64,000 nt of DNA from Clostridiales bacterium DTU086 (lineage in GTDB: Bacteria > Bacillota > DTU086). Numbering within the stretch: position 1 is the first letter of the stretch; each line of letters begins with the position of its first letter. The translations under genes were made by a program, and so were the position numbers. The DNA is taken from positions 536-64,535 of the forward strand of contig LFTO01000116.1 in assembly GCA_001513335.1 (NCBI GenBank), given 5' to 3'. The notes beneath the pieces are model-generated. The model saw only the letters and a list, made by a program, of their open reading frames with translations, had not been told where the DNA came from and did not search any database. Positions 1-64,000 of this stretch are shown piece by piece.

Positions 1-16
1 CGTCCCCTGTTTTATT

Positions 17-700
17 ATGATGTTTTATGAGGTGTTACAAATGTACCAGTGTCCAACGGTGATAGAACGAGCGGTAACTAAAAATGGAGAGATCCAGCTG
101 CAGAGAAGGGGTAGCGACTATGAAATAATCTTTAACGGGACTTTTCTCATGGCCACTTATAACGGGGAATCCGAAAAACTCCTGGTTAGATTGGCTATTG
201 AGGCGGCGGAATCCCCGGAAGCGGTTTTAATTGGCGGTCTGGGGGTCGGCTATTCCCTGGGCGAGGCTTTACGCTTTGCATCGGTAAAAAGAATAACTGT
301 AGTAGAAATAGAAGAAAAGATTATAGAGTGGAACAGAACGCACCTCTCGGCTTATTCCGGAAATGCTCTTGACAATCCAAAGGTAAAAGTGGTAAACGCC
401 GACTTCATTGAATGGATGAAGAATTCCAGAGAAAAATTTGATGTGATCTGTTTGGATATTGACAACGGACCGGACTGGGTGGTTATGGATGACAACAACA
501 AGCTTTACAGTGATGCGGGAATTCGAAATATATTGAAAATCCTGAATAAGTCGGGGGTTGTTTCTTTTTGGAGCGCTGCGAAGTCTGACACCTTTGAACA
601 AGCCTTGAGAAAGTGGTTCTACAGCGTTAGCGTTACGGAAGCAGGCAACAAAAAAGGAGGACCGGACTACATATATTTAGCTACTAACCCTCGAACGTAG
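17..700 (+). CDS. spermidine/spermine synthase-like (polyamine aminopropyltransferase fold) protein
   Basis: 227 aa. The glycine-rich LIGGLGVGYS segment and the overall arrangement resemble the aminopropyltransferase/SAM-methyltransferase fold. Called from the translation only. Confidence 0.45.
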   Translation: MMFYEVLQMYQCPTVIERAVTKNGEIQLQRRGSDYEIIFNGTFLMATYNGESEKLLVRLAIEAAESPEAVLIGGLGVGYSLGEALRFASVKRITVVEIEEKIIEWNRTHLSAYSGNALDNPKVKVVNADFIEWMKNSREKFDVICLDIDNGPDWVVMDDNNKLYSDAGIRNILKILNKSGVVSFWSAAKSDTFEQALRKWFYSVSVTEAGNKKGGPDYIYLATNPRT

Positions 701-1017
701 AAAGGGGGACGGTTCTCTGTTCGACAATTCACAGTTAAAAAAGAACCGATTCGGTGGTCTTTGTAGGAATTGTTATTTGTTAAGGAGTTAGAGGGAAATT
801 CATAAAGACAGCTATCCCGATTAAAGATGGATATATCTCTAAACAAAATCTCTAGACGTAAAACAAAAACCGTCCTTTGTTTCCCTTAGCCTAATAAGAT
901 CTATAGAACGTAAAATGAAGAAACCGTCCCCTGGTTAGGCAAAATTTATAGAAAATAGAACAAATGTTTCTTGCCCTGTTTCTTGATTCTGGGTGTGCCA
1001 GCCTTGGACGGGCGCTC

Positions 1018-1046
1018 TTGACATAGCGTGGCTGTTGGGCTACTAT
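1018..1046 (+). promoter_or_regulatory. sigma-A-type promoter (TTGACA-17-TACTAT) upstream of the GGDEF gene
   Basis: TTGACA at 1018-1023, a 17-nt spacer, TACTAT at 1041-1046. A leader hairpin AGGCGGGAA...TTCCCGCCT follows. Confidence 0.5.
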
Positions 1047-1158
1047 GCAATCAAGGCGGGAATGCTTATTTTTAGCTTTCCCGCCTAACTAAATCTTCCC
1101 CTTTTTTGCAAATTATGGAGTTTGCACAGATTGTGGGATACACTGCGAGGTATTTTCT

Positions 1159-2712
1159 TTGAAAATTTTACTTAGTCTTTACCTGGTTTTCGCAGTTATA
1201 GTAACGCAGTTTTTTGCCGCCTATTTCTTTTCAAAGGGCAGAACTAGCTACCGAAAGGCATTTTCTGCCTTGGTTTTATGTGTCAGTGTTTATTTGTTTG
1301 GTTATTTAATGATTATCAACAGCAGCAATTTGCAAGAGATGATTTTTTGGAATCAGTTTCAATATCTGGGATTACCCTTTATTTCTGTACTATGGCTGAT
1401 GGTGGCTCTCCTTCATACAAAAACCATCTATTTTCTAAGAAACCGAATGGCGCTTTTGCTCTTTTTTGTGCCTGTAATCACCTTTTTTATGCGACTCACC
1501 AATCCTTGGCACCATCTTTTCTATATAAACTGGGAAGCCAGACAGTTATTTGGATATTATACCCTGTATATGGAAAGGGGTTTCTGGTACTATGTTAATA
1601 TTTCATACACTATACTGTGTTTGCTTTTGACTATTATCATTTACTTCTTAGGATACTTGAAGAATCAGTCCGGCCATAGCAAATCCAACTTTCTGGTTTT
1701 CTTTTTTGCTTCCTTGCTCCCTCTCATCGGGATAATGCTGGTTCTTTTTGCTTATGAGGAGCGGAGCATTGATTATTCCGCTTTGATAATGCCCATTTCC
1801 TTGCTCATTATTGGTTATGGTATTTTAAAATATGATTTTTTGGAAATAAGAACCCTGGCTCGAGAAACAGTCTTTGAGAACAACTATGCCGGTATGGTGA
1901 TATTGGGGCCGGGACAAAAGATAATAGATTACAATAAGGCTGCTCAGAAGTTTTTTGAAACATTAAACATTTCATTGGGCAATTATCCCATAGAGCTTGT
2001 TCTTAAGGAAGAGCCGGAACTGCTGGAAATTTTTAAGAGTGAGATTGCCCGGGATTTTTCATTGATAATCGATGGGGAAGAACGGTTTTTTGAGATTGAG
2101 GGAGTCCCGTTGGGTGACCCTCACGAGGGAAACACTAGAATGCTAAAATCCATCCGTGATGTTACAGAGGAAAGGAAAATTCAGGAGAAACTGAGGGAAT
2201 TGGCTACGACAGATTCCTTAAGCGGTCTTTATAATCGAACAGAATTTACTAATTTGGCTCAAAAAGAGTTTGCTTTGGCCAAAAAACGTAATGAGGAATT
2301 ATCTTTGTTGATGATGGACCTAGATCATTTCAAATTTATCAACGATACTTTTGGACATGCGGCGGGAGATGAAGTGATTCGTGAAGTAGGGAACATCATA
2401 AAGACCAGTTTCAGGAAAACCGATATTGCCGGACGTTTAGGGGGAGAAGAATTTGTTGTGGTTCTAAAAAACACATCTTTGAAGGAGGCAGAAAAGGCCG
2501 CGGAGAAGCTTCGGAAGAATCTGGCTAGGGCAAAGGTGAATTACAGGAAGCATGAAATTAGTTTTACCGTAAGCATTGGAGTTGCGGCAATTTTTGGTGA
2601 TACTAACAATGAAAACGATTTTGAAGATTTTGAAGATTTTTTAAAACAGGCAGATGATGCCCTGTATAAGGCAAAAGCCCAAGGACGAAATTGTGTTGCT
2701 GCTTTGGGGTGA
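1159..2712 (+). CDS. membrane-bound sensor diguanylate cyclase (GGDEF domain)
   Basis: The N-terminus has multiple hydrophobic helices. The C-terminal domain carries RLGGEEFVVVL (the GGEEF active-site motif) and the surrounding GGDEF-domain consensus (DHFKFINDTFGH..GD). Confidence 0.85.
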   Translation: MKILLSLYLVFAVIVTQFFAAYFFSKGRTSYRKAFSALVLCVSVYLFGYLMIINSSNLQEMIFWNQFQYLGLPFISVLWLMVALLHTKTIYFLRNRMALLLFFVPVITFFMRLTNPWHHLFYINWEARQLFGYYTLYMERGFWYYVNISYTILCLLLTIIIYFLGYLKNQSGHSKSNFLVFFFASLLPLIGIMLVLFAYEERSIDYSALIMPISLLIIGYGILKYDFLEIRTLARETVFENNYAGMVILGPGQKIIDYNKAAQKFFETLNISLGNYPIELVLKEEPELLEIFKSEIARDFSLIIDGEERFFEIEGVPLGDPHEGNTRMLKSIRDVTEERKIQEKLRELATTDSLSGLYNRTEFTNLAQKEFALAKKRNEELSLLMMDLDHFKFINDTFGHAAGDEVIREVGNIIKTSFRKTDIAGRLGGEEFVVVLKNTSLKEAEKAAEKLRKNLARAKVNYRKHEISFTVSIGVAAIFGDTNNENDFEDFEDFLKQADDALYKAKAQGRNCVAALG

Positions 2713-2858
2713 CAGGTGTGGATTCTTTCCCAATTTTTTAGAATGGAAAAGGTCCTGAATAAAACATTAGGCAGGGCAATTCTTCGTTAGTGAAGAATAA
2801 ATAATGGTAACCGTTACACCACCTGCATTATTTTATATCTGGGAAGAGGACATCCGAG

Positions 2859-3815
2859 ATGAACTTTGTAGCTATTGATTTTGAAACTGCCAACTGTTCC
2901 CTGGGAAGTGCTTGTGCGCTTGGGATTGTAATCGTGGAACTAGGGGAGATAGTACATAAGGAATTCAGATTGGTACGACCCAAGGATCTTTATTTTTCTT
3001 CCTTCAATACCAGGATTCACGGCATTACCGAGAAAGATGTAATACACGAACCTGAGTTTAACGAAATTTGGCCCCAAATCCTGCCTCTCATTAAAGGCAG
3101 GAACCTGGTAGCCCATAATGCCTCCTTTGACATGAACGTTTTAAGGGAGGTACTCCTGCAGTATGAACTGCCGTGTCCTGATTTTCCCTACTCCTGCACC
3201 CTGCAGATTTCCAGGAGAACGTGGCCAGAATTAAGGAGCCACAGGCTAAATGTGGTTGCTGAATACCTGGGGATTTCCTTTAAGCACCACGATGCTTTGG
3301 AAGATGCTTTGGCCTGCGCCTCGATTGCAATTAAAGCTTGTCAAGTGCATAGAGCCCACACTCTTGAGGAACTGGCTGAAACACTGGATATCAACATGGG
3401 AACCACAGCCTGCATCAGGAGGCCGAGGCAATCCTATGCCTATGGTTACAGCTCCAAGTATCCCAACCCCAAGGATATCTGCCCGGATGTGAGTGAGTTT
3501 GATACCAAGCACCCTTTCTACGGGGCGGTATGCGTTTTCACCGGTAACCTGAAGACCATGTCCAGAAGGGAAGCCATGCAGAAGGTAGTAAACTGCGGTG
3601 GCTGCTGCAGCAATTCTGTGAGCAAAAGGACGCGTTTTCTAATCATGGGTGAAACAGATTATTACCGGGTGAAAGGGGAAAAGAGTGCCAAGTACAGGAA
3701 AGTGGAACAAATGATCAGTGAAGGCTTAAATATTGTTATTCTTGATGAGGAAAAATTTATTGAAATGCTGGGGCCTGCCGGGGCGAAAACAAATAACAAC
3801 ATTGCATCCAGGTAG
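2859..3815 (+). CDS. DnaQ-like 3'-5' exonuclease fused to a C-terminal BRCT domain
   Basis: DEDDh motifs are present (AIDFETAN; HNASFDMNVL; HDALEDA). The C-terminus FTGNL..SRREAMQKV..GG..SNSVSKRTRFLIMGE is BRCT-like. Confidence 0.75.
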   Translation: MNFVAIDFETANCSLGSACALGIVIVELGEIVHKEFRLVRPKDLYFSSFNTRIHGITEKDVIHEPEFNEIWPQILPLIKGRNLVAHNASFDMNVLREVLLQYELPCPDFPYSCTLQISRRTWPELRSHRLNVVAEYLGISFKHHDALEDALACASIAIKACQVHRAHTLEELAETLDINMGTTACIRRPRQSYAYGYSSKYPNPKDICPDVSEFDTKHPFYGAVCVFTGNLKTMSRREAMQKVVNCGGCCSNSVSKRTRFLIMGETDYYRVKGEKSAKYRKVEQMISEGLNIVILDEEKFIEMLGPAGAKTNNNIASR

Positions 3816-3976
3816 TAGTAACTATAGTAAAATTAAGGCTGCGTCTTTAATGAAACCGGCTGTCTCTGTCCGCTTGTTTTTCAACGAAAAAGCTTTTCAG
3901 GCAAATTGAACAGTATCCAATTAATAAAATCCGGAGCATAAAAAAACACTTTATATATCTAAAAGGGGGGCATTTT

Positions 3977-5584
3977 ATGAAATTTGATTTAACAGACTAT
4001 CCCTATTCTTCCCAGCGGAGGTCTGTATATGCCCGAAATGGAATGGTTGCAACATCCCAGCCATTGGCTGCCCAGGCAGGTCTGGATATTTTGAAAAAGG
4101 GCGGAAATGCAATTGATGCGGCAGTTGCTACTGCTGCCTGTCTTACGGTGGTAGAGCCTACCTCTAACGGAATTGGCGGCGATGCATTTGCTCTCGTTTG
4201 GACCCAGGGGAAACTTTACGGCTTAAATTCCAGTGGGCCTGCTCCGGAGGCTCTCTCCCTTAATGTTCTTGAGGGATTAGGTATCAAAGAAATACCAAAG
4301 TACGGGTGGATACCGGTAACTGTTCCCGGTGCACCGGCTGCCTGGCAGGAATTGTCCTCTCGCTTTGGCAGGCTGCCTCTGACGGAGGTTTTGGACCCGG
4401 CCATTAGGTATGCGGAGGAGGGGTTTCCTGTTTCTCCAACTGTAGCCTTGCTGTGGAAGAGAGCCCATAAAAACTTTACAAAAAGTCTTCAGGGGCCAGA
4501 ATTTAAGCACTGGTTTGAGACGTTTACTCCCAAGGGGAGAGCGCCGGAAGTGGGAGAGATTTGGTCTTCCAAGGGACATGCGGAAACCCTAATGTCTATT
4601 GCAGAAACTAAAGCCCAGTCATTCTACAGGGGAGATATTGCGGAGAAAATCGACCGGTTTTCCAGGGAATTCGGTGGTTATTTAAGAAAGAAGGACCTGG
4701 AAAATTTCCAGCCGGAATGGGTTGAACCTATAAGTATTAACTACAGGGGATATGATGTCTGGGAAATACCCCCTAACGGTCACGGCCTTGTGGCACTTAT
4801 GGCCTTAAACATATTAAAAGGATTTGATTTCGAGTTCAAGGAATCTCCGGAAACATACCACAAACAAATTGAAGCTATGAAACTGGCCTTTGTTGACGGC
4901 TTGAAATATATCGCTGATCCGGCGCATATGAGTATCCGTGTTGAGGATCTTCTCTCAGATGCCTATGCCGAGGAAAGAAGAAGGCTGATCGGAAAAGAGG
5001 CATTGCAGCCTGAACCTGGCACCCCGCCCAAGGGAGGAACGGTATACCTGGCAGCCGCCGATGGTGAAGGAAATATGGTTTCATACATTCAAAGCAATTA
5101 CATGGGTTTTGGTTCGGGTTTGGTAGTTCCCGGAACAGGAATCTCCCTGCATAACCGTGGAAACAATTTTTCCCTGGATCCCTCTTCTGACAATGTCCTT
5201 AAGCCAGGAAAGAGACCTTACCATACAATAATCCCCGGGTTCCTGACAAAGGACGGGCAAGCTGTAGGGCCCTTTGGAGTAATGGGAGGTTTTATGCAGC
5301 CCCAGGGGCATGTCCAGGTTGTAATGAATACCGTGGATTTTGGGCTTAACCCCCAGGCGGCTTTAGATTCCCCAAGATGGCAGTGGAAGAAGGGTAAAAC
5401 CGTAGAAATAGAACATTCATTCAAAAAATACATTGCCGGTTGTCTCAAAGAAGCCGGACATGACATTCAATACAATGTAGATTCAAGCGGTTTCGGTCGA
5501 GGGCAGATTATTTGGAGAACTGAAAGCGGTGTCCTAATCGGCGGATCTGAGCCAAGGACCGATGGAGTTGCTGCTTCCTGGTAA
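3977..5584 (+). CDS. ggt: gamma-glutamyltranspeptidase
   Basis: 535 aa. Start ATSQPLAAQAGLDILKKGGNAIDAAVA, catalytic Thr region GGTVYLAAADGEGNMVSYIQSNYMGFGSG, C-terminal GGSEPRTDG. These are typical GGT-family signatures. Confidence 0.85.
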   Translation: MKFDLTDYPYSSQRRSVYARNGMVATSQPLAAQAGLDILKKGGNAIDAAVATAACLTVVEPTSNGIGGDAFALVWTQGKLYGLNSSGPAPEALSLNVLEGLGIKEIPKYGWIPVTVPGAPAAWQELSSRFGRLPLTEVLDPAIRYAEEGFPVSPTVALLWKRAHKNFTKSLQGPEFKHWFETFTPKGRAPEVGEIWSSKGHAETLMSIAETKAQSFYRGDIAEKIDRFSREFGGYLRKKDLENFQPEWVEPISINYRGYDVWEIPPNGHGLVALMALNILKGFDFEFKESPETYHKQIEAMKLAFVDGLKYIADPAHMSIRVEDLLSDAYAEERRRLIGKEALQPEPGTPPKGGTVYLAAADGEGNMVSYIQSNYMGFGSGLVVPGTGISLHNRGNNFSLDPSSDNVLKPGKRPYHTIIPGFLTKDGQAVGPFGVMGGFMQPQGHVQVVMNTVDFGLNPQAALDSPRWQWKKGKTVEIEHSFKKYIAGCLKEAGHDIQYNVDSSGFGRGQIIWRTESGVLIGGSEPRTDGVAASW

Positions 5585-5644
5585 AAGCCTTCTCATGTTT
5601 GTTGTTTTGAGGTAGCAGACGGAGACGGAAAGGAGGTAATTGGG

Positions 5645-6553
5645 ATGTATAGAGTGTCAAAAGAAACGATGGTTTACACCATGTCTCCAAACAATTTGCC
5701 GGTGATGAGGGTTGAAAGCGGTTCAACTCTTGTGTTTGAGACCTGTGACTGTTTTGAAGACCAGATTAAAACAGTGGATACGCCGTTTAATGAATTGGAT
5801 TGGAACCGGATAAACCCGGCAACGGGACCTGTGTTTGTCAAAGGTGCCGAACCTGGTGATGCTCTCTGTGTGAAAATCCAGTCAATAAAAGTTGGGGACC
5901 AGGGTGTAATGGTAACCGGTCCTGATATGGGTGTAATCGGGGATGAGCTCGAGGAAAATTCTATCCGTATCGTCCCCATAAAAAATAACAGGGCGATCTT
6001 TTCTGAAAAGATTGAGCTCAAACTTAATCCTATGGTCGGTGTGATCGGGACGGCCCCTGCCAGGGAAAGCATTCCCTGTGGTGAACCGGGAAGCCACGGT
6101 GGGAATATGGACTGTAAAGTAATTACTGAAGATGCATCTGTATACCTGCCGGTAAATGTGCCTGGCGCATTGTTGGCAATGGGGGACCTCCATGCAGTTA
6201 TGGGTGACGGAGAGGTGTCCGTTTGTGGTGTTGAAGTGCCCGGTGAGGTTACAGTAACCGTAGAAGTAATCAAAGGACATGATTTACCCCTTCCAATGGT
6301 CACCACAGAAGAGGCTGTCTATACAATTGCCTCGGAAATGTCACTGGATGAAGCTGCCCAGTCTGCTGTCCGCGGCATGGTAAAAATTCTGGAAGGATAC
6401 GGCCTCTCCAAAGATGAAGCTATTGGGCTAATGAGTGCCGGCGGGGACCTCCAGATCTGCCAGGTGGTGGATCCCAAAAAAACTGCCCGGTTTAGAATGT
6501 CCAGGTCAATTCTCAAGGCATTAGGGGCACCGGGAAACGGTATGGATATATAG
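5645..6553 (+). CDS. acetamidase/formamidase (FmdA_AmdA) family amidohydrolase
   Basis: 302 aa. The GPVFVKGAEPGDALCVKI segment and the length fit the FmdA/AmdA family. Confidence 0.65.
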   Translation: MYRVSKETMVYTMSPNNLPVMRVESGSTLVFETCDCFEDQIKTVDTPFNELDWNRINPATGPVFVKGAEPGDALCVKIQSIKVGDQGVMVTGPDMGVIGDELEENSIRIVPIKNNRAIFSEKIELKLNPMVGVIGTAPARESIPCGEPGSHGGNMDCKVITEDASVYLPVNVPGALLAMGDLHAVMGDGEVSVCGVEVPGEVTVTVEVIKGHDLPLPMVTTEEAVYTIASEMSLDEAAQSAVRGMVKILEGYGLSKDEAIGLMSAGGDLQICQVVDPKKTARFRMSRSILKALGAPGNGMDI

Positions 6554-6600
6554 ACTGGTGTCATTGTCCAATAAAGACTATTCAAATAAAATGAGCCAAG

Positions 6601-6625
6601 CCGCCTTTGAAAAAAGGCGGTTTTT
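6601..6625 (+). terminator. intrinsic terminator after the formamidase gene
   Basis: CCGCC-TTTGAAAAAA-GGCGG followed by TTTTT. Confidence 0.7.
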
Positions 6626-6705
6626 GAATATGTGGGCAAGCCCTGCTATAATAGAATAGCTGTCTCTGGACAGCGGTATATCTTTTATGGAAAGGATCTT
6701 CTAGA

Positions 6706-8529
6706 ATGAAGCAGCAAAACTTAAGAAATATAGCCATAATTGCTCATGTTGACCATGGCAAGACTACTTTAGTGGACCAGCTCTTGAAGCAGAGCGGTTT
6801 TTTTCGCAAAAACCAGGTAATGCCCGACAGGGTGCTGGACAGCAACGAACTGGAACGAGAGCGGGGAATTACTATTCTGTCCAAAAATACAAGCATCCAG
6901 TATAAAGGCACAAAGATAAATATCGTTGATACCCCAGGCCATGCTGACTTTGGCGGCGAGGTAGAGCGCATTGTAAATATGGTGGACGGGGTGTTGCTCC
7001 TGGTTGATGCCTTTGAAGGGCCTATGCCCCAGACCCGCTTCGTGCTGAAAAAAGCCCTGGAAGCCAGGCTTAAACCGATTGTAGTAATCAACAAAATAGA
7101 CCGGCCGGGTGCCAGACCCCTGGAAGTAGTGGATGAGGTACTGGACCTGTTTATCGATTTAGGTGCCGATGATGAGCAGCTGGAATTCCCTGTAATTTAT
7201 GCTTCAGCCAAAAAGGGATACGCCAGTTCCGACTTGGACAGTGCCGGAACGGATATGGCACCCCTGCTGGATTTGATTATTTCGGCAATTCCTGTCCCCC
7301 AGGGGGACGAGACGGCTCCTCTGAAGCTGGTCATTTCCTCTATCGATTATGACAGCTACATTGGGAGGATCGGTGTTGGGAAAATAACCCGGGGCAGCAT
7401 TTCCAAAGGGGAGGAAGTGGTCCTCTGCAATCCCTATGACAAGCAGGTAAAGGTAAAGATAAGCAGCCTGTATGTTTTTGAGGGTCTAAAGAGAGTGGAG
7501 GTGGAAAGGGCCTCTGTAGGTGAAATTGCTGCCGTATCAGGCATTGAGAATTTAACCATCGGGGATACCATTTGTGACCCTGAAGTCATCGACCCGGCAC
7601 CCCTGCTCCACATTGATGAACCTACTCTCTCCATGAATTTTGTAGTGAATGACAGTCCCATGGCGGGACGTGAGGGAGAGTATGTTACCAGCAGGCATTT
7701 AAGGGAACGTTTGGAACGGGAACTTCTCTCCAACGTTTCCCTGCAGGTTGAGGAAGTAACACCGGATTGTTTTAAGGTATCGGGACGCGGGGAACTGCAT
7801 TTGTCCATACTGATTGAAACCATGCGCCGGGAAGGGTATGAGTTTGCCGTGACCAGGCCGGAAGTAATAACCAAATTTGTGGACGGCGTTTTATGTGAAC
7901 CGGTGGAAAGGCTCTTTTTAGAGGTGCCCTCGGAGTATGTGGGAACGGTAATTGAAGGCCTTGGTACCCGCAAAGGTGAAATGGTCTTTATGGGCAGCAG
8001 CGAGGGGAGCACTACAAATATGCAGTTTTTGATCCCTGCCCGGGGGCTTATCGGCTACGCTTCCGAGTTTATTACTGAGACCAAAGGGAACGGCACCATG
8101 AGCCACACCTTTGAAACCTACGAACCCTATAAAGGGGATATTCCCGTGAGGACCCGGGGGGCTCTGGTAGCTTCGGAAGCAGGAATATCGGTAGCTTACG
8201 GTCTCTATAACGTACAGCAGAGGGGCAGCTTATTTATCGGTCCGGGAGTTGAGGTATACGAAGGAATGATTGTTGGGGAAAATTCACGCAGCGTCGATAT
8301 TACCGTCAATGTCTGCAAGAAAAAACACCTCACCAATACACGTTCTTCCAATGCGGATGAGGCTCTTACCCTTACACCTCCGGTGATTATGACTCTGGAA
8401 AAGTGTATGGAGTTTATCAAGGAAGATGAGCTCCTGGAAGTAACACCTAAATCTCTGAGGCTGAGGAAGATGATTTTAAACAAAGATGCCCGGGTAAAGG
8501 CTGGGAAAAAGAGGAATCAGGCTTCCTGA
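6706..8529 (+). CDS. typA: translational GTPase TypA/BipA
   Basis: N-terminus [20 protein letters not shown]; G-domain motifs DTPGHADF and NKIDR; 607 aa, typical of BipA. Confidence 0.9.
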
Positions 8530-8704
8530 AGTTAAGAAAGTGATATAATGCCAGTCTCAATCCGGCAAAAACGTGTCTTTGGCCATTTTCTGGTCTCCTT
8601 GTCAAGGAAAGCTCCTAGTAATGGTTATTTTTGGTTGCGCATAATCTTAGGATAGCATATTCTTTAAAGTAACGGTGCGTATGCCAAAGACGAGGAGGTC
8701 TAAA

Positions 8705-9574
8705 ATGAAACCGAGAAAAGGCATGGCTGTTTTGATCATCCTTACTTTGCTGGTCACTATCATGTCTCCTGCGGCTTTTGCTGGAAAAGCAGATGTGGTA
8801 AGCCTTGGTGCAGATCTTTCAAAAGCCCAGCAGGACGAAATGTTGAGGGAATTTGGTGTTTCTCTGGGTGATGTTAATATTATTGAAGTAACGATACAGG
8901 ACGTAACAGAGCATTTAAGGGGGATTGCCACCAGGGACCAGATAGGTACTCATGCTATTTCTTCGGCGTACGTTAAACTGCTTCCGGAGGGTGCAGGACT
9001 TCGGGTTGATGCCCGCAATGTAACCCTGGTGACTGAAGAAATGTATGCCAACGCTCTGGTAACAGCGGGGGTTGAAGATGCCCAGGTAATGGTTGCTGCA
9101 CCTTTTAACGTAACGGGAACGACTGCACTTACCGGGATTATGATGGCTTTTGAAGAGGCAACGGGTCAACGGCTGTCAGGTTTTGCTAAGGATGCCGCCA
9201 ATGAAGAAATAATTGTCACCGGAGACATTGGGGCAAAAATAGGGCAAAGCGAAGCGGCAAAGCTGGTTCAAAATATTAAAGAAGAAATAGTAAAAAGAGA
9301 TATCAAGTCTCCTGAGGATATCCGCCAGGTGATTATCGATATTGCCAACGAGTTGAATATTAAGCTATCAGATGAACAAATTGATCAGATCCTTAATTTG
9401 ATGAAAAAAATAAGCCAGCTGGATTTGAACATTGATGATATAAGCAGGCAGCTGGAGAAAATAAGTAAAGGTCTTGATGTGGTCAAAGATACAATAAACG
9501 AGAACAAAGGTGTTCTGCAAAAAATCCTGGATGCTATTATGGCCTGGTTGAGGAGCATATTTGGTACTGAGTGA
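8705..9574 (+). CDS. secreted DUF1002-like protein (signal peptide)
   Basis: RBS GAGGAGG 8 nt before the ATG at 8705. Hydrophobic signal peptide MAVLIILTLLVTIMSPAAFA. Coiled-coil-rich C-terminus. The ORF track starts at 8675. Confidence 0.5.
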   Translation: MKPRKGMAVLIILTLLVTIMSPAAFAGKADVVSLGADLSKAQQDEMLREFGVSLGDVNIIEVTIQDVTEHLRGIATRDQIGTHAISSAYVKLLPEGAGLRVDARNVTLVTEEMYANALVTAGVEDAQVMVAAPFNVTGTTALTGIMMAFEEATGQRLSGFAKDAANEEIIVTGDIGAKIGQSEAAKLVQNIKEEIVKRDIKSPEDIRQVIIDIANELNIKLSDEQIDQILNLMKKISQLDLNIDDISRQLEKISKGLDVVKDTINENKGVLQKILDAIMAWLRSIFGTE

Positions 9575-9836
9575 ACCTCTACCACTTATAGAAGTGGGGG
9601 CTTCAACAATACTAATACCAAACGCATTTCCTGTTAGGGAAATACTTACCCCCAAAGGGTATGGGTTATCAGCCTGGCTTCCCAATGACAACTTTGGCCC
9701 GGTACAAGAGTTCTACTACTTCACGCACTAGGCAATCCAAGATACTTGGCTTTACTGATGGTTAGGTTTTGGAACCGGCTGCCGCAGTAGGGAACGTGGT
9801 ATGTAGCTTGGGAACAGAAGCTTTTTAGAATAGATG

Positions 9837-9868
9837 TGCAGCATTATTTTCGGTGCTGCATTTTTTTT
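9837..9868 (+). terminator. intrinsic terminator
   Basis: TGCAGCA-loop-TGCTGCA followed by T8. Confidence 0.75.
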
Positions 9869-9938
9869 CTGCCTGCGCCTTCCGGTTTACTATTGGTCCA
9901 GGATTTTTAAACTGCCCTTCATTTTATTATATATCTTA

Positions 9939-10400
9939 TTATATATCCACTTTTCTTTTATCCAGCCAGTTTAAAGTGTATGTTAAAAACAGCCCGTATG
10001 CAGAAGCAGAGATGAAGTGGGATACAGCAGCAGCGAAAGTGTGCTGTGTGAGGGTAGGAAGGTCCAACACTATGGAAACTGCATATATGAAAAACCAGGC
10101 AAATATTCCATAGATCCAGCCTTTTACCAGGTAATTGCCGCTCGTCGTTTTGAGTAACAAACTGGAAAAAATGACTCCCAGAAAACCGGCAAAGAACAAC
10201 TGTCCCAGCTGGGCAAAGACTATTTCTGGAGTATTAGCGGGAAGACGCCCGTAAATTACCACAGAAGCCCAGTCTGACAACCGTTCAAGGTGCAGTCCCA
10301 AAAGTATCGCTGTCCAATCAACTATATTCATTGCAATTCCGCCGGCAATGCCGCCGATAAACCCTGCTGTAATCCTGTCCTTAATGATTGATCCCTCCAA
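9939..10400 (-). CDS. hypothetical integral membrane protein
   Basis: 153 aa with about 4 hydrophobic helices. No recognisable motif. Confidence 0.5.
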   Translation of the reverse strand: MEGSIIKDRITAGFIGGIAGGIAMNIVDWTAILLGLHLERLSDWASVVIYGRLPANTPEIVFAQLGQLFFAGFLGVIFSSLLLKTTSGNYLVKGWIYGIFAWFFIYAVSIVLDLPTLTQHTFAAAVSHFISASAYGLFLTYTLNWLDKRKVDI

Positions 10401-10634
10401 TAAAATCCTTTTGCAGCATTATGAAGATATAATATATTGTGCATATTTTGGGAAGAGATTATTTACAATGAAGGAAAGAAGGGGCCTGATTTATGTTCTG
10501 TATTCATGGACTTAATTTTATTAGAACACTTATTAAGGCCGTCAGCAAAAGATAGGGGGAAGTTTTTTTATTTACAGACAGTATGAGCGGGGCCAAAAAA
10601 CTTGTCGGCCGGGGATAAGTAGTTACTTTCAGGC

Positions 10635-10662
10635 AAAATAAAAGACGAGGCAGAACCTCGTC
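10635..10662 (-). terminator. intrinsic terminator downstream of tRNA-Arg
   Basis: On the minus strand, GACGAGG-loop-CCTCGTC followed by a T-run (an A-run on the plus strand). Confidence 0.6.
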
Positions 10663-10680
10663 TCAATACAATTCAAAATC

Positions 10681-10757
10681 TGGTACGCCTGGGGAGACTT
10701 GAACTCCCGACCCCCGGACTCGGAATCCGTTACTCTATCCAACTGAGCTACAGGCGC
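10681..10757 (-). tRNA. tRNA-Arg (anticodon CCG)
   Basis: The reverse complement folds as a cloverleaf: acceptor GCGCCTG, D-arm GCTC/AGTTGG, anticodon loop TTCCGAG (CCG), T-arm GGGAG-TTCAAGT-CTCCC, encoded CCA. Confidence 0.9.
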
Positions 10758-10770
10758 ATATCATAAGTCT

Positions 10771-10799
10771 ATTATAATTAAAGTCCTTCAACTAGTCAA
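10771..10799 (-). promoter_or_regulatory. sigma-A promoter for tRNA-Arg (TTGACT-17-TATAAT)
   Basis: Minus strand reads TTGACTagttgaaggactttaatTATAAT, about 13 nt upstream of the tRNA 5' end. Confidence 0.75.
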
Positions 10800-11148
10800 A
10801 TTTCGGAAAGAAAAGAGCCCCTATAGTTTGATGTATGTACATTATACACCGGAAATTTAACATAGTGAAAAAATCTTTTTTTCATTGAATAATATGTGGT
10901 CTCGCCGGGGAATTAACCGTTGAGGATGGGGGAAAGCTGGTTCTAACCTGTCATCTAAGAGGAGATAGAATGTTTTTCCGGCAAACCTGTGGCGTAAAAC
11001 AAGAAGAGGACAGGTGGCGCTATTTTCAGGTAAAAAATGGTGGGGAATTAATATGGTATTTTTCCGTATTTCCCTTGCTTATTAGGAACCATTGTGCTAC
11101 TCTTGCAGTAGAATATTGTATACAAAATACCTTTTAGGAGGTTTCATG

Positions 11149-11274
11149 TATGCAGTACTTGGTTACCTGGAGTGAAGGCGAAGAAGTCGCTTATCTGATT
11201 CTGGGTGAACAGGATTTATGCCGCCTCGGAATGGACGACAAGAATTACATTATTACGGAATTCAGCACTCATTA
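11149..11274 (+). CDS. small ORF, 41 aa, hypothetical (MQYLVTWSEGEEVAYLILGEQDLCRLGMDDKNYIITEFSTH)
   Basis: AGGAGG RBS 8 nt upstream of the ATG. An intrinsic terminator follows directly. Below the 60-aa cutoff of the ORF track. Confidence 0.4.
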
Positions 11275-11315
11275 AGATTAATAATTTAGTTTCTTTATCC
11301 ATTATTGCATTTTAA

Positions 11316-11339
11316 CGCCGGTTTTCCCGGCGTTTTTTG
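11316..11339 (+). terminator. intrinsic terminator after the small ORF
   Basis: GCCGG-TTTTC-CCGGC followed by TTTTTTG. Confidence 0.7.
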
Positions 11340-11637
11340 TTTTTCTGTTGGTGCACCTCCCGGTTTTGAGCTACAGTACTTGCTCGGAATTCTAGTTATC
11401 ATTTACAATTCGCCTGCAGGGTGCTGAGGAGCTCTTTGCGCTTGGAGATCCTGCGTACCTCCTTTAGCAGGAGCAATAACTTTCAAAAAAAACGTATCCG
11501 CCAGTCGCCCCAATGAAGGCTTTGTTTTTTCTCCCCAAAGGACTTTTTTGATTGATTTAATGCTCCAGGGGGTTAGTATTGCGCCTGTGGGGAAAATTAT
11601 ATATGATTAACTTTAAATACCGCTGGAGGAAAAAAAT

Positions 11638-12645
11638 ATGAAGGTAAGACAAGTCGGAGAGTTTGGACTAATAGATATCATAAAAGACAATACACTGGTA
11701 GACCCGTCTTCGGTTGTCGCCGGGATCGGAGACGATACCGCTGTTTTGAAACACCCTAGTGGGAAATTACTGTTGGCTACAACAGATATGATGATTGAAA
11801 ATATTCACTTTATTATATCCGGGGACAACGGAAGGCAGATTGGCTACCGTGTTATGGCCGCCAATGTCAGCGATATCGCTTCCATGGGGGGACGCCCGAC
11901 ACATGCCATCATTTCCATAGGTGTTCACCCGGATATGGAAGTTTCCTTTGTGGAGAGCGTTTATGAGGGGATGAAAGCCTGTTCCCGGGATTATGGGGTA
12001 AATATTGTAGGGGGGGACACAGTGACTTCCCCTGATAATTTAGTATTAAATGTTGCTCTTCTGGGGTTGGTGGATCCGGACAAATATCTTCCCCGTTCCG
12101 GTGCCAGGCCGGGAGACCTTGTTATGGTTACCAACGTTTTAGGAGATTCCCGTGCAGGGCTGGATATTGTCCTGGGCAGGTGCAGTATTTCCCAGGAGGG
12201 AGAGAAGTATCTTTTGGACAGGCACTATTACTCCAATCCCCGGGTTGAAGAAATGGCTGCCGGAACAGCCTGCGGGGGGATTACTGCGGCAGACGACATC
12301 AGCGACGGTCTGGGGAGCGAAATACATGAAATTGCTGATGCCAGCGGCGTTGGGGCAATTCTTAAGTTTGAAGATCTACCAGTATCCGACTATACCCGGG
12401 AAGTTGCCGAGAAAACTAACACCGATCTCATAGAGTACTGCCTCTTTGGCGGTGAAGACTTCGAGGTGGTTATAACAGTCGATCCGCGGAAAGCCGATGC
12501 CCTTGCGGAAGCTGTTGAAAGTGCTACTGGTACAAAACTAACTGTGGTCGGTGAAATTGTTGACAAGTCAGAAGGGGTTAAACTCCTGAGAAATAACAGC
12601 CTTCATGTCCTTCCGAAGAAGGGCTACAGTCATTTCAAAAAATAA
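11638..12645 (+). CDS. thiL: thiamine-monophosphate kinase
   Basis: 335 aa. The N-terminus GEFGLIDII..GIGDDTAV fits the AIR-synthase-related/PurM-like ThiL fold. Confidence 0.8.
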   Translation: MKVRQVGEFGLIDIIKDNTLVDPSSVVAGIGDDTAVLKHPSGKLLLATTDMMIENIHFIISGDNGRQIGYRVMAANVSDIASMGGRPTHAIISIGVHPDMEVSFVESVYEGMKACSRDYGVNIVGGDTVTSPDNLVLNVALLGLVDPDKYLPRSGARPGDLVMVTNVLGDSRAGLDIVLGRCSISQEGEKYLLDRHYYSNPRVEEMAAGTACGGITAADDISDGLGSEIHEIADASGVGAILKFEDLPVSDYTREVAEKTNTDLIEYCLFGGEDFEVVITVDPRKADALAEAVESATGTKLTVVGEIVDKSEGVKLLRNNSLHVLPKKGYSHFKK

Positions 12646-12663
12646 TCGTAGGAGGTACATTTT

Positions 12664-13905
12664 GTGGGTCCTAAATCAGAAATTGCAAACATAGAGCTAG
12701 CTCCCTCCGGGGAGAAAAAGATTCATTGGGCCAGCGCCCACATGCCTGTATTAAATTATTTAATTGCCGGGTACGAACAGACCAAGCCCCTAAAGGGATT
12801 TACTTTGGGTTTGTGCCTGCACCTGGAAGCAAAAACAGCCTACCTGGCTCATGCCCTGAAGTGTGCCGGGGCAAATGTGGTTGCCTGTGCCAGTAATCCA
12901 CTTTCAACACAGGATGACGTTGTTGCCGCCATGGTCAAGGCCGGCATTACGGTGTTTGCTGTTCACGGCTCAAGCCCCCAGGATTATGAACGCTATCTGA
13001 GCATGGTTTTAGACTGGGAACCCCAGATAATTATTGATGATGGGGGAGACTTGGTTTCTCTTGCCCATGCAACCAGGCCGGAACTGGTGAAGAAAATTAT
13101 CGGTGGCTGTGAAGAGACAACAACCGGTGTTACCCGGCTCAGGTCTATGGCCAAGGAGGGGGCACTGGAGTTTCCAATGATATCTGTAAACGATGCCAAC
13201 TGCAAGTACTTGTTTGATAACCGTTACGGAACGGGACAGTCTACCTGGGACGGTATAAACCGGACGACGAACCTTGTTGTAGCGGGGAAATGTGTGGTGA
13301 TAATAGGTTACGGCTGGTGCGGAAGAGGTACAGCCATGCGCGCCAAAGGTTTGGGAGCCAGGGTAATTGTCTGTGAAGTGGACCCTATCAAAGCCAACGA
13401 AGCTCTTATGGACGGCCATGAGGTTATGCCCCTGGCCAAGGCAGCCGAGAAAGGGGATTATTTCGTTACAGTTACAGGCAACTTCGGGGTAGTACGCGGA
13501 GAACATTTTGAAAGAATGAAAAACGGAGCGGTTTTGGCTAACGCCGGCCATTTCGATGTGGAAATATGCAAACCGGACCTAGAAGCTCTTTCCGTTTCCC
13601 GAAACTTGATAAAACCGGGCATAGAAGCATTTAAACTCAAGAACGGGAATACCCTTTACCTTCTTGCCGAAGGCAGGCTGGTTAACCTGGCAGCAGGAGA
13701 CGGACACCCTGCGGAGATTATGGATATGAGCTTTGCCCTTCAAGCCTTATGTGTAGAATACTTGAGCCGTAATACTCTTCCTCCGGGAGTTCACCCTGTT
13801 CCTTTCGAACTGGATCAGCAGGTGGCCAGCCTGAGGCTCGAAGCCTTAGGGGTTGAGATAGACACCCTTGACCCACAGCAGGTAAAATATTTGAACAGCT
13901 GGTAA
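12664..13905 (+). CDS. ahcY: adenosylhomocysteinase
   Basis: 413 aa. NAD-binding VIIGYGWCGRG..RVIVCEVDPI and substrate-domain motifs typical of S-adenosyl-L-homocysteine hydrolase. Confidence 0.85.
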   Translation: MGPKSEIANIELAPSGEKKIHWASAHMPVLNYLIAGYEQTKPLKGFTLGLCLHLEAKTAYLAHALKCAGANVVACASNPLSTQDDVVAAMVKAGITVFAVHGSSPQDYERYLSMVLDWEPQIIIDDGGDLVSLAHATRPELVKKIIGGCEETTTGVTRLRSMAKEGALEFPMISVNDANCKYLFDNRYGTGQSTWDGINRTTNLVVAGKCVVIIGYGWCGRGTAMRAKGLGARVIVCEVDPIKANEALMDGHEVMPLAKAAEKGDYFVTVTGNFGVVRGEHFERMKNGAVLANAGHFDVEICKPDLEALSVSRNLIKPGIEAFKLKNGNTLYLLAEGRLVNLAAGDGHPAEIMDMSFALQALCVEYLSRNTLPPGVHPVPFELDQQVASLRLEALGVEIDTLDPQQVKYLNSW

Positions 13906-14109
13906 AACTTTTCCCTGGAGGGCGTTACAATGGCTGCAGTTTACCCAAAGTGACGGCATTTTACCGCAAGTGCAGGTTTTTGGTAATCCTGATGCGGGGT
14001 GTTCCTGAAAAATCCTGAATGCACCTTTACATCGTCACCCTGAGCGCGGGTCTCCCGTGTCATCCTGAGCTGAGCCAAGAATTTTCTGCAGTTACCAAAT
14101 ATTAGGGAG

Positions 14110-15663
14110 GTGTGGCATTTGGTTGACAAATATCAAGAGCTGGCACAAAAGAGAAAAACTGTCCTTGAAGGAGGCGGTGAAAAGCGGGTTGCCAAGCAGC
14201 ATGAAGCAGGGAAATTTACTGCCCGGGAAAGGATAGATATGCTTTTGGACGAAGACAGTTTTGTGGAAATTGGTGCCTTTATTGAACACAGATGCCATGA
14301 CCTGGGAATGGAAAAAAACAAGGTTCCCGGAGAGGGAGTTGTAACCGGATACGGCAAAATTGATGGCCGCACGGTCTATATCTTTGCCCAGGATTTTACT
14401 GTTATGGGCGGGAGCCTGGGAGAAATGCACGCAGCAAAAATATGCCGAGTTTTAGATCTGGCTGTAGCCGCAGAAGTGCCTGTAATCGGAATCAATGACT
14501 CCGGCGGTGCAAGAATCCAGGAGGGGATTGCTGCTTTAAACGGTTACGGGGAAATATTCCGGCGCAATACCATGGCTTCTGGTGTTATTCCCCAAATAGC
14601 GGTTATCATGGGGCCCTGCGCCGGTGGAGCAGTTTATTCCCCTGCCCTTATGGATTTTGTTTTCATGGTGGAAAAGACAAGCCAAATGTTCATTACCGGC
14701 CCCCAGGTTATTGAGACGGTTACAGGGGAAAGAATTTCCCATGAGGAATTGGGGGGTTCCTCTGTCCACAACAGGATGAGCGGCGTTGCCCATTTTAGGG
14801 CGGGCAGTGAAGAAGAGTGCTTTAACCAGATTAAAAAACTGCTGGAATACCTGCCCAATACATACAGGGAAAAGCCACCGGAAGTTGAATGTAGCGACCC
14901 ACTTGCACGTGTTTGTCACAAGCTGAACAGCATAATTCCTTCTGACCCCAATAAAGGTTATGACATTAAGGAAATTATTAGGGATGTTGCCGATGAGGGA
15001 ACCTTTTTTGAGGTCCATGAAGAGTTTGCCACCAATATTGTAACCGGGTTTGCGCGGCTGGCAGGTAAAACTGTGGGTGTTGTGGGCAACCAGCCCAAGA
15101 AACTGGCGGGATGTCTGGATATTGACAGTTCAGATAAAGCCGCCAGATTTATCCGGTTCTGTGACGCATTCAATATCCCCCTGGTTACGTTCGTTGATAC
15201 CCCTGGTTTCCTCCCGGGTACACAGCAGGAACATGGGGGGATAATACGCCATGGTGCCAAACTCCTGTATGCCTATTCAGAAGCTTCTGTCCCCAAAGTA
15301 AGCATCATTTTAAGAAAAGCTTATGGGGGTGCTTACCTGGCCATGTGTTCCCGCTCCCTTGGTGCGGACCAGGTCTTTGCCTGGCCAACAGCTGAAGTAG
15401 CTGTCATGGGGCCTGAAGGTGCTGCAAATATTATCTTCAGGAAAGAAATCAAAGAATCTGAAAATCCGGAAAGGACTCGGGCGGAAAAAATTGAAGAATA
15501 TAAGAAAATGTTTGCCCACCCCTATGTTGCTGCTGCCAGGGGGTATGTGGATGATGTTATTGAGCCGAAAGAAACCAGGATAATGCTGATAAGGTGTATG
15601 GAATCTCTGGAGGCTAAGAGGGGACAGCATTTCTCGAAGAGGCACGGAAACATTCCTTTATAA
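14110..15663 (+). CDS. methylmalonyl-CoA/propionyl-CoA carboxyltransferase (12S-type, carboxyltransferase subunit)
   Basis: 517 aa acyl-CoA carboxylase carboxyltransferase fold. A likely TTG start at 14119 gives better RBS spacing (AGGGAGG). Confidence 0.85.
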   Translation: MWHLVDKYQELAQKRKTVLEGGGEKRVAKQHEAGKFTARERIDMLLDEDSFVEIGAFIEHRCHDLGMEKNKVPGEGVVTGYGKIDGRTVYIFAQDFTVMGGSLGEMHAAKICRVLDLAVAAEVPVIGINDSGGARIQEGIAALNGYGEIFRRNTMASGVIPQIAVIMGPCAGGAVYSPALMDFVFMVEKTSQMFITGPQVIETVTGERISHEELGGSSVHNRMSGVAHFRAGSEEECFNQIKKLLEYLPNTYREKPPEVECSDPLARVCHKLNSIIPSDPNKGYDIKEIIRDVADEGTFFEVHEEFATNIVTGFARLAGKTVGVVGNQPKKLAGCLDIDSSDKAARFIRFCDAFNIPLVTFVDTPGFLPGTQQEHGGIIRHGAKLLYAYSEASVPKVSIILRKAYGGAYLAMCSRSLGADQVFAWPTAEVAVMGPEGAANIIFRKEIKESENPERTRAEKIEEYKKMFAHPYVAAARGYVDDVIEPKETRIMLIRCMESLEAKRGQHFSKRHGNIPL

Positions 15664-15758
15664 TCTTCTTGATCCTCCGCGAACTTGACGGAGGATTTTC
15701 CTTTGACCTTCTGAGTTAGTTATCGGACTGTAGCAGAACGGGTTAGCGGATTTTAAAT

Positions 15759-17873
15759 TTGAAAAAGGGTGACAGTGTGAAGGTTCCCGAGTTTCCGAAG
15801 ATATTTGAAGAAATTGACAAAGTTTTTGCCTCTCAGGGAGTACTTGCCGAGGGGCTTTTGTCTTATGCCGTACGTCCCGGTCAAATACAGATGGCCAAGT
15901 TGGTTGCTGAAACCCTGGAGGAAGACAGGATTTTACTGGTTGAGGCGGGGACGGGTACCGGCAAGACGCTGGCTTATCTGGTTCCCAGTATAATCTGGTC
16001 CTCGGAGAACGACTCCAAAGTCGTCATCAGTACTAATACTATCAACCTTCAAGACCAAATCTGGAACCACGATATCCCTATGCTCCAGGACCTGCTGCCT
16101 TATAAGTTTAATGCTGTCAGGATAAAGGGGCGTTCCAACTACCTCTGCCTGCGAAAATGGTACTCAGACTACCAGTTAAGCATTGGAGATATGGGAGACA
16201 GGGGATTCCATGAAAAATTGGAAACGTGGCTCAACACTACTGACACCGGGGACAAGAGTGAACTCAACCTCTCCTCTATTGAGGAAACAATGTGGAGGAA
16301 GTTTTCTGCTGATGATGCCACCTGCCACGGTTCAAGGTGCAGCTGGGCCCAGGAGTGTTTTTTGAGGAAAGTCCGCAGCGCTGCCGCCCGGGCAAACATA
16401 ATTTTGGTAAACCATTCTCTCCTTCTCATTGACGCTGAAGGGGGATTTGGAATTCTTCCTAAATATTCCAAGCTTATTATCGATGAGGCCCACAACCTGA
16501 GCGGAAGTGCTGTGAATCACTTTTCCCTGTGTCTGGAAAAGGGAGAGCTTCTGGAAGTATACAAACTCCTTGGGCAAATCTCCCCCCTTACGAGACAGGC
16601 TTTTAGCAAAGACTCAGAAAACAGGAAAAGGATTGATGAGCAAGAAAAGTTAATTATGGAGTCCCGTTCACAGCTGTACGGGCTGTTGGCAGAGATATTC
16701 AGTAAAATAGAAGAATTCTACTCTGAATTGTGGGGAGGGAAGAGACAGGTCCGAATTAAATTCCCCCTGCATGATGCTTATATGGAGTCTATTACTGACT
16801 TGTGTTCGGAATTACTAAATTGTCTTGGTGAGATTGAAGAAAAAATTAAACGTTTTGAGGAGCTTACAGAGGAATTTTTCCCTGGGGATGTCCTGAGAAT
16901 GATAACCAGTGAACTGGACTCTGTGAGAAAAAACCTTGTACAGCTTACCCAATTTGACAGTCAGGAGCAAGTGTTATGGCTGGAAGAGCAAGAAACGGGT
17001 GTAAGTATCAGGACTGCCCCTCTTTACGTAGGAAATATCTTAGCAGATATTCTTTATTCTCGTTTGGATAGCGTCGTTCTAACCTCAGCTACACTGCGGC
17101 TGCAAAACTCTTTTGATTACTTTTCTGAAGAACTGGGACTGTCCCAACTGGAAGATGTTCTTCTTTACGAAAGTGTCCAACCTCCCTTCGATTACTGCAG
17201 CCAGGCAAAAATTTTTATTGCCGGGGACCTGCCACAACCAAACTGGGAAAAGGACAGGGAATGGGTTGAAGCCTGTGCCGGAGCAGTGGCTGAATTAGTG
17301 AAAATTTGTACCGGCAGCGTTCTCGCCCTTTTTACATCCCACAGGCATTTGCTCCAGACTTACGAACTTTTAAAGGGGCCTCTTGCGGAGGAAGGTACCA
17401 GGGTCTTGGCCCATGATATCGACGGGGATAGGTACCACCTGGTTGAAGCCGTCAAAAGGGCGGAAGAAAAGACACTCCTCCTGGGGACAGGAAGTTTTTG
17501 GGAGGGGATAGATGTTCCCGGAGACTGTTTACAGTGTGTAATTATTACGAAACTTCCTTTTCCTGTCCCGGATTCACCCCTTTTCGAAGCCAAAGTGGAA
17601 AAGCTGAGAGAAATGGGGAACAATCCTTTTTACAAGCTTTTTCTTCCTGTGTGTACAACGAAGCTGCTCCAGGGAATCGGACGTTTAATTCGTACAGAAG
17701 AAGACTTTGGCTTTGTAGTAATCCTGGACAGCAGGCTCACTTCCAAGGCTTATGGGGAGTATATAATTGATTCTCTTCCCTGCGAGCCCCTTATTTGCGA
17801 GACCAAGGGGATCTGCCGATCTATCGAGGAAACGATTTCCAGGAGAAAAAATATTCACCCCGTCAACCTCTGA
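15759..17873 (+). CDS. ATP-dependent DinG/Rad3-family DNA helicase
   Basis: Walker A AGTGTGKT and DEAH box IIDEAHNL. Cysteine cluster (CHGSRCSWAQEC) in the helicase N-domain. Confidence 0.8.
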   Translation: MKKGDSVKVPEFPKIFEEIDKVFASQGVLAEGLLSYAVRPGQIQMAKLVAETLEEDRILLVEAGTGTGKTLAYLVPSIIWSSENDSKVVISTNTINLQDQIWNHDIPMLQDLLPYKFNAVRIKGRSNYLCLRKWYSDYQLSIGDMGDRGFHEKLETWLNTTDTGDKSELNLSSIEETMWRKFSADDATCHGSRCSWAQECFLRKVRSAAARANIILVNHSLLLIDAEGGFGILPKYSKLIIDEAHNLSGSAVNHFSLCLEKGELLEVYKLLGQISPLTRQAFSKDSENRKRIDEQEKLIMESRSQLYGLLAEIFSKIEEFYSELWGGKRQVRIKFPLHDAYMESITDLCSELLNCLGEIEEKIKRFEELTEEFFPGDVLRMITSELDSVRKNLVQLTQFDSQEQVLWLEEQETGVSIRTAPLYVGNILADILYSRLDSVVLTSATLRLQNSFDYFSEELGLSQLEDVLLYESVQPPFDYCSQAKIFIAGDLPQPNWEKDREWVEACAGAVAELVKICTGSVLALFTSHRHLLQTYELLKGPLAEEGTRVLAHDIDGDRYHLVEAVKRAEEKTLLLGTGSFWEGIDVPGDCLQCVIITKLPFPVPDSPLFEAKVEKLREMGNNPFYKLFLPVCTTKLLQGIGRLIRTEEDFGFVVILDSRLTSKAYGEYIIDSLPCEPLICETKGICRSIEETISRRKNIHPVNL

Positions 17874-18020
17874 ATAATACAATGATAGGAGATCGAAAGC
17901 GGGGTGGAAAACTTGCGCGTTTATTTTATCAGACTGCCTGGTGTTTTAAGGAAAGTATTAAAAAAGCTTCTGCGCCAGTAAAAACCCAGATACAAATACA
18001 TTTGAGTTATTTAGGAAATT

Positions 18021-18046
18021 GAGAGCAATGAGGCTCTCTTTTTTGT
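18021..18046 (+). terminator. intrinsic terminator
   Basis: GAGAGC-AATGAG-GCTCTC followed by TTTTTTG. Confidence 0.65.
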
Positions 18047-18116
18047 TTGTATTTAGACATAAATGCTTTTATCAGGTCTAAATATATTGTAAAGAGATGG
18101 ATGGTGGTGTTGGCCT

Positions 18117-18929
18117 TTGCATTCCAGAGGAATAAAACTTTTTATGCTTGTTATGGCCATTGCGGCGCTGGCGTTTTTTTATAACTGGCTCTGCAATGGG
18201 GAAACAAATGGAAAAGCAGTAAAAACCCAGCAGGAATTTGTGACCATATATGCGGAAACGCCATATGATGCAATATACCAATACTACAAAGCCCTGGAAG
18301 GCAACAATTGGGATCTGGTAAAATCCTTAACTACGAAAAGTATGTGGAATTACATTGAAAAGTCGGGCTTTAGAAAGAGTTGGGAAAGGAAAATTTCAGA
18401 AGACCCTACCCTAAAATTTCTTCTGTTTATCGTGAAGAAGCAGTCAATCGATGAGGAAGAGGAAGAAGGCTGGGTCATGGGAAAAGTGGATTGGACTTCC
18501 GAACGCAGGAATGTTCCTGATGATAACCGCATTGTGTATGTGGAAAAGGACAAGGAGTCATGGGTTATTTCCCGTATTTTAACCCTTCCTGCAGTTGAGG
18601 TAGTAGATGATTTCTATGAGGCGATAGGTATAGGGGACTTTGCCCGGGCCGAGACACTTACCACCAGAAAATATTGGAAAAGACTGGTTGCTGCAGGCAT
18701 TATTGATGATATTCAAAAAGAAAGGTTAAAAAATCTAAAGGGACTTTACGTAGTTTTTTTGGTAGAGGACTTTTCCGAAAAGCCTAATGAAGCCTGGGTT
18801 TCAGGAGACGTTACTTTTCACCCTTTGGAGCGGCAGCAGAGGGAAGTTTCAGTTAATGTTCATGTTGTTCGGGAAAACAAGGAATGGAAGATTGACAAAA
18901 TCGTAGGCCATTGGGATATCGCCAAGTAA
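18117..18929 (+). CDS. hypothetical membrane-anchored/secreted protein
   Basis: N-terminal hydrophobic helix followed by two repeated, roughly 110-aa halves. No identifiable family. Confidence 0.45.
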   Translation: MHSRGIKLFMLVMAIAALAFFYNWLCNGETNGKAVKTQQEFVTIYAETPYDAIYQYYKALEGNNWDLVKSLTTKSMWNYIEKSGFRKSWERKISEDPTLKFLLFIVKKQSIDEEEEEGWVMGKVDWTSERRNVPDDNRIVYVEKDKESWVISRILTLPAVEVVDDFYEAIGIGDFARAETLTTRKYWKRLVAAGIIDDIQKERLKNLKGLYVVFLVEDFSEKPNEAWVSGDVTFHPLERQQREVSVNVHVVRENKEWKIDKIVGHWDIAK

Positions 18930-19056
18930 GATTTCGTTTATTCTAAAAGGTTGGAGGGTTCAGGGTCTAAAGGGCCTTAAGCGAGGCGGTTGTACTAGCG
19001 TTTAGAGGTCCGGTGGGCTCCTTGCCGGTGCAAAGAAGTTCTCAATACTGGGATTA

Positions 19057-19169
19057 CGAAAGCCCGTATGTATTATGGAATAGACTTGTTTCTGTTAAGC
19101 CTTGGGCGGCTTTGCCGTCGTTAACGGCGTGGGAGCTTGTCTGTAAGGAAATTATACATACGCTTAGCG
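19057..19169 (+). repeat. copy 1 of a ~113-nt imperfect long-hairpin element (structured ncRNA or MITE-like)
   Basis: The outer stem pairs CGTATGTAT...ATACATACG around an internal GGCGGC-TTT-GCCGTC hairpin. It is about 80% identical to the reverse complement of 42713-42826. Confidence 0.7.
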
Positions 19170-19418
19170 AAGAAAACGGTTGGGACCAGTGTCATCCGCA
19201 AGGGTTTACCGGAGGATCTCAGAAGCGAAGCGATGGTATTAGCACTAAAGATCCGGTGTATTGCTTGTGCGGGTGCATCGGTGCCCTCCAGATGAATCGT
19301 TTTCCCGAGTAGTTCGACGGGCGAAATTGTTCAAAATAAAAAGGAGAAACAGAAGTATATCTGTCCTCCCCTGCTGTGCAATTTTCCATTTAAAGACGCT
19401 GCTTTCCTGCCGTGGGAA

Positions 19419-19811
19419 TCAGGTCATTGAAACTCCCACAATACCTCCGCAGATGCCGGCAATGAGACATGCCAAAAGCTTTTTAATCAGAACAAAAAAT
19501 ACAAAGCTCCCCGGTGACAGAATTGTACTTACAAGTGCAACTACAATAAAGAAAATGGTTCCAATAATTATGCCATGGAGAAGCCCTCTAATCCCTGCTT
19601 CCCTGGCTCCTACAAAACTACCGAGAAATGCGCTCACTATTAAAATCAGCAGAGACGTAATGGGTAGGAGCGACTCGGATAGGGGTGTAAAATGAAAGAT
19701 TAAAGCTGAAATAAGGATTAGCAGTATTGCCGCGCATAAAGCAGAAAGAACACCTCGTCTTACCGGTCTTCCCCAAATTAACGTTGATTTGCCCAAGGGG
19801 TACACCTCCAA
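19419..19811 (-). CDS. hypothetical integral membrane protein
   Basis: 130 aa with 4 predicted TM helices. Confidence 0.5.
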   Translation of the reverse strand: MEVYPLGKSTLIWGRPVRRGVLSALCAAILLILISALIFHFTPLSESLLPITSLLILIVSAFLGSFVGAREAGIRGLLHGIIIGTIFFIVVALVSTILSPGSFVFFVLIKKLLACLIAGICGGIVGVSMT

Positions 19812-20004
19812 TAAGTTTTAGTAAACTGTATGCGTGTCTGTGGAAAATATTACAGAGTTATTACCGGCCTTGAAGGAAAGTCACCGGGAAAGTTTTTGTG
19901 TATTGTGAACAAGGGTTATTAACCTTTACGTCGAAGAATATAAGTAAGTGTAGGACATTACTACGCTTCTTTTTAGTATCTTTTCATTAGGGATATAGAG
20001 GAGG

Positions 20005-21003
20005 TTGGTAGGGGTGTCACAGGTTATTGTTGGTTTTCCGACAACCCTTACGTACTATCTTCATTACCCAATGTGGAAAGTCTTTTTTTCCGAGCTTGGG
20101 TGCAAAGTAGAGACTTCCCCAATGACAAATAAAAAAATATTGGATGAAGGAGTAAAGGAAACTGTTACTGATGCTTGCGTACCTATTAAGCTTTACCATG
20201 GACATGCAGTTGCATTAAAGGATAAAGTGGATTACCTGTTTATTCCCCGAATGGTTAATGTAGATAGTGATAAAAACATTACATTTTGTCCAAAGTTTTT
20301 GGGGCTGCCGGATATGATTAAAGCTTCAATACCTAACCTTCCGAAAATTATTTCTCCCAGCCTGGACAGGAAATCGGGACATTATTACCTGTATAAGGCC
20401 TGCAGGGAGATCGGGAGACAGCTTGAAAAGCCTGCCTCGCTGATCTTTCGGGCGTATAGGAGAGCGGTATCAATACAGAAAAAATTTGAAAAAATCATGG
20501 TACAGAATAAGCTTAATCCTGTTGAAGGAATAGACTATTTATTTAACAGTGGCTCATGTTCAGAGCGACCGGATGCAGATTTAAATATTGCCGTTCTTGG
20601 CTATCCTTACCAAATATATGACCCCTATATAAGTGCTAACTTAATGTCATGGCTGGAGAATCATAAGGTTAGAACCTGGACTATGGAGATGGTTGATTAT
20701 TCCCAGCTCCAGAAATACTCCGGCAAATTGAAGAAAAAGCTCTTTTGGCACTTCAGCAATAAAGTGGTTTGGGCATGTTACCACTATCTGGACCAGCCTC
20801 ACATTGACGGTATTATTCATGTTACTGCCTTTTCGTGCGGTCCCGATGCAATGGTGGATAAGCTGGTTGAATTAGAGTGTAAACAAAGAAACTTCCCGTT
20901 TTTGAGTTTGATGATAGATGAACAAACGGGAGAGGGCGGCGTTACTACAAGGTTGGAAGCCTTTACGGATATGATCAGATATCGGAGGGAGCAGCAGGGG
21001 TGA
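20005..21003 (+). CDS. 2-hydroxyacyl-CoA dehydratase-like subunit (HgdB/DUF2229-type, activase-associated)
   Basis: Conserved C-terminal MIDEQTGEGGVTTRLEAF, shared with the next ORF. This is typical of the atypical-dehydratase-like components that accompany BadF/BcrA-type activases. Confidence 0.6.
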   Translation: MVGVSQVIVGFPTTLTYYLHYPMWKVFFSELGCKVETSPMTNKKILDEGVKETVTDACVPIKLYHGHAVALKDKVDYLFIPRMVNVDSDKNITFCPKFLGLPDMIKASIPNLPKIISPSLDRKSGHYYLYKACREIGRQLEKPASLIFRAYRRAVSIQKKFEKIMVQNKLNPVEGIDYLFNSGSCSERPDADLNIAVLGYPYQIYDPYISANLMSWLENHKVRTWTMEMVDYSQLQKYSGKLKKKLFWHFSNKVVWACYHYLDQPHIDGIIHVTAFSCGPDAMVDKLVELECKQRNFPFLSLMIDEQTGEGGVTTRLEAFTDMIRYRREQQG

Positions 21004-22085
21004 AGATTTCATTTCCTCGTATGGGAAACTCTTATATCGGCTTCAAACATCTTTGTGAGGGACTTGGGTTTGAAGTTGTTGTGCCTCCAAGCCTGACACA
21101 GAAGACTATTACCTATGGCGCCAGATATTCACCTGAATTTGCCTGTATGCCCTTTAAGGTATTGACTGGTACTTATGTAGAGGTACTTGAAAAAGGCGCT
21201 GATGTAATAATATCCTCTGGTGGTATAGGTCCTTGCAGGGCAGGGTTTTATGGAGTCCTTCACGAAAAAATTCTTAAGGACATAGGTTATGATTTTAAAT
21301 TTATAGTTGTTGACCCTCCTATGGCAAATTTGAAAGATTTTTACAACAACGTTTTATTTTTAAAACCCAGGAATTTAAAATGGGGTAGTTTCCTGAAAAA
21401 GGTTCGGACTGCTTGGAAGATGCTAACTGCTTTGGATGGCCTTGACATGCTGGTGGCGCAAAGGCGCGCTTATGAATTGAAAAAGGGGGACACCCAGAAA
21501 GCTTTTGAAACAGCAGTCAGCTATATTGACTCTGCAGAAACTTACAAGGAAGTAGTTGAAGCTGAAACAGAAGGAAGAAAACTGATTGAAAGAGTGCCTT
21601 GCGATGAGACTAGAAAACCCCTCAGGGTCGGAATTGTTGGGGAAATATATGTAGTTATTGAACCATTTATGAATATGGATATTGAAAGGCGCCTTGGGGA
21701 AATGGGGGTTATTACTCACCGTTCCATTTACGTGACAACCTATGTAAGGCATACCATTTGGGACAGAAAGGCAGAAGATTACATTAAAGATGCTGCCAGG
21801 CCTTATTTGAAACAAATGGTAGGTGGCCACGGTATTAACAGTGTTGGGGAAACTGTTCTTTATGGAAAGGACAATTATGACGGGGTGGTACAGTTAGCCC
21901 CCTTTACCTGCATTCCGGAAATTGTCGCCCGCAGTATTCTGCCTAAGGTTAGCAGGGATTATGATATCCCTGTATTAACCCTTCACATAGATGAACAGAC
22001 TGGGGAAACCGGCGTACAGACGCGCCTGGAGGCTTTTTTGGATTTGCTTAGGGAAAAACAAAAAGTCTTGGGGGAATGTAGTTAG
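21000..22085 (+). CDS. 2-hydroxyacyl-CoA dehydratase-like subunit (second, paralogous component)
   Basis: HIDEQTGETGVQTRLEAF C-terminal motif. Overlaps the previous ORF by 4 nt. Confidence 0.6.
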   Translation: MKISFPRMGNSYIGFKHLCEGLGFEVVVPPSLTQKTITYGARYSPEFACMPFKVLTGTYVEVLEKGADVIISSGGIGPCRAGFYGVLHEKILKDIGYDFKFIVVDPPMANLKDFYNNVLFLKPRNLKWGSFLKKVRTAWKMLTALDGLDMLVAQRRAYELKKGDTQKAFETAVSYIDSAETYKEVVEAETEGRKLIERVPCDETRKPLRVGIVGEIYVVIEPFMNMDIERRLGEMGVITHRSIYVTTYVRHTIWDRKAEDYIKDAARPYLKQMVGGHGINSVGETVLYGKDNYDGVVQLAPFTCIPEIVARSILPKVSRDYDIPVLTLHIDEQTGETGVQTRLEAFLDLLREKQKVLGECS

Positions 22086-22086
22086 A

Positions 22087-23049
22087 ATGCGTACATACAT
22101 GGGGATTGACGTTGGTTCTGTCAGCACGGATGTCGTATTGATTGATGACGATAATAATGTAATTGCATCTGCATATATCAGGACTGCCGGTCAACCTATC
22201 AAGGCAGTCCAGGAAGGTTTGAGGCTCATTTCCAGGGAAAAGCCGCCGGAAGCAAAAGTATATGCCGTAGGAAGTACCGGCAGTGCCCGGGAACTGGCTG
22301 CCGCGATTGTAGGTGCTGATGTGGTAAAAAACGAAATAACAGCCCATGCGGTAGCTTCGTCTACTCTTGTTCCCGGTGTCCAGACAATTATTGAAATCGG
22401 CGGCCAGGATTCCAAAATAATTATTCTGCGCAATGGCGTTGTTTCAGATTTTGCTATGAACACTGTATGTGCTGCCGGGACCGGATCTTTTTTGGACCAG
22501 CAGGCAGCCAGGCTGGGAATCCCAATTAATGAATTTGGGAAAATTGCATTAAAGTCGAAAAACTCTGTCAGGATAGCAGGAAGATGCTCTGTGTTTGCTG
22601 AATCTGATATGATTCATAAACAGCAGATGGGCCATAAAATGGAAGACTTGCTTGCCGGCTTGTGCGAGGCTCTGGTAAGAAATTACCTGAACAATGTGGG
22701 AAAAGGCAAGCAAATTCTTCCGCCTGTTGCTTTTCAAGGCGGTGTTGCTGCTAACGAGGGTATGAAGAAAGCCCTGGAAAAGGCTTTGGGCATGGAAGTG
22801 ATTATTCCGAAAGATTATTGTTTGATGGGCGCCATTGGCGCAGCTATGCTTGCCAGGAAGCAAGAAAGGGAAAACGGGCAGACAAATTTCCGGGGATTTG
22901 ATGTAACGGATATTAATTACCAGGTAACCAGTTTTGAATGTACAAAGTGCCCGAATCTCTGCGAAATCATATGTATATCCATTGGTGAAAATGATATCTG
23001 CCGCTGGGGTGGTAGGTGCGAAAGGTGGCAAATATCTGGCGAAAAATAG
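22087..23049 (+). CDS. BadF/BadG/BcrA/BcrD-type ATPase (CoA-substrate-specific enzyme activase) with a Cys-rich C-terminal tail
   Basis: MGIDVGSVSTDVVLID is the ASKHA N-terminus and GAIGAAMLA the C-terminal helix. The extra tail reads FECTKCPNLCEIICISIGENDICRWGGRCE. Confidence 0.75.
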   Translation: MRTYMGIDVGSVSTDVVLIDDDNNVIASAYIRTAGQPIKAVQEGLRLISREKPPEAKVYAVGSTGSARELAAAIVGADVVKNEITAHAVASSTLVPGVQTIIEIGGQDSKIIILRNGVVSDFAMNTVCAAGTGSFLDQQAARLGIPINEFGKIALKSKNSVRIAGRCSVFAESDMIHKQQMGHKMEDLLAGLCEALVRNYLNNVGKGKQILPPVAFQGGVAANEGMKKALEKALGMEVIIPKDYCLMGAIGAAMLARKQERENGQTNFRGFDVTDINYQVTSFECTKCPNLCEIICISIGENDICRWGGRCERWQISGEK

Positions 23050-23075
23050 GGTACTATTAAAAAGGGTGGTTTCTT

Positions 23076-23522
23076 TTGTCTAAGTCTTTTGAAGATATTT
23101 GCCTGGAACTGAAGAACAGGGAATACAAACTTACACCTCAACGTCAGGTTATTTTAAGGGTGTTTATGAACAACAGAGGCAGCCATTTAAGTGCCGAAGA
23201 CGTGTACTCCATGGTAAAAAGACACAACCCGGATGTGGGATTAGCCACAGTGTACCGGACTCTCGATTTACTGGCTGATTTAGAAGTCCTGCAAAAAATG
23301 GACTTTGGGGACGGCAAAGCCCGGTTTGAATTAAACGATACTGAGGCACACCATCATCACCACCTTATCTGTTTAAATTGCGGAAAAGTGGAAGAATTTG
23401 ATGCCGACCTTTTAGAGCGGCTGGAAGCCAGTATCGAAGAAAAAACAGGTTTTGAAATTATTAATCATAGGCTGAAGTTTTTTGGGTACTGTACTGATTG
23501 TAAAGGGTTGGAGCAAAGTTAA
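23076..23522 (+). CDS. fur: Fur-family metalloregulator
   Basis: Close to Bacillus Fur: LTPQR..HLSAEDVY..LATVYRTLDLL..HHHHHLICLNCGKVEEF..HRLKFFGYCTDC. Confidence 0.85.
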   Translation: MSKSFEDICLELKNREYKLTPQRQVILRVFMNNRGSHLSAEDVYSMVKRHNPDVGLATVYRTLDLLADLEVLQKMDFGDGKARFELNDTEAHHHHHLICLNCGKVEEFDADLLERLEASIEEKTGFEIINHRLKFFGYCTDCKGLEQS

Positions 23523-23653
23523 TGTTTTAATTTTCAGGACTTGGGAACAAAGTAGCGGAGTTTTTTGTCAATGCTAAAGGGATAGTTTATTCAGCAGCTT
23601 AAAGGGTAAAAATTAAGGGAAAATATGTAAGCTATGAAATTGGGGGAATAACA

Positions 23654-24217
23654 TTGGATCTGGAAAAGATTGAGGAAGGAGTCAGATTAATTTTAGAAGG
23701 CATAGGAGAGGATCTTTCCCGGGAGGGGTTAGTCAGCACTCCTGCCAGAGTAGCCCGAATGTACCAAGAAATGTTTCAAGGAATGGAAGAGGACCCCGGC
23801 GAACTGCTCGAGGTTTTTTTTACGGAAAAACATGAGGAAATGATATTGGTTAAAGATATACCTTTTTATTCTATGTGCGAACATCATCTTCTACCTTTTT
23901 ACGGAAAGGCCCATGTTGCCTATATCCCTGCAGATCAGAAAATCACTGGGTTAAGCAAGCTGGTTCGTGTAATTGAAGGGTACAGCAAGAGGCCGCAGCT
24001 CCAGGAGAGGTTGACGGGTCAAATAGCGGATACAATTATGCGCATTCTAACCCCCCAGGGGGTCTTGGTTGTAATTGAGGCAGAGCATATGTGCATGACC
24101 ATGCGGGGGGTTAATAAACCCGGTTCCATGACTTTGACTTCTGCAGTGCGGGGTATATTCCGGTCCAATTCTGCTACCCGTGCTGAGGCCTTTTCCTTAA
24201 TTAAAGGTAACAGGTAG
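23654..24217 (+). CDS. folE: GTP cyclohydrolase I
   Basis: [33 protein letters not shown] signature. Confidence 0.9.
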
Positions 24218-24279
24218 AATTTAAGAACTGTCCTTTACAGAGAGTTGAAATCAGGATGGAAAAGAGGTAAATAAAATTA

Positions 24280-24807
24280 ATGGGGAAAATCGGAAATATT
24301 TTAAAAGAAACTATTACCACTATTCTTCTGGCTTTCATTTTAGCTCTAGTTATCAGGGCTTATGTGGTTGAAGCGCGGATGATTCCTTCCGGGTCTATGC
24401 TTCCAACAATTGAAGAAGGAGACAGAGTTCTGGTCAATAAAATTGTATATCACTTTCGCGAACCGGAACGGGGGGAAATAATTGTCTTTGAGGCTCCTGT
24501 AAATATGGGGGGAACTGACGATGATTTTATCAAGCGGGTAATAGGTCTTCCCGGAGAGACAGTAGAAATAAAAAACGGTAAAGTATATATTGACGGCGAA
24601 GCCCTGGAAGAGGACTATATAGCAGAAGACCCCGATTATAATTTTGGACCGGTTAAAGTTCCCGATGATGCTCTTTTTGTAATGGGTGACAACAGAAATT
24701 CCAGTTATGACAGCCACCTTTGGAATAACTGGCTGCGTCTCGATAAGGTCAAGGGGGAAGCGTTTATAAGGTATTGGCCCCTGGACAGGTTGGGGAAAAT
24801 TGAATAG
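24280..24807 (+). CDS. lepB: signal peptidase I
   Basis: GSMLPTIEEGDRVLVNK (catalytic Ser), RVIGLPGETV, and the GDNRNSSYDS box. Confidence 0.9.
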   Translation: MGKIGNILKETITTILLAFILALVIRAYVVEARMIPSGSMLPTIEEGDRVLVNKIVYHFREPERGEIIVFEAPVNMGGTDDDFIKRVIGLPGETVEIKNGKVYIDGEALEEDYIAEDPDYNFGPVKVPDDALFVMGDNRNSSYDSHLWNNWLRLDKVKGEAFIRYWPLDRLGKIE

Positions 24808-24820
24808 TTCGGAGGAAAAA

Positions 24821-25585
24821 ATGCGTATTTTAATTACCAATGATGATGGTGTCCAGGCTGAGGGTATTCAGGCTCTGGCAGCCTATCTGAATAAGCAACA
24901 CAACGTATTTGTTGTTGCTCCCGAGAGGGAGAGAAGTGCTACAGGTCACGGCATTACTATGCATAAACCCCTGCGGGTCACGGAAGTAAAAATGAGGTAT
25001 TGTGAAAAAATTGCCCTGGCAGTATCCGGTACACCGGCAGATTGTGTCAAACTGGCAGTCGAAGAGCTGATGGAGAAACCACCTGATGTGATTGTCTCGG
25101 GGATTAACTGCGGGGCGAATATGGGAACGGACATACTTTACTCCGGTACGGTTTCAGCAGCTATAGAGGGTACGTTAAATGGCTTTAAATCTATGGCTGT
25201 ATCCCTGGACACTGAGAATAGTTATCCCGATTTTTCCAATGCGGTAAAATTCTCAGCGAAGCTGATTGAAATATATTTTCAAAACAAAATACCTGCAGAT
25301 ACCCTTCTGAATGTTAACATTCCTGATGTGCCCTGGGAGGAAGTAAAAGGGGTTCAAATAACCAGCCTTAGCAGTAGAAAATATGTGGATTCAGTTGAAA
25401 GGAGGCAGGACCCCAGGGGTAGGCCTTACTTTTGGCTTGCTGGTCACATTGATGACCAGGGGTGCCAGCCTGATTCCGATGCTGCTGCTTTAAAAAACAA
25501 CTTTATAAGCATATCTCCTGTCCATTTCGATCTTACCAACTATGAGATAATTGAGGAAATATCCCGGTGGAAGATTAATATATAG
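24821..25585 (+). CDS. surE: 5'/3'-nucleotidase SurE
   Basis: MRILITNDDG N-terminus with a GGAGGA RBS. The ORF track starts at an upstream in-frame ATG at 24800. Confidence 0.9.
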   Translation: MRILITNDDGVQAEGIQALAAYLNKQHNVFVVAPERERSATGHGITMHKPLRVTEVKMRYCEKIALAVSGTPADCVKLAVEELMEKPPDVIVSGINCGANMGTDILYSGTVSAAIEGTLNGFKSMAVSLDTENSYPDFSNAVKFSAKLIEIYFQNKIPADTLLNVNIPDVPWEEVKGVQITSLSSRKYVDSVERRQDPRGRPYFWLAGHIDDQGCQPDSDAAALKNNFISISPVHFDLTNYEIIEEISRWKINI

Positions 25586-27155
25586 AATTCAAAAAAGGGC
25601 CTATTCCAGGAATTTTGGAAAGATCGTCCTTTTTTATTGTTCCTGAAAACAGAAGGTAAACAAAATATGCTGTTCCACCGGCAAATAAAGAACCTATTGT
25701 GGTGATTATTACATCACCTGTCCAGGCCCAAATAAGCTGAAACAGTGAATAAACAACTCCTCCCATTAAGAATGAACCAACCAGCGGAACTACCACAAAA
25801 TTGCCGAAACTAAAGGAAACCCCTGTAAAGTAACAAACTGAGCAGAGATTAAGGAGCGCTACCAGAGCCCAACTGATATCCATTGCAATGGCGGTGCCCC
25901 TGATTCCGTATGTGGGGACAGCAGTCAGCACATATATCAGGGCAATATTGCATGCGGCCCCAGCTGCGGAATTGCGCAGGGTAATCCCCACTTTACCAAG
26001 ACCCTGGAGTATACCACTGGAGGTCTGGGAAAGATAAAGAAATATGCAGCCTATGGCCAGTATCCTTAAAGGGATTCCCGATTCAGGCGAATTAAAGATA
26101 ATGCTGCAAAGCTGTTCGGGGAGTAGGTAAAAAACAACACCTGCAGGTAAGCCCACTATTAAACTTAACTGCAGGGCCTTTACCGTCCGGGACCTTAAAA
26201 GGTGATAATCTTTTTTTGACAAAGCCTCTGATGTGGCAGGTACCAGGGTTGTTGCCAGCGATAGGGTAATAATTGTTGGTAGGCCTAAAAGAGAAATGGC
26301 TATTCCGCTGAACTGTCCGTATAATTCCGTTGCCTGCCGGAGAGTATTTCCTGCTACCTGGAGCCGTAGTGGAATTACAATGGCCTGGAGAGCCAGAAGA
26401 AGGCTGTTAATAAGCCTTGAAAGGGATACCGGAATAGCAAAGGCAAATAGGCTCATGAGTATATTTCCTGTTGAGTTCCATTTTTGTCTATAATTTAATG
26501 GCAGCAATTTCTTTTGGTTTTTCCTGTGAGATGCATAGGTAAGGGCAAGTACCAATAAGCCTAATAATTCTCCCAGCATTGTACCCGCTGCCAGTCCTGC
26601 AACAGAATACTCAATTCCATAAGGCAGTAGTTTTGAGGCAAAATATATGCCCACCGTTACCCGAATAACCTGTTCAACAACCTGGCCTATTGCAGGTGGA
26701 ACCATGTTCTGCAGCCCCTGATAATATCCTCTAAAGGCTGAAGATATTGAAGTAAAGAAAAGGGTAGGGGAAAGGGTTAGTATGCACCAATATACACGCG
26801 GGTCTGGGAGTATTTCTCCCACCAAAGTGGGAATAAAAGCCCATAGTACTCCCACTGAGATAAGGCCTGAGCACAGAAGAAATCCTAATGCCACCCAAAA
26901 AATCTTTCTTGCTTCACGGATATTTCCCAGAGAAACCTGCTCCGAGACATATTTAGATATTGCCAGGGGAATTCCGGCTGTAGTGACAACAAGGATAAGG
27001 CTGTAAACGGGAATAACCATTTCGTACAATCCGATTCCCTCAGGGCCTACAACCCTTACGGCAAATATCCGGTACAGAAATCCAATAACTTTATTGATGA
27101 AGCCTGCAATAATGAGAACGACTGCTCCACGCATGAAAGCCCCCTGTACTGCCAA
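25575..27155 (-). CDS. MOP-superfamily polysaccharide/peptidoglycan-precursor flippase (SpoVB-like)
   Basis: 526 aa with about 14 TM helices, typical of the Wzx/MurJ/SpoVB family. Confidence 0.6.
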   Translation of the reverse strand: MAVQGAFMRGAVVLIIAGFINKVIGFLYRIFAVRVVGPEGIGLYEMVIPVYSLILVVTTAGIPLAISKYVSEQVSLGNIREARKIFWVALGFLLCSGLISVGVLWAFIPTLVGEILPDPRVYWCILTLSPTLFFTSISSAFRGYYQGLQNMVPPAIGQVVEQVIRVTVGIYFASKLLPYGIEYSVAGLAAGTMLGELLGLLVLALTYASHRKNQKKLLPLNYRQKWNSTGNILMSLFAFAIPVSLSRLINSLLLALQAIVIPLRLQVAGNTLRQATELYGQFSGIAISLLGLPTIITLSLATTLVPATSEALSKKDYHLLRSRTVKALQLSLIVGLPAGVVFYLLPEQLCSIIFNSPESGIPLRILAIGCIFLYLSQTSSGILQGLGKVGITLRNSAAGAACNIALIYVLTAVPTYGIRGTAIAMDISWALVALLNLCSVCYFTGVSFSFGNFVVVPLVGSFLMGGVVYSLFQLIWAWTGDVIITTIGSLFAGGTAYFVYLLFSGTIKKDDLSKIPGIGPFLNSIY

Positions 27156-27445
27156 TACTGTTCAGCCCCTTCAACCATGTCCTAAAGAAGTCTATGCATG
27201 TCTGCCGGGGGTTAGAAAGCAATTTTGAGTGTTAAGCATATCTGTGCCTATTTTGGGCATAATTAACAGGGTAAATTTGTTATAATGTTGCCTGAGGAAA
27301 AATTTTGTTGAGAATGAAAAGGATTTTAACGTTTTGGGGACTAATAGATAATAGATATTGGTGTAGCTTTTACTATTAAAATAAATAGCTTTAGCTGCAT
27401 TCCAAAAATAGGAACCCCTGTAACTTAGGAAGAGGAGGAAGTAAA

Positions 27446-29482
27446 TTGAAGGTATTTGAAACGGAAAAAATAAGAAACATAGCTGTTATTGCCCACGGTG
27501 GTGCCGGAAAGACTTCCCTGGTGGAGGCTATTTTAGGAAATACAGGTGTCTTAAAACGTGTTGGAAGAGTAGAAGATGGGAATACCACTACTGACTATGA
27601 CCCGGAAGAAATAAAAAGGCAGATTACCATAAATACCACTGCTGCTTTCTGTCAATGGAAGGATTGTAAAATAAACCTTTTAGATACCCCCGGCTTTGCG
27701 GATTTTTCTGCAGATGTCCGTAGCGCCTTAAGAGTAGCAGATGGAGCGGCTGTACTTGTGTCAGCACCGGATGGTGTTGAAGTAATGACCGAAGTCTACT
27801 GGGGATTAGCTGAAAAGAAAAACCTTCCCAGGATAATTTTTGTAAACAAGATGGACAGGGAAAATGCTAATTTTGAAGCTGCCCTGGATCAGCTTAAAAA
27901 GAATTTTGGAAATAAAGTTGCTGCCCTGCAGATCCCAATAGGAAAAGAAGACAGCTTCAAAGGGGTAGTGGATATCTTAAAGCAAAAAGCCTATATATTT
28001 AACGGTGGCAAGGTTGAAGAACAGGATATACCTGCAGACTTGGCTGAACAGGCTGCTGCGGAACGGGAAGCTCTGGCTGAAGCAGTTGCAGAATCCGATG
28101 ATGAACTCCTTATGAAGTACCTGGAAGGAGAAGAACTTACAGCAGAGGAAATCGAGCAGGGCCTTCGGGTTGGGGTTAGAAACGCTAATGTCTTCCCTGT
28201 GTTCTGTGGTTCTGCCATTAAGAATATCGCAGTCACTTCCCTTATGGATGCTTTTGTTGACCTTATGCCCAACCCCGCCGAAGTGGCTGGTGAAGATTCG
28301 GATCCTGACGCTCCCTTTGCCGGGCTGGTATTTAAGACTCTTGCGGACCCTTATGTTGGCAAACTCAGTTTCATCAGAGTGTACAAAGGTGCTCTTACTG
28401 CCGAGAAACCTTTATTAAACGCTAATAAAGATATTGAAGAAAAAATCGGACAGGTTTTGGTGGTTAGGGGCAAATATCAGGAAAGTGTAGACCGGCTGAA
28501 CTGCGGAGATATTGGAGCTATCCCTAAACTACAGGAAACGGAAACCGGCGATACTTTATGTGTTAAGGGTGAAAAAGTTATTTTTGAAGGGATAGAATTC
28601 CCGCCCAGCAATTTCTCAGTGGCTATTGCTCCTAAGAATAAAGGGGATGAAGATAAACTAGGTACAGCTATGAGCAAAATTCTAAGCGAAGATCCAACCC
28701 TGAGTCTGGAAAAGAATTTGGAAACTAACCAAAATATTTTTACAGGTGTTGGTGAACTGCAGCTTGATGTTGCCGTTTCCAAAATGAAGGACAGGTATGG
28801 TGTGGAAGTTGAAGTTGAAACACCTAAAGTACCTTACAGGGAAACGATTAGGTCTTCGGTTGCCAAGGTGGAAGGCAAATACAAAAAACAGACCGGTGGT
28901 CACGGCCAGTACGGGCATGTATTCCTAGACGTTGAACCTCTACCGGAAGAGCACTTCCAATTTGAGGAAACAATTTTTGGCGGTGCAGTTCCCAAGCAGT
29001 ATATCCCAGCCGTGGAAAAGGGTGTCCAGGAAGCTCTTTCAGAAGGGATTTTGGCGGGTTACCCGGTTACTAATGTCAAAGTAACATTGGTGGACGGATC
29101 TTATCACAACGTTGACTCTTCTGAATTTGCATTTAAGCTTGCTGGTTCTATGGCTTTCAAAAAAGCAATGGAGCAGGCTAATCCAGTGCTCTTGGAGCCT
29201 ATTATGGAGGTTGAGGTTAGGGTTCCCGAGAGATTTATGGGTGATATTATGGGGGACCTGAACAGCAAACGTGGAAGAATACTTGGAATGGAACCTGTTG
29301 GGCAAGAACAGGTAATTCGCGCTCACGTTCCCCTTGCAGAAATGTATCGATATGCAATTGACCTCAAATCGATTACCCAGGGCAGAGGGGTCTTTACCAT
29401 GAAATTTTCACAGTATGAAGAAGCACCTCCGAATATAGCCCAAAAAGTGATTGAGATTGCAAATGCAGAAAAACAAGAATAA
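27446..29482 (+). CDS. elongation factor G paralogue (EF-G2-like translational GTPase)
   Basis: AVIAHGGAGKTSL, DTPGFADF, NKMDR; full EF-G domain set (678 aa). Confidence 0.8.
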   Translation: MKVFETEKIRNIAVIAHGGAGKTSLVEAILGNTGVLKRVGRVEDGNTTTDYDPEEIKRQITINTTAAFCQWKDCKINLLDTPGFADFSADVRSALRVADGAAVLVSAPDGVEVMTEVYWGLAEKKNLPRIIFVNKMDRENANFEAALDQLKKNFGNKVAALQIPIGKEDSFKGVVDILKQKAYIFNGGKVEEQDIPADLAEQAAAEREALAEAVAESDDELLMKYLEGEELTAEEIEQGLRVGVRNANVFPVFCGSAIKNIAVTSLMDAFVDLMPNPAEVAGEDSDPDAPFAGLVFKTLADPYVGKLSFIRVYKGALTAEKPLLNANKDIEEKIGQVLVVRGKYQESVDRLNCGDIGAIPKLQETETGDTLCVKGEKVIFEGIEFPPSNFSVAIAPKNKGDEDKLGTAMSKILSEDPTLSLEKNLETNQNIFTGVGELQLDVAVSKMKDRYGVEVEVETPKVPYRETIRSSVAKVEGKYKKQTGGHGQYGHVFLDVEPLPEEHFQFEETIFGGAVPKQYIPAVEKGVQEALSEGILAGYPVTNVKVTLVDGSYHNVDSSEFAFKLAGSMAFKKAMEQANPVLLEPIMEVEVRVPERFMGDIMGDLNSKRGRILGMEPVGQEQVIRAHVPLAEMYRYAIDLKSITQGRGVFTMKFSQYEEAPPNIAQKVIEIANAEKQE

Positions 29483-29493
29483 ATGATAAAGGG

Positions 29494-29529
29494 AAAAAAG
29501 AGCATCACTAAAAAAGTGGTGCTCTTTTC
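29494..29529. terminator. bidirectional intrinsic terminator between convergent genes
   Basis: GAGCATCAC-TAAAAAA-GTGGTGCTC flanked by an A-run and a T-run. Confidence 0.7.
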
Positions 29530-29544
29530 ATAAGTTTTAGTTTG

Positions 29545-29802
29545 TTAAAACATTTTGGTCACGCTGTCTGCGGAAATTTCATCTGAGCCTTTGGGGACAA
29601 AGGTTTTACAGCAGGTTTCCATACATTCTTGTGTAGGAGTAGGCTGGAGCTGTTTGGCCATAGTTGCGTCAACCCTGTCTGGCTGTTGGGAACCAAATTC
29701 ATCGGAAGTTACTAGTATTTCATTGGCCCCGCACTTGTTGCCGTTGGTCCAATAATGGCAATTGTTTACAATACAGTGAATATGCTGCTGATTTTGTTCC
29801 AT
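29545..29802 (-). CDS. small cysteine-rich protein (DUF1540-like tandem Cys motifs)
   Basis: 85 aa. HCIVNNCHYWTNGNKCGANEILV and a second CMETCCK block. The family assignment is tentative. Confidence 0.4.
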   Translation of the reverse strand: MEQNQQHIHCIVNNCHYWTNGNKCGANEILVTSDEFGSQQPDRVDATMAKQLQPTPTQECMETCCKTFVPKGSDEISADSVTKMF

Positions 29803-29959
29803 ATTTTTCTACTCCTTTCTAAGAGTGGTCAATTATATTTTCCCCGATAAGAAACGTATTATTCTAATGATAGCAGGCATAAATACCTAAAAAGGGAAAC
29901 TATGGTATAATTTAACAAACATGGTCTCTATTAGTATAAGTATTGGGGGGGAGGGTAAA

Positions 29960-30667
29960 ATGGCAGTTTACAGCGTGTGCCTTGATCCCGGCCATGGGGG
30001 CCGTGACCCCGGTGCTGTTGGACCTTCAGGCATTCTTGAAAAAAACGTTAACCTCAATGTGGCTAAGCAGGCGGCTGCTTTTTTTAAAGATAATATTCAA
30101 GTATTCATGACCAGGGATAATGATATAACTGTGGAATTGGAGGAACGAACCAGGTATGTTAACCAAAAAGCACCGGACATTTTAATCAGCATTCATTGTA
30201 ATTCCGCTGAAAATGCACGGGCAAATGGCTTAGAGACGTACTGTTATAATTTCGGTGGGAGCGGAGAAATCCTGGCTAGGTCAATCCAGAGGTCAATTGT
30301 TTCAGCTACAGGATTGCGCAACCGCGGTGTAAAAGAGGGCAACCTGCACATGCTTCGGGAGACCAATATGCCGGCAGTTTTAGTTGAACTGGGATTCTTA
30401 TCAAACCGGGAGGAAGAAGCACTATTAACAAGTTTGGACTTTCACATTAAGTGCGGTCGGGCTATAGCAGAAGGGGTAGGAAATTATTTTAGGCAGGTCA
30501 AAGTGACTAGAGAACTTCAATCTATAGATGTACAATATAAAGGCCTAAATTTGGAAGGGTACCTAATTGAGGGAAAGGCTTTTGTGGAACTCAGGGCTTT
30601 TGCTGAGGCCCTGGATAAACGAGTGTTCTGGGACAACCAGAACAACACTGCTCAGGTACTTGACTGA
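29960..30667 (+). CDS. N-acetylmuramoyl-L-alanine amidase with a C-terminal copper-amine-oxidase-like N1 domain
   Basis: CLDPGHGGRDPGAVG..ISIHCNS..LVELGFLSN is the Amidase_3 signature; the C-terminus resembles a copper-amine-oxidase-like N1 domain. GGGGGAGGG RBS before the ATG at 29960. Confidence 0.8.
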   Translation: MAVYSVCLDPGHGGRDPGAVGPSGILEKNVNLNVAKQAAAFFKDNIQVFMTRDNDITVELEERTRYVNQKAPDILISIHCNSAENARANGLETYCYNFGGSGEILARSIQRSIVSATGLRNRGVKEGNLHMLRETNMPAVLVELGFLSNREEEALLTSLDFHIKCGRAIAEGVGNYFRQVKVTRELQSIDVQYKGLNLEGYLIEGKAFVELRAFAEALDKRVFWDNQNNTAQVLD

Positions 30668-30826
30668 GAAAAAGTAGTCCATTATAGCCGCATCCGAACA
30701 GAGCTGATTTATGCAATATTTTCCACCAACATTTACCAGGGATTTGGGTAAAAAAGAACTATCATTCAGTACTTTTGAAATATTAGCCACCAAATTAGCT
30801 TGGGTTTCTGGTATTATAAAAGTAGT

Positions 30827-30852
30827 AAAAAAACCCCGCAAAACTTGCGAGG
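30827..30852 (-). terminator. intrinsic terminator downstream of tRNA-Trp
   Basis: Minus strand CCTCGCAA-GTT-TTGCGGGG followed by T7. Confidence 0.7.
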
Positions 30853-30863
30853 TCTTTACTTAA

Positions 30864-30939
30864 CTGGCAGGGGAGACAGGAATCGAACCCGCAACCAACG
30901 GATTTGGAGTCCGCTACTCTACCAATTGAGCTACTCCCC
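30864..30939 (-). tRNA. tRNA-Trp (anticodon CCA)
   Basis: The reverse complement reads GGGGAGTAGCTCAATTGGTAGAGTAGCGGACTCCAAATCCGTTGGTTGCGGGTTCGATTCCTGTCTCCCCTGCCA. Anticodon loop CTCCAAA. Confidence 0.9.
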
Positions 30940-30958
30940 TTTGCTTCTTACACCTAAA

Positions 30959-30987
30959 CATTATATGATAATTTGTTATAACAGTCA
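30959..30987 (-). promoter_or_regulatory. sigma-A promoter for tRNA-Trp (TTGACT-17-TATAAT)
   Basis: Minus strand TTGACTgttataacaaattatcaTATAAT, about 19 nt upstream of the tRNA 5' end. Confidence 0.75.
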
Positions 30988-31108
30988 ACAAGTCCATACT
31001 TTACTTTTTTCGATGAAAGAAAGTATACCGTAAAAGTGTATTATATATCAAAAGTAAATTATGGTTGCTGAGAGTCAATTTGGTTATTATATGCTCCGAG
31101 GTGAAAAA

Positions 31109-31621
31109 ATGCGTCTAATAAAATTAGCAATCGTAATATTTTTGTTAACAGCAGCTTTTTTCCTGTCGGGCTGCACCGGCTCTACAACAGCATATACCAG
31201 CCCTCCGGAGAACTTTAGTCTGGAGGATGCCGGGAAGATGGATTTAAAGCTGGTCGACATGGGTAAGCTGCAGAAAAACAAAATCAATGAAGTGACAGGG
31301 GTTTCTTTAAATAATTTTGGCGAAGGATATAATATCAAATATCGCTATTTGAACAACTATATTACAGTGAAAATAGTAAAATTTGACTCCCCTTCCAAAG
31401 GGAAAAAGTTTTGGGCTAAATGGGTTTCCAATGGGAATTACAAGTATAGTACCATTAATGAAGCCTCAGTTGTATCTTTTGTGACAAAGCGCTATTCTGT
31501 TAGAGCATGGCAAAAAGACAGCTGGTTTACCTATATAGCTGTCCCCACCGATATTCCCAACCATAAAAAGCTTCTTGAGGAAATTAGAGAGTATATTAAT
31601 TATCAGTACCAGGAATTGTAG
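31109..31621 (+). CDS. hypothetical lipoprotein
   Basis: Signal peptide with lipobox FFLSGC after the ATG at 31109 (GAGGTGA RBS). The ORF track starts at 31061. Confidence 0.5.
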   Translation: MRLIKLAIVIFLLTAAFFLSGCTGSTTAYTSPPENFSLEDAGKMDLKLVDMGKLQKNKINEVTGVSLNNFGEGYNIKYRYLNNYITVKIVKFDSPSKGKKFWAKWVSNGNYKYSTINEASVVSFVTKRYSVRAWQKDSWFTYIAVPTDIPNHKKLLEEIREYINYQYQEL

Positions 31622-31649
31622 GGCCGTTCACGGCCCTGTTTTATTTTTT
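31621..31649 (+). terminator. intrinsic terminator
   Basis: GGGCCG-TTCA-CGGCCC followed by TGTTTTATTTTTT. Confidence 0.8.
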
Positions 31650-32134
31650 ATCAAGATAAATAATTAACCACCAATTAGCCGTTATAGCAGGCTGTGCCTT
31701 TTACCGCCCCATGCAGTGCCCAGGAAGTAGGCAGGACACTTTCTTGATGCTTGTTCTCCGACCAAATCCAGCGGCCAAAAAAGCGACATCCTGTCTTGAT
31801 TGGCCGGAACAGGCGTTCTGCCTGGCCCCCGGTTTGCATACGGACTTGCCAAGAGTTTTTGCTGATATTCGCACGCGGTGGGCAAGAGGGGTTCTTTGCG
31901 TCTCAGGGCAAACATTTTGAAATGCTCAGCGTACCTCTTGTGTGTCTAGCGCTTGGAGAGCTCGCGTATCACTTGCTGGTGTTTAGAAGCCTCGGTTAAA
32001 TCGTTGCCGCCCACAGAACGGATTTGTTCCTGTCAACTGAGATAATTTAATTTTTTAGGAGGGGACAGAGGTTTTTCCTAGAATTCATAATAAATGAGGA
32101 TAAAATATGCTATTAGTGTAAAAATAAGGTAAAG

Positions 32135-32572
32135 CTATAAATCAATTTCTGTAATAAGTTCTATTCCATATGCCTTGAGAAGCGCTGCTGTTACACCGTT
32201 TCCACACCTTTTAGAGTGGGAAAAAGTACCGTCATAAATGCAGTTTACTCCGCAGGAAGGGCTGTTTGCTTTTAAGACGGCTTTTTTGGCGCCTGTTAAC
32301 CGGGCTATTTTAAGGGCCATTTCCGCCCCGGCAATAAAGTGTCCAGTTACATCAGAGCCTTTATCAGTGACAACGCAGGCATTACCTTCCAGCACATCAC
32401 TGCCATCGCCTCCTACGATTTGTGCAGGAGGCCGGGGAGTAGAAAGCCCCCCAAGCTGTTCCGGGCATATGGGAACGATTTTACTGCCCAAGTTTAGGGC
32501 TTTGTCGTGCCGGTTGTTTTTGCCATTGTACTTACAATTTATTCCCAGCAAACAGGCACTTACAAGGATCAT
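32135..32572 (-). CDS. DUF523 (TudS/YbbK-like) family protein
   Basis: MILVSACLLGINCKYNG N-terminus preceded by an AAGGAG RBS. The longer ORF-track start (32632) lacks an RBS and would overlap the divergent gene. Confidence 0.65.
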   Translation of the reverse strand: MILVSACLLGINCKYNGKNNRHDKALNLGSKIVPICPEQLGGLSTPRPPAQIVGGDGSDVLEGNACVVTDKGSDVTGHFIAGAEMALKIARLTGAKKAVLKANSPSCGVNCIYDGTFSHSKRCGNGVTAALLKAYGIELITEIDL

Positions 32573-32618
32573 TTTATTATCTCCTTTTGAAAAATTAATT
32601 GTGAATGGAGGATCACAG

Positions 32619-35378
32619 TTGAGGCGTACCATTTACATAACAATTTTTGCTGTTGTGGCAGCAATCCTAATTCTAATCTTTACTGCCACCATGATAACAG
32701 ATTGGTTCTGGTTTGGGGAAGTAGGCTACCAGAGTGTGTTTTTAACATCTTTGCTTTCAAGTCTTGGGTTGAGAATCATTACAGGGATATTCCTATTCTT
32801 GATCATATATATAAATTTGAGAATCACCAGGCGGTCTCTGCATACTGAACCTGAAATCTATGAAGAAGATGAAAATGTAATTCCCATTAGAAGGTACGTT
32901 GCAGATAGAATTTTTGATGCAAAAAAGCTGAACATACTTTTTCTCGCTGTGAGTATACTTCTCGCTTTACTTTTTAGTTCTGCTGCTTCCAATAACTGGC
33001 TCATGGTACAGCAGTTCTTGAACAAAGCTTCCTTTGGCATAAAAGAGCCTATCTTTAATCTGGATGCCTCTTTTTATATTTTCACTCTTCCTTTTTTACG
33101 GATGTTATACTCCTTCTTATTCATAGGGATACTCCTTTCTATATTTGCGGCTGGAGCTTCTTATTTCCTGTTCGGAGCAAGGGAATTCCTTAACTGGCGG
33201 GATAATCAGATTAACCAGCCCAAGGTGCACCTTTCCATCCTTTTGGCACTTCTCTTTCTCTTAAAGGCTTTTGATTATATCCTGGATGGCTTTGGTTTAT
33301 TGAACAAGCCCGGGGGTGTCGTTTATGGGCCGGGGTATACAGATGTAAATGTCCTACTCCTGGCGTACAGGGTGCTGGCAGTGATTGCTGTAGCAGCGGC
33401 TGTGGCTGTTCTTATTAACATCTTTCTAAAAAAATTCCGGTATGTTATATATACTGTTATATCCCTGATAGTCGTATCCATTTTGTTAGGAAACGTTGCT
33501 CCATATGCAGTTCAAAAGATACGCGTTGAACCAAACGAACTGGCTGTTGAATCCCCTTATATCAAAAACAATATGGAACTTACCAGGAAAGCTTATAATA
33601 TAGATCAAATCAGATTGGAAACCTTTGAAGCTTCCACTCTTGATATGGCTGATATCCAGGAGAATCCCGGGACTATTCAGAACATCCGCCTGTGGGACCC
33701 CGAACCACTGCAAAACGCAAACACGCAGCTGCAGGAAATTCGCCCCTATTATTCCTTTTTGGATGTGGATATCGACAGGTACACCATTAACGGGCAATTG
33801 AGACAGGTTATGATTTCAGCCAGGGAATTAACCAAAAATCAGCTTGACCAGAATGCCCAGACCTGGGTAAACCAAAAGCTTCGCTATACCCACGGTTACG
33901 GTTTGACAATGAACTTTGTTGCCAGTGCAACTTCAGAAGGGCATCCCCATTATGTTGTAAAGGATATTCCTCCTGAATCGGAAGATATTACTGTGGAAGT
34001 ACCGCAAATATATTTTGGTCAGGCAGAAGATGATTATGTGATTGTCAACACAACTACTGAAGAATTCGATTACCCTTCAACTACGGGCAATGTGAGTACT
34101 ACCTATACAGGAAAGGGCGGAATCCCAGTTTCCAATATCTTTACCCGGGCTTTGTTTGCTTTAAGGTTTGGGGATTACCGCATGTTAATTTCCAACGCTT
34201 TGACCGATGACAGCCGGATAATATTCCGGACAAATATCAACGAACGTATTCAGCGGATAGCTCCTTTCCTGGTTTATGACAGGGACCCTTACCTTGTCGT
34301 TGACGACGGCAGATTATTTTGGATACAGGATGCCTATACTACTTCCCGAAATTTTCCCTACTCTACCCCGGTAGGGGGCATGGGGAATTATATCAGGAAC
34401 AGTGTAAAAGTAGTTGTGGATGCCTATAACGGGGATGTTACTTTTTATGCAGACCTGGAAAATGACCCTATAGTCAGGTCTTATGCGGGAATATTTCCGA
34501 AATTGTTCAAACCCTGGGAACAGATTCCCGATGGCCTTGTACCGCACCTGCGTTATCCCGAGGATTTATTTAATGTCCAGGCAGAGATCTACAAGACATA
34601 CCATATGGAAGATGTAAGGGACTTTTACAACAAGGAGGATGTTTGGACAATTCCTCAGGAAATTTTTGCCGGTGAAACAATAACAATGCAGCCATACTAT
34701 ACTATTATGACTCTTCCAGGCGAGGGGGAAAACCCTGAATTTGTACTTATGTTGCCCTTCACACCTGCCAAAAAGAACAACATGGCAGCCTGGTTGGCTG
34801 TCCGGTGCGATCCTGAACACTATGGTGACGCTATTGTCTTCCAGTTCAGCAAGCAGGAACTTGTATACGGGCCAAACCAAGTAGAGGCAGAAATTCAGGC
34901 TGACTCAGAAATATCACAGGCAATCAGCCTTTGGAGTCAGCGGGGTTCGGAAGTTATTCGAGGAAACCTGCTGGTAATTCCGATAAATGATGGGATAATC
35001 TATGTGGAACCTTTATTCCTTCAGTCTGAACAAAATAAACTACCCAGCCTTAAACGCGTCATAGTGTTTCACAACGGGGAACTAGCATGGGCGGAAACCC
35101 TGGGTGAAGCTTTGGCAAAATTGTTTGCAGCTGGCGAAGACACGAGGACAGGGCTAATAGATGATGGAGCTCCTGGAGATGGCGAAGATGATGCTGGTGT
35201 CGAAGAAAAAGGTGATGAGGACATGGCACCGGAATTAGAGAGCCTTGATGAACTTATCAACCGTGCAAATCAATTGTTCCGCCAGGCCAAGGAGAGACAA
35301 AAAAACGGTGACTGGGCTGGATACGGTGAAGCCCTTTCCGAGCTGGAATCAGTCCTGGAAAGGATGGCCAATCAATAG
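32619..35378 (+). CDS. UPF0182 family large membrane protein
   Basis: TTG start with a GGAGGA RBS. N-terminal polytopic domain with the WFWFGEVGYQSVF motif, large soluble domain, acidic C-terminus. The ORF-track 5' extension to 32238 is an artefact of the open frame. Confidence 0.7.
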   Translation: MRRTIYITIFAVVAAILILIFTATMITDWFWFGEVGYQSVFLTSLLSSLGLRIITGIFLFLIIYINLRITRRSLHTEPEIYEEDENVIPIRRYVADRIFDAKKLNILFLAVSILLALLFSSAASNNWLMVQQFLNKASFGIKEPIFNLDASFYIFTLPFLRMLYSFLFIGILLSIFAAGASYFLFGAREFLNWRDNQINQPKVHLSILLALLFLLKAFDYILDGFGLLNKPGGVVYGPGYTDVNVLLLAYRVLAVIAVAAAVAVLINIFLKKFRYVIYTVISLIVVSILLGNVAPYAVQKIRVEPNELAVESPYIKNNMELTRKAYNIDQIRLETFEASTLDMADIQENPGTIQNIRLWDPEPLQNANTQLQEIRPYYSFLDVDIDRYTINGQLRQVMISARELTKNQLDQNAQTWVNQKLRYTHGYGLTMNFVASATSEGHPHYVVKDIPPESEDITVEVPQIYFGQAEDDYVIVNTTTEEFDYPSTTGNVSTTYTGKGGIPVSNIFTRALFALRFGDYRMLISNALTDDSRIIFRTNINERIQRIAPFLVYDRDPYLVVDDGRLFWIQDAYTTSRNFPYSTPVGGMGNYIRNSVKVVVDAYNGDVTFYADLENDPIVRSYAGIFPKLFKPWEQIPDGLVPHLRYPEDLFNVQAEIYKTYHMEDVRDFYNKEDVWTIPQEIFAGETITMQPYYTIMTLPGEGENPEFVLMLPFTPAKKNNMAAWLAVRCDPEHYGDAIVFQFSKQELVYGPNQVEAEIQADSEISQAISLWSQRGSEVIRGNLLVIPINDGIIYVEPLFLQSEQNKLPSLKRVIVFHNGELAWAETLGEALAKLFAAGEDTRTGLIDDGAPGDGEDDAGVEEKGDEDMAPELESLDELINRANQLFRQAKERQKNGDWAGYGEALSELESVLERMANQ

Positions 35379-35408
35379 GCGTTGCTTAGACATAATTAAC
35401 ATTTAATG

Positions 35409-35437
35409 TTGACTTTAGAGGAGACCTGTGATATTTT
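35409..35437 (+). promoter_or_regulatory. putative sigma-A promoter (TTGACT..TGTGATATTTT) for the ligase leader
   Basis: TTGACT at 35409-35414. A TG-extended -10-like TATTTT follows about 17 nt later. Confidence 0.4.
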
Positions 35438-35515
35438 CTTAGTAACTGAAAAATAGTTGAGCTGAGCTTAGAGGAGTTTTGTTGAGCCGAGTTAGGACCA
35501 GTCTGACTATAACAA

Positions 35516-35555
35516 CGGCTGGCCCCTTCGGGGTCAAGCCGCTTTTGTTTTTTTC
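35516..35555 (+). terminator. strong intrinsic terminator/attenuator hairpin immediately upstream of the ligase RBS
   Basis: CGGCTGGCCCC-TTCG-GGGGTCAAGCCG followed by CTTTTGTTTTTTT. It ends 16 nt before the ATG at 35571. Confidence 0.7.
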
Positions 35556-35570
35556 GGGGAGGGAAACACC

Positions 35571-36845
35571 ATGACAGTGAAATATGCAGAAAAAACCCCT
35601 TTGGGGTTCAGTGAAGAGTCCAGTGTCCTGCTGTGCAGACTGATTAAAAAAATGGCACGTAACCCTTTCTACAAGGAAAGGTTTAATTCCTTAGGGATTG
35701 TCCCTGAAGAGATTAAAGGGGTTGAAGACCTGCCCAAGCTCCCGTTTACTACCAAAGAAGATTTAAGGAAAACTTATCCCCTGGGACTTCAGGTTGCTCC
35801 CGACAGGGATGTGGTAAGAGTCCATTCTTCTTCCGGTACTACGGGACAGCCTGTTATGGTGCCCTATACCAGAAACGATGTTAATACCTGGGCGGAAATG
35901 ATGGCCCGCTGTTTGAAAATGGCTGGAGTCACGGATAGTGACCGTATTCAAATCACCCCGGGGTACGGTCTTTGGACAGCAGGTATTGGTTTTCAAGCCG
36001 GTACAGAACGGTTGGGAGCTATGGCTGTCCCTGTTGGACCCGGTAATACAGACCGGCAGCTGAAAATGATGGTTGACCTAAAGACTACAGTCCTGATTGG
36101 AACATCATCCTATGCCCTTCTCCTTGCCGAAGAAGCTAACCGGCGTGGTCTTACGGAAAAGCTCCACTTAAGGCTGGGCGTTTTCGGATCAGAGCGCTGG
36201 GGGGAAAAAATGCGTACCAGAATTGAAGAATTGATTGGCATTGAAACGTTTGACATATATGGGCTTACAGAAATTTACGGACCTGGAATCGCAATTGACT
36301 GCCCTCACCATACAGGTCTCCATTATTGGGATGACCACCTAATATTTGAAATAGTTGACCCTGTTACAGGAAAACCGCTGCCCAGGGGTTCCACAGGTGA
36401 GCTTGTTATTACAACGATTACTAAGGAAGGTATGCCCTTATTGCGTTTTAGAACCAGAGATATTACCAGGATTATCCCCGCAAGGTGCTCCTGCGGTAGT
36501 CCGTATCCCATGATTGACCGGATTATCGGTCGTTCAGATGATATGATTAAAATTAAAGGAGTACAGATTTATCCTGCGGAGATTGAAAATATATTGAAAG
36601 GTATTTCCGGTTTAAGCAGTGAGTATCAAATTGAGATTAGCCGGAGCAGCGGCAAAGAAAGAGCAGTCCTCCGTGTTGAAAGACAGCCCTTCGAGAAATG
36701 CAGTAACGGTTTGGCCAGGATATGTGAGATGGAAGTTAAGAGTAAGATTGGATTAAGTATGGATGTTGAAATAGTTGAGTATAATCAACTTCCCAGGAGC
36801 GAAAAAAAGACAAAACGGGTTATTGACCATCGAGACTGTTGCTGA
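35571..36845 (+). CDS. phenylacetate-CoA ligase (PaaK)/coenzyme F390 synthetase-family adenylate-forming enzyme
   Basis: 424 aa. SSGTTGQPV P-loop-like motif, ELIGIETFDIYGLTE, GELVITT, and the KIKGVQIYP C-terminal lysine region. Confidence 0.8.
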   Translation: MTVKYAEKTPLGFSEESSVLLCRLIKKMARNPFYKERFNSLGIVPEEIKGVEDLPKLPFTTKEDLRKTYPLGLQVAPDRDVVRVHSSSGTTGQPVMVPYTRNDVNTWAEMMARCLKMAGVTDSDRIQITPGYGLWTAGIGFQAGTERLGAMAVPVGPGNTDRQLKMMVDLKTTVLIGTSSYALLLAEEANRRGLTEKLHLRLGVFGSERWGEKMRTRIEELIGIETFDIYGLTEIYGPGIAIDCPHHTGLHYWDDHLIFEIVDPVTGKPLPRGSTGELVITTITKEGMPLLRFRTRDITRIIPARCSCGSPYPMIDRIIGRSDDMIKIKGVQIYPAEIENILKGISGLSSEYQIEISRSSGKERAVLRVERQPFEKCSNGLARICEMEVKSKIGLSMDVEIVEYNQLPRSEKKTKRVIDHRDCC

Positions 36846-36864
36846 TAATGATATTGGAGCCAAA

Positions 36865-36890
36865 GGGACCCTTTCACGGGTCTTTTTTGT
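36865..36890 (+). terminator. intrinsic terminator
   Basis: GACCC-TTTCAC-GGGTC followed by TTTTTTG. Confidence 0.65.
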
Positions 36891-37093
36891 TTCCCGAATA
36901 GGCAAAGCAAAGGGGTGAGCTGGCCCGTAAAGCGAAGGAACATTTTGCCAGAAAGAAGGATTTCCATGTAGTGGGAAGAACCTATTGGAGAAGGAAAAAA
37001 CGCTGGTGGTTTTTAACTTGCGGCAGGGAAAGCATATTTCCCCGTGGATGCCAAATACTAAAATAAGGTTGAATGTGGTGGGTGGTAAATTAA

Positions 37094-38484
37094 TGTTAAC
37101 AGAGAGAGAACTTGAGAAAGTACTGTACGCAGCCCTCGGGAAAGGGGGCGATTTTGCTGATATTTATATTGAGCGAAAAGATGCCAACGGTATAACCTGT
37201 GAGTCTGACAAGATTGAAAAAATCCACTCGGGAATTGATTACGGAGCCGGGATCCGTGTAGTATTCCAGGAAAGGACTGCTTACGCTTATACCAACAATG
37301 TTACCCTGGAGGGTCTTCTTGATGCTGCGGTAATAGTGAGCAAGGCAGTTAACAGTGGAAAGTCCAGTGATGTAACCATTAGTCTGAGCAAAAAAGAGGT
37401 CAAGGATGTATCTCCTGTTAAGTATTTGCCTGGGGATATTCCGGTGGAGGATAAGGTTGCCCTGGTTGAGAGAGGAAATGCTGTTGCCAGGGCTTACGAT
37501 AACAGGGTGCGGCAAGTGACTGTAGCCTATGGTGATAATATCAGTGATATTACTGTTGTCAACTCAGAAGGATTGTTTGTCCAGGGCACCAGGATACGCA
37601 CCCGCATGATATGCAGCGTGGTTGTTTCCAGCGGGGGCATCATCCAAACGGGATTTGAATCCGGAGGAGGTACTGCGGGATTTGAATTCTTTTTAAACTC
37701 TACTACTCCTGAGGAAATCTGCAGAAATGCGGCTGCCAGGGCAGTTCTAATGCTTGATTCCCGTCCTGCTCCCGCAGGGAGGATGGCTGTTGTAATGGCC
37801 GCTGAGGCAGGAGGTACCATGATTCATGAAGCATGTGGCCATGGGATGGAAGCCGACTTAGTGCAAAAAGGCCTCTCGGTCTATGCAGGTAAAACAGGTG
37901 AAAAAGTCGCTTCTGATGTGGTCACTGTGGTGGACGATGCAACGGTTCCCAATAAATATGGATCATTTTCCTTTGACGATGAGGGTACAGTCAGTCAGAA
38001 GAAGGTGCTGATAGAAAAGGGTGTCCTGAAAACATATATGTATGATTACCTTACAGCCCAGAGGGACAAACGACCTTCAACCGGAAACGGGCGGCGGGAA
38101 TCCTTTAGACACAAACCTATTCCCCGAATGACCAATACATATATCGCTCCAGGGGAATATGATCCCCAGGAAATTGTAGCCAAAACCAAAAGGGGACTCT
38201 TTGTGAAGAAAATGGGCGGAGGACAGGTTAATACCACCAATGGTGATTTTGTTTTTGACGTCTCGGAAGGTTATCTTATTGAAAACGGTAAAGTTACAGC
38301 TCCGGTAAGAGGGGCAACCCTTACCGGAAACGGACCTGAGGTGCTGAGAATTATAGATATGGTGGGCGGCGATCTTGGATGGGGTATAGGTACCTGTGGA
38401 AAGGACGGGCAGGGAGTACCCGTCAGTGATGCTCAGCCTACCGTTAGGATACCGGAAATAGTTGTAGGCGGGATTTTGGAATGA
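37094..38484 (+). CDS. tldD: TldD-family metallopeptidase
   Basis: Start MLTERELEKVL with a GGTGGGTGG RBS (the ORF track starts at 36985). HEACGHGMEADL metal site. Confidence 0.8.
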
Positions 38485-38498
38485 GGGGTGGACTGGGA

Positions 38499-39848
38499 AT
38501 GACAGAGGAAAAATGTCTTGAAATTGCAGTTAGGGCTGTTGAGGAAGCACAGAAAAAAGGTGCCGAACTGTCTGAAAGCTACGTCTCTCACTCAAAGCAG
38601 CTGTATATTAATGTTCGTGAAGGCGATGTTGAGACAGTGAAGGTAACTGACGAGACAGGTCTGGCTGTGCGTTTGATTAAAGATAAAAAAATGGGTTTTG
38701 TTTTTACAACCGCCCTTAATTACGAAAGCATCCAACAGATTATTGAACAGGCTCTCCACAATGCCGCAAAAACCTCTGCAGACGAATACAACATTCTTCC
38801 TTGGCCATCAAATGAATATCCTTCTCTGAATGTCTATGACCCGCGGATTTCGGAAGTTTCAGTGGAAGAAAAAATTGAGATAGCCAAGGAAATAGAAAGG
38901 GTTGGAAGGGCATACGACCCCAGGATAAAAGTTACAGAGAGCTGTACATACCAGGATGCAGTTTATGTTTCGGCACTGGCCAATTCCAGGGGTATTGCTG
39001 TTTCTTACTCGGGAACACTGGCGGGAGCAACCTCCTATTTTGTTGCCGAAGAGAACGGAGAATCCCAAACAGGTTTTGGACTCGAGTTCGGAGTTACTTA
39101 TAATGCAGTCCAACCTGGAAAAATCGGTGAAGAAGGGGCGGCCAAAGCAGTACGCATGCTAGGAGCAAAAAGCATGCCGACACAAAAAACAGTGGCAGTG
39201 TTTGACCCGTATATCGTAACTAATTTTCTGGATATACTGGCACCGGCAGTTTGCGCTGATGCAGTGCAGAAGAACAAATCTTTGTTGGCAGGAAAAATCG
39301 GCCAAAAAGTGGCTTCAGAATTAATTACTATTGTTGATGACGGAAGGATGGCGGGAGGAATTATGTCTTCTCCCTTTGACGGTGAGGGAGTGAAGACCGG
39401 CACAACTACAGTAATCAGGAACGGGGTCTTAGAGCACTATCTGTATAATACATATACTGCAGCAAAAGAAGGCTGTTGTTCTACAGGTAACGGAATACGG
39501 TCCAGTTCTTATAAAGGGACTCCTGAAGTGGATACAACCAATTTTTATTTAGAGCCGGGAAAAGTTTCCCAGGCGGAACTTTTAAAGGATGTCCATAAGG
39601 GAATTTATATTACTGAAGTAATGGGAATGCACACGGCAAATCCGATTTCAGGTGATTTTTCCGTTGGTGTTTCCGGACTGCTTATTGAGAATGGCGAACT
39701 TACCACCCCTGTGCGGGGGGTTGCCATAGCAGGGAATATACTGGAATTGTTCCGGTCTGTTGACTGTGTTGCTAATGATTTGAGGTTTTTTGTTGGAAAA
39801 GGTGCACCGACTATTCGTGTTGGCAGTATTACAGTCAGCGGCAGTTAA
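38499..39848 (+). CDS. pmbA: PmbA/TldE-family peptidase (partner of TldD)
   Basis: TldD/PmbA fold. Adjacent to tldD and translationally coupled. Confidence 0.75.
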   Translation: MTEEKCLEIAVRAVEEAQKKGAELSESYVSHSKQLYINVREGDVETVKVTDETGLAVRLIKDKKMGFVFTTALNYESIQQIIEQALHNAAKTSADEYNILPWPSNEYPSLNVYDPRISEVSVEEKIEIAKEIERVGRAYDPRIKVTESCTYQDAVYVSALANSRGIAVSYSGTLAGATSYFVAEENGESQTGFGLEFGVTYNAVQPGKIGEEGAAKAVRMLGAKSMPTQKTVAVFDPYIVTNFLDILAPAVCADAVQKNKSLLAGKIGQKVASELITIVDDGRMAGGIMSSPFDGEGVKTGTTTVIRNGVLEHYLYNTYTAAKEGCCSTGNGIRSSSYKGTPEVDTTNFYLEPGKVSQAELLKDVHKGIYITEVMGMHTANPISGDFSVGVSGLLIENGELTTPVRGVAIAGNILELFRSVDCVANDLRFFVGKGAPTIRVGSITVSGS

Positions 39849-39862
39849 AGGGGGAGTTTACA

Positions 39863-40312
39863 TTGAGAGTCTCAATTATCAACGGACCAAATCTCAACCT
39901 TTTAGGAAAAAGGGAGCCCCAGTATTACGGAGAAAACTCTCTGCAAGAGATTAATGACCATATTAACGCCGCTGTAAGCAGGTTTGGTGTAGAAGTTGAT
40001 TTTTTCCAGTCAAATCACGAAGGGGAAATAATAGATAGAATCCAGGAGGCTTCAGCAGTAAGTGACGGTATTGTCATCAATGCCGGTGCGCTGTCCCATT
40101 ATAGTTATGCCATAAGAGATGCTCTTGCTGCAGCGGGGATACCTGTCGTTGAGGTTCATATGTCCAATATTTATGCCCGGGAAGAATTCAGGCACCGTTC
40201 TGTTCTCTCTCCCGTTGTTTCGGGGCAGATTTGCGGGTTTGGTGAGTACGGCTACGTAATGGCTGTTTATGCCCTCTTAAATGCTGCCGGAGGTTACCCA
40301 CAAGATGTTTAG
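39863..40312 (+). CDS. aroQ: 3-dehydroquinate dehydratase, type II
   Basis: MRVSIINGPNLNLLGKREPQYYG..HMSNIYAREEFRH. Confidence 0.9.
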   Translation: MRVSIINGPNLNLLGKREPQYYGENSLQEINDHINAAVSRFGVEVDFFQSNHEGEIIDRIQEASAVSDGIVINAGALSHYSYAIRDALAAAGIPVVEVHMSNIYAREEFRHRSVLSPVVSGQICGFGEYGYVMAVYALLNAAGGYPQDV

Positions 40313-41375
40313 GAAAAGGCTCAGCAGACTGCGTGAGCATTTTTCCCAAGAGGGAATAGACGCTCTCCTAATCAGCAGTAATTCTAACCGAGTTTATCTC
40401 AGCGGCTTTCAGGGAACGTCAGGTTGTCTCATTATAACTTCTGACGAGCAGATATTAGTAACTGATTTTCGTTATCTCAACCAGGCCAAGAGTGAAGCAA
40501 CAGATTACCAGATTGTATTGTTTAAAACAAGTCTTCTGGAAAAAATCAATGATTTGCTGAAAGAGAGACAAATTCAAACATTAGGTTTTGAATCCCAACA
40601 CCTGACTTATGAACAATATCATAAATATAAGTCCCAGTTGGAGGTTGATTTTATTCCGGTCTCCTCTCTGGTGGAAAAACTCCGGAAACATAAAGACCCC
40701 GCTGAAATAGAAAAGGTTAAAAATGCTGTATCTGTAGCTGACAAAACTTTTGAGCACATTCTGGGATTTATCAAGCCTGGGGTAACGGAGAGGGAATTAG
40801 CCGCTGAAATGGAGTATTTTATGCGGAAAGAGGGTGCAGGAGGTCCTTCATTTGACACCATCATCGCTTCGGGTTTTCGTGGGGCCCTGCCTCACGGTAC
40901 GGCATCAGACCGGGCAATATGCCCTGGGGATTTAATTGTTATGGATTATGGGGCAATTCTGGATGGTTACTGCTCGGACATTACCCGTACAGTTGTAGTT
41001 GGTACTGCTACATCGGAACAGCGGAAAATATACGATATTGTACTTGAGGCGCAAACCGAGGCACTTGGATTTGTGGAACCTGGCAGAAAATGCTGTGAGA
41101 TAGATGCTTTAGCCCGGGATATTATTGCCGGACATGGTTTTGGTGAAAATTTCGGGCACGGTTTAGGCCACGGTGTAGGGCTGGAAGTTCACGAAAAGCC
41201 TTCCGTCAATCCCCGAAACCAGGATATATTGGAGCCGGGAATGGTTATTACTGTTGAACCAGGAATATATATTGACGGGTGGGGCGGTGTCAGGATTGAA
41301 GACATGGTGCTGGTAACAGATAAGGGGTGTGAAATATTGACTCAATCTCCAAAAGAGCTCATCGAAGTTTCTTAA
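40305..41375 (+). CDS. Xaa-Pro aminopeptidase/M24-family peptidase
   Basis: M24 pita-bread metal ligands: [39 protein letters not shown]. The ORF track starts at 40281. Confidence 0.85.
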
Positions 41376-41453
41376 CTGGAGTTATTGCCAAAGATTTCTT
41401 TTATAAGTTACAATAGTTGGGGTTGACTTCTTAGGAACAGGAGGTAAAAATAA

Positions 41454-42017
41454 TTGATTTCTACTAATGATTTTAGGACAGGCTTAACCATAGAGCTGGA
41501 CGGCCAAGTTTGGTCTGTCGTAGAATTTATGCATGTTAAACCGGGAAAAGGGTCAGCGTTTGTAAGGTCTAAACTTAAAAACCTGGAAACGGGAGCTACC
41601 ATTGAACGGACTTTCAGGGCAGGGGAGAAGGTTCCCAGAGCCAGATTAGACCACAGAAAGATGGAGTATCTCTATAATGACGGTGAATCATATTATTTCA
41701 TGGACGAGGAAACTTTTGAACAGGCGGCTCTTTCCAAGGAACAACTGGGAGATGGAATAAAATATTTGAAGGAAAATATGGTTATTGATGTCCTGATCCA
41801 CGGGGACAGAACAATTGGAGTTGAGTTGCCCAACTTTGTCGAGCTAACCCTTGTTGAGACAGAACCTGGTATTAAGGGGGATACAGCAACCGGGGGCACC
41901 AAAGGTGCAATTACGGAAACCGGGGCAACCGTCCAGGTACCCCTTTTTGTTGAAGCCGGTGATAAAATCAGAATCGATACCCGAACCGGCGAGTATATGG
42001 AACGGGTAAAGGAATAA
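41454..42017 (+). CDS. efp: elongation factor P
   Basis: [43 protein letters not shown]. Confidence 0.95.
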
Positions 42018-42072
42018 GAATTGACTTATTCATGATAAAAGAACCTTTCTACTATATGTTTCCATGATACCT

Positions 42073-42102
42073 AATCCCGCACAAAACGCGGGATTTTTTT
42101 CT
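42073..42102 (+). terminator. intrinsic terminator after efp
   Basis: AATCCCGC-ACAAAAC-GCGGGATT followed by T7. Confidence 0.85.
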
Positions 42103-42238
42103 ATTGTTTTTCGCCACTGCCCCCTGGTCAAAAACGAGCTGCCAATTGGTATGGTTTGCCGTGAGTTAGATTAATCCGTCTTTTTGGCGGACATACTATT
42201 GACAGACCGGAAATTTCAAAATTGAGGGAGGTTAAATT

Positions 42239-42673
42239 TTGAAAACGATTAGAGAAAATGTATCTTACCTGCAGGGATTGGTTGAAGGAGTCAACCTGAA
42301 CGCTACAACTAATGAAGGACGTGTTATCAAAGGTATTATTGATACAATAGAGTCCCTGGCGGAAGCTGTTGAACGGCTTGAAGGAAGGCAGTCGGATTTG
42401 GAAGTTTATCTTGACAGCCTTGATGAAGAGCTGATGGATATTGAGGAAGAGATTTATCGGAGTGAGGGCGAAGGGTACGTTGAAATGGAGTGTCCCGAGT
42501 GTCATGAAGTTGTATACTTTGACACGGATATTTTAGATAGTGAGGATACCATCGAGGTTACCTGCCCCAACTGCGACTCGGTGGTTTTTGTGAACAGTGG
42601 GGACTATGATTTTACTCCTGACAGTTTGGAAACTGAACACGTTCAGGATGGTGATAAAGAAATTCTTCAATGA
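42239..42673 (+). CDS. acidic zinc-ribbon protein (two CxxC pairs), hypothetical
   Basis: TTG start with a GGGAGG RBS. CPECHE...CPNCDS zinc ribbon. Very acidic. Confidence 0.55.
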   Translation: MKTIRENVSYLQGLVEGVNLNATTNEGRVIKGIIDTIESLAEAVERLEGRQSDLEVYLDSLDEELMDIEEEIYRSEGEGYVEMECPECHEVVYFDTDILDSEDTIEVTCPNCDSVVFVNSGDYDFTPDSLETEHVQDGDKEILQ

Positions 42674-42712
42674 ACTATAGAGCTTTGTTTAAATGTTGAC
42701 GCACCTGATTGC

Positions 42713-42826
42713 ATAAGCCCGTATGTATTATTCCGCTTACGGACAAGTTCGCACACCGTTAGCGGCGGCAAAGCCGCGCAGGGCTTAAGCGATACAAGTC
42801 CCGTTCCACAACACATGCGGGCTTTC
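42713..42826 (+). repeat. copy 2 (inverted orientation) of the ~113-nt long-hairpin element
   Basis: Its reverse complement aligns with 19057-19169 at about 80% identity, including the inner GCGGC-AAA-GCCGC hairpin and the AAGCCCG/CGGGCTT termini. Confidence 0.7.
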
Positions 42827-42982
42827 AAAAAATGTTTTGAAATGTCTCAAATTGGAACTACCTCCCATTCTGCTGTTGCCGTTCCAGTTTGTACTTCCAC
42901 TTTGTCAAGAGCTTAACCTTATGCTCATAAGTCGTTTGCAAAAGCAAAGGAAGCAATTCATATGGTTTGTCGACAGTTAGGA

Positions 42983-43008
42983 CTGCGGAAATCCGCAGCT
43001 TTTTTTTT
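42983..43008 (+). terminator. intrinsic terminator upstream of spoIIIAA
   Basis: CTGCGGA-AA-TCCGCAG followed by T9. Confidence 0.85.
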
Positions 43009-43061
43009 GTGCATAATCACCGGCCATGGATAATATCTATTACTAGAAAGGTGGGACAAGA

Positions 43062-44075
43062 ATGATCTCTCTATCCCTGAAGGAAACAGAAAAAAGTTCC
43101 GAATGCAGCATTGATGCGGTTTTGGCTGCTGTTTGTCCTTCCATTATAAAGGATTTTTTAATGAAAATGGCTCCGGAACAAAGGAATCAAGTACAGGAAC
43201 TGCGCCTGAGACAGGACAGGCCTTTAAGCATTTTGCTGGACCAACGGGAATGTTTCTTAACGGTGAAGGGAGAGCCGACCTTTGACCCCCTGGCAGGGTA
43301 TTACATTACCAAGACCGATATTGATAGAGTCTTTCAAAGCATTACCCGCAATTCCGTATACGCCCTTGAGGAAGAACTGCGCAACGGCTATGTGACTATT
43401 GCCGGGGGCCATAGAATCGGGTTTACAGGAGAAGCTGTGGTTGTAGGGGGAAAAGTAAAAAACCTGAAAAATATATCTTGCCTCAATATCAGAATTGGGA
43501 GAGAGGTAAAAGGCTGCGCAGATAAAGTTCTGCCTTGGATAATTAACAGGCAGAATAATGCAGTTATGCACACACTAATTATTTCACCGCCAAAGTGCGG
43601 AAAGACAACCCTTCTCAGGGACATTATCCGGCAGTTAAGCAACGGTATACCCAAGCTTGGTTTCCCTGGTGTCAATGTGGGCGTAGTGGATGAAAGATCG
43701 GAGTTGGCCAGTTGTTACATGGGCCTTCCTCAAAAAGAAATAGGCATTAGAAGTGATGTCCTGGATAAATGTCCCAAAGCGGAAGGAATGTATATGCTGG
43801 TACGTTCCATGTCCCCACAGGTAATTGCCACTGATGAAATCGGGAGAAGGGAAGATGTGGCTGCAGTTCAAGAAGTCCTTAACGCAGGAATCAAATTGAT
43901 TACATCCGTTCACGGAACCAACCCGGAAGATATAAAACGGCGGCCTGTAATGGGAGAGATTATGGATATGCAGTTGTTTGAGCGACTGGTCGTTCTTGGG
44001 AGGTCCCAAGGGGTAGGTACTTTGGAAGAAGTGATCGATGGGACTACAGGAAGATCTTTGTTTCAAAGAAGGTGA
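43062..44075 (+). CDS. spoIIIAA: stage III sporulation protein AA (ATPase)
   Basis: Walker A SPPKCGKTTLLRD. Conserved SpoIIIAA layout. Confidence 0.9.
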   Translation: MISLSLKETEKSSECSIDAVLAAVCPSIIKDFLMKMAPEQRNQVQELRLRQDRPLSILLDQRECFLTVKGEPTFDPLAGYYITKTDIDRVFQSITRNSVYALEEELRNGYVTIAGGHRIGFTGEAVVVGGKVKNLKNISCLNIRIGREVKGCADKVLPWIINRQNNAVMHTLIISPPKCGKTTLLRDIIRQLSNGIPKLGFPGVNVGVVDERSELASCYMGLPQKEIGIRSDVLDKCPKAEGMYMLVRSMSPQVIATDEIGRREDVAAVQEVLNAGIKLITSVHGTNPEDIKRRPVMGEIMDMQLFERLVVLGRSQGVGTLEEVIDGTTGRSLFQRR

Positions 44076-44599
44076 GACCCATTATAAAAATCACTGCTTC
44101 GTTATTGATAATAATGTCCTGCGGAATGGCCGGGTTGATTATGGCCCATTCCTATGCTTCCAGGCCGGATCAGCTGAAAGCTCTAATTTATGCCTTAAAA
44201 ATGCTGGAAACCGAAATTGCCTATACCCTTACTCCTCTCCCGGAGGCCCTTTTTAGAGTCGGGAAAAGGGTTGGTGGTGAAATTGGTGAGTTTTTTATAT
44301 CTGTAGGCACCCAATTAAGTCACGAAAACGCACCTATATGCGGAGAGGTCTGGGATTACAGTCTAGCCGGATTGAAAGAAAGTACTTGTCTCACTACCGG
44401 CGACCTGGGTATTTTACGCAATTTTGGTAATAACCTGGGGTTATCTGACAGGGAAGACCAGATAAAAAACCTTAAGCTCACCCAGGAGCAGTTGAACAAT
44501 CATTTGTATTCTGCTGAAAAGCTCCGGGAAAAGAATCAGAGAATGTGGCGCACTGTTGGTTTTTTAGCTGGATTGGCTGTAGTGTTTATCCTTTACTAG
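44072..44599 (+). CDS. spoIIIAB: stage III sporulation protein AB
   Basis: Position in the operon. N-terminal TM helix. About 175 aa. Confidence 0.8.
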   Translation: MRPIIKITASLLIIMSCGMAGLIMAHSYASRPDQLKALIYALKMLETEIAYTLTPLPEALFRVGKRVGGEIGEFFISVGTQLSHENAPICGEVWDYSLAGLKESTCLTTGDLGILRNFGNNLGLSDREDQIKNLKLTQEQLNNHLYSAEKLREKNQRMWRTVGFLAGLAVVFILY

Positions 44600-44617
44600 A
44601 AGAAAGGAGAATCCCGA

Positions 44618-44815
44618 ATGGAAGTAGATATAATTTTCAAAATTGCTGGTATCGGCATAATAACAGCTGTTCTTCACAGTATTTTGAAAGAATTCGGAAA
44701 GCAGGAACTTGCCCAGCTCACAACCCTTGCAGGTGTTGCTGTATGCCTCCTAATGGTAATCGGTATTTTGCAGGACCTTTTTGCAATTGTCAGGACGGTA
44801 TTCCAACTTTACTAA
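44618..44815 (+). CDS. spoIIIAC: stage III sporulation protein AC
   Basis: 65-aa two-helix membrane protein, MEVDIIFKIAGIGIITAV. Confidence 0.85.
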   Translation: MEVDIIFKIAGIGIITAVLHSILKEFGKQELAQLTTLAGVAVCLLMVIGILQDLFAIVRTVFQLY

Positions 44816-44825
44816 GAGGTGTGCT

Positions 44826-45212
44826 ATGGAAATATTACAGGTTGTAGGTTTAGGGTTCATATCGGTTGCGCTCCTAACCGTGCTTAAACAGCAGAAACCG
44901 GAAATAGCAGTCCTCTTGAGCATTGCCGCAGGCGTTACAATTTTTTTGTTTGTCCTGGGCAAGGTTTCCAGCATTATACAGGTCTTGGAAAATCTAGCCC
45001 GCAGTGCTGATGTAAACAACTTTTATTTGACTACGATACTAAAAATTGTCGGTATTGCCTATATTGGTGATTTTGGAGCCCAGGTGTGCAGGGATGCTGG
45101 AGAGTCGGCTATAGCGTCAAAAGTTGAATTTGCAGCCAAGGTACTGGTACTGATAGTAGCTCTGCCCATCGTGGTAGGCTTGCTGGAGACAATAACCAGG
45201 CTGCTTCCATGA
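44826..45212 (+). CDS. spoIIIAD: stage III sporulation protein AD
   Basis: MEILQVVGLGFISVALL start. The ORF track begins at 44781 in the same frame. Confidence 0.85.
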   Translation: MEILQVVGLGFISVALLTVLKQQKPEIAVLLSIAAGVTIFLFVLGKVSSIIQVLENLARSADVNNFYLTTILKIVGIAYIGDFGAQVCRDAGESAIASKVEFAAKVLVLIVALPIVVGLLETITRLLP

Positions 45213-46396
45213 GATTGCTTATGAAAAGACTAGTCATTTTTTTGGTAATAATATCTAGTACATTGCTTTTTCCTGTTAGTGCTCCAGCACAGGAAGAAAC
45301 GGATCTGCCGGCCACAAACCTGGAGAGGCAGCTCGAAAGCCTCGACCTTTCCGAGCTCCAGCAGTTTATTGAGGAAATTGAAAAGGATGTGGGTTCATAT
45401 ATTCCCGATTTTGGTCTGGAGAGTGTGATTGAGGACATTCGCAGCGGAGATCTTGACTTTAATTTTGCCGGTTTTATAAAAGGCTTAATAGAATACTTGT
45501 TTCATGAATTAATTGCCCATTCTTCCCTTTTAGGCCGTTTAGTAGTTCTGGCAGTAATCTCTGCCGTCCTATATAACCTTCTTGATGCCTTTGAAGGTTC
45601 GACAGGTAGAATAGCTTACACTGTTGTCTATCTTGTACTGATTACTATTGCCCTGGGGTCATTTTCTGCTGCTGTAAAAATCGGGAGTGAGGCAATTACC
45701 CAAATGGTGAATTTTGTACAAGCGCTCCTTCCTGTCCTGTTGACCCTTCTTGCGGCAATTGGGGGTATCAGCTCTGCGGCTATTTTACATCCTTTTATTA
45801 TTGTTGCACTGGGCCTTCTAGGAACACTGATAAAAAATTTTGTGTTTCCTCTGATTTACCTGTCAGCAGTACTGGGAATTGTAAACCATATTTCTGAAAG
45901 GTTTAACGTTTCACGGCTTGCAGGTCTGATGAAACAAATCAGCGTTGCTTCTTTAGGTATTTTCCTGACTCTTTTTGTGGGTTTTTTAGGTTTACAGGGG
46001 ATAGCCGGTGCCGTTGCTGACAGTGTGACGTTAAAAACTGCCAAATTTATGGCAGGGACATTTGTCCCCGTGGTTGGGAAAATACTGGCCGATGCCACGG
46101 AAGTAGTACTGGGTACTTCACTGTTGATAAAAAATGCTGTTGGAGTTGTAGGAATAGTAATCCTGTTTATTATTTGTGTTTTTCCGGTGATCAAGATTAT
46201 AGCCATGGTGCTGGTCTACAGGCTGGCGGCAGCTTTGGTACAGCCTATAGGGGATAGCAAAATTGCCGGAGCCCTTGATACAATGGCAGGTATGCTTACT
46301 CTGGTATTTGCCTCGGTTGTAGCAGTTGGATTCATGTTTTTCCTGGCAATTGCAGTAATTATCGGACTGAGCAATATTAACGTTATGCTGAGGTAG
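45209..46396 (+). CDS. spoIIIAE: stage III sporulation protein AE
   Basis: Signal peptide plus a polytopic membrane domain. 395 aa. Operon position. Confidence 0.85.
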   Translation: MRLLMKRLVIFLVIISSTLLFPVSAPAQEETDLPATNLERQLESLDLSELQQFIEEIEKDVGSYIPDFGLESVIEDIRSGDLDFNFAGFIKGLIEYLFHELIAHSSLLGRLVVLAVISAVLYNLLDAFEGSTGRIAYTVVYLVLITIALGSFSAAVKIGSEAITQMVNFVQALLPVLLTLLAAIGGISSAAILHPFIIVALGLLGTLIKNFVFPLIYLSAVLGIVNHISERFNVSRLAGLMKQISVASLGIFLTLFVGFLGLQGIAGAVADSVTLKTAKFMAGTFVPVVGKILADATEVVLGTSLLIKNAVGVVGIVILFIICVFPVIKIIAMVLVYRLAAALVQPIGDSKIAGALDTMAGMLTLVFASVVAVGFMFFLAIAVIIGLSNINVMLR

Positions 46397-46420
46397 TCTT
46401 TTTATATAGAGGGGATAATA

Positions 46421-47044
46421 ATGGATGTCTTAAAAGAAATGGTCCGGAACCTGGCAGCAATAATAATCCTTACTTCCTTCCTGGAAATGCTCCTTCCAAA
46501 TACCAAAATGAAAGGCTATACCCGGCTTATATTAGGGCTTTTTGTAATCGTAATCGTACTCAATCCCGTCCTGAATTTTTTGGACAGCGGTACGGGATAT
46601 AGTATTCAGGCCTGGTCATATCCCTCAAAAAACCATGAACTGAATGCCATTCTTGAGGATGCCCAGGAAATTACTGCACAATCTCAGAGATCGATATTTA
46701 ACGAGTACCGCAGTAAAGTGGAACAGCAGATCGCAGCCCTGGTGAGACTTTCCCCGGAAGTGAGCCGTGCGGACGTTGAAATAAAAATTGGGGAAGGCAT
46801 CTCCCTGGCAGAAGAAGGCAGGATTGAAAGAGTTAAAATCACCGCTCATGTTAAGGATCGGGATACTGCTGGAAAAGGGGAAAGTAAACATGAAAATAGC
46901 AATTCCATTGAGTTGGACAGCAGATATGATCCTGTAAAAAATCGGCAACAGGAGCGGGAAGAACTGAGAGAAAGGATCAGGTCAATAGTTGGGGATTTCT
47001 TCGGGTTGAAGCTGGACCAGGTTGATGTGCAACTGGAAAATTAG
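46421..47044 (+). CDS. spoIIIAF: stage III sporulation protein AF
   Basis: Two N-terminal TM helices. 207 aa. Operon position. Confidence 0.8.
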   Translation: MDVLKEMVRNLAAIIILTSFLEMLLPNTKMKGYTRLILGLFVIVIVLNPVLNFLDSGTGYSIQAWSYPSKNHELNAILEDAQEITAQSQRSIFNEYRSKVEQQIAALVRLSPEVSRADVEIKIGEGISLAEEGRIERVKITAHVKDRDTAGKGESKHENSNSIELDSRYDPVKNRQQEREELRERIRSIVGDFFGLKLDQVDVQLEN

Positions 47045-47061
47045 ATGGAGGTGCTGTTGTT

Positions 47062-47676
47062 ATGAAAAAAAAAGCTGGCCAGTATATTAATTTTTCCAGG
47101 AAAAAGCTGCCGCTCCTTATAGTTTTATTTCTTATTGGTGTCTTACTATTGGTTGTCAGTAGCTTTATTCCCAGCGGCCAACGGGGCCATGATGTGGTTG
47201 GGGAATTACCTGTAGTGGGAAAAGAGCAGGAAAGTACAGCCGACCCTGAAAGTACTTCCGTGCTGGCCCGAGCAGAAACAGAAATGGAAAACCGGTTGGA
47301 GGCAATTCTATCTACAATTGAAGGGGTCGGAAGTGTTTCGGTAAGTGTAACCCTGGAAAACGGTCCGGAGTATATTTATGCAGTAAATGAAAATATTAAC
47401 GAAAGTAAAATAGAAGAAAAAGATAACAGCGGGGGCCACCGTATTACTACAGAAACCACAAACAGTGACCAGATGGTACTGGCTCAGCCGGCGGATATGG
47501 GCGGGGGCCAGCAGCCGGTGGTTGTAAAAGAAATTAAACCTAAGATTGCCGGTGTTCTTGTTGCTGCCGAAGGTGCGGATAATGCTGAAACCAGGATAAA
47601 CTTGTCCAGGGCTGTCCAAACCGTGTTAAATATTCCGGCTCATAAAGTAAGCGTACTGCAAAAAAACATTGAATAG
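47062..47676 (+). CDS. spoIIIAG: stage III sporulation protein AG
   Basis: N-terminal TM helix. Conserved C-terminal AGVLVAAEGADNAETRINLSRAV. Confidence 0.85.
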   Translation: MKKKAGQYINFSRKKLPLLIVLFLIGVLLLVVSSFIPSGQRGHDVVGELPVVGKEQESTADPESTSVLARAETEMENRLEAILSTIEGVGSVSVSVTLENGPEYIYAVNENINESKIEEKDNSGGHRITTETTNSDQMVLAQPADMGGGQQPVVVKEIKPKIAGVLVAAEGADNAETRINLSRAVQTVLNIPAHKVSVLQKNIE

Positions 47677-47691
47677 GAAGGAGGGATAGAG

Positions 47692-48306
47692 GTGATGATT
47701 TTCACCAGTCGAAGGACCGCATTAGTAGTAGCATTGTTTATTATAGCCCTTTTCTTGGTGATAGGGTTTATTATCTATGGGACAATACCCAACCTAAAGG
47801 ATGATAAAACCCCTGTGCACGGCGAAACAATTATTAACGGCAAAGAAAATCCCGGAGAAGGTTCAGAGGAAGAGGAAGAGGGGACGGTCGTTACAGGGGA
47901 AAAAAGCAGTGTCCCTGGAAAACTTCCTATTGAAATTAAAGGGGAGCAGACAAGCTCCGATGATGATTTTTTTGCCAATTACCGCCTGGACAGGGAAAGG
48001 GTCCGGGGCCACCAGGTAGAACTGCTCCAAGAAGTAATCAATGATCCCAATTCAGATGCGGGCATGCGCAAGGAAGCACAGGATAGGTTGATTCAAATTT
48101 CCGAACGTATGGACAAAGAACTGCAGCTGGAGGCACTTATTAAGGCAAAAGGATTTAACGAGGCGGCGCTATTTATTCAACCGGAGTCAGCCACTGCAAT
48201 TCTGGAAAAGGACGGGATGGTTGAGAGCGACGTAGCAGTTGTGGCAGATATGATTTCCCGTGTTACAGGATATAAGCTGGAAGACATCGTGGTAATTCCC
48301 AAATAG
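47692..48306 (+). CDS. spoIIIAH: stage III sporulation protein AH
   Basis: N-terminal TM helix. Acidic linker. YscJ/FliF-like C-terminal domain. Operon position. Confidence 0.8.
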   Translation: MMIFTSRRTALVVALFIIALFLVIGFIIYGTIPNLKDDKTPVHGETIINGKENPGEGSEEEEEGTVVTGEKSSVPGKLPIEIKGEQTSSDDDFFANYRLDRERVRGHQVELLQEVINDPNSDAGMRKEAQDRLIQISERMDKELQLEALIKAKGFNEAALFIQPESATAILEKDGMVESDVAVVADMISRVTGYKLEDIVVIPK

Positions 48307-48349
48307 TGTATATAATTCTGAAATATTATGTATACACGTTGTAAAGATA

Positions 48350-48378
48350 TTGCATAAACCTACATAGGTTTATATAAT
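48350..48378 (+). promoter_or_regulatory. sigma-A promoter TTGCAT-17-TATAAT with a perfect palindrome AAACCTA-CA-TAGGTTT in the spacer (candidate operator)
   Basis: Hexamers at 48350-48355 and 48373-48378. The palindrome lies at 48356-48371. Confidence 0.5.
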
Positions 48379-48576
48379 AACCGTAGTACTTCAGGTTGGT
48401 TTAATGCCAACCTTTAATTTTAGCTGCTGTCAACACCGCATTCCTTGTTGCTGATATTCCTGGGTTAATTTGCTGCGACAAGGTAAAAAATATATACATC
48501 TTTTCCTGAAATTTGTAATTGAGATACCACAAGGGAGGAGATTTTCAGGAGTTTAATAAAAGGGGGAGTTTTTCTA

Positions 48577-50451
48577 GTGAAAAAAATCGGTATAACAGAC
48601 ACCACTCTTAGAGATGCTCACCAGAGCTTGTGGGCAACAAGAATGAGCACGGCAGATATGATACCCATTTTGGAGAGAATTGATTCTCTGGGTTATTCCT
48701 CTGTAGAAGTTTGGGGGGGAGCAACCTTTGATGTTTGCCTGAGGTACCTTAACGAATGTCCCTGGGAAAGGTTGCGTATTCTTAAAAAATACTTTAAGAG
48801 GACACCTCTACAGATGCTTTTGCGTGGGCAGGCATTAGTAGGTTATACCCATTACCCTGATGATGTGGTGGACAGCTTTGTAGCCAAATCCGTGGAAAAC
48901 GGAATTGACATTATCCGGATTTTTGATGCCCTCAATGACCTCCGGAACATGGAAAAGTCAATTACAGTTGCCAAGAGAGAAGGGGCTCATGTTCAGGGTG
49001 CCGTTGTGTACACAGTAAGCCCTGTTCACAGCATTGAGCATTATGTTGACGTAGCACTGCAGCTCCAGGAGATGGGAGTTGACTCCCTCTGTGTAAAAGA
49101 TATGGCTGGTTTATTGACTCCTTATGTTGCCGGAAAGCTGGTTAAACTCCTTAAGGAAAAGTTGAACATACCCATACACCTTCACAGCCATTATGTTGGT
49201 GGGCTGGCTTTTGGGGCCTACATCAAAGGTATTGAAGCAGGTGCGGATAATATTGACTGTGCTTCCGTTCCTTTGGCCTTCGGTTCTTCCCAGCCTCCTG
49301 TGGAGACCATCGTTCGTACATTGAGTGAAAGTGGCTATGATACAGGTCTTGATCTACACGACTTGTTTGAAGTTGCCAGCTACTTTGAAGACCTGCGCAA
49401 GAAAAACGGTTTCCAGAGAGGGGTTACCCGGATTACTGACATGGGGGTTTTTGAACACCAGGTACCCGGGGGAATGATATCTAACCTGGTGAGCCAGCTT
49501 AAGGAACAGAACGCTGCAGAAAAGATCAATGAGGTACTGAGAGAGATTCCCAAGGTGAGGAAGGAACTTGGGTATCCGCCCCTCGTTACCCCTACCAGCC
49601 AGATAGTAGGAACCCAGGCAGTATTAAACGTTTTGACTAAGGAAAGATATAAGCTTATCCCCGGCGAAGTTAAAGCATACGTAAGGGGGGCCTACGGGAA
49701 ACCACCGGCAAAAATTGACGAGAAAATACGTGAAAAGATAATGGGTGACGAGCCCATATACGAGGGAAGACCGGCAGATCTATTAGAGCCTGGGTTGGAG
49801 AAAGCCAGGGAAGAAATAAAGGACATGGTATCTTCCGAAGAAGACGTGCTGTCCTATGCACTGTTCCCACAGATAGCCAGAAAATTTTTCTCTAATCCCT
49901 GTGAAACTAAGTTTGAATCTGCTAAGCAAGAAGTGGCTGGCTCCATGGATCATATTGTCCTTGAGGAGGTCGCTGGTATAGAAGAGGAGGACGAAAGTAT
50001 GAAATTGACTGATATTAAAGAACTCTTAAAGGCGCTGAACGAAACGGGTACTACCGAGTTTAACTATGAAGGTGACGGTATGCGGCTGGTAGTACGGAGA
50101 GGAAAAGTTGTTGCTGTTGAAGATGAAAAAGGGATAGACATTTCCGTGGAAGAAAAACCTGCTGTGGAAGCTCCCCCTGGGGAACCTCCAGTAGAGGAAG
50201 TGGAAGATGACATTGTTGTTATAGAAGCCCCTATGGTAGGTACCTTCTATCGTGCTCCCGCCCCCGATGCACCGCCTTTTGTGGAAGTCGGTTCAAAGGT
50301 AAAGAAAGGACAGACCCTGTGCATTGTTGAGGCCATGAAGCTGATGAATGAAATTGAGACTGATGTAGACGGCGAAGTTGTTGAAATTCTAGTTGAGAAT
50401 GCGCAGCCTGTTGAATATGGCTGTCCACTGTTCAAAATAAAGAGAGGGTAA
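48577..50451 (+). CDS. pyruvate carboxylase subunit B/oxaloacetate decarboxylase alpha-like (5S carboxyltransferase fused to a biotin carboxyl carrier domain)
   Basis: GTG start. TIM-barrel carboxyltransferase region [12 protein letters not shown]-terminal biotinyl domain [13 protein letters not shown]. Confidence 0.85.
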
Positions 50452-50454
50452 ATT

Positions 50455-51795
50455 ATGTTTTCTAAACTGCTGATTGCAAACAGGGGTGAGATAGCAGTAC
50501 GGATTATCAGGGCGTGCCAGGAGTTAGGAATCGCTACAGTGGCTGTCTATTCTCAATGTGATAAAGAAGCATTACACGTTGAACTTGCTGATGAAGCTGT
50601 ATGCATCGGGCCCAATCCCTCTTCCCAAAGCTATTTGAATATGGACAATATTCTTATGGCTGCCAAGACAAAAGGGGTTGATGCCATTCACCCGGGGTAT
50701 GGATTTCTTGCTGAGAATGATGTATTTGCCGAAAAGTGCGAACAGGAAGGGTTTGTTTTTGTGGGTCCTTCACCGGAAGCGATCAGGCTCATGGGTGCTA
50801 AGGCTGCCGCCAGGGAAACCATGGTCTCTGCCGGTGTTCCTGTAGTTCCCGGTTCCCAGGGACTGGTAGGCAGTGCCGCAGAGGCTGCGGCATTGGCAGG
50901 GCAGATTGGATATCCTGTGATGATCAAGGCTGCTTCCGGAGGCGGCGGTAAAGGAATGCGTGTGGCCTATAACGAAGAAGAGGTAATCAAGGGGTATCAG
51001 ACTGCACGTGGGGAGGCCGGTGCCGCTTTTGGAAATTCCGACCTCTATCTGGAGAAATTCATTCAGGAACCACGACATGTGGAGATTCAAATACTGGCAG
51101 ATAAATTTGGCAATATTATCTACCTGGGAGAACGTGATTGTTCTCTGCAGCGCAGGAATCAAAAGCTGTTGGAGGAATCACCTTCTCCTGCAGTGGATCC
51201 GGATCTGCGCCGGCGAATGGGAGAATGTGCCGTTAAAGCTGCCAAAGCTGCAAATTACTGCAGCGCAGGCACTGTAGAATTCTTATTGGACAAGGAAAAA
51301 AATTTCTACTTTATGGAGATGAATACACGTATTCAAGTAGAACACCCGGTTACAGAAATGGTTACCGGAATAGACCTGATTAAAGAACAGATTAGAATCG
51401 CGTCAGGGGAGCCCTTACGCCTAAAACAGGAAGACGTTCAATTCAGGGGCTGGGCTATTGAGTGCAGAATCAATGCTGAAGATCCGGAAAAGGGATTTCG
51501 TCCCTGCCCGGGAACAATAACCCGTTATCATGCCCCCGGAGGGAACGGTGTCCGTGTGGATACCGCCATATATACAGGTTACAGCATACCGCCTTTCTAT
51601 GATTCCATGATTGCAAAACTTATTGTTTGGGCTCCTACCCGTGAGGAAGCTGTACAGAGGATGAAACGCTCCCTCCAGGAATTAAAAATTGAAGGTGTCA
51701 GCACCACAGCATCTTTCCATTTAAAAGTTTTGGACAACCCGTTCTTTAATAAAGGGGAAGTATTTACCAACTTTATTGAAACTTACATGGTCTGA
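50455..51795 (+). CDS. accC: biotin carboxylase (AccC/pyruvate carboxylase subunit A)
   Basis: ATP-grasp motifs: [33 protein letters not shown]. Confidence 0.9.
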
Positions 51796-51826
51796 GAGAA
51801 TTTAAGTAACCCGCGTAAAGAAAAGG

Positions 51827-51876
51827 AACCCGGCTTTACCTGTGCGTAAATAGCCGGGTTTGTTTTCAGTTTTTTA
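51827..51876 (+). terminator. intrinsic terminator
   Basis: AACCCGGCT-loop-AGCCGGGTT followed by a T-rich tract. Confidence 0.75.
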
Positions 51877-51959
51877 CAAACAAGCCATTAAAATCGAATT
51901 AGCTACAGCAATCCTTCCGCAATTCGGGTAAAATATAGAAAAGTGGAGGAGGGTTTAAT

Positions 51960-52340
51960 ATGGAGAATAAAATCTCTGGAGAAAGCGGAAACCTGAGAAT
52001 ATCTGAAGAAGTGGTGGCAGTAATTGCCGGCATCGCAACTACTAATGTTGAAGGAGTTGCGGGTATGAGCGGCGGCATAGCCGGTGGTATTGCGCAGCTT
52101 TTAGGGAAAAACAGCTTTGCCAAAGGGGTAAAAGTTAGTGTCCATGAAAAAGAGGCGGTTATCGATATTTTTGTCATCGTGAATTTCGGAGTTCGTATTC
52201 CCGAGGTAGCTTTTAAAATCCAGGAAAATGTCAAAAAGTCTGTGGAAAACATGACCGGTTTGCAGGTCAAGGAAGCAAACGTCCACGTTCAGGGTGTAAT
52301 TGCCGAAAAGGAATCCTTAGAAGAGGATACTGAAGAATAG
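51960..52340 (+). CDS. Asp23/Gls24-family alkaline shock protein
   Basis: ISEEVVAVIAGIATTNVEGVAGMSGG is typical of Asp23. Confidence 0.85.
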   Translation: MENKISGESGNLRISEEVVAVIAGIATTNVEGVAGMSGGIAGGIAQLLGKNSFAKGVKVSVHEKEAVIDIFVIVNFGVRIPEVAFKIQENVKKSVENMTGLQVKEANVHVQGVIAEKESLEEDTEE

Positions 52341-52393
52341 ATATACTTGTAGTATTATGCCACAAAAGACAACATCTGTCGGAGGTGTAATAT

Positions 52394-52798
52394 TTGAGCA
52401 GGAGAGTTGCAAGGGAAAAGGCCCTGCAGGTCTTATATGAGGTGGAAATGGGAGGCTCCGATATACAGGAAGCCTTTGAAAACTTCTACGGAGAGCTGAA
52501 CCTTGGTCCCCACAGCAGAAAGTTCGCTCAGGTCTTAGCCAGTGGAACTTGGGGGCAAAGGGAGGAAATAGACCGGCTGATTGGGAAATATACACGAAGA
52601 TGGAAAATTGAGCGCCTGGCAGCAATCGACAGGAATATTCTCCGCCTGGCTGTATTTGAAATGACTACTCAGCCGGACATACCACACGAAGTCTCTATTA
52701 ATGAAGCCGTTGAGCTGGCTAAAAAGTACAGTACCGATAAAGCTGCTTCTTTTGTTAATGCCATTCTTGACGGTATCAGTAAAGAGATAAGGCAGTGA
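52394..52798 (+). CDS. nusB: transcription antitermination factor NusB
   Basis: RRVAREKALQVLYEVEM..LAAIDRNILRLAVFE. Confidence 0.9.
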   Translation: MSRRVAREKALQVLYEVEMGGSDIQEAFENFYGELNLGPHSRKFAQVLASGTWGQREEIDRLIGKYTRRWKIERLAAIDRNILRLAVFEMTTQPDIPHEVSINEAVELAKKYSTDKAASFVNAILDGISKEIRQ

Positions 52799-52838
52799 GA
52801 GTATTGGAAAAAATGTTTTTCAAACGGGGGGAAATTAA

Positions 52839-53687
52839 ATGAGTGCAAAGATAATTGACGGGAAAGCCATGGCAATGGAAATACGACAGGAGATAAAGAA
52901 ACAGGTGGAGGAATTAGCCCAAAAAAATATAAAGCCCGGTCTGGCTGTGGTTCTTGTCGGAAATGATCCCGCATCCCAAATTTATGTCCGCGGCAAGGAA
53001 AAGGCGTGCAGTGAAGTAGGGATAGCTTCAGAAACAATAAGGCTGCCGGAGGATACTTCGGAAAGTGAGCTGCTAAATCTAATTTCCGGGCTGAATTCCC
53101 GCCAGGATGTCCATGGGATACTGGTTCAACTTCCTCTTCCAAAGCATATTGACTCGGATAAAATAATCAGGTCAATAGTCCCGGAAAAAGATGTGGACGG
53201 TTTTCATCCCATAAATGTAGGAAAGCTGGTATTGGGGCTTCCTGGGGTAAAACCATGTACACCCTATGGTTGTCTGAAAATGCTCCAAAAATATGAGATA
53301 GCCATTGAAGGGAAAAAAGCCGTTGTTATCGGACGCAGCAACATTGTAGGCAAGCCTGTGGCCTTGATGCTTCTCCAGGAAAATGCAACAGTATCTATCT
53401 GTCATTCAAGAACAAAAGAACTTTCGGAGTATACTAAAGAAGCTGATATTTTAATTGCTGCTGCAGGTAAGCCTTTCTTGATCAAACCTGATATGGTAAA
53501 GCCGGGCGCTGCAGTCATTGATGTTGGCCAAAACAAACTGCCCGACGGAAAACTGGTTGGTGATGTAGATTTTACCGGTGTATCCCAGGTGGCCGGCTGG
53601 ATTACACCGGTTCCCGGCGGGGTGGGACCTATGACTATCGCCATGCTGCTTTATAATACTCTGGAGTCTGCAAAAAGACTGTGTTAG
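52839..53687 (+). CDS. folD: bifunctional methylenetetrahydrofolate dehydrogenase/cyclohydrolase
   Basis: IIDGKAMA..GILVQLPLP..VVIGRSNIVGKP..GGVGPMT. Confidence 0.95.
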   Translation: MSAKIIDGKAMAMEIRQEIKKQVEELAQKNIKPGLAVVLVGNDPASQIYVRGKEKACSEVGIASETIRLPEDTSESELLNLISGLNSRQDVHGILVQLPLPKHIDSDKIIRSIVPEKDVDGFHPINVGKLVLGLPGVKPCTPYGCLKMLQKYEIAIEGKKAVVIGRSNIVGKPVALMLLQENATVSICHSRTKELSEYTKEADILIAAAGKPFLIKPDMVKPGAAVIDVGQNKLPDGKLVGDVDFTGVSQVAGWITPVPGGVGPMTIAMLLYNTLESAKRLC

Positions 53688-54904
53688 AACAGAAAATTTA
53701 TACCGTCCGCGAATTAACCAACTACATACGCACGATTTTAGAAGCGGATACGAAGTTGGCCAATGTTTGGATAAAAGGGGAAATTTCCAATTTTAAGATG
53801 CATTCCTCCGGTCACCTTTACTTTACATTAAAGGACAGCGATGCAGCTATTAAGTGTGTCATGTTCCGGTCTCGGGGTGCAAAAATTAAGTTCCGGCCTG
53901 AAGATGGTATGGAGGTTATAGCCAAGGGGTATATCTCTATCTACGAGCGTATGGGGCAGTACCAGCTTTACGTGGAAGAAATGGACCCCTTCGGACTCGG
54001 TGAACTGTATATGGCCTACGAGCAGCTGAAAGCTAAGCTGCAGGAAGAGGGGTTATTCGACGTTCAGAAAAAAAAGCCCCTGCCTCCGGTGCCGTCTAAA
54101 GTTGCGGTGATTACCTCTCCTACAGGTGCAGCTATCCGCGATGTACTCAATGTATTAAACAGGCGCTTTCCGGGAATATATATCCTTTTTGTCCCTGCAG
54201 TTGTTCAGGGGGCTGAAGCGCCTCGTTCAATTGTCAAAGCCCTTAATACCGTCAATAAGCACGGAGCTGCAGAGGTAATCCTGTTGGTTAGAGGTGGAGG
54301 CTCCATTGAAGAGCTGTGGGGGTTTAACTCCGAGGAAGTAGCCCGTGCAGTTGCAGCTTCGGAAATTCCGGTAATTACAGGGGTAGGCCATGAAACTGAC
54401 TTTACAATTGTAGATTTTGTTGCTGACAGGCGGGCTCCTACTCCCTCAGCAGCTGCAGAAATTGCCGTGCCTGTAAAGAAAGACCTGCTTTTGTCGGTGG
54501 AACGCTGTAGTAGAATGATTAAGGCTCTTACTGCCAGGCATATTCGCGAGCGCAGGACCAAGCTGGACAAGGTTACTTCTTCCCGTGTGATCCAGAAGCC
54601 TGACAATTTGCTGAACGAATACCGGCTTAGCCTGGATTATAATGAACAGAGGCTCTCCTCCGCCGTGAATATGGTTCTGACTTCATATAAAAGCAGGTTT
54701 GAAGCTGCGGCAGGTAAATTGGATGCCCTGAGCCCCCTAAGAATACTTGCCCGGGGATATGCAATTTGCCGAAAAAATAACGAAATTATAGGAGACGTAA
54801 AACTTGTAGAAGTTGGCGATGATGTGGAAGTGATTTTGCGCAAAGGCAGCCTAATTTGCCAGGTTAATAAGAGGAGGGGAGACTTGGCATGGAAGAAGAA
54901 TTAA
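53681..54904 (+). CDS. xseA: exodeoxyribonuclease VII large subunit
   Basis: GTG start overlapping the folD stop. OB-fold N-terminus, VRGGGSIEEL. Confidence 0.9.
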   Translation: MLEQKIYTVRELTNYIRTILEADTKLANVWIKGEISNFKMHSSGHLYFTLKDSDAAIKCVMFRSRGAKIKFRPEDGMEVIAKGYISIYERMGQYQLYVEEMDPFGLGELYMAYEQLKAKLQEEGLFDVQKKKPLPPVPSKVAVITSPTGAAIRDVLNVLNRRFPGIYILFVPAVVQGAEAPRSIVKALNTVNKHGAAEVILLVRGGGSIEELWGFNSEEVARAVAASEIPVITGVGHETDFTIVDFVADRRAPTPSAAAEIAVPVKKDLLLSVERCSRMIKALTARHIRERRTKLDKVTSSRVIQKPDNLLNEYRLSLDYNEQRLSSAVNMVLTSYKSRFEAAAGKLDALSPLRILARGYAICRKNNEIIGDVKLVEVGDDVEVILRKGSLICQVNKRRGDLAWKKN

Positions 54905-55155
54905 CAAAAGAAACCAACGAGTTAAGTTTCGATGCCGCGTTAAAAGAGCTCGAGGACAGAGTTAAAAAGCTGGAAGATGGGCAACTTCCCCTTGAAGAAG
55001 CTCTTGAGTGTTTCAAAGAAGGCATCTATTTAGTAAGAATATGCAACTCAAAGCTGAAAGATTCTGAAACAGTTATCCGGCAGCTGGTTGAAGAAGAGGA
55101 CGGCAGTATCAGCGAAACCGTGCCGGAAATAAACCGGGGCGGTGATTTTAATTGA
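54889..55155 (+). CDS. xseB: exodeoxyribonuclease VII small subunit
   Basis: 88 aa. FDAALKELEDRVKKLEDGQLPLEEAL. Confidence 0.9.
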   Translation: MEEELTKETNELSFDAALKELEDRVKKLEDGQLPLEEALECFKEGIYLVRICNSKLKDSETVIRQLVEEEDGSISETVPEINRGGDFN

Positions 55156-56036
55156 ATATCAAGGAATACCTTGCAGAAAAGAAAGCAGTAATTGATGCGG
55201 CGCTAGATGAAATTCTTCCTGCAGAAGATGTTAAACCGCAGACCATTCATAAGGCAATGCGCTACAGCGTTTTTGCCGGCGGCAAAAGACTGCGGCCTAT
55301 TCTGGTAATGGCTTCCGCAGAGGCCGTGGGCGGAAAAGGTAATGATGTCCTCCCTGCAGCCTGTGCATTGGAGATGATACATTCATATTCCCTTATTCAT
55401 GATGACCTACCAGCAATGGATGATGATGATTACCGGCGGGGGATGCTTACCAATCATAAGGTATTTGGGGAGGCAATGGCTATCCTGGCGGGGGATGCCC
55501 TCCTGACCCATGCCTTTTATGTTCTTTCTCATTGCTTAAAATATTTTCCAGCTGAATCAGTTAACCAGGTTGTTGGTGAGGTTTCGAAGGCTGCCGGTAC
55601 TTTTGGAATGGTTGGCGGACAGGTGGTCGACATTGAGTCAGAGGGAAAAGACATTTCCAGGGAGGAATTGGATTATATTCATGAAAATAAAACTGCGGCC
55701 CTTTTTGTAGCTTCCGTCCGTACAGGGGGAATTCTTGCAGGTGCGAACAGCGTACAGATGGACGCTCTGACTGACTACGCAAGGCACCTGGGGCTGGCAT
55801 TTCAGATTACTGATGATATTTTAGACATCACCGGAGATTCCGGCAAACTGGGCAAAAATACCGGGAGTGATACACGCAAAAAAAAGGTAACTTTTCCTCT
55901 TCTTTACGGTCTTGAAGAGTCAAGAAAAATGGCACTGGATGAGAGTAGAAAAGCTGGAGAAATTGTCCGGACACTGGGCAACAGGGCAAAGCCCCTGGAA
56001 GAAATTGTCCTTTATTTGGTTTCAAGGGACTTTTAG
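55152..56036 (+). CDS. ispA: farnesyl diphosphate synthase (geranyltranstransferase)
   Basis: FARM LIHDDLPAMDDDDYRRG and SARM FQITDDILD motifs. Confidence 0.9.
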   Translation: MNIKEYLAEKKAVIDAALDEILPAEDVKPQTIHKAMRYSVFAGGKRLRPILVMASAEAVGGKGNDVLPAACALEMIHSYSLIHDDLPAMDDDDYRRGMLTNHKVFGEAMAILAGDALLTHAFYVLSHCLKYFPAESVNQVVGEVSKAAGTFGMVGGQVVDIESEGKDISREELDYIHENKTAALFVASVRTGGILAGANSVQMDALTDYARHLGLAFQITDDILDITGDSGKLGKNTGSDTRKKKVTFPLLYGLEESRKMALDESRKAGEIVRTLGNRAKPLEEIVLYLVSRDF

Positions 56037-56051
56037 GAGTTTTTTCACCAA

Positions 56052-56081
56052 TTGAAAAAACTTACGATTTCATGGTATAAT
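56052..56081 (+). promoter_or_regulatory. strong extended -10 sigma-A promoter (TTGAAA-18-TGGTATAAT)
   Basis: TTGAAA at 56052-56057. TGgTATAAT at 56073-56081. It drives the about 660-nt non-coding transcript. Confidence 0.7.
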
Positions 56082-56087
56082 ATATCC

Positions 56088-56748
56088 TGTGTAAATAGGG
56101 GTGGCGCAGTATTCTAGTCAAGTTTCATTACTCTGAAGGCGGGCCTAAAAATCCGTCAAAGGGCACATCGATGAAGTTCCTGGTGGTGGCTGCTGACGCC
56201 CAGTCGGGGGTTGCTGCTGGGAGTTAAGGGGTTGGGGCGATCTGCAAAGGCATGCAGGCGTTGACCCTAGCCCCGTGGAGACCCAAGTGCGTGGTGCAAA
56301 AACATATATTTTGATTACGGCTTGGGAGTAAACCTGTATTCGGTACGGAATAGTGCTGGGTACAGTGTAGCCTGCCTTGAGCGGCTCTGGCGGAGACGCA
56401 GAAAAAGGCAGTTATTGGGAGAGGCCTAACCCAATGATTGTCTTGGTTGAAACCTTTGCTGCAAAAGAGGCTAGGAGTAAATGCAACTTGTTGAAGAAAA
56501 TTCCTAGACTGTTTGCTTCGAAAGGCAAGGTGTGTCAGGGATTAAAGTGTGTGCTAAGTGGTAATCCAGTCCTGCTATCAATAGCAGACCTTTCCTTAAA
56601 GGGAAACCGCTGTTTCGGTGACGGGCAGTGGAAAGGTGGGAAACCCTGCTGGACCTAAGCCGCAAAGTTTACCTGACTCACTGCCACCCGGATACGAGAA
56701 TCCTAAAGACGGGGATAGGCTTCCTCGTCTTTCGTTCTATGTGCGGTA
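56088..56748 (+). ncRNA. probable OLE RNA (ornate large extremophilic RNA)
   Basis: About 660 nt with no credible ORF, lying between ispA and an OapA-like membrane gene followed by dxs. This is the known OLE context. It has its own strong promoter and ends in a hairpin GACGGGGA..TCCTCGTC followed by TTTCGTTCT. I did not verify the sequence motifs from memory. Confidence 0.6.
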
Positions 56749-56783
56749 AAATCTATTATTTCTCTAAAAAGTGAGGGTAAAAG

Positions 56784-57374
56784 TTGAAAGGGAACATCTT
56801 GCCCCATGCACTTAAAAACGGAATCTTAATAGGACTTGGGACATTAGTTTTGTCCGTTATTTTTAATTTAGGGTCACAATTTATGTTGGACTTTCTCCAT
56901 TCTATTATTTTTAAATTTATTCTTTTATTTATCATTATACTTATAGGAGTGTTTTTTGATATTATTGGGGTTTCAGCTGCAGCGGCAAGTGAAGGTCCAG
57001 CCCATGCACAGGCAGCAACCCGAACATTTGGTGCCAGGCAAGCGGTTAAAATAATACGCAACGCAGATCGTGTCTCCAGCTTCTGTAATGATGTTGTTGG
57101 AGACGTGTGCGGTATTTTAAGCGGGGCAATTGGTACTGCTATTCTTTTTGAACTGATATTAAATTCTGGAGGTGTGGAGGAGCTGGTTTTTAGCACCTTG
57201 ATGACTGCCTCAATTGCTTCTGTAACTGTTGGTGGAAAGGCTGCTGGAAAAAGTTTTGCTATTGCTAATGCCAACGATATAATACTAAAGGTAGGAATGT
57301 TCATGGCGGTTATAGAAAGAACACTTGGAATCACCCTGTTTGGCAGTGGAGTGAAAAAAGGGAGGACAAAATGA
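56784..57374 (+). CDS. oapA: OapA-like small polytopic membrane protein (OLE-associated protein A candidate)
   Basis: 196 aa with about 4 TM helices, directly between the putative OLE RNA and dxs. TTG start. Confidence 0.55.
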
Positions 57375-59242
57375 GCTCTATTTTGGATAAGGTGAACAGT
57401 CCTAAAGATCTAAGGCACCTGTCCACCGCGGAAATTAAACAGCTGGCACAAGAGTTAAGGAACTTAATAATTGAGACAGTATCTCATACAGGGGGGCATT
57501 TAGCTTCCAGTTTGGGAGTAGTTGAACTTACTTTGGCTTTACACAGTGTATTTGACACACCTAAAGATAAAATAATCTGGGACGTTGGCCACCAGTGCTA
57601 TGCACATAAAATTCTCACCGGTAGAAAAAACTCCTTTTCTACCCTTCGACAATACGGCGGCATAAGTGGTTTTCCAAAGCGGGAAGAGAGTATTTTTGAT
57701 GTTTTCGAAACCGGCCACTCCAGCACTTCAATATCTGCTGCCCTGGGAATGGCACTTGCCCGTGACCACAAAGGTGAGGATTATAACGTTATAGCAGTTA
57801 TCGGAGACGGCTCACTGACCGGAGGAATGTCTTTTGAGGCTTTGAACTATGCCGGTGATTTAGGATGCAACCTTATTGTGGTCCTCAATGATAATAAGAT
57901 GTCAATTGGCAGGAACGTAGGGGCATTATCCCAGTATTTGAGCCGGTTAAGAACTGATCCGGCCTACTTTAAAAGTAAAGAAGAAATGGAAGTCTTCATG
58001 AAACGCCTGCCTTACGGCCACCGATTCCTCAAGTTGGCAGAAAGACTGAAAGATGGAATAAAGTACCTTATTATACCGGGCATCATCTTTGAGGAACTGG
58101 GGTTTACCTACCTGGGACCTATTGACGGCCATGACCTTGAGGCTGTAAAATCTGTCCTCTCCAGCACCAAAACCCTTAAAGGGCCTGTAATAGTTCACCT
58201 GGTTACCAAAAAAGGTAAAGGTTATCCTCCGGCGGAAGAAAAACCTGACCTGTTTCACGGTGTTGGTTCCTTTGCTGTTAACACAGGAAAACCGACAAAA
58301 AAGGAAGGACCTCCCACATATACAAAAGTGTTTGCTGACACTTTAATCAGGTTGGCAGAAAACAGACCGGAAGTTGTCGCTATTACTGCGGCCATGCCCG
58401 GGGGGACAGGGTTGGATTTATTTGCAAAACACTATCCTGAAAGGTACTATGATGTAGGGATTGCAGAGCAAAACGCCGTTACAGTTGCCGCAGGAATGGC
58501 TTCCCAGGGCTTAAAACCTGTGGTTGCTATTTATTCTACTTTTTTGCAAAGGGCATATGACCAGGTGATCCATGATGTATGCATGCAAAAACTCCCCGTC
58601 GTTTTTGCCCTGGACAGAGCAGGTATCGTGGGAGAAGACGGGGAAACTCACCAGGGAGTATTTGATCTGTCCTACCTCAGGCCAATTCCCAATATTGTGG
58701 TAATGACTCCGAAAGATGAAAATGAACTCCGGCATATGCTGGCTACTGCTCTCGACCACGAAGGGCCAATAGCTGTCCGCTATCCCAGAGGAAAGGGAAT
58801 AGGAGTACCTCTGGATGAGGAAATTACTTCTATCCCCATTGGGAAAGCCGTTGTAGAAAAACAGGGGAGTGATGCGGCTATATTTGCCGTTGGCCCCCAT
58901 GTATATACAGGTCTGGCAGCCAGCGATGAATTGTCGCGAATAGGAATCAGTGCGGGAGTTGTCAACTGCAGGTTCGTTAAGCCTTTGGACTCCCAACTGA
59001 TTATCGAAACTGCCCGTAAGGTAAAGCTGATCGTGACTGTAGAAGAAAACGTTTTAGGCGGGGGTTTTGGCTCCGGAATACTGGAACTGTTGACCCAGCA
59101 TGGTATTGACAACGTGTCTGTCGTAAGAATCGGGTTGCCGGACTGCTTTATCCAGCATGGTGCTCCTGACATATTGCGTAAGGAATTTGGTCTTACAGTG
59201 GAGTCAATTGTCAATACTATAAGCGACAGGCTGGGATCTTGA
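57371..59242 (+). CDS. dxs: 1-deoxy-D-xylulose-5-phosphate synthase
   Basis: TPP motif [15 protein letters not shown]; the start [13 protein letters not shown] is typical of Dxs. 623 aa. Confidence 0.95.
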
Positions 59243-59259
59243 AATCCGTGCCTTAGGAG

Positions 59260-60072
59260 TTGACCGCCTTGGCAAAAAAAGGGGATAGACTGGACATTGT
59301 CCTAGTTAATCAAGGTTTTTTTGAAAGCCGGACAAGGGCTCAAACAGCAGTAATGGAAGGCACTGTCCTTGTTAACGGGATTAAAGTGACTAAACCGGGC
59401 ACTCCTGTTGCGGCAGATGCCGTAATACGCATTATTGGAGAACAACTTCCTTATGTCAGCAGGGGTGGGCTCAAACTTGAAAAAGCTGCGAAAGTATTCA
59501 GATTATCCTTTGAAGGTAAAAATATAGTGGATATAGGTGCTTCAACAGGTGGTTTTACTGACTGTGCTCTAAAAATGGGTGCCAAAAAGGTATTTGCCGT
59601 GGATGTGGGTTACGGACAGTTGGCTTGGAAGCTGCGCCGGGACCCACGAGTCGTAAACATGGAAAGGCATAACGCTAGGTACCTTACCCCTGGTGACATT
59701 GGAGAACAGGTAGATCTGGTTACAATTGACGCTTCTTTTATATCGCTGGAAAAGCTTGTTGGCCCGGCTTTTAATATTTTGAAAGAAAAGGGCGAACTTG
59801 TTGCCCTGATTAAACCCCAATTCGAAGCCGGGAAGGAAAATGTGGGGAAAAAAGGAGTCGTAAAAAGCCCGGAAGTTCACGTTGAAGTAATAAACAGCAC
59901 TATCTCTATACTCCAAAGGACGGGCTTCAGCATTGCTGGCTTAACCTACTCACCCATCAGGGGGCCAAAAGGGAATATTGAATACCTTGTATACGCAGTA
60001 AAAGGCGAAAAAGAGTCTACTTCGGAAATTGATGTCCGTGCTGTGGTAGAGGAGGCATGGCGTTCACTTTAG
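59260..60072 (+). CDS. tlyA: TlyA-family rRNA 2'-O-methyltransferase (haemolysin A-like)
   Basis: S4 domain RLDIVLVNQGFFESRTRAQ. Methyltransferase motif VDIGASTGGFTDC. An alternative TTG start at 59269 has better RBS spacing. Confidence 0.85.
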   Translation: MTALAKKGDRLDIVLVNQGFFESRTRAQTAVMEGTVLVNGIKVTKPGTPVAADAVIRIIGEQLPYVSRGGLKLEKAAKVFRLSFEGKNIVDIGASTGGFTDCALKMGAKKVFAVDVGYGQLAWKLRRDPRVVNMERHNARYLTPGDIGEQVDLVTIDASFISLEKLVGPAFNILKEKGELVALIKPQFEAGKENVGKKGVVKSPEVHVEVINSTISILQRTGFSIAGLTYSPIRGPKGNIEYLVYAVKGEKESTSEIDVRAVVEEAWRSL

Positions 60073-60165
60073 TTCTTCATGTCCCAGTGCAATATGACTT
60101 TCACCTCCGGCCTTTGGGTAATATCTTTTTTTCCGGTGAAACAGTAAAAAGGAAAAAGCAGGTTA

Positions 60166-60717
60166 TTGGTTGAAGTAGTACGGGGGTGTGTATTTATGCA
60201 GCCGATTGACTTGCTGATAGTTTGTGTACTGGTAATAAGCGGGCTCACAGTTTTTCTTTACCGCAGACTTAAAGCATCTGCTTTACATAATAAACTGAAC
60301 AGTGCTGGGCGTAGTAAACTTAAAACCTTGGAACTGTTGGAGGAAAGGGGATATAAGATAGTCGACTGTGACCGCAGCATTGAAGTATGCTCAATTATTG
60401 ACGGAAAAACATATAGTGATATCCTTATCGCAGATTTTGAAGTTCAAAAGGGTCACCTGCGCTATCTTGTAAAAATTGCGGGAGGACAGTCTTCCAGGTT
60501 GGGTTATAGGGAAAACAGGGAAAACCTTATCGGTATATCTGCTGTTTTCCGTTATCCCAACCTTTTGCTTGTTGACCCTGAGCGCAAAAATATCAGGTTA
60601 ATGAAAACTGCGTTCAAGGAACCCTTTCACAATAAAATTAACCGGCTCAAAAAACCCCTATTCTTTTTTATCCTGGGTTCTTTATGTACAATAATAGCGG
60701 GGTATCGCTTTCTCTAA
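60166..60717 (+). CDS. hypothetical membrane-anchored protein
   Basis: N-terminal TM helix (alternative ATG start at 60196) and a C-terminal TM helix. No family recognised. Confidence 0.45.
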   Translation: MVEVVRGCVFMQPIDLLIVCVLVISGLTVFLYRRLKASALHNKLNSAGRSKLKTLELLEERGYKIVDCDRSIEVCSIIDGKTYSDILIADFEVQKGHLRYLVKIAGGQSSRLGYRENRENLIGISAVFRYPNLLLVDPERKNIRLMKTAFKEPFHNKINRLKKPLFFFILGSLCTIIAGYRFL

Positions 60718-60730
60718 AGGAGGTTTTTGT

Positions 60731-61606
60731 GTGGCAGCAGCAATTGGAGTAGTTCTAAACGAAGAGAAACCCCAGGCAATCAAAACAGGTCAGGAACTGT
60801 ATCACTGGCTGAGCCGCCGGGACATTGAAATATACTTTGTTCATGAAACGGCGGAACTTGTGGGATATCCTGAGTGCGGCTTAGGCGAAAAGGACTTAAT
60901 CCAGGCCGTGGATTTTCTGGTTAGCCTTGGTGGTGACGGGACACTTCTTTATGCTGCCCGGATTGCCGGAGCCAGCGAAAAGCCTATACTGGGGGTAAAT
61001 CTTGGCAATTTTGGCTTTCTTGTTGCTGTGGAACCAAAAAACATTTATCACAGCTTGGAAAAAGTACTTGCAGGTGATTACATCTGTGACAAGAGAATGG
61101 TTATTAAATCTACCGTTTACCGGAATGGTGAGCCAACTGATGTGGCATACGGTTTGAATGATGTTGTTATTACAAAAGGGGGTTTTTCCCGCATGATTCG
61201 GCTGGCGACTTATGTTGCCGGCGAATATGTAAATAATTTCCCTGCAGACGGGATAATTGTGTCTTCGCCCACCGGTTCTACCGGGTACTCTTTGTCGGCT
61301 GGCGGCCCTATTGTATCGCCAAAAGTCGATGTAATCATTATTACTCCAATATGCCCACATACTCTTTATACACGACCGTTGGTTATTTCTCCTGAGGAAG
61401 AAGTCAGGTTAATTCTGGAGACAGCCGATTCGGAAGTAGTCTTAACAATTGACGGCCAGGTTGGTTTTGTCCTCCAAAAGGGAGATGAAGTTGTACTGGA
61501 GCGGGCTCCCTATAGAACTCAATTAATCAGGTTTCCTGAATGGAATTTTTACGATGTTGTAAGAAATAAACTGAACAAGGGAGAAAGAAATGGCCAGGCT
61601 TTTTAG
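60731..61606 (+). CDS. nadK: NAD(+) kinase
   Basis: GTG start with an AGGAGG RBS. GGDGTLL motif, DGIIVSSPTGSTGYSLSAGGP. Confidence 0.9.
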   Translation: MAAAIGVVLNEEKPQAIKTGQELYHWLSRRDIEIYFVHETAELVGYPECGLGEKDLIQAVDFLVSLGGDGTLLYAARIAGASEKPILGVNLGNFGFLVAVEPKNIYHSLEKVLAGDYICDKRMVIKSTVYRNGEPTDVAYGLNDVVITKGGFSRMIRLATYVAGEYVNNFPADGIIVSSPTGSTGYSLSAGGPIVSPKVDVIIITPICPHTLYTRPLVISPEEEVRLILETADSEVVLTIDGQVGFVLQKGDEVVLERAPYRTQLIRFPEWNFYDVVRNKLNKGERNGQAF

Positions 61607-62156
61607 TAACGCAGTAACCCTGTCACATAAATTTATTGCTGAAGTTGTCTGCTTGGGTGATACTGTTATTGATGCAACAGTAGGCAATGGTAGTGATACG
61701 CTGTTTCTGGCGCAATTAGTAGGTGCCACAGGGCGGGTTATAGGATTTGATACTCAACCGTCCGCCCTGGAAAGGACCGGAGACAGGCTTAAGGAGGTTG
61801 GGCTCAGACAACGGGTTTCCTTAATACATTCGGGACATGAGAACCTAACCAAACATGTTAAGGAGCCGGTTAAAGCGTGCATGTTCAATCTAGGGTACCT
61901 TCCCGGAGGAGAACACAGCATCGTGACTCTCCCGGGGACAACGAAAGCGGCTATTGAGCAGGCTCTGACTGTCCTTGAAAGGAACGGGTTGATTACAGTG
62001 GTTATTTATACCGGGCACACAGGGGGAACCGAAGAAGCAGCGGCTGTTGCTGAAGTGGTATCTAAACTGCCGCAACACCTCTGGGATGTAGCCGAAATTA
62101 CCTTTCCAAACCGAAAAAATCACCCGCCATATTTGTTGACAATCCAGAGGAGGTGA
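61590..62156 (+). CDS. SAM-dependent methyltransferase of the YtqB/MnmM (rRNA_methylase) family
   Basis: VIDATVGNGSDTLFLA..GRVIGFD..HTGG; about 188 aa as in YtqB. Confidence 0.6.
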   Translation: MARLFSNAVTLSHKFIAEVVCLGDTVIDATVGNGSDTLFLAQLVGATGRVIGFDTQPSALERTGDRLKEVGLRQRVSLIHSGHENLTKHVKEPVKACMFNLGYLPGGEHSIVTLPGTTKAAIEQALTVLERNGLITVVIYTGHTGGTEEAAAVAEVVSKLPQHLWDVAEITFPNRKNHPPYLLTIQRR

Positions 62157-62162
62157 ACCTTT

Positions 62163-62612
62163 TTGAAAGCAGAGCGGCAGAGGGCCATTTTGAGACTTAT
62201 TGCAGAAGAGCCGATAGAGACACAGCTGCAGCTGGCCAATAAACTTAAAAGTAAAGGTTTTAAAGTTACGCAGGCTACCATTTCCCGGGATATTAAAGAA
62301 TTGGGTTTGATAAAAATTCCCGGAAAAAACAATAAATATAATTATGCCGCACCCCCGGAACACCGTGTTACCAACGTTTTTGGCCGTTTGGAAAGGATGT
62401 TTCAAGATTCTGTTGTCAGTTTTGAAGACAGTGAAAACCTGATACTGGTAAAAACCCTTCCCGGGACAGCACATGCGGTTGCTTCGTGCCTGGATAATAT
62501 TACCTGGAAAGAGATCATAGGCACAGTGGCAGGCGATGATACTATTCTGGTAATTATTAAACCTAAAGAAGCTGTAGGAGAAGTAATGGAGAAGTTCCGG
62601 TCGCTCTTGTAA
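62163..62612 (+). CDS. argR: arginine repressor
   Basis: KAERQRAILRLIAE..QLQLANKLKSKGFKVTQATISRDIKELGL; the C-terminal GTVAGDDTILV is the arginine-binding region. Confidence 0.9.
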   Translation: MKAERQRAILRLIAEEPIETQLQLANKLKSKGFKVTQATISRDIKELGLIKIPGKNNKYNYAAPPEHRVTNVFGRLERMFQDSVVSFEDSENLILVKTLPGTAHAVASCLDNITWKEIIGTVAGDDTILVIIKPKEAVGEVMEKFRSLL

Positions 62613-62624
62613 GGGGGATTGATG

Positions 62625-64000
62625 ATGCTGAGAGAGCTGTTCATACAAAATATTGCAATTATAGATAATTTGGCTCTAAAGCTCCATCCCGGCTTAAATG
62701 TAATCACAGGTGAAACAGGAGCCGGAAAATCGGTGATAATAGGCTCCTTAGGGCTGCTTCTTGGCTTCAGGGCTTCCAGTGATGTACTCAGAAGCGGTTG
62801 TGAAAAAGGATTCGTAACCGGGGCCTTTGAAATTGATAGTTTATTTTATGAAAAACTTTCCCGGTATGCAATTCCTGATTTGGAGGACGGAATCCTAACC
62901 CTTTCCAGGGAAATATCCCGGGAAGGAAGAAACCTGTGTAGGATCAATGAAAAAATTTTTTCCCTCACCGCTTTTAAGGCAGTTGGGTCACTGCTCATCG
63001 ATATCTATGGTCAAAATGAAGAAAGGGGTCTTCTTGTTCCTTCCAATCAGTTGGACATTCTCGACCAATTCGGCGGGGACAGACTAATAGAATGGAAAAA
63101 GTCAGCGGGGGAATGTTTTAGGAAGTTGGCATCACTGGAACAGGAAATAGAGGAAGCCAAGTTTCGCCAGGAGGAAATAAGGGCAAAAACGGATTTTCTT
63201 GAATACCAATTAAATGAACTTGTGGAAGCCAATTTACAGGATAAGGATGAGGAACAGCATCTGGAGGAAGAAATTCGCATTTTATCCGGTGCCGAATCTC
63301 TAGTCCAAAACAGTCTGGAAATTTACGGGCTGCTCTTTGGATTTGACCAGGGAAGCTCTGCCTACGATAAAGTAAGCAGGTCTTTAGAAATCCTGGAAAA
63401 AATGAAAACCATTGATCCATTACTGGGTGAAAAAGAAGAAATTATAAAAAATGCCCTGTACTCAATAGAAGAGGTTTCCGATTTTTTCAGGACCTATGCC
63501 GATAGTGTTGAAAGCGATCCTCAAAGACTTGAAATGCTTCAGGACCGCCTTACATTCCTGCGAAAATTGCAGGACAAATATAAAAAATCAATAGAAGAAT
63601 TAATACCGTTCCGGGACGAAATAGCTTCCACTCTGGAGAATCAGAGCATAAGTCAATACAAAATTGAAGAAATGGAAAAAGAAAAAAATAATCTGATGAA
63701 TAAATATATGGAAGCAGGAGAGACTCTAACAAAAGTAAGGAGGGAAACTGCAGATTTTTTGTCCCAACAGGTTTCGGCTATTCTTAAGGAATTGGAAATG
63801 AGAGACTCTCGTTTTCAGGTGGATTTTTCCCAAAAGGCAGAGTTTTCCGAGAACGGTATGGATGAAGTCCAGTTTGTTTTTTCTGCAAATAAGGGTGAGC
63901 CGTTAAAACCCTTACAGAAAGTAGCCTCCGGGGGCGAGCTGTCTCGTTTAATGCTGTCATTGAAAAGTGTTCTTGCCGAAGTTGATTCCCTTCCCGTCCT
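62625..64000 (+). CDS. recN: DNA repair protein RecN (5' part; continues past the window end)
   Basis: MLRELFIQNIAIIDNLALKLHPGLNVITGETGAGKS is the SMC-like Walker A. No stop codon before the window end. Confidence 0.85.
   Translation, partial: MLRELFIQNIAIIDNLALKLHPGLNVITGETGAGKSVIIGSLGLLLGFRASSDVLRSGCEKGFVTGAFEIDSLFYEKLSRYAIPDLEDGILTLSREISREGRNLCRINEKIFSLTAFKAVGSLLIDIYGQNEERGLLVPSNQLDILDQFGGDRLIEWKKSAGECFRKLASLEQEIEEAKFRQEEIRAKTDFLEYQLNELVEANLQDKDEEQHLEEEIRILSGAESLVQNSLEIYGLLFGFDQGSSAYDKVSRSLEILEKMKTIDPLLGEKEEIIKNALYSIEEVSDFFRTYADSVESDPQRLEMLQDRLTFLRKLQDKYKKSIEELIPFRDEIASTLENQSISQYKIEEMEKEKNNLMNKYMEAGETLTKVRRETADFLSQQVSAILKELEMRDSRFQVDFSQKAEFSENGMDEVQFVFSANKGEPLKPLQKVASGGELSRLMLSLKSVLAEVDSLPV

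Follow-up and report, generated by a model that had tools for sequence, protein, structure and literature searches.

A conserved GTATAC palindrome, a candidate repressor operator, precedes the gene for an undescribed family of small acidic proteins in Desulfotomaculia and related bacteria

In Geobacter, the repressor HgtR acts on gltA through the dyad-symmetric site TTGTATACAGTATACTAA, which is protected from +11 to +23 and lies downstream of a sigma-70 promoter (PMC2817479), and deletion of this site derepresses the gltA promoter (Ueki & Lovley 2010, PMC2817479). HgtR is a repressor of 62 aa annotated as CopG-like and encoded by a monocistronic gene with an RpoN promoter and its own terminator, and TCA-cycle and energy genes make up the regulon marked by the HgtR motif (PMC2817479). 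The GntR-family repressor Atu1419 binds ATGTATACAT, which overlaps -10 boxes and fits the GntR-family signature (N)yGT(N)xAC(N)y (PMC7797058), and the ohrA operator of the MarR-family OhrR of B. subtilis, TACAATTAAATTGTATACAATTAAATTGTA, contains ATTGTATACAAT (PMC2651793). Here we describe a palindrome of the same GT-N-AC class (GntR/MarR/HgtR-like) as these three experimentally defined operators, in that it is dyad-symmetric and overlaps the promoter or early transcribed region. It precedes a gene for a 41-residue protein in the window, by which we mean the whole 64,000-nt stretch of DNA that was analysed.

The ORF of 41 codons lies on the + strand at 11150-11275, including its stop codon TAA (11273-11275), and encodes MQYLVTWSEGEEVAYLILGEQDLCRLGMDDKNYIITEFSTH. 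The first-pass annotation had placed the ATG at 11149, one base too early, and had reported an AGGAGG with 8-nt spacing and an own terminator of the form GCCGG-TTTTC-CCGGC-T6. Both signals are present. The Shine-Dalgarno (SD) sequence AGGAGG is read at 11136-11141 (+; 8-nt spacer to the ATG, TTTCATGT), and a terminator scan found an intrinsic terminator at 11314-11344 (+) with an 8-bp stem, a TTTTC loop and a T-run; its hairpin (11314-11334) has the stem AACGCCGG/CCGGCGTT and is followed by TTTTGTTTTT, and the GCCGG core starts at 11317, 41 nt past the stop codon. A putative sigma-A-type promoter is placed at 11075-11103 (+), with TTGCTT (11075-11080) as -35 and TACTCT (11098-11103) as -10 element across a 17-nt spacer, and the start site is inferred from it. 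Both hexamers are poor, agreeing with the consensus at three of six positions each, and a promoter scan of the window did not list this promoter; the assignment is based on the position shared with orthologous loci, not on hexamer match. We regard 11075-11344 as probably a self-contained monocistronic gene consisting of sigma-A-type promoter, palindrome, strong SD, ORF and terminator, and a transcript so bounded would be ~230 nt long. The gene is single-copy in the window, as a profile of 121 homologues matched only this ORF in the six-frame translation (hmmsearch, E = 4.7e-21). The earlier expectation that standard annotation could miss the ORF did not hold, since NCBI and JGI already call it "hypothetical protein": an identical protein is deposited in NCBI as MGI6554007.1, 'MAG: hypothetical protein ACOX2P_01070 [Bacillota bacterium]', and appears among JGI gene calls. 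The identical protein was found on 13 contigs with the same neighbours.

It is almost certain that this ORF is a real protein-coding gene. Between the window and L001, the locus of the closest diverged orthologue, dN/dS is 0.21 (Nei-Gojobori), and against L013 the synonymous sites are saturated (pS 0.85) while pN is 0.18. Substitutions between the window and its orthologues fall mostly at third codon positions, and all indels among orthologues are whole codons, so that the reading frame is kept in homologous regions. The proposal of a genuine stand-alone small-protein gene, made from the single sequence, is thus borne out by the substitution pattern, the in-frame indels and ~200 homologue clusters. 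The start codons differ across loci (ATG, GTG or TTG), each behind an SD, and a G-rich SD is present in 15/15 orthologous loci. The DNA similarity between the window and L001 begins ~55-75 nt 5' of the start codon and ends at the stop codon. At the same place after the ORF, 12/15 loci have terminator-like hairpins, whose sequences are unrelated. An orthologue of 74% identity, found on two Logan contigs, has a GTG start behind AGGAGG and its own terminator of another sequence; thiL is downstream there, too, but the upstream genes differ (NfeD/Band_7). 'Clostridia bacterium 41_269', the closest named relative in the genome collection, keeps the order tRNA-Arg(CCG)(-), 43-aa orthologue, terminator and thiL, with a TTG start behind an AGGAGG SD and a ThiL of 63% identity.

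Profile searches gave 12 homologues, then 19 representatives (50% identity) and then 199 clusters (90% identity). The named sources are Desulfotomaculum, Desulforamulus, Desulfofundulus, Desulfallas, Desulfoscipio, Desulfocucumis, Desulfolucanica, Moorella, Thermodesulfitimonas, Desulfitobacterium, Desulfitispora, Heliorestis and Candidatus Desulforudaceae, and all database entries are named 'hypothetical protein'. The family is undescribed, is conserved in many anaerobic Firmicutes that form spores and is, as far as sampled, restricted to Desulfotomaculia, Moorellia, Desulfitobacteriia, heliobacteria and relatives. Its members have a median length of 41 aa and a median net charge of -6. T6, W7, G10 and V13 are invariant in 121 sequences and E9, E12, Y15 and I34 nearly so, giving the consensus M-x-YLVTW-I-EGEEV-x-YR-F-V...DKN-Y-I-V-T-x-L over ~40 aa (the position after W is written x or I). 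The window protein fits this family by its full-length profile match, the invariant residues, its length of ~40 aa and its stand-alone gene. AlphaFold2 with the 121-sequence alignment predicted, at a pLDDT of 90.2 and a pTM of 0.65, strands at 2-9 and 12-19, paired in a hairpin around the EGEE turn, then a helix at 20-25 and a third strand at 34-38, in line with the small beta-rich acidic peptide suggested at first.

The first reading had also recognised no family for this peptide, and databases agree with it. Searches of Pfam-A and NCBIfam assigned the window protein to 0 families and gave only sub-threshold matches for the 29 relatives, and a PDB sequence search and a fold comparison gave no significant match; Protein A matches in the PDB were rejected as an artefact of repeat summation. 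The window protein had no match in PHROGs or PADLOC, and the only PHROGs matches were isolated ones with E > 0.01. With the single protein and with alignments of 29 and 121 members, none of these database searches gave anything above threshold. A type I toxin or small membrane protein was rejected, as no hydrophobic helix was predicted, the net charge is -6 and the scan gave no opposite-strand promoter. Five of the 29 members (P0011, P0019, P0016, P0013 and P0020) showed sub-threshold matches to the Ets domain (PF00178) at profile positions 17-46, the best with 21.8 bits (E = 2.4e-4) against a gathering score of 26.9. These positions represent the beta1-beta2-alpha2 part of the Ets fold, with the pattern ITW-G-EFKL...EVA..WG..KN. 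The match spans 30 of the 81 positions of a eukaryotic domain and does not cover the DNA-recognition helix. Membership was therefore rejected, with scores below gathering and no full winged helix-turn-helix, and the likeness is probably a local convergence of beta-hairpin/helix sequence patterns.

The palindrome is new relative to the first-pass annotation, and aligning the upstream regions shows it in every locus examined. In the window it is the imperfect palindrome TAGAATATTGTATACAAAATACC at 11109-11131, a putative repressor operator at ~+1 to +20 that is conserved in orthologous loci, with the core TTGTATACAA at 11116-11125 and GTATAC at 11118-11123. In 15/15 loci GTATAC stands 5' of the start codon, usually in the form (T)TGTATACA(A). 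Anchoring the loci on it gave the flanks a-G-n-A-T-n-n-T-GTATAC-A-a-n-a-t-n-C, an imperfect palindrome of ~20-22 bp in which A at -5 and A at +6 are kept in 15/15 loci, T at -4 in 14/15, T at -1 in 13/15 and G at -7 in 12/15. The left arm is more conserved than the right, so that the motif is less like a perfectly symmetric dimer site, and RNA-level or asymmetric recognition is conceivable. Desulfofundulus carries a tandem form (TTGTATACAAGTATACAA / GTATACAAGTATACAA), and Desulfitobacterium a perfect 20-bp palindrome (GTATTATGTATACATAATAC). A weight matrix applied to 171 kb (the window and non-redundant loci) gave sites only upstream of family genes. A second palindrome copy, AAGTATATTGTATACACGATTGG (L001 1768-1790, matrix score 19.1), precedes the main site of the same small gene by 180 nt and could be an auxiliary operator for looping; the window has no equivalent of it. 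The other TGTATACA of the window, at 48329-48336 (within 48321-48343, AAATATTATGTATACACGTTGTA), is intergenic after spoIIIAH (47692-48306) and ~15 nt upstream of a TTGCAT-17-TATAAT promoter of a pyruvate carboxylase/oxaloacetate decarboxylase subunit gene (48577-50451). It scores low with the matrix (11.3), and two occurrences of TGTATACA in the window against 0.57 expected are not significant.

The palindrome keeps a place between promoter and SD. A TTGnnn-N16-18-TAnnnT arrangement is found at the equivalent position 5' of the motif in 13/15 loci, and some orthologous promoters are strong (e.g. TTGCCA-17-TAAAAT, TTGTCA-17-TACAAT and TTGCGG-18-TATAAT). In 12/15 loci, 14-18 nt separate the end of the TAnnnT -10 element from GTATAC; the exceptions are L023, where the motif abuts the -10 element (0 nt), and L025 and L026, where it is 22 nt off, and thus the promoter spacing is not fixed. 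The motif precedes the start codon by 28-36 nt in 13/15 loci and the SD by 4-8 nt, and in L029 (Heliorestis), where as much as 71 nt lie between it and the start codon, it still stands 16 nt from the -10 element. We considered that the motif may be an alternative sigma-factor element, comparing it with the sigma-E, -K, -G, -F and -H consensuses, and rejected this because the TAnnnT-GTATAC spacing varies (0, 14-18 or 22 nt) and all loci but two have a normal TTGnnn-N16-18-TAnnnT promoter. The test for hairpins and covariation in the palindrome gave no conserved RNA hairpin and no covariation: the predicted hairpins of the motif are weak and inconsistent, ranging from 0 to -6.9 kcal/mol, with -0.2 in the window. 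We favour the reading that the palindrome is a DNA operator, with a probability of about 0.6 on sequence grounds, because the hairpins are weak, compensatory changes are not seen and the motif of L029 keeps its distance to the promoter.

The small gene is a separate unit in all contexts, and its neighbours vary among thiL, feoAB, murT-gatD/prkA-yhbH-spoVR, degV and nadE. Genome and metagenome scans gave 3 and 4 loci. The commonest context is murT-gatD upstream and prkA-yhbH-spoVR downstream, seen in D. reducens, Desulfoscipio and Desulfallas, and with an insertion in Desulforudaceae, while Thermodesulfitimonas has murT-gatD upstream only. In Desulfofundulus feoAB is downstream, once with spoVR divergent, and in Desulfitobacterium and Heliorestis the neighbours are a 4HBT thioesterase gene with degV or nadE. 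thiL is directly downstream in the window, L001 and L013, and three genes away in Moorella. The window neighbours named in the first-pass annotation, a divergent membrane gene and tRNA-Arg upstream and thiL downstream, were all found: a DUF6789 membrane-type gene (9939-10400, -) and thiL (AIRS/AIRS_C; 11638-12645, +) by domain search, and tRNA-Arg(CCG) (10681-10757, -), which has its own promoter (TTGACT-17-TATAAT) and terminator. The nearness to thiL and tRNA-Arg is lineage synteny and not a functional unit, because the neighbours differ in other genomes.

Around the small gene, a 55-codon ORF at 10970-11137 with a GAGGAG SD runs through the promoter and the palindrome. It was rejected and is probably spurious: L001 and L013 do not conserve it, NCBI does not call it, and the protein collection lacks it. 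Between the terminator of the small gene and thiL, the window has a hairpin-forming element of ~70 nt (11400-11469; -27.5 kcal/mol for 11385-11480), single-copy and without a further copy in the window, and with no counterpart in L001 or L013. The sister strain L003 (3266-3404) and its relatives have it as a tandem duplicate with a 74-nt period and 74% identity, and this duplication accounts for the 92-bp length difference. Farther away, the window contains spoIIIA genes within 43062-48306, including those for a SpoIIIAC/AD-like protein (44781-45212) and SpoIIIAH (47692-48306), which indicates that the organism is an endospore-forming Firmicute.

Several other explanations were weighed against the operator reading. 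TGTATACA may act in the mRNA leader as the site of an RNA-binding protein or small RNA, or as a 5' stabiliser, and so control translation or mRNA stability. The steady distances to the start codon and the SD, the better conserved left arm and the L023 hairpin of -6.9 kcal/mol would suit such a role, and a start site ~7 nt past the inferred -10 element would place the motif within the transcript. We nevertheless consider it unlikely: the hairpin energies are inconsistent between loci and close to zero in the window, the symmetric positions are conserved in sequence without compensatory changes, the region has no Rfam match, and the same class of palindrome is documented as a DNA operator. Moreover, in L029 and L031 the motif holds its distance to the promoter and not to the SD. 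RNA could also be the main product, with the ORF incidental or the locus dual-functional, since a short transcript (~230 nt) between a promoter and a terminator of its own would be expected, and a weak sroD match covers the 3' end of this transcript and the terminator (30.6 bits; gathering score, 50). This is very improbable, as the match is essentially the terminator hairpin, the interspecies conservation ends at the stop codon with unrelated 3' UTR and terminator sequences, the substitutions follow a protein-coding pattern, and across classes the family is recognisable only at the protein level. Even less credible is that the ORF is a leader peptide or upstream element of thiL, such as a thiamine-related attenuator, although it immediately precedes thiL in the window, L001 and L013 and lies three genes upstream in Moorella. 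A strong intrinsic terminator separates the two, and a permissive Rfam scan of 10300-11800 gave no TPP riboswitch and no RNA family apart from the tRNA. The block GGGGAAAATTATATATGATTAAC..AAATACCGCTGGAGGAAAAAAATATG, conserved directly upstream of thiL (window 11590-11637, L001 2310-2357), is promoter-like with an SD and indicates that thiL has its own promoter and SD. In addition, the peptide is under purifying selection (dN/dS 0.21), unlike typical leader peptides, and in most genomes the gene is far from thiL; the differing neighbours show that it is not a thiL leader.

A further alternative concerns the protein, which might be a sporulation or stationary-phase accessory tied to PrkA-YhbH-SpoVR or to cell-wall amidation by MurT-GatD, perhaps as a modulator or substrate of PrkA. 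In D. reducens, Desulfoscipio and Desulfallas the gene is flanked by murT-gatD and prkA-yhbH-spoVR, as it is, with an insertion, in Desulforudaceae, and it is divergent from spoVR in Desulfofundulus thermobenzoicus; its carriers belong to endospore-forming lineages, with spoIIIA genes in the window, and Thr6 is invariant. On the other hand, the gene is preceded in every case by a promoter of its own, which looks sigma-A-type and not sigma-E, -F, -G or -K, and is usually followed by a terminator of its own, and its neighbours in Moorella, Desulfitobacterium, Heliorestis and the window are unrelated. A gene order shared within one class can also be inherited synteny, and we judge this tie improbable.

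If the palindrome is a DNA operator, a putative dimeric DNA-binding repressor would sit on TGTATACA and block initiation or promoter escape, and the protein would be made only once the repressor is released. The strong SD would then give a burst of the 41-residue acidic protein, which may stay in the cytoplasm, dimerise and/or dock on a partner protein rather than nucleic acid. Tentatively, we take the protein for a partner-binding regulator, judging from its charge and size, the acidic EGEE turn, the invariant Thr6, Trp7, Gly10 and Val13, and the hydrophobic residues on both sheet faces; partner binding is suggested because the small size and the acidity leave no room for catalysis or nucleic-acid binding. 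Genomic context offers PrkA/YhbH/SpoVR or MurT/GatD as the sole partner leads, and weak ones. A bolder and doubtful possibility is that the family is an unrecognised, tightly repressed mini-regulator of Desulfotomaculia, Moorellia and Desulfitobacteriia, controlled by a dedicated HgtR-like or winged-helix repressor at TGTATACA, induced by a signal such as energy/hydrogen status or sporulation entry, and modulating PrkA/YhbH/SpoVR, MurT/GatD or RNA polymerase.

Proteins under 50 residues are poorly characterised, and the present family is a clean case with ~200 clusters, a confident predicted fold and no described relatives. The gene architecture is ordinary; it is the undescribed family together with the highly conserved operator-like motif that makes the small gene experimentally tractable, and the palindrome offers an experimental handle on binder, signal and partner. 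Among the carriers are acetogens, sulfate reducers, dehalorespirers and heliobacteria, in which regulation is little known. Should the operator be that of an HgtR-like or OhrR/GntR-like regulator, the small gene would be a marker of that regulon in the carriers; if nothing more comes to light, it stays an ordinary conserved hypothetical gene, already called by annotation pipelines.

With regard to what might bind the palindrome, no GntR or MarR gene adjoins the small gene in any locus, and no regulator gene is consistently adjacent. The regulators among the scanned mid-size ORFs of the window were only a Fur-family protein and ArgR (23076-23522 and 62163-62612), and to our knowledge the consensus of neither fits the palindrome. 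We likewise know of no fit to the consensuses of LexA, Fur/PerR, Rex, ArgR, CodY, cre, NrdR or the DnaA box. Literature matches to TTGTATACAA were mostly Gateway att sites. Among described systems, the 10-mer of Atu1419, ATGTATACAT, is present exactly in the Desulfitobacterium locus, within TATTATGTATACATAATA, and the ohrA operator of OhrR shares ATTGTATACAA with the window palindrome; what these two have in common with the palindrome is the DNA signature alone. As to the protein, the closest systems include small acidic partner-binding beta-beta-alpha-beta proteins such as T7 Gp2, RNA polymerase epsilon/YkzG and phi29 p56. The closest analogue in both sequence and position is the HgtR site, which has the TTGTATACA core in common with our palindrome and lies at about the same position. 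The two systems differ in that HgtR controls a multi-gene regulon in Geobacter whereas the present motif was found only before one small gene, and in that HgtR itself binds DNA whereas the small protein is acidic and not a plausible DNA binder. The precedents of HgtR, Atu1419 and OhrR do not name the binder here, but they show that such a palindrome just past the start site works as a roadblock for a repressor.

Follow-up and report, generated by a model that had tools for sequence, protein, structure and literature searches.

A probable family of MITE-like elements with a conserved internal hairpin in uncultured spore-forming Bacillota

Background

The direct repeats that flank MITEs decay with age, and MITEs are known to nest in each other (PMC10969869). 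Two groups of insertion sequences are described as choosing inverted repeats as their targets. IS1630 (IS30 family) of Mycoplasma fermentans is reported to target inverted repeats of variable sequence and to duplicate 16-26 bp (PMC3317919; PMC2853133). IS1272 and TnSha1 (IS1182 family) enter the hairpins of terminators in both orientations; part of the target is deleted and none of it is duplicated (PMC4923244). The same source gives palindromes as the reported targets of other IS1182 members. For the IS110 family, PMC12288879 describes structured non-coding RNAs (e.g. Ssr9 of ISPpu9) that can occur apart from the recombinase gene, and insertion sequences that enter palindromic repeats.

Here a pair of long hairpins from a 64,000-nt stretch of DNA of an uncultured member of the Bacillota is compared with these systems. 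This stretch, at its full length, is called the window, and its first-pass annotation, made from the sequence alone, had proposed either a small structured RNA family or a mobile hairpin of the MITE or REP type.

Sequences and searches

Family members were collected by blastn, by core-pattern scans, with a covariance model (R1) and from loci fetched via neighbouring proteins; about 0.4 Mb of related DNA was examined. Coordinates without a prefix refer to the window, and those with an L number to related loci. The two window copies are referred to as copy 1 (W1) and copy 2 (W2), and the strand of each copy that corresponds to the plus strand of copy 1 is termed the F strand.

The repeat pair in the window

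Copy 1 (19057-19169) was aligned by blastn within the window to 42826-42720 on the opposite strand with 81.3% identity over 107 nt (E = 4.3e-23), in agreement with the initial claim of a ~113-nt repeat in opposite orientations that lies beyond chance. A MAFFT alignment of both copies agreed with blastn, and the same search with 19057-19169 returned no third copy within the 64-kb window. Both copies are intergenic and lie 3' of plus-strand genes, as first described. The conserved central hairpin was located by R1 at 19059-19167 (+) in copy 1 (104.7 bits, E = 9e-23) and at 42715-42825 (-) in copy 2 (109.5 bits, E = 6e-24).

Both copies share the same long imperfect hairpin fold. The minimum free energy was -35.4 kcal/mol on the plus strand and -25.6 on the minus strand for copy 1, and -47.2 kcal/mol on the F strand and -43.3 on the other for copy 2; the F strand, which folds better, is thus the window plus strand at copy 1 and the minus strand at copy 2. 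Compared with shuffled sequences, both strands of both copies were all more stable (z = -2.1 to -4.8).

The motifs listed in the first-pass annotation were recovered with one exception. The outer stem CGTATGTATTAT/ATTATACATACG was found at 19065-19076 and 19151-19162 (92% complementary), the apical stems as GGCGGC-TTT-GCCGTC in copy 1 and, in copy 2 (plus strand), as GCGGC-AAA-GCCGC, together with the GTTAAGC/CGTTAACG motifs. The termini AAGCCCG/CGGGCTT, which had been ascribed to both copies, are both found in copy 2, whereas the 3' terminus of copy 1 reads CG--CTT, two bases having been lost. The second hairpin noted at 19218-19263 exists; in a fold of the whole insert, this segment pairs with the left arm near 19005-19035 instead.

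Family members in related genomes

The earlier proposal to search genomes for more copies was fruitful, as copies were found in a sister organism (L011:3952-4061) and in another uncultured member of the Bacillota. The list of further copies comprises a full copy at L009:3345-3454 with a decayed inverted neighbour at L009:3211-3317 (32 bits), copies at L007:3162-3270, L010:31-133 (L010a) and L032:2477-2586 (L032a), and half-copies at L032:~7800-7865 and ~8150-8190. All further copies lie in long intergenic regions beside housekeeping genes. The second organism was reached by a metagenome scan that returned four LFRM01 contigs, otherwise without nucleotide similarity to the window. Copy density amounts to two in the 64-kb window, one in 42 kb of the sister organism, and at least five loci plus fragments in ~30 kb of the second host, whose contigs were partly chosen by search pattern.

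Beyond these hosts, the first core pattern gave 0 matches in 185,579 species genomes of GTDB. A looser core pattern gave 9 matches in the same 185,579 genomes, all of them attributed to chance and without blastn similarity; they include Verrucomicrobiae, Marinomonas and Prevotella, and the match in L022 (a Bacillota MAG) apparently falls in coding sequence. Three scans of viral contigs (core pattern, arm B, hairpin 3' half) gave 0 matches, and the whole copy 2 and L011 inserts were unmatched by blastn in 72,556 plasmids. Application of R1 to more distant relatives (L014, L015, L017, L018, L030, L031, L033-L036) yielded no copies, and ~200 kb from more distant relatives of both hosts is without copies. 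Full-text searches of the literature returned no paper describing the element.

Locus L032 joins L008 and the end of L010 as two halves of one locus, the assemblies of which broke inside the hairpin, and L004 and L006 begin inside the copy 2 insert. Independent metagenome assemblies also end within the element at window position 42948 (in the segment called module B below), at L008:1646 and at L010:1 and 10623. Assembly breaks of this kind are expected in a multi-copy or polymorphic repeat.

In the 488-nt intergenic region L010:6938-7425, a weak hairpin match was obtained at 7295-7363 (72% over 74 nt, E = 1e-4); judging from this similarity, it is probably one more decayed copy.

Filled and empty sites

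The sister organism (JGI 3300053716, contig Ga0534105_01946) is close enough for site-by-site comparison with the window (SpoIIIAA 94% identical, and the 270-aa protein beside copy 1 97% identical), and it is without either window copy at the corresponding sites. At copy 2, the spacer between the gene for a 144-aa protein and spoIIIAA measures 388 nt in the window vs 100 nt in L011, L012 and L013. On the left, the flank matches the sister sequence as far as TGAACT (42676), and on the right the match resumes with GACTGCGG (42981); the whole insertion occupies 42677-42980, that is 304 nt vs 15 unrelated nt in the sister. Immediately beyond it lies a native intrinsic terminator (42981-43008, +; GACTGCGGAAATCCGCAG then a T run), detected by a terminator scan, which is kept at the empty site in L011, L012 and L013; the end of the element abuts its 5' base.

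At copy 1, homology to L028 stops at 18929 and resumes at 19319, which delimits a block of 389 nt (18930-19318, +) vs 57 nt in L028/L029. These 57 nt contain the hairpin GGAGGCGTGAAGCCTCC. Copy 1 may tentatively be described as having split a target hairpin, the halves of which would be GGAGGG (18953-18958) and CCCTCC (19284-19289); the global alignment that placed copy 1 in the split target hairpin was not decisive.

The reverse situation was found in the sister organism, where a 251-nt family member (L011:3842-4092) is inserted between an AMP-binding gene and tldD, a position at which the window has no insert. Its flanks, 3826-3841 and 4093-4108, both read GGACCCTTTCACGGGT and form a perfect 16-nt direct repeat. 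This repeat is a duplicate of the single terminator stem-loop found at window 36866, where the empty target site (36866-36888, +) consists of the terminator hairpin GGACCCTTTCACGGGTC and a T run. At a fourth site, L032 has ~345 nt between the stop codon of a UPF0180 gene and the terminator vs 59 nt in L035 and 12 nt in L036; in L035 and L036 the terminator is directly 3' of the gene, and their YyaC proteins are 72% and 70% identical to that of L032.

Presence/absence polymorphism was therefore observed at 4/4 comparable sites, with target duplication only at L011. As for the target-site duplications suggested earlier as a check of the MITE hypothesis, the perfect 16 nt at L011 speak for it and window copies 1 and 2 have none; convincing flanking direct repeats were likewise missing at L009, L007 and L010a. 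At window copies 1 and 2, some target sequence has been replaced rather than simply interrupted. At three loci with an empty-site comparison (W2, L032a and L011), the outer end of the element is immediately adjacent to an intact terminator hairpin, at its 5' base. By these alignments, the copies are shown to be insertions scattered over intergenic regions 3' of genes, with close relatives differing in whether an orthologous site is filled.

Structure, covariation and strand bias of the hairpin

The ~110-nt hairpin is the sole module common to all copies. Its consensus consists of four helices with 38 pairs, and the apical region TAAGCC.TG...GGCT..GCCG.CG.TAACGG.GTG is invariant among copies. 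In the 7 full copies, standard pairs occupy 94.2% of pair cells. Double-sided changes were counted at 8 pairs (for example GCCCG/CGGGC replaced by GGCCG/CGGCC) vs 4.4 +/- 1.3 in shuffles, a value reached by 6/500 of them, and the covariation score was reached by 1/500 shuffles. Shifting the pair partners by 1-3 columns destroys the pairing. The G-U-type replacements pointed out at first pass are borne out in the seven-copy family, with 25 G-T vs 3 A-C cells in consensus pairs on the copy-1 plus strand; 15/25 of the G-T cells fall at three fixed positions, and the variable ones number ~10 vs 3 A-C. Folding energy was lower on the F strand in 7/7 copies, by 3.6-12.9 kcal/mol. This argues that the single-stranded form of the F strand matters, or did so in an ancestor (n = 7 related sequences).

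The 38 pairs kept through compensatory changes, the preponderance of G-U over A-C cells on one strand and the constant identity of the better-folding strand all favour conservation of the hairpin for a role as structured non-coding RNA. It would be a multi-copy sRNA, or would act in cis in the 3' UTR as a stem-loop that terminates transcripts or makes them more stable, and mobility would only spread it. The hairpin is also conserved above the arms, across subfamilies and hosts; its stem base reads AAAGCCCG...CGGGCTTT on both strands and resembles a weak bidirectional terminator; and at L032 the F strand lies in a sense 3' UTR, between stop codon and terminator. Such an RNA is nevertheless considered unlikely. 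At copy 2 and L011, the F strand is antisense to the genes on both sides, and where it is sense the genes converge on the site, which makes any orientation sense to one gene, so that there is no rule of orientation with respect to genes. A conserved promoter upstream of the hairpin was not seen, the left arms vary by subfamily, and the promoter scan was blank on the F strand. Rfam 15 gave no match on either hairpin, at the gathering threshold or at E <= 10, in line with the failure of the first-pass annotation to assign a known family, and the T tract 3' of the stem has only 3-4 T. In addition, compensation and strand bias can also come from single-stranded DNA or from inherited ancestral G-T pairs, and in seven related copies may result from inheritance or palindrome-directed repair.

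An intrinsic terminator is a short GC-rich stem followed by a U tract. This reading was rejected for the element itself, as the terminator scan was silent at both hairpins and the stem is followed by the short T tract given above. Weak Rfam matches to OmrA-B, SCARNA20 and DUF3577 fall on the native terminator region and were discarded as chance.

Arms, ends and nesting of the element

The inserts measure 251, 304, ~345 and 389 nt, and their alignment indicates that the mobile unit is ~250-390 nt long rather than the 113 nt first taken as the repeat, with the hairpin as an internal module and not as terminal inverted repeats. The central unit of copy 2 (42690-42851, -) comprises the hairpin with ~25-30 nt of conserved flank per side (...TTCCAA..CATTTTTTG / ATGCAATCAGGTGCGTCAACATTTA); it is 82% identical over 164 nt to L010:3-158, and similar matches were obtained to L010/L032 and L008. 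The arm of copy 2 (42852-42980, +), composed of a spacer and module B (42900-42980), ends ...GGTTTGTCGACAGTTAG against the native terminator. It is 88% identical over 77 nt to L010:10355-10431 and aligns with arms on the other side of the hairpin in other copies.

Two subfamilies were distinguished. In the first (W2, L010a, L032a and L032b), ~25-30 nt are common on each hairpin side, and the ~130-nt arm (spacer and module B) ends ...GCAAAAGCAAAGGAAGCAATTCATATGGTTTGT(C/T/G)GACA; in the inverted-arm form, the ~130-nt repeats terminate ...TTTGTCGACA. This arm is 3' of the hairpin in L032a, and reverse-complemented and 5' of the hairpin in W2 and L032b; a three-way alignment of the L032a right arm with the reverse complement of the L032b and W2 left arms extends over ~130 nt. 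In the second subfamily (L011 and L032c), a 110-nt right arm ends GATTTTGTCATCAAGCTG, and the left arm of L011 is 32 nt long and starts TGTCAGTAGTCTGACA. For the kind of end other than the L011 type, the pair would read TGTCGACAAACCATATG... / ...CATATGGTTTGTCGACA, and the terminal inverted repeats of L011 are weak (~10/18 positions match, by eye). The arms of copy 1 have diverged and could not be aligned with the arms of the other copies; they pair mutually in the minimum free energy fold.

No single copy with both long arms was seen in ~0.4 Mb of related sequence, and any 'full-length' element is therefore a reconstruction. The simplest reading is an ancestral palindromic element, built as arm, centre and inverted arm, with only one of its arms retained in any surviving copy; a centre that was inverted, or inserted independently, is the competing view.

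The 650-nt intergenic region L032:7672-8330 is a nest of at least three fragments, the first with an inverted arm B, spacer, left flank and hairpin 5' half, the second with a partial arm B, and the third with a hairpin 3' half and an L011-type right arm.

Alternatively, the 160-nt central unit could be an element in its own right, with other hairpins and the middle of a second, palindromic MITE (made of the B arms) as its insertion sites; the longer units would then be nested composites of two families. The orientation of the central unit relative to arm B is opposite in W2/L032b and in L032a, L010a, L009 and L007 carry the hairpin without a recognisable B arm, nesting occurs at L032:7672-8330, and the middle of a palindromic MITE is where an element that targets hairpins should insert. 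This composite origin is nonetheless judged quite improbable. Arm B never occurs without the hairpin in the ~0.4 Mb examined, the opposite orientations are equally explained by one palindromic element losing either arm, and in L011 the hairpin and a B-like arm moved together as a unit, with one target duplication.

Module B carries a Shine-Dalgarno-like AAAGGAAG with an ATG 8 nt downstream (window 42945-42975), and its tip an outward-facing near-consensus -35 hexamer (TCGACA in the window, TTGACA in L032). The short ORF that follows the ATG is not conserved (26 codons in the window, 3 in L010). These features may be a relic of the end of a parent IS.

Hosts and neighbouring genes

The genes beside the copies are all ordinary chromosomal genes and encode a Na/Pi cotransporter, YyaC, thiamin pyrophosphokinase, a tRNA synthetase and an ABC transporter. 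No transposase or recombinase was found among the neighbour genes of any copy, nor was an autonomous partner found within ~0.4 Mb of related sequence, plasmids or viral contigs.

In the window, Rfam 15 detected OLE RNA (56085-56703) and two tRNAs, and the spoIIIA operon begins at 43062; the combination of OLE RNA and this operon points to a spore-forming anaerobic member of the Bacillota as the source. Genes identical to those of the window were found solely on short contigs from metagenomes. Among named organisms, the closest SpoIIIAA is that of 'Clostridia bacterium 41_269' (59% identity), and identity to Desulfotomaculia is ~55%. No genes shared between the second host and the window organism were found in the sequence compared, which makes the relative placement of the hosts impossible and leaves vertical descent and horizontal transfer inseparable. 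Both hosts occur in JGI sample 3300060680.

Several further observations were made on these contigs. The OLE RNA (+ strand, 513.7 bits) is full-length and lies between ORFs 55152-56036, 56784-57374 (membrane-protein-like) and 57371-59242 (long), whose sequences suggest genes like ispA, oapA and dxs; the arrangement would then be that of a typical OLE locus. OLE is a known family and has no connection with the hairpins. In two other assemblies of the same organism (L001 and L002), window 46388 is joined to the reverse complement of 48357, with a 6-nt microhomology (TTATGC, window 46383-46388 and 48352-48357) at the junction; L003 and L004 are collinear with the window. Either part of the population carries the spoIIIAF-AH segment inverted, or the junction is a chimera of assembly. 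The 144-aa protein (42239-42673, +) is acidic, with two CxxC pairs and no Pfam match on record; it is syntenic between efp and spoIIIAA in the three closer relatives examined (L011-L015), and none was called in L017. At L011:7529-8600 in the sister organism, the M24 peptidase gene is called as two overlapping pieces (183 and 180 aa) vs one 356-aa gene in the window lineage, likely as the result of a frameshift or sequencing error.

Interpretation

The hairpins are probably the conserved internal module of a small, non-coding, non-autonomous MITE-like family of ~250-390 nt, carried by the chromosomes of a few uncultured spore-forming Bacillota. Of the two readings offered at first pass, an RNA family or a MITE/REP-like element, mobility is supported by filled and empty sites in both directions, by the 16-nt duplication, by decayed and nested copies and by the assembly breaks. 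As in MITEs, the units are under ~500 bp, contain no conserved reading frame and occur as dispersed copies.

Under this interpretation, a transposase acting in trans would recognise hairpin or cruciform DNA and not a sequence. It would cut at both stem bases with a stagger equal to the length of the stem-loop, and repair would then duplicate the hairpin, as in IS1630. Older copies would lose one arm and the duplicate hairpin through deletion, and the central hairpin would be kept by selection or palindrome-directed repair. The hairpin could serve as a single-stranded binding site for a transposase or host factor, or as an RNA stem-loop in a host 3' UTR. The window copies, without duplication and with the target partly lost, would fit either an IS1272-like event or a later deletion of arm and duplicate.

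It is also conceivable, with a rather low probability, that the invariant loops and apical stem of the hairpin form an RNA or single-stranded DNA cofactor, or a recognition structure, for an undescribed hairpin-targeting recombinase that cuts both bases of the target stem-loop, and that terminators are therefore duplicated. If true, the MITE would carry an insertion system guided by structure and not by sequence.

An origin of the copies from duplication of part of a gene, or as a palindrome arisen by chance, can be practically dismissed, since the ORFs that cross them (19013-19312, +, 99 aa; 42667-42828, -, 53 aa) have partly similar translations only because the underlying DNA is similar, indels between the copies break the frame, most differences are non-synonymous, copies at other loci occupy unrelated intergenic contexts, and chance is excluded by the E value of 4e-23. 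The absence of coding signal reported at first pass is thereby upheld, and the outcome that it had named as contrary to its reading (no further copies, and a coding fragment) is contradicted on both counts.

In the annotation of such uncultured Bacillota, oversized intergenic regions 3' of genes and breaks in metagenome assemblies are explained by the element, which also calls for caution, as structure and covariation alone are insufficient to call a hairpin a novel sRNA gene. It also provides a second, independent-looking case of an insertion that targets a terminator stem-loop and is able to duplicate it. Other reports of this behaviour concern mainly IS1630, along with IS1272, which does not duplicate its target. 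If a partner enzyme is found, the family would become a tractable case of structure-directed target choice.

Comparison with known systems

Three classes of structured element were compared and set aside. Integron attC sites are defined by RYYYAAC / GTTRRRY core sites at the hairpin base, after a cassette ORF; here the stem base is AAAGCCCG/CGGGCTTT, and the only GTTRRRY-like motif is internal. REP and BIME sequences are palindromes of 20-40 nt, often arrayed, with a RAYT transposase; the REP part of the initial proposal was abandoned on size, as the present hairpin is ~110 nt long and occurs in single units of 250-390 nt. The IS110 bridge RNA and Ssr9 resemble the hairpin in being a structured non-coding module with internal loops. 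A bridge RNA should carry guide loops that fit a fixed donor and target, and a 16-nt duplication is not expected for IS110; here unrelated terminators are entered while the loops do not vary, and no recombinase gene is nearby.

With IS1272 and TnSha1 of staphylococci, the two window copies have in common that some of the target is missing and no duplicate is left. These elements are autonomous or composite and encode a transposase. The L011 copy of the present family does have a perfect duplication, and the likeness is one of insertion behaviour. IS1630 is reported to target and duplicate inverted repeats (Calcutt et al. 1999), and the L011 insertion, with its duplicated 16-nt stem-loop, is similar in this respect. 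IS1630 is autonomous, with 1.2-1.4 kb, 27-bp terminal repeats and a transposase gene, whereas the present family is gene-less and no partner was found; IS1630 duplicates its target, whereas two of three sites here are without duplication.

The prokaryotic MITEs (ERIC, Correia/NEMIS, RUP, BOX, SPRITE, bcr1 and QMITEs) are likewise small, non-coding, multi-copy and intergenic, and they share with the present family a stable stem-loop, presence or absence among strains, direct repeats that are lost with age, clustering and nesting (PMC10969869). In contrast to them, this family has no sequence or Rfam similarity to described members, is so far confined to a few uncultured Bacillota, and has as its one target duplication a whole 16-nt terminator hairpin and not 2-9 bp. 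Two features would be less ordinary, each seen in only a handful of loci: the duplication of the terminator hairpin, and an internal hairpin conserved above the ends, most MITEs showing the opposite. Ordinary MITE biology leaves one feature unexplained, the conservation of this internal hairpin. The family is new but belongs to a familiar kind of element, and is better seen as such than as a novel type of RNA gene.

Follow-up and report, generated by a model that had tools for sequence, protein, structure and literature searches.

The ligase gene and its leader

The window, that is, the whole 64-kb stretch of DNA analysed in this work, carries a gene for a PaaK-like ligase, which is preceded by a leader (35409-35570) and, further upstream, by a UPF0182 gene. 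The features of this region are the following:

32238-35378: UPF0182 gene upstream of the leader
35409..35437, + strand: predicted sigma-A promoter with extended -10 (consensus scan, 9/12 plus TG), made up of -35 TTGACT (35409-35414), a 17-nt spacer, TG (35429-30) and -10 TATTTT (35432-35437)
35454..35495, + strand: (G/U)AG triplet array, presumed binding site of TRAP (sequence)
35488..35503, + strand: predicted 5' strand of the antiterminator, CGAG (35488-91) plus GGACCAGUC (35495-35503), which holds the last two triplets of the array
35517..35530, + strand: predicted 3' strand of the antiterminator, which coincides with the terminator's 5' arm plus loop; GGCUGGCCC at 35517-35525
35516..35554, + strand: intrinsic terminator (attenuator), hairpin 35516-35541 and U-tract UUUUGUUUUUUU (35543-35554)
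35556..35563, + strand: RBS GGGGAGGG, 7 nt 5' of the ATG (sequence)
35571..36845, + strand: gene for an AMP-forming, PaaK-like aryl-acid CoA ligase (424 aa)
36862..36892, + strand: intrinsic terminator 3' of the ligase gene (sequence and fold)

The ligase shows the Pfam domains AMP-binding and AMP-binding_C_2, and among solved structures it comes nearest to 4r1l, a PaaK-like ligase from Bacteroides (E = 2e-108). Against the NCBIfam PaaK equivalog TIGR02155 it scores 407.8 bits, below the cut-off of 646.3; it is a member of the PaaK-like family, and this model does not define its substrate. The terminator at 36862-36892 makes promoter, leader and paaK a one-gene unit. After it follow two adjacent genes of the TldD/PmbA family of metallopeptidases (36985-39848, + strand) and then a type II dehydroquinase gene (aroQ, 39863-40312); none of the three gives a sign of belonging to the regulated unit.

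The initial annotation of this region placed a promoter of the ligase gene upstream of the terminator, and a promoter-like site does lie there: TTGACT-17-TATTTT scores 9/12 plus TG, and the same layout recurs at three related loci (L001, L002, L091). From the promoter position, the transcript is expected to start at about 35444-35446. The terminator was also described correctly as ending 16 nt before the ATG with the RBS in between, given that the U-tract runs to 35554, the RBS occupies 35556-35563 and the ATG lies at 35571. On the other hand, this terminator had been called perfect. Hairpin and U-tract are indeed present, but the 11-bp helix (dG -18.0 kcal/mol) has one bulged A (35536) and one G-U pair, which is the reason why a simple terminator scan missed it.

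Other parts of the window contain several structured RNAs. A full-length OLE (ornate large extremophilic) RNA is found at 56085-56703 on the + strand (513.7 bits, E = 9e-148), directly followed by a 196-aa ORF (56784-57374) and by the gene of DXS (57371-59242); this RNA puts the organism among the anaerobic or extremophilic Firmicutes. There are also genes for tRNA-Arg (CCG; 10681-10757, - strand) and tRNA-Trp (CCA; 30865-30940, - strand). The position of the latter, about 4.5 kb upstream of a leader linked to tryptophan, is probably a coincidence.

The triplet array

The array, a purine-rich stretch, reads UAG uu GAG cu GAG cu UAG ag GAG uu(UUG)uu GAG cc GAG u UAG. Seven canonical triplets, which start at 35454, 59, 64, 69, 74, 84 and 89, keep an exact 5-nt register over 35454-35491; the register slot at 35479 is occupied by UUG, and an extra UAG stands at 35493 after a 1-nt spacer. 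It is the sole chain of at least five (G/U)AG triplets with 2-3-nt spacers on either strand of the 64-kb window. In shuffled windows, chains of at least six triplets appear 0.1 times per 64 kb, and chains of at least seven do not appear.

Two direct repeats had previously been pointed out in this leader. They are real (22-nt copies with 73% identity and a spacing of 25 nt), with the correction that the second lies at 35482-35500, not at 35481-35499. Since the spacing of 25 equals 5 x 5, both repeats are stretches of one array with a period of 5 nt, and the functional unit is not a repeat of 17-20 nt but a (G/U)AG triplet every 5 nt. A further direct repeat of 14 nt (35410-35423 and 35463-35476; TGACTTTAGAGGAG and TGAGCTTAGAGGAG, 86% identical) puts a UAG-ag-GAG pair within the promoter spacer. 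RNA reading in from the UPF0182 gene would gain these two triplets about 30 nt 5' of the main array.

A 5-nt period of (G/U)AG triplets is characteristic of sites bound by TRAP (MtrB), and the array is very probably such a site. This tryptophan-sensing protein is a textbook case among RNA-binding regulators, familiar chiefly from Bacillus and from a few targets (trp operon, trpG, trpP, ycbK, rtpA).

Arrays and mtrB in related loci

The leader was compared with loci in which a relative of the ligase is encoded, 80 of them genomic and 80 metagenomic (1.12 Mb, both strands). In these 160 loci all the chains of at least six triplets are on the paaK-sense strand, and the arrays inspected lie before genes or over start sites. 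Those placed before terminators hold 5-12 triplets and have varied targets:

L056/L121: array and terminator before trpE; 12 triplets
L034 274-3571, L039, L040 and L005 5330-8698: array and terminator before operons of a TrpP-family S-component, ECF ATPases and a T-component (Pfam); 9-10 triplets
L011 488-3693: array and terminator before a DctP-DctQ-DctM carboxylate transporter (Pfam), followed by paaK; 7 triplets
L007, L012, L030, L035, L043, L045 and others: array and terminator before iorA-iorB-paaK
L023, L076, L033: array and terminator before paaK alone

The TrpP-ECF operons of L034, L039, L040 and L005 directly adjoin paaK, either upstream or downstream. DctPQM of L011 may serve to take up indoleacetate or some other aryl acid and may be controlled by tryptophan. 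In the iorA-iorB-paaK operons, the NCBIfam model IOR_alpha is matched with 813 bits against a cut-off of 651. At some loci (L005, L053/L095, L043/45) arrays overlap the start region of paaK itself. Among the arrays examined by automatic search, 21 of 22 have a hairpin with a U-rich tail on their 3' side; this search chose a wrong hairpin for L076 and none for L056, and both terminators were placed by hand. No arrays were found in the Lachnospiraceae-type loci among L059-L080.

At four loci (L049, L056, L118 and L121) the gene of TRAP itself belongs to the neighbourhood, in the cluster mtrB-iorA-iorB-paaK-[array and terminator]-trpE/D. MtrB from L056 is about 70% identical to that of B. subtilis and matches the Pfam family TrpBP with E = 2e-37. 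In this locus the cluster extends over 1182-7827, and a second array of five triplets lies over the stop codon of mtrB, just 5' of iorA. With this arrangement TRAP may control the operon that adjoins its own gene.

By contrast, no mtrB was found in the 64-kb window (tblastn), and none of three candidate MtrB clusters that were looked up comes from samples with the organism of the window. This absence from the window would fit an organism without TRAP, in which the same attenuator has its array read by a different RNA-binding protein or factor. Such a substitution is nevertheless improbable, as the specificity of TRAP (PMC3064811) agrees with a period of 5 nt and with G or U as first base, and the arrays of the relatives adjoin mtrB and precede trpE and trpP, which are known TRAP targets. 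Furthermore, MtrB is common in the clade, and the spacing does not suit a HutP-type site. MtrB is widespread in Desulfoscipio, Desulfotomaculum, Pelotomaculum, Desulfallas, heliobacteria and Limnochordia (848 clusters), and the DXS protein of the window groups with Peptococcaceae/Desulfotomaculia-like Firmicutes. To judge from these relatives, the genome to which the window belongs would encode TRAP.

Conservation of the leader before paaK

Homologous leaders are found upstream of the closest orthologues of the ligase gene (L001, which equals L092; L002; L091), whose proteins are 67-70% identical to the ligase of the window. Each of them shows a TTGACA-17-TGnTAnnnT promoter, a triplet array and a hairpin with U-tract. 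The triplets are kept, with swaps between G and U at the first base, while spacers and loop vary. In the four homologous leaders GGACCAGUC is invariant and the flanking loop varies; CGGCUGG at the start of the terminator is invariant as well. A comparison of orthologous leaders had been proposed together with a search for covariation. Array and terminator are kept in all three orthologous leaders, but there is no covariation: the core pairs of the antiterminator exist in the four homologous leaders and yet are invariant, and for the terminators no usable covariation was obtained, as indels put the alignment out of register.

The genes upstream of the leader differ from one locus to another: the window has UPF0182, L001 and L002 have asd-lysC-dapA, and L091 has an AP_endonuc_2 gene. 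In the more distant L076 and L033, MttB genes stand upstream of it. Since the leader is kept before paaK despite these differing upstream genes, the element belongs to paaK and is not a terminator of the upstream gene. The MttB gene (trimethylamine methyltransferase family) of L076 (457-1935), like that of L033 (12-809), is split into two ORFs; the split in L076 is due to an in-frame TAG (1438-1440), the pattern expected for a pyrrolysine codon.

These data bear on the possibility, already considered in the initial annotation, that the hairpin does no more than terminate the UPF0182 gene. Here the repeats would be chance or relics, and paaK would be expressed from a separate promoter or by read-through. 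It is true that no other G+C-rich hairpin with a U-tract exists between the UPF0182 stop codon (35378) and 35516; it follows that transcripts reading in from this gene would also end here, and the hairpin may serve both roles. However, it is located 138 nt past the stop codon and directly adjoins the RBS of paaK, a promoter would find no space on its 3' side, the leader is kept in full before paaK behind other upstream genes (L001, L002, L091), and the array is far beyond chance. A role confined to UPF0182 is consequently most unlikely.

Terminator and predicted antiterminator

The leader had been expected to fold into alternative structures, and folding of the nascent RNA does predict an antiterminator that excludes the terminator. 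When the RNA ends at 35526 or at 35530, the minimum-free-energy structure pairs 35488-35503 with 35517-35530. The core pair probabilities are 0.84-0.98, that of the core formed by GGACCAGUC and GGCUGGCCC being about 0.98. This helix takes up the whole 5' arm of the terminator, so both structures are mutually exclusive. The pairing originally suggested for the antiterminator, AGCCG with CGGCU, has a similar energy when considered by itself (-10.4 to -11.6 kcal/mol), but the nascent-RNA ensemble gives it a probability of only 0.012, and it must be seen as a minor alternative.

Given that the predicted antiterminator takes in both the last two triplets and the terminator's 5' arm, bound TRAP would free this arm for the terminator. 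When the array is constrained to be single-stranded, the terminator is the sole significant structure. In the full-length RNA the terminator (-18.0 kcal/mol, against -11.3 kcal/mol for the antiterminator) reaches a probability of 0.999; being thermodynamically dominant at this length, it can only be passed kinetically, and any read-through must be of this kind.

Compared with shuffles, the antiterminator duplex of this locus alone lacks significance (p = 0.12). It reaches p <= 0.05, that is, it beats 95% of the shuffles, in 9 of 17 related leaders; in the paaK leaders of L023, L076, L033 and L029 there is no antiterminator above chance. Folding of the whole leader gives z = -1.9 and -1.3, and the global structure is not unusually stable.

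A promoter of its own, a very strong terminator and eight TRAP-type triplets are also what might be expected of a unit that mainly yields a free small RNA of about 105-110 nt, which would titrate TRAP as CsrB does with CsrA, instead of or besides control in cis. Short transcripts may in fact abound, as the terminator always wins thermodynamically. In the relatives, however, an array always directly precedes a tryptophan-related gene or covers its start, and the distances vary. Even the gap of about 190 nt that separates terminator and paaK in L091 still fits a 5' UTR, and no free-standing copy was seen; titration is hence given very little credence as the main function of the unit.

Control by a small-molecule riboswitch, a T-box or a leader peptide is equally remote: a leader with a terminator behind it would, as a general layout, suit them, but conservation resides in the triplets and not in a structured aptamer, and the global fold lacks unusual stability. 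At gathering score, Rfam finds in the whole window only the OLE RNA and the two tRNAs, with nothing in the leader; at E <= 10, the best match within 35300-35650 has E >= 1.2 and the families are unrelated. The earlier statement that the leader fits no riboswitch class that can be named is in agreement with this result, with all Rfam families below threshold. The T-box core motif is absent from 80 loci, and a tRNA/tmRNA scan gave nothing in the leader. A leader peptide was rejected too: the transcribed leader has no ORF, and the sole ATG ORF (35407-35457, 16 codons, no Trp codon) starts upstream of the promoter. From the original proposal of attenuation controlled by a protein or a ligand, what stands is the protein, in the form of a TRAP-type array, and not the riboswitch.

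Comparison with known systems

In the trp leader of B. subtilis, TRAP recognises 11 (G/U)AG triplets with 2-3-nt spacers and prevents the formation of an overlapping antiterminator, which leads to termination (PMC3064811). The leader of the window resembles that of trpEDCFBA in having a 5' array that overlaps a predicted antiterminator, exclusive with a downstream terminator. There are also clear differences: seven triplets in register plus one after a 1-nt spacer (eight in total) instead of 11; an array that starts about 10 nt from the (predicted) transcript start instead of 36 nt; 9-14 nt common to both structures instead of 3; a strong terminator (-18 kcal/mol, long U-tract) where B. subtilis has a weak attenuator; and an aryl-acid CoA ligase as target, not the trp operon. 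Related to this, the published TRAP trp leaders are weak attenuators with an antiterminator/terminator overlap of 0-5 nt (PMC3064811).

The trp attenuator of B. halodurans shows TRAP-dependent termination without an antiterminator (PMC3064811), and the leaders of L023, L076, L033 and L029, in which no antiterminator rises above chance, resemble this case. The terminator of the window, in contrast, is strong and canonical, and if it had no antiterminator, termination would be constitutive.

The translational TRAP sites of B. subtilis (trpG, trpP, ycbK) contain about 9 triplets. The window array is like the sites of trpG (pabA), trpP (yhaG) and ycbK in being shorter and in serving a gene outside the trp operon that may affect tryptophan supply. 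The arrays at the paaK start of relatives (L005, L053, L095, L043/45) overlap the RBS and so resemble the translational sites of Bacillus, whereas the window array has a terminator behind it and keeps a distance of at least 60 nt from the RBS on the 5' side, which places the control at transcription and not at ribosome binding.

HutP, PyrR and LicT/SacY are likewise RNA-binding proteins that choose between terminator and antiterminator. The leader had been likened to such RNA-binding antiterminators, a comparison that does not hold, as the logic of TRAP is reversed: its binding blocks the antiterminator and brings about termination, whereas HutP and the LicT-type proteins are antiterminators. 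PyrR and LicT bind specific hairpins, HutP reads UAG with 4-nt spacers, and none of the three reads a (G/U)AG array with a period of 5 nt. A HutP-type site was considered for the leader and rejected, as the spacers of the array are of 2 nt and lie mostly between GAG triplets.

Regarding the enzymes, an AMP-forming ligase that colocalises with IOR in Bacteroides has been assayed as an arylacetate-CoA ligase, and it has been argued that ligase-IOR pairs, like those of methanogens, run in the direction that makes aromatic amino acids (PMC13285125, 2026). Most of the related loci contain iorA-iorB-paaK and are comparable to these pairs of Bacteroides and methanogens, in which no regulatory link to tryptophan is reported. 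The ligase of the window stands alone, without iorAB nearby.

In the literature searched, leaving aside subscription papers and regulon databases, no link of TRAP or mtrB to indolepyruvate, iorA/iorB or paaK was found, and neither was any discussion of TRAP in these clostridia. The mechanism is known; what appears to be new is the target and the clostridial regulon.

Proposed mechanism and physiological role

The region 35409-35570 is likely to be a TRAP-dependent transcription attenuator of a single-gene paaK-like unit. This reading is founded on the triplet array, on its travelling together with paaK, on the arrays beside mtrB, trpE, trpP and iorAB in relatives, and on a layout like that published for TRAP leaders. 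Binding that depends on tryptophan is proposed here by analogy with those systems.

According to this model, transcription would start at about 35444 from the extended -10 promoter, and the first 50 nt or so of the RNA would carry the eight (G/U)AG triplets with their 5-nt period. With ample tryptophan, the ring protein TRAP (MtrB), loaded with this amino acid, would wrap the array and hide the last two triplets and the adjacent bases from pairing with the 5' arm of the terminator (35517-35530). The hairpin 35516-35541 and the U-tract would then form, and RNA polymerase would halt about 16 nt before the ATG. If tryptophan is scarce, TRAP would be off the RNA, the antiterminator would form first and the ligase would be made. 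The enzyme would convert indole-3-acetate, or an aryl acid related to it, into the CoA ester, which indolepyruvate:ferredoxin oxidoreductase would then reductively carboxylate, with tryptophan salvage as the outcome.

Indole-3-acetate or a related aryl acid is probably the substrate of the ligase; both substrate and direction of the pathway are inferred. In relatives, paaK is clustered with mtrB, trpE/D, trpP and iorAB, and the arrays are common to them, while no iorAB exists in the 64-kb window. TRAP represses at high tryptophan, and a ligase, an IOR and a carboxylate transporter that are under its control and encoded beside trp genes therefore fit a role in tryptophan salvage. A path from indoleacetate through indoleacetyl-CoA and indolepyruvate to tryptophan fits these data. 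Reportedly, Allison and Robinson described in 1967 that rumen bacteria make tryptophan from indoleacetate.

A broader proposal is that in anaerobes of the Desulfotomaculia/Peptococcaceae type TRAP, beyond the trp operon and the TrpP transporter, also controls a full second route to tryptophan, composed of DctPQM uptake, a PaaK-like indoleacetate-CoA ligase and IOR, with the leader of the window as its tryptophan-starvation switch; the chances for and against this are about equal.

Some consequences concern the regulatory element itself. TRAP attenuators with a strong terminator and a long overlap with the antiterminator would represent a design unlike the Bacillus paradigm, and the triplet array would offer a simple sequence rule for the annotation of such leaders, which have no Rfam family. 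If the interpretation is true, the TRAP regulon of anaerobic clostridia would regularly include the PaaK-like ligase, IOR and the carboxylate transporter. Their repression when tryptophan abounds would imply that these enzymes make tryptophan from precursors of the indoleacetate type and do not degrade it, which is a direct regulatory argument, open to testing, on the long-debated direction, anabolic or catabolic, of the ligase-linked IOR; under the broader proposal this direction would be settled in these bacteria.

Follow-up and report, generated by a model that had tools for sequence, protein, structure and literature searches.

A dispersed and recently mobile family of hairpin repeats beside terminator hairpins in an uncultured digester lineage of Bacillota

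Classical MITEs such as Correia, ERIC, bcr1 and Nezha are non-coding repeats of 200-400 nt that contain a long hairpin, are dispersed in the genome and are polymorphic between close strains. PATE, which are derived from IS200/IS605, have subterminal hairpins at both ends and insert 3' of a fixed 4-5-nt target without a TSD. REPINs are extragenic hairpins of ~90-115 nt, in which two conserved short REP palindromes surround a variable spacer and pairing rather than sequence is kept, and they are defined by the presence of the same repeat at a RAYT gene. A genome with a REPIN system has one RAYT gene and tens to hundreds of REPIN copies. To our knowledge, REPINs do not duplicate their target. It has been proposed that they act as single-stranded DNA (or RNA) hairpins (PMC3337134). 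Group 1 RAYTs occur in Clostridia and are weakly associated with REPs (PMC5581495). BOX, RUP and SPRITE of Streptococcus pneumoniae and the enterobacterial BIMEs are short non-coding repeats with a high degree of base pairing. None carries its own transposase, and strains can be told apart by new insertions (PMC3049150).

Here, we have analysed a stretch of 64,000 nt from Clostridiales bacterium DTU086 (contig LFTO01000116.1, positions 536 to 64,535), referred to as the window, in which a structured region lies between a zinc-ribbon gene and the sporulation gene spoIIIAA. We propose, with a probability of roughly 0.7, that this region is one copy of a new family of small, non-coding and modular mobile repeats, made of a hairpin (H) that is usually joined by a second module (X), and that it is a passenger at this site. 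The host of the family is an uncultured spore-forming lineage of Bacillota that lives in anaerobic digesters. The family is dispersed and recently mobile, as three insertions differ between two ~94% identical genomes. It lands in the 3' flanks of genes, beside or inside intrinsic-terminator hairpins. One strand of H is consistently the better folder, and H and X behave as separate modules. The features are collected in Table 1.

Table 1. Features of the insertions and their surroundings (window positions, except where a locus is named)
Feature	Position	Strand	Remark
RAYT-like Y1/HUH transposase, 259 aa	L045 1749-2528; L043 4163-4942		directly upstream of window position 1
Insertion C, 389 nt vs 57 nt in L033/L034 (sister genome)	18930-19318		contains H copy 1
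X-like module upstream of H copy 1	18979-19032	+	direct repeat of 19223-19277, period ~244 nt
H copy 1, most decayed copy, 2-nt deletion in basal stem	19058-19166	+ (sense)	
X-like module downstream of H copy 1	19223-19277	+	
Empty target of insertion A: terminator hairpin GGACCCTTTCACGGGT, AMP-binding gene	36866-36881	+	empty in window
Zinc-ribbon ORF, 144 aa, CxxC...CxxC	42239-42673	+	ORF list
Insertion B, 304 nt, replaces 15 nt of sister genome	42677-42980		identical in L001, L003
H 3' extension GCAATCAGGTGCGTCAACATTTAAACAAAGCTC	42680-42713	-	common to L042 and L004 copies; marks one element end
H copy 2	42714-42826	- (better-folding, 'sense')	fold and alignment
Spacer and H 5' extension; TTCCAA...CATTTTTTGAAAG common to L039/L042a subfamily	42827-42886	-	
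Module X	42887-42977	+	88% identical to L042 10355-10431
Intrinsic terminator, stem-loop CTGCGGAAATCCGCAG at 42983-42998, T-run to 43008	42983-43008	+	host-owned
spoIIIAA	43062-44075	+	PF19568 (Spore_III_AA) on identical contig L001

Three insertions in two closely related genomes

The layout of the locus agrees with that given in an earlier note on this DNA. The zinc-ribbon ORF ends at 42673, and the strong terminator downstream is a GC stem-loop followed by a T9 run. The second hairpin copy, which had been placed at 42713-42826, starts one nucleotide later and is an inverted match of H copy 1 with 81-83% identity (blastn E = 4e-22), a similarity that is far beyond chance. As described previously, read-through from the zinc-ribbon gene would transcribe the element in the sense opposite to copy 1. 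Such a transcript carries the antisense form of H: the sense strand is the plus strand in copy 1 and the minus strand in copy 2. The gap between 42673 and 42983 holds no credible ORF, again as stated before: its ORFs are at most 53 aa long with zero Pfam matches. Moreover, the frame that is common to H copies 1 and 2 is disrupted by 1-nt indels, and the gap region is therefore non-coding. Protein coding was rejected for the elements on these grounds, since the 53-, 47- and 99-aa ORFs over them have no Pfam match and the shared frame is broken.

The zinc-ribbon protein itself (homologues P0001-P0018) is kept between efp and spoIIIAA throughout the lineage and is 94% identical between the window and the closest related genome. 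It matches zinc-ribbon families of Pfam at sub-threshold scores only. Its homologues come from metagenome assemblies only and carry contradictory source names ('phage FluMu protein Com', 'AraC family transcriptional regulator') that look like misannotations.

The closest relative is represented by four independent assemblies (L004-L007), which share 93-96% DNA identity with the window over 41 kb and which we call the sister genome. The alignment between the two ends at 42676 and restarts at 42981, and insertion B comprises the entire 3' region of the earlier note. In the sister genome, there are 18 nt from the zinc-ribbon stop codon to the same terminator, which is followed by the same spoIIIAA leader. 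L001 and L003, two further samples from the population of the window, carry insertion B in identical form. The terminator is kept in relatives that do not have the insertion and lies outside the element, and the 53-nt spoIIIAA leader (43009-43061) has ~2 differences from that of the insertion-free relatives. Among the distant relatives, L008 and L011-L013 have short gaps of 100-140 nt in which the hairpin is absent, and it is also absent from the gap of 282 nt in L009. A comparison of related efp-spoIIIA regions had been suggested before, on the argument that a region found without the element and without conservation would mark a passive insertion. The comparison goes further, in that L004-L007, L008 and L011-L013 are without the whole ~300-nt region while terminator and leader are kept, and a passive insertion is what these alignments suggest, in a strong form. 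Insertion B appears to be recent, as it is lacking in the closest related genomes.

Two more sites differ in the same way. The 57 nt that insertion C replaced included a terminator-like hairpin of the sister genome. Insertion A is found in the sister genome only, where it measures 251 nt (L004 4377-4627) and contains X and H, the latter at L004 4485-4597. It is bracketed by a perfect 16-nt direct duplication of GGACCCTTTCACGGGT, which is the terminator stem-loop itself. Insertions A, B and C are the three largest indels across the 41 kb aligned, with the caveat that intergenic replacement via recombination with diverged strains could mimic some of these insertions.

Smaller differences between the two genomes were also seen. 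A 146-nt segment upstream of a helicase gene (L033 7464-7609) is missing at window ~15718; the segment has no relation to H, and a called ORF of 52 aa overlaps it. The 25-nt tandem repeat TGAGCACAGCGCTCCCGTGTCATCC has 5.4 units between the AdoHcyase and carboxyltransferase genes at L033 5686-5821 and only ~1.5 units at window ~14040-14090, and its copy number therefore differs between strains. The gene of an Xaa-Pro peptidase (Peptidase_M24), intact in the window at 40281-41375, appears as two overlapping calls in L004 8064-9135, which is either a frameshift or an assembly error.

The H hairpin, module X and their copies

H is an imperfect extended hairpin of 113 nt. Its 17-bp basal stem is formed by AAGCCCGYATGTRTTRT and AYAAYACATRCGGGCTT (AAGCCCG.../...CGGGCTT), and its interior consists of two internal helices and an apical GCGGC-UUU-GCCGC stem-loop. 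In an alignment of eight copies that was fitted to the structure model, 92% of the cells are paired and 8 of the 36 pairs show double compensatory changes, such as GCCCG/CGGGC to GGCCG/CGGCC or U-A to C-G. The covariation score was reached by none of 500 shuffles, and pairing fell to 30-45% when the partners were slid by 1-3 columns as a control. The hairpin is kept up by compensatory substitutions; as the ~10 known loci come from at most a few genomes and are related by descent, these figures, like those on strand bias below, speak for the maintenance of pairing and do not count independent events. Conservation is even along all 113 nt.

The two strands of H do not fold equally well. In each of the six complete copies, the sense strand folds with a gain of 4-9.5 kcal/mol over its complement, as mismatched positions form G.U pairs there (22, vs 8 on the other strand). 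The antisense form of copy 2 is still strongly folded at -43.8 kcal/mol. The earlier note had considered a function that does not depend on orientation. H occurs in both orientations. With one strand preferred in six of six complete copies, its function would not be fully independent of orientation at the level of sequence.

At least 10 H loci were found, all of them in biogas or digester metagenome assemblies. A pattern scan of metagenomes gave five good and two degenerate copies, on four contigs (L039-L042) of LFRM01, an assembly from a biogas reactor (PMC4736482). Walking off the 3' end of the window revealed a further copy ~10 kb beyond it, at L046 15895-15986 (minus strand) and L047 12863-12937 (minus strand), in both cases cut off by the locus end; the L046 and L047 assemblies carry a protein identical to that of window 61590-62156. 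The density is three copies per ~75 kb of this genome. For the DUF3792 neighbour of copy 1, an exact look-up gave no match, and its comparison loci were found by homologue search.

Every copy is intergenic and lies just 3' of a housekeeping gene, in either orientation; the genes on the 5' side include glnS, lysS and those of a thiamine pyrophosphokinase, a Na/Pi transporter and a spore protease, among others. Four copies sit at contig ends, as expected for a repeat that breaks assemblies. In L040, one 484-nt gap between convergent genes holds two copies head to head (3205-3320, minus strand; 3344-3456, plus strand), a decayed one of 40 bits and an intact one of 129 bits. An 11-nt direct repeat, AAAAGCCCTCC, brackets the intact copy (the L040a insertion). 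This suggests an insertion into or beside an older H copy.

Within the collections searched, the family seems to be confined to this digester lineage. A 21-base pattern matching seven of the eight known copies gave no true H in 185,579 representative genomes; its sole match, an unrelated Devosia contig, was rejected. Distant blastn found no plasmid or phage homologues, and three pattern scans of viral contigs gave chance matches only. Rfam gave zero matches to the elements, both in a search of the window at gathering thresholds and at E <= 10 for all three insertions, and a known RNA family was rejected for H on this basis. The same search of the window identified a full-length OLE (ornate large extremophilic) RNA at 56085-56703 on the plus strand (RF01071, 513.7 bits), which fits an anaerobic Bacillota host.

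Homology extends beyond H on both sides. On the left side of copy 2, it continues for ~22-35 nt, to about 42680-42692 in the window, and copy 2 shares this 3' extension with L042a/b and L004. On the 5' side, it spans ~25 nt and holds within subfamilies. Module X is ~80-90 nt long; diverged forms adjoin H in L004, L040 and L039, and copy 1 is flanked by one on either side. X occurs with H in six loci, and the arrangement varies. The order is H-X in L004, L042b and L040b, an inverted X precedes H at window copy 2 and in L039, copy 1 has X-H-X, and L041 has H alone. In the window, in L042 and in L004, the outer end of X, ...TTTGTCGACAGTTAG and variants of it, adjoins a GC hairpin or terminator, and the L040a insertion ends in a similar terminus, ...CGGACAGTTGGG. 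Outside H and X, each insertion consists of locus-specific sequence. That insertion C might be one long palindrome was rejected, as its fold has z = -1.1 and the similarity of its flanks is direct and not inverted.

Effect at the spoIIIA locus and rival readings

With insertion B, the zinc-ribbon gene has a 3' UTR of about 320 nt instead of about 20 nt, and the insertion lies 80 nt upstream of spoIIIAA. This position had invited a regulatory interpretation, in which the insertion would regulate the spoIIIA operon or the zinc-ribbon gene in cis. Position is the one argument for it. We regard this reading as very improbable, since the element is absent from all relatives examined, in which efp, the zinc-ribbon gene, the terminator and spoIIIA are syntenic and the leader is nearly identical; relatives without the region thus keep both terminator and leader. 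In addition, a strong terminator stands between the element and the promoter region, and the same element is found beside unrelated housekeeping genes elsewhere. As insertion B lies upstream of the conserved terminator, it would be insulated from the spoIIIA promoter region. Judged from the alignments, insertion B is probably a passenger that adds ~300 structured nt and leaves the terminator and the promoter region of spoIIIA untouched. For annotation, this would mean that the tempting inference of a sporulation regulator from a structured element 'in front of spoIIIA' is wrong here.

It is also conceivable that H is a small structured RNA gene, or several, borne by a mobile element, with the better-folding strand transcribed as a trans or antisense regulator. 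The folding preference in all six complete copies through G.U pairs, and helices that are maintained by compensatory changes, would be in line with such a gene, and one subfamily (copy 1, L041, L040a and L004) has what we read as a -10-like hexamer (TATAGT, TATAGC, TAGAGT or AATACT) 7-9 nt upstream of the hairpin base. However, there is no conserved -35, a promoter scan of the sense strand was empty inside either window insertion, and the subfamily of copy 2 has a different 5' flank (TTTTTTG) without a -10-like box. No terminator follows H, the copies point either way with respect to the flanking genes, and Rfam has no matching family. G.T wobble in single-stranded DNA accounts for the strand bias equally well. 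We consider an RNA gene unlikely. An independent antisense transcript of insertion B, as suggested earlier, may exist, but the strand concerned has no promoter-like site within the insertion, and conservation of the 5' sequence of H does not hold across subfamilies. An internal sigma-70 promoter was rejected, as the sole match on the minus strand (43059-43030) is conserved host sequence and the count equals the shuffle expectation. A role in the 3' UTR, with the element co-opted as mRNA stabiliser, attenuator or substitute terminator, has precedent in that REP/BIME and pneumococcal SPRITE/BOX have been proposed as 3'-UTR elements (PMC3049150, PMC3337134). All copies lie just 3' of genes, and the base of H has the form A-tract, GC stem and U-tract (AAAAGCCCG...CGGGCUUUU in L040a). 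Furthermore, the terminator-like hairpin of the host is gone in insertion C, and predictions show no other terminator in the gap between these convergent genes. We nevertheless find this role quite unlikely: at the spoIIIA locus the original strong terminator is still downstream and a new one is not needed, H is followed by a U-tract of just 3-4 nt, both orientations relative to the upstream gene occur, and sister genomes without the element show that it is dispensable.

We favour instead a family of mobile repeats. The H element would be mobilised in trans, and the recognised form would probably be the hairpin of one specific strand. A strand-specific hairpin suggests that the intermediate is single-stranded DNA or, less likely, RNA, and REPIN/RAYT and IS200/IS605-like systems provide the precedent for single-stranded DNA (PMC3337134, PMC6006769). 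That the fold is strand-specific while the orientation to host transcription is mixed speaks for a single-stranded form being under selection as the element propagates. Integration would be imprecise, with either duplication of the target hairpin (16 and 11 nt) or small deletions (15 and 57 nt), and joining at breaks or at replication stalled by terminator hairpins would fit better than DDE cut-and-paste. One could speculate that a cruciform or hairpin is cut on both sides and the element is joined in between, which would duplicate a whole palindromic terminator.

Relation to known repeat classes and the RAYT-like gene at the window edge

The earlier note had also named a MITE as one option, which is right in its essentials. 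The insertions have the size and non-coding nature of a MITE (251-389 nt, with internal ORFs of at most 99 aa and no Pfam match), and their dispersal agrees with it as well, three sites being occupied in just one of the two genomes, with H in both orientations. The ends of the insertions do not agree. The candidate for terminal inverted repeats (TIRs) in insertion B (~23 nt with indels) was matched by 47 of 500 shuffles and is not significant, and insertion A has none, its score being reached by 200 of 500 shuffles; classical TIRs were rejected, as they are no better than in shuffled controls. Nor is there a fixed short TSD, with perfect 16 nt in L004, 11 nt in L040a and none at the two window copies (15- and 57-nt replacements). 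As the junctions are heterogeneous, the moving unit is not cleanly defined. No cognate IS was found in these incomplete assemblies, and no transposase lies next to any H copy; L043 contains IS3-type genes.

The closest analogues are BOX, together with RUP and SPRITE, and BIMEs. Like H, they are short, non-coding and highly base-paired, and the modules of BOX and BIMEs vary in number and orientation, a mosaic behaviour that H and X show as well. They are also found preferentially 3' of genes and in gaps between convergent genes, and BOX has a Firmicute host. In contrast, H has no sequence similarity to boxA/B/C or REP units, has a single long hairpin core of 113 nt, and adjoins terminator hairpins, of which one was duplicated as a whole.

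REPINs come next. Like them, H is extragenic and is a hairpin that is maintained by compensatory changes. Unlike the two conserved palindromes of a REPIN, however, H is evenly conserved, and its ends, AAAGCCCGYATGT, are not themselves palindromes. PATE have two subterminal hairpins while H has one central hairpin; the strand-specific fold would be compatible, and no common tetra- or pentanucleotide is seen at the three mapped junctions. H thus lacks what defines classical MITEs and REPINs. In kind, we would describe H elements as non-autonomous interspersed hairpin repeats, which by analogy would work like BOX, BIME or REPIN and share no sequence with them.

Such a repeat family (H, X) in uncultured digester Bacillota is evidently still moving. 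As three insertions separate ~94% identical genomes, it could be useful as a strain marker, and it also causes contig breaks in metagenome assemblies.

The RAYT-like gene at the edge of the window is a candidate for the enzyme that would mobilise H in trans. The gene was seen in the sister genome and in another assembly. Its product has the HUH motif NHVHLL and the tyrosine motif RYIHQNP, and it scores 59 bits with PF01797 and 79.1 bits with NF047646 (REP-associated tyrosine transposase), for which the cut-off is 80. The gene is bracketed by inverted repeats AACAGGGGACGGTTCTTTGTT of 21-27 nt, and the window starts inside the right one, window 1-16 being its tail. Since these flanking repeats are not H, the gene does not carry the repeat that would define H as a REPIN, and a covariance model found no H in the RAYT-like locus. 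A homology between the 3' extension of H and the flank of the RAYT-like gene, suggestive by eye, was rejected, as 113 of 1000 shuffles reach its score, which is chance level. The RAYT-like gene is a lead only as mobiliser of H and is not demonstrably linked to it.

A bolder version of this idea, to which we would give only a small chance, is that H elements are single-strand hairpin replicators that are moved by this HUH transposase, whose gene would be single-copy, seek out extruded terminator hairpins and duplicate them as a whole on insertion. If this were true, H would extend REPIN-like systems beyond Proteobacteria, and both its choice of target and its type of junction would be new. The link to terminator hairpins, the clean 16-nt duplication and the nearby RAYT-like gene together make the family a modest test case for the target choice of non-autonomous hairpin repeats in Firmicutes.

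We would also like to point out that AACAGGGGACGGTTCTTTGTT is not confined to the window edge. Two more copies, at 700-715 and 921-936, follow a spermine-synthase-like gene, and a decayed duplicate of the 3' end of the transposase lies at ~770-830, within 700-940.

Follow-up and report, generated by a model that had tools for sequence, protein, structure and literature searches.

We identify a full-length ole gene at 56085-56703 and, directly after it at 56784-57374, the oapA gene for the obligate membrane partner of OLE RNA, in a 64,000-nucleotide stretch of DNA from Clostridiales bacterium DTU086 (hereafter, the window), and we hold this assignment to be nearly certain. OLE RNA, OapA, and the order of genes at the locus have been described since 2006, and in these respects nothing sets this element apart from the rest of a well-known family. 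Its P13 hairpin differs from that of H. halodurans OLE RNA: it is cut back to an unbulged stem of 6 bp capped by a UCAA loop, and therefore lacks the primary determinants of OapB binding. This trimmed hairpin is shared by the closest relatives of the window RNA, and we propose that it is a derived trait of the lineage.

Genes at the locus follow the order xseA-xseB-ispA-OLE-oapA-dxs-tlyA, which is canonical for OLE (Table 1). The oapA stop codon and the ATG start of dxs share an ATGA overlap. A first-pass annotation, made from the letters alone, had read the gap between ispA and a small membrane gene as an OLE locus in its ispA-RNA-oapA-dxs context, and this reading is borne out by a full-length match to the Rfam OLE model RF01071 and by the OapA-family neighbour. 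The gap itself is real, although its size was given as 700 nt and is in fact 747 nt, as ispA ends at 56036 and the next start lies at 56784; the interval holds no credible gene. The membrane gene and dxs that were expected downstream are found in that order, the first as a gene for a 196-aa protein and the second by its match to TIGR00204, and the RNA region has a GC content of 50.7% against 44.5% for the whole window.

Table 1. Features of the ole-oapA locus, in window coordinates
Feature	Position	Strand	Description
ispA (farnesyl diphosphate synthase; polyprenyl synthetase)	55152..56036	+	Upstream neighbour; NF045485, 380 bits
ole promoter	56052..56081	+	-35 TTGAAA (56052-56057), 18-nt spacer, extended -10 TGGTATAAT (56073-56081)
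OLE RNA gene, full-length type	56085..56703	+	Rfam RF01071; conserved core ~56101 to 56686
J4a/5 kink-turn strand	56164..56180	+	CACAUCGAUGAAGUUCC; consensus kept at conserved positions
93-aa ORF, spurious, not a gene	56377..56658	+	TTG start; wholly inside OLE RNA
L9.3 loop	56419..56429	+	Palindrome GGCC (56424-56427)
P13 hairpin, atypical	56572..56587	+	Perfect 6-bp stem CUGCUA/UAGCAG, loop UCAA
P14.1 hairpin	56609..56628	+	GUGA (GNRA) tetraloop; GNRA in 53/54 OLE RNAs parsed (listed loci)
Terminator-like hairpin	56705..56732	+	AAAGACGGGGA-UAGGCU-UCCUCGUCUUU then CGUUCUAUGU; 11 pairs
oapA	56784..57374	+	196-aa membrane protein; TTG start at 56784; GAGGG ribosome-binding site 56773-56777
dxs (1-deoxy-D-xylulose-5-phosphate synthase)	57371..59242	+	Downstream neighbour; TIGR00204, 871 bits

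The covariance model search proposed in the first-pass annotation gave an unambiguous result. RF01071 matches 56085-56703 with 513.7 bits, about ten times the gathering threshold of 50 bits, and the E-value of 9e-148 excludes a chance match. Positions 1-616 of the 616 in the model align, untruncated, over 619 nt, with P7-P9 included. OLE RNAs of relatives score 479-550 bits with the same model, and since the score of the window copy falls inside this range we regard it as typical. The fold was also checked independently of the Rfam model, by aligning the window RNA with 17 other OLE RNAs (n=18) in MAFFT and deriving a consensus with RNAalifold. This yielded a consensus of 166 pairs, of which 91 show compensatory changes, counted where one or more sequences differ on both sides yet keep the pairing; such a pattern characterises structured RNAs, not coding regions. 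A permissive Rfam scan of the whole window returned no RNA other than OLE and two tRNAs.

In its details the window RNA resembles the full-length OLE RNAs of H. halodurans and C. acetobutylicum: it shares their length, P1-P15 architecture, conserved sequence blocks, kink-turn strands, L9.3 GGCC palindrome, and P14.1 GNRA loop, and it likewise has its own proximal promoter, oapA directly downstream, and ispA and dxs in the neighbourhood. Along with the J4a/5 strand, the kink-turn partner strands J5/6 (56219-56231) and J6/7 (56273-56284) agree with the family consensus. The J4a/5 strand is the site of OapC/YbxF in H. halodurans (PMC9723947, PMC12286853), and by analogy these strands form a putative OapC site in the window RNA. 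The L9.3 palindrome corresponds to bridge B3, a symmetric kissing loop that connects the two copies of the RNA in the cryo-EM structure of the OLE dimer; covariation among GGCC, GAUC, and AGCU has been reported for it (PMC12286853).

The neighbourhood is equally characteristic of the family. A conserved OLE 16-mer retrieved at least 120 genome loci; nhmmer detected OLE in 89 of those listed, while the other 31 of the 120 listed lack an OLE match and look like chance matches to the 16-mer. Of the 70 listed loci with at least 800 nt of downstream sequence, 68 have OLE followed immediately by an oapA homolog in the same orientation; dxs lies within 2 kb downstream in 42 of 53 listed loci, and ispA within 1.5 kb upstream in 47 of 65.

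Three loci deserve separate mention. Both in L012 (an Ammoniphilus MAG, 4370-5160) and in L037 (a Bacillota MAG, 1626-2457), OLE is followed by dxs after ~200 nt, and no oapA homolog was detected between the two, which is unusual; OapA is regarded as indispensable. L117 (1902-2334), from a MAG labelled Fibrobacter sp., carries an OLE RNA with xseA-xseB-ispA upstream under a non-Bacillota assignment, which probably reflects either misbinning or transfer. Rare OLE matches outside Bacillota have been noted before (PMC11332333).

The sequence and the predicted structure of the protein downstream of the RNA mark it as an OapA-family, CNNM-like helical membrane protein. It has no Pfam or NCBIfam match, even at E=10, and no significant match to PF01595. 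Database searches returned 632 homologs of ~190-210 aa, several of them named 'CNNM transmembrane domain-containing protein' at the source, and the protein is 30-43% identical, end to end, to 28 OLE-adjacent proteins. When these 28 were aligned with the window protein and 9 database matches, all nine invariant residues were found to be kept (D59, G62, A94, D103, G106, D107, G114, K152, and K156); they fall in the motifs FDxxG, RNAD, CNDVxGD, and TVGGKAxGK. Positive charges in the sequence comprise the invariant K152 and K156, R92, which is nearly invariant, and the basic tail at the C-terminus, and a conserved cluster of positive charge in OapA has been proposed as its RNA contact. The closest OapA, from a JGI metagenome, is 93% identical. 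At residue 73, beside the conserved Pro72, the window protein and this relative have Ala (PAHAQAA), a position at which more than 90% of OapA sequences have Phe (PFHAMAA).

An AlphaFold model of the window protein, built from 73 homologs (pLDDT 79.8, pTM 0.71), consists of helices only, the long ones spanning 5-37, 41-67, 94-127, and 131-161. Together with the hydrophobic segments in the sequence, these four helices agree with the four-TM membrane protein of the first-pass annotation, and we predict a multi-pass helical membrane protein with four TM helices. All of the top six PDB fold matches to the model are CNNM/CorB/CorC transmembrane domains (MtCorB 7m1t/7m1u, TpCorC 7cff/7cfg), with Foldseek probabilities of 1.00 for four MtCorB chains and 0.84-0.85 for two CorC entries. 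The similarity is of moderate strength, with query-normalised TM-scores of 0.46-0.54 and a Foldseek E of 0.014, and when 38 OapA sequences were searched as a profile against PDB, only chance matches came up. As Pfam, NCBIfam, and the PDB sequence profile yielded nothing, the link between OapA and CNNM proteins is based on this moderate fold similarity and on the literature, in which OapA is described as a four-helix membrane protein with weak homology to the CNNM domain of MpfA and without CBS or CorC domains (PMC11332333, PMC12265935). The window protein likewise ends after its membrane domain. Its predicted fold resembles the transmembrane domains of MtCorB (7m1t) and TpCorC (7cfg), as in the CNNM/DUF21 domain of the MpfA/CorB/CorC Mg2+ transporters; it differs from that family in lacking both a significant PF01595 match and the CBS/CorC domains. 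By description, not by alignment, it is also like H. halodurans OapA (WP_010898928.1), being ~196 aa long, all-helical, and encoded directly after ole. The recurrence of a homolog 3' of OLE across the listed loci, the nine invariant residues, and the CNNM-like fold together answer the question of OapA conservation that the first-pass annotation had raised.

Transcription of ole would start from a promoter of its own. The near-consensus extended -10 promoter of the first-pass annotation stands: TTGAAA-18-TATAAT matches 11 of 12 hexamer positions and carries the TG of an extended -10, and TGnTATAAT is invariant in four relatives (L121-L124) even though the surroundings between ispA and OLE have diverged. 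The transcription start is predicted near 56088. In H. halodurans the proximal ole promoter has been validated experimentally (PMC3413148). At the other end, the hairpin that had been noted is present, with 11 pairs, and conserved; the U tract that follows it (CGTTCTATGT) is moderate to weak. The stem AAAGACGGGGA/UCCUCGUCUUU is invariant in clade relatives and the loop is variable. Given the weak U tract, a role of the hairpin in termination is uncertain, and it is probably either a leaky terminator or a stabiliser of the OLE 3' end. It is also a point of difference from other OLE loci, as a strict equivalent is found in ~29% of those listed: under a strict definition, 21 of 72 listed loci have a hairpin with a U-rich tract in the 200 nt that follow OLE, whereas the frequency among random 200-nt pieces is 20 of 351, and the feature is therefore enriched, not universal.

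A promoter scan found no promoter-like site between the hairpin and oapA. Since none intervenes, oapA most likely relies on read-through of the hairpin, as does dxs unless a site within the 3' part of oapA is used (57256-57283, TTGCTA-16-TATAAT, matching 10 of 12 positions and ~90 nt before the dxs start). This second site could drive dxs apart from ole-oapA read-through. Partial read-through at the hairpin would leave the RNA in excess over the protein.

The same arrangement, with a structured RNA immediately ahead of oapA-dxs and in the same orientation, a terminator-like hairpin at its end, and no promoter-like site from there to oapA, might instead describe a cis-acting leader, either a riboswitch or an attenuator, and not a stand-alone RNA. 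We consider this very unlikely. At ~600 nt and 166 pairs the RNA far exceeds any known leader, the low frequency of the strict hairpin and U tract among the listed loci means that attenuation is not family-wide, and OLE RNAs are known as stable, abundant, membrane-localised RNAs that act with OapA (PMC3413148, PMC12265935).

The P13 hairpin is where the window RNA departs from the best-studied example. In H. halodurans, the GNRA tetraloop of P13 and a single bulged nucleotide are required for binding of OapB, for which they form the primary site, and the tetraloop docks into P12.2, locking the P12.2-P15 four-way junction (PMC7936274). P13 of the window RNA has neither a GNRA tetraloop nor a bulged nucleotide. 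While the OLE call of the first-pass annotation holds, this non-canonical tip had gone unnoticed there. We surveyed the loops of P13 and P14.1 in 54 OLE RNAs from the listed loci, parsed by sequence anchors and folded by minimum free energy. A GNRA tetraloop closes P13 in 45 of the 54, and at least one of the nine non-GNRA folds still holds a GNRA sequence that the fold has mispaired; among these parsed RNAs the window has the sole short non-GNRA loop of its kind.

Closer relatives place the trimmed hairpin in a lineage. The relatives with OapA proteins that share 64% identity or more with that of the window (L121-L129) all have a short P13 of 4-6 bp with variable, AU-rich loops (UUUA, UUC, AUAAAA, and others), and the trimmed form is common to at least seven distinct clade sequences. 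Stems within the clade covary (CUGCUA/UAGCAG, CUGCUG/CAGCAG, CUGUAU/AUACAG, CUGCA/UGCAG). Outgroups (L130, L131, L132, L088, and L100) retain a GNRA P13 loop and an unpaired extra nucleotide in the stem. Because it is clade-wide and its stem covaries, we interpret the trimmed P13 as a derived trait under selection and not as decay.

The opposite interpretation, that this ole gene is decaying and that its truncated P13 marks lost function, could appeal to P13, which lacks the GNRA tetraloop and bulge that most OLE RNAs possess, and to the rare defective ole genes that have been mentioned (PMC11332333). It is less likely even than a cis-acting leader: the covariance score lies within the range of the relatives, every other conserved block is intact, oapA is intact with all invariant residues kept, and covariation of the P13 stem in the clade indicates selection for pairing.

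OapB probably does not dock at P13 in the lineage of the window, as judged from the missing nucleotides, and because the main OapB determinants are absent, the composition of the H. halodurans particle is not transferable wholesale. A precedent is OLE variant 1 of the TANB77 clade, which often lacks the OapB site as well, namely the terminal nucleotides of P13 (Fernando & Breaker 2024, PMC11332333). OapB itself is present in only ~60% of OLE-bearing species and absent from ~40% (PMC11332333). The P13 GNRA loop and bulge are therefore dispensable, being missing from variant 1, with OapB missing from ~40% of OLE species. The window RNA and variant 1 otherwise differ: P7, P8, and P9 are shortened in variant 1 and full length in the window RNA, and variant 1 hosts are reduced-genome gut symbionts (PMC11332333), whereas the window host carries a spoIIIA sporulation operon.

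That operon belongs to a Bacillus-type block upstream of the locus (43062-52798), which runs through spoIIIAA...spoIIIAE, a gene for a carboxylase with a biotin-carrier domain, accC, an asp23-like gene, nusB, and folD; the gene order of the window is Bacillus-type overall (spoIIIAA/AE, accC, nusB, folD, xseAB). From this block the host appears to be a spore-forming member of the Bacillota. OLE hosts are typically Bacillota that are anaerobes, extremophiles, or spore formers, and by OapA homologs and listed loci the nearest relatives of the window are Peptococcaceae and Clostridia MAGs. Among 24 small ORFs of the window inspected by eye, none is a plausible oapB or oapC, genes that are usually located in the ribosomal-protein region. 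Two further intervals of the window, 9575-11637 (~2.1 kb) and 18930-20004 (~1.1 kb), hold no convincing ORF, no Rfam match except a tRNA, and weak repeats only; the first contains only a tRNA-Arg(CCG) on the minus strand.

These observations lead us to a tentative proposal, which we consider somewhat less probable than its negation, that in a free-living, spore-forming sub-lineage of the Bacillota an OLE RNA of otherwise full length has exchanged its P13 GNRA loop and bulge for a short stem with an unconstrained loop, and that the OLE particle there operates with no OapB docked at P13, OapB being either absent or bound only at the GUGA loop of P14.1. In H. halodurans the P14.1 GNRA loop is a weak secondary OapB site.

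A small protein encoded within the RNA, namely the 93-aa ORF, is effectively refuted as an explanation of this region and has the least chance of the readings considered here: the ORF runs uninterrupted in the window as well as in two related metagenome contigs, for which the JGI gene calls include a product of 93 residues (L121 715-996 and L122 756-1037, equivalent to window 56377-56658), and tblastn reports 'protein-level' similarity among relatives, but stops or frameshifts break the frame in seven relatives (L123, L124, L126, L127, L130, L088, and L100), no Pfam or NCBIfam family matches, there is no ribosome-binding site, GC is flat over codon positions (0.46/0.48/0.49) when neighbouring genes show the usual position bias, and the conservation is explained by the RNA, whose helices carry compensatory substitutions and whose model spans the whole ORF. 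The first-pass annotation was thus right to find no plausible ORF in the gap. With the frame broken in other relatives, we regard the JGI calls as a recurrent false annotation, and we flag this error so that a 93-aa "protein" within OLE in public metagenome contigs can be recognised.

With the region established as an OLE RNA gene, its likely behaviour can be extrapolated from characterised relatives. OLE RNA has been reported to be transcribed from its own promoter, to be highly abundant with a half-life of ~3 h, and to have alcohol and cold phenotypes (PMC3413148); it forms a homodimer with a kissing loop (PMC12286853), for which a membrane model has been presented (PMC12265935), and it helps cells to withstand short-chain alcohols and cold as well as raised Mg2+ and poor carbon sources (PMC3413148, PMC10898510, PMC12286853, PMC12265935). 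By analogy with H. halodurans and C. acetobutylicum, the window locus would produce an abundant and stable transcript of ~650 nt (~56088 to 56740), which would dimerise by way of RNA-RNA bridges, the GGCC kissing loop among them. Dimers of OapA would anchor the RNA to the membrane, and the resulting OLE-OapA particle may help the cell to deal with alcohol and cold, with excess Mg2+, and with poor carbon sources.

The mechanism that we favour over others is a more specific hypothesis, to which we give slightly less than even chances: the particle may be an RNA-protein counterpart of the MpfA/CorB-type CNNM Mg2+ exporters, in which OapA would supply the membrane domain and OLE RNA the regulatory role of the CBS/CorC domains. 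A relationship between OapA and MpfA, and their anticorrelation, have been reported (PMC11332333).

Rfam-based annotation would label this locus automatically, and its identification as such adds little that is new, although the reading of promoter, gap, and synteny made with no tools proved correct. The small clade of full-length OLE RNAs without the P13 site for OapB could offer a natural comparison for the composition of the OLE particle. Should our tentative proposal on OapB be true, this lineage would provide a natural dissection of the OLE functions that require OapB, outside the reduced-genome symbionts in which loss is already known.
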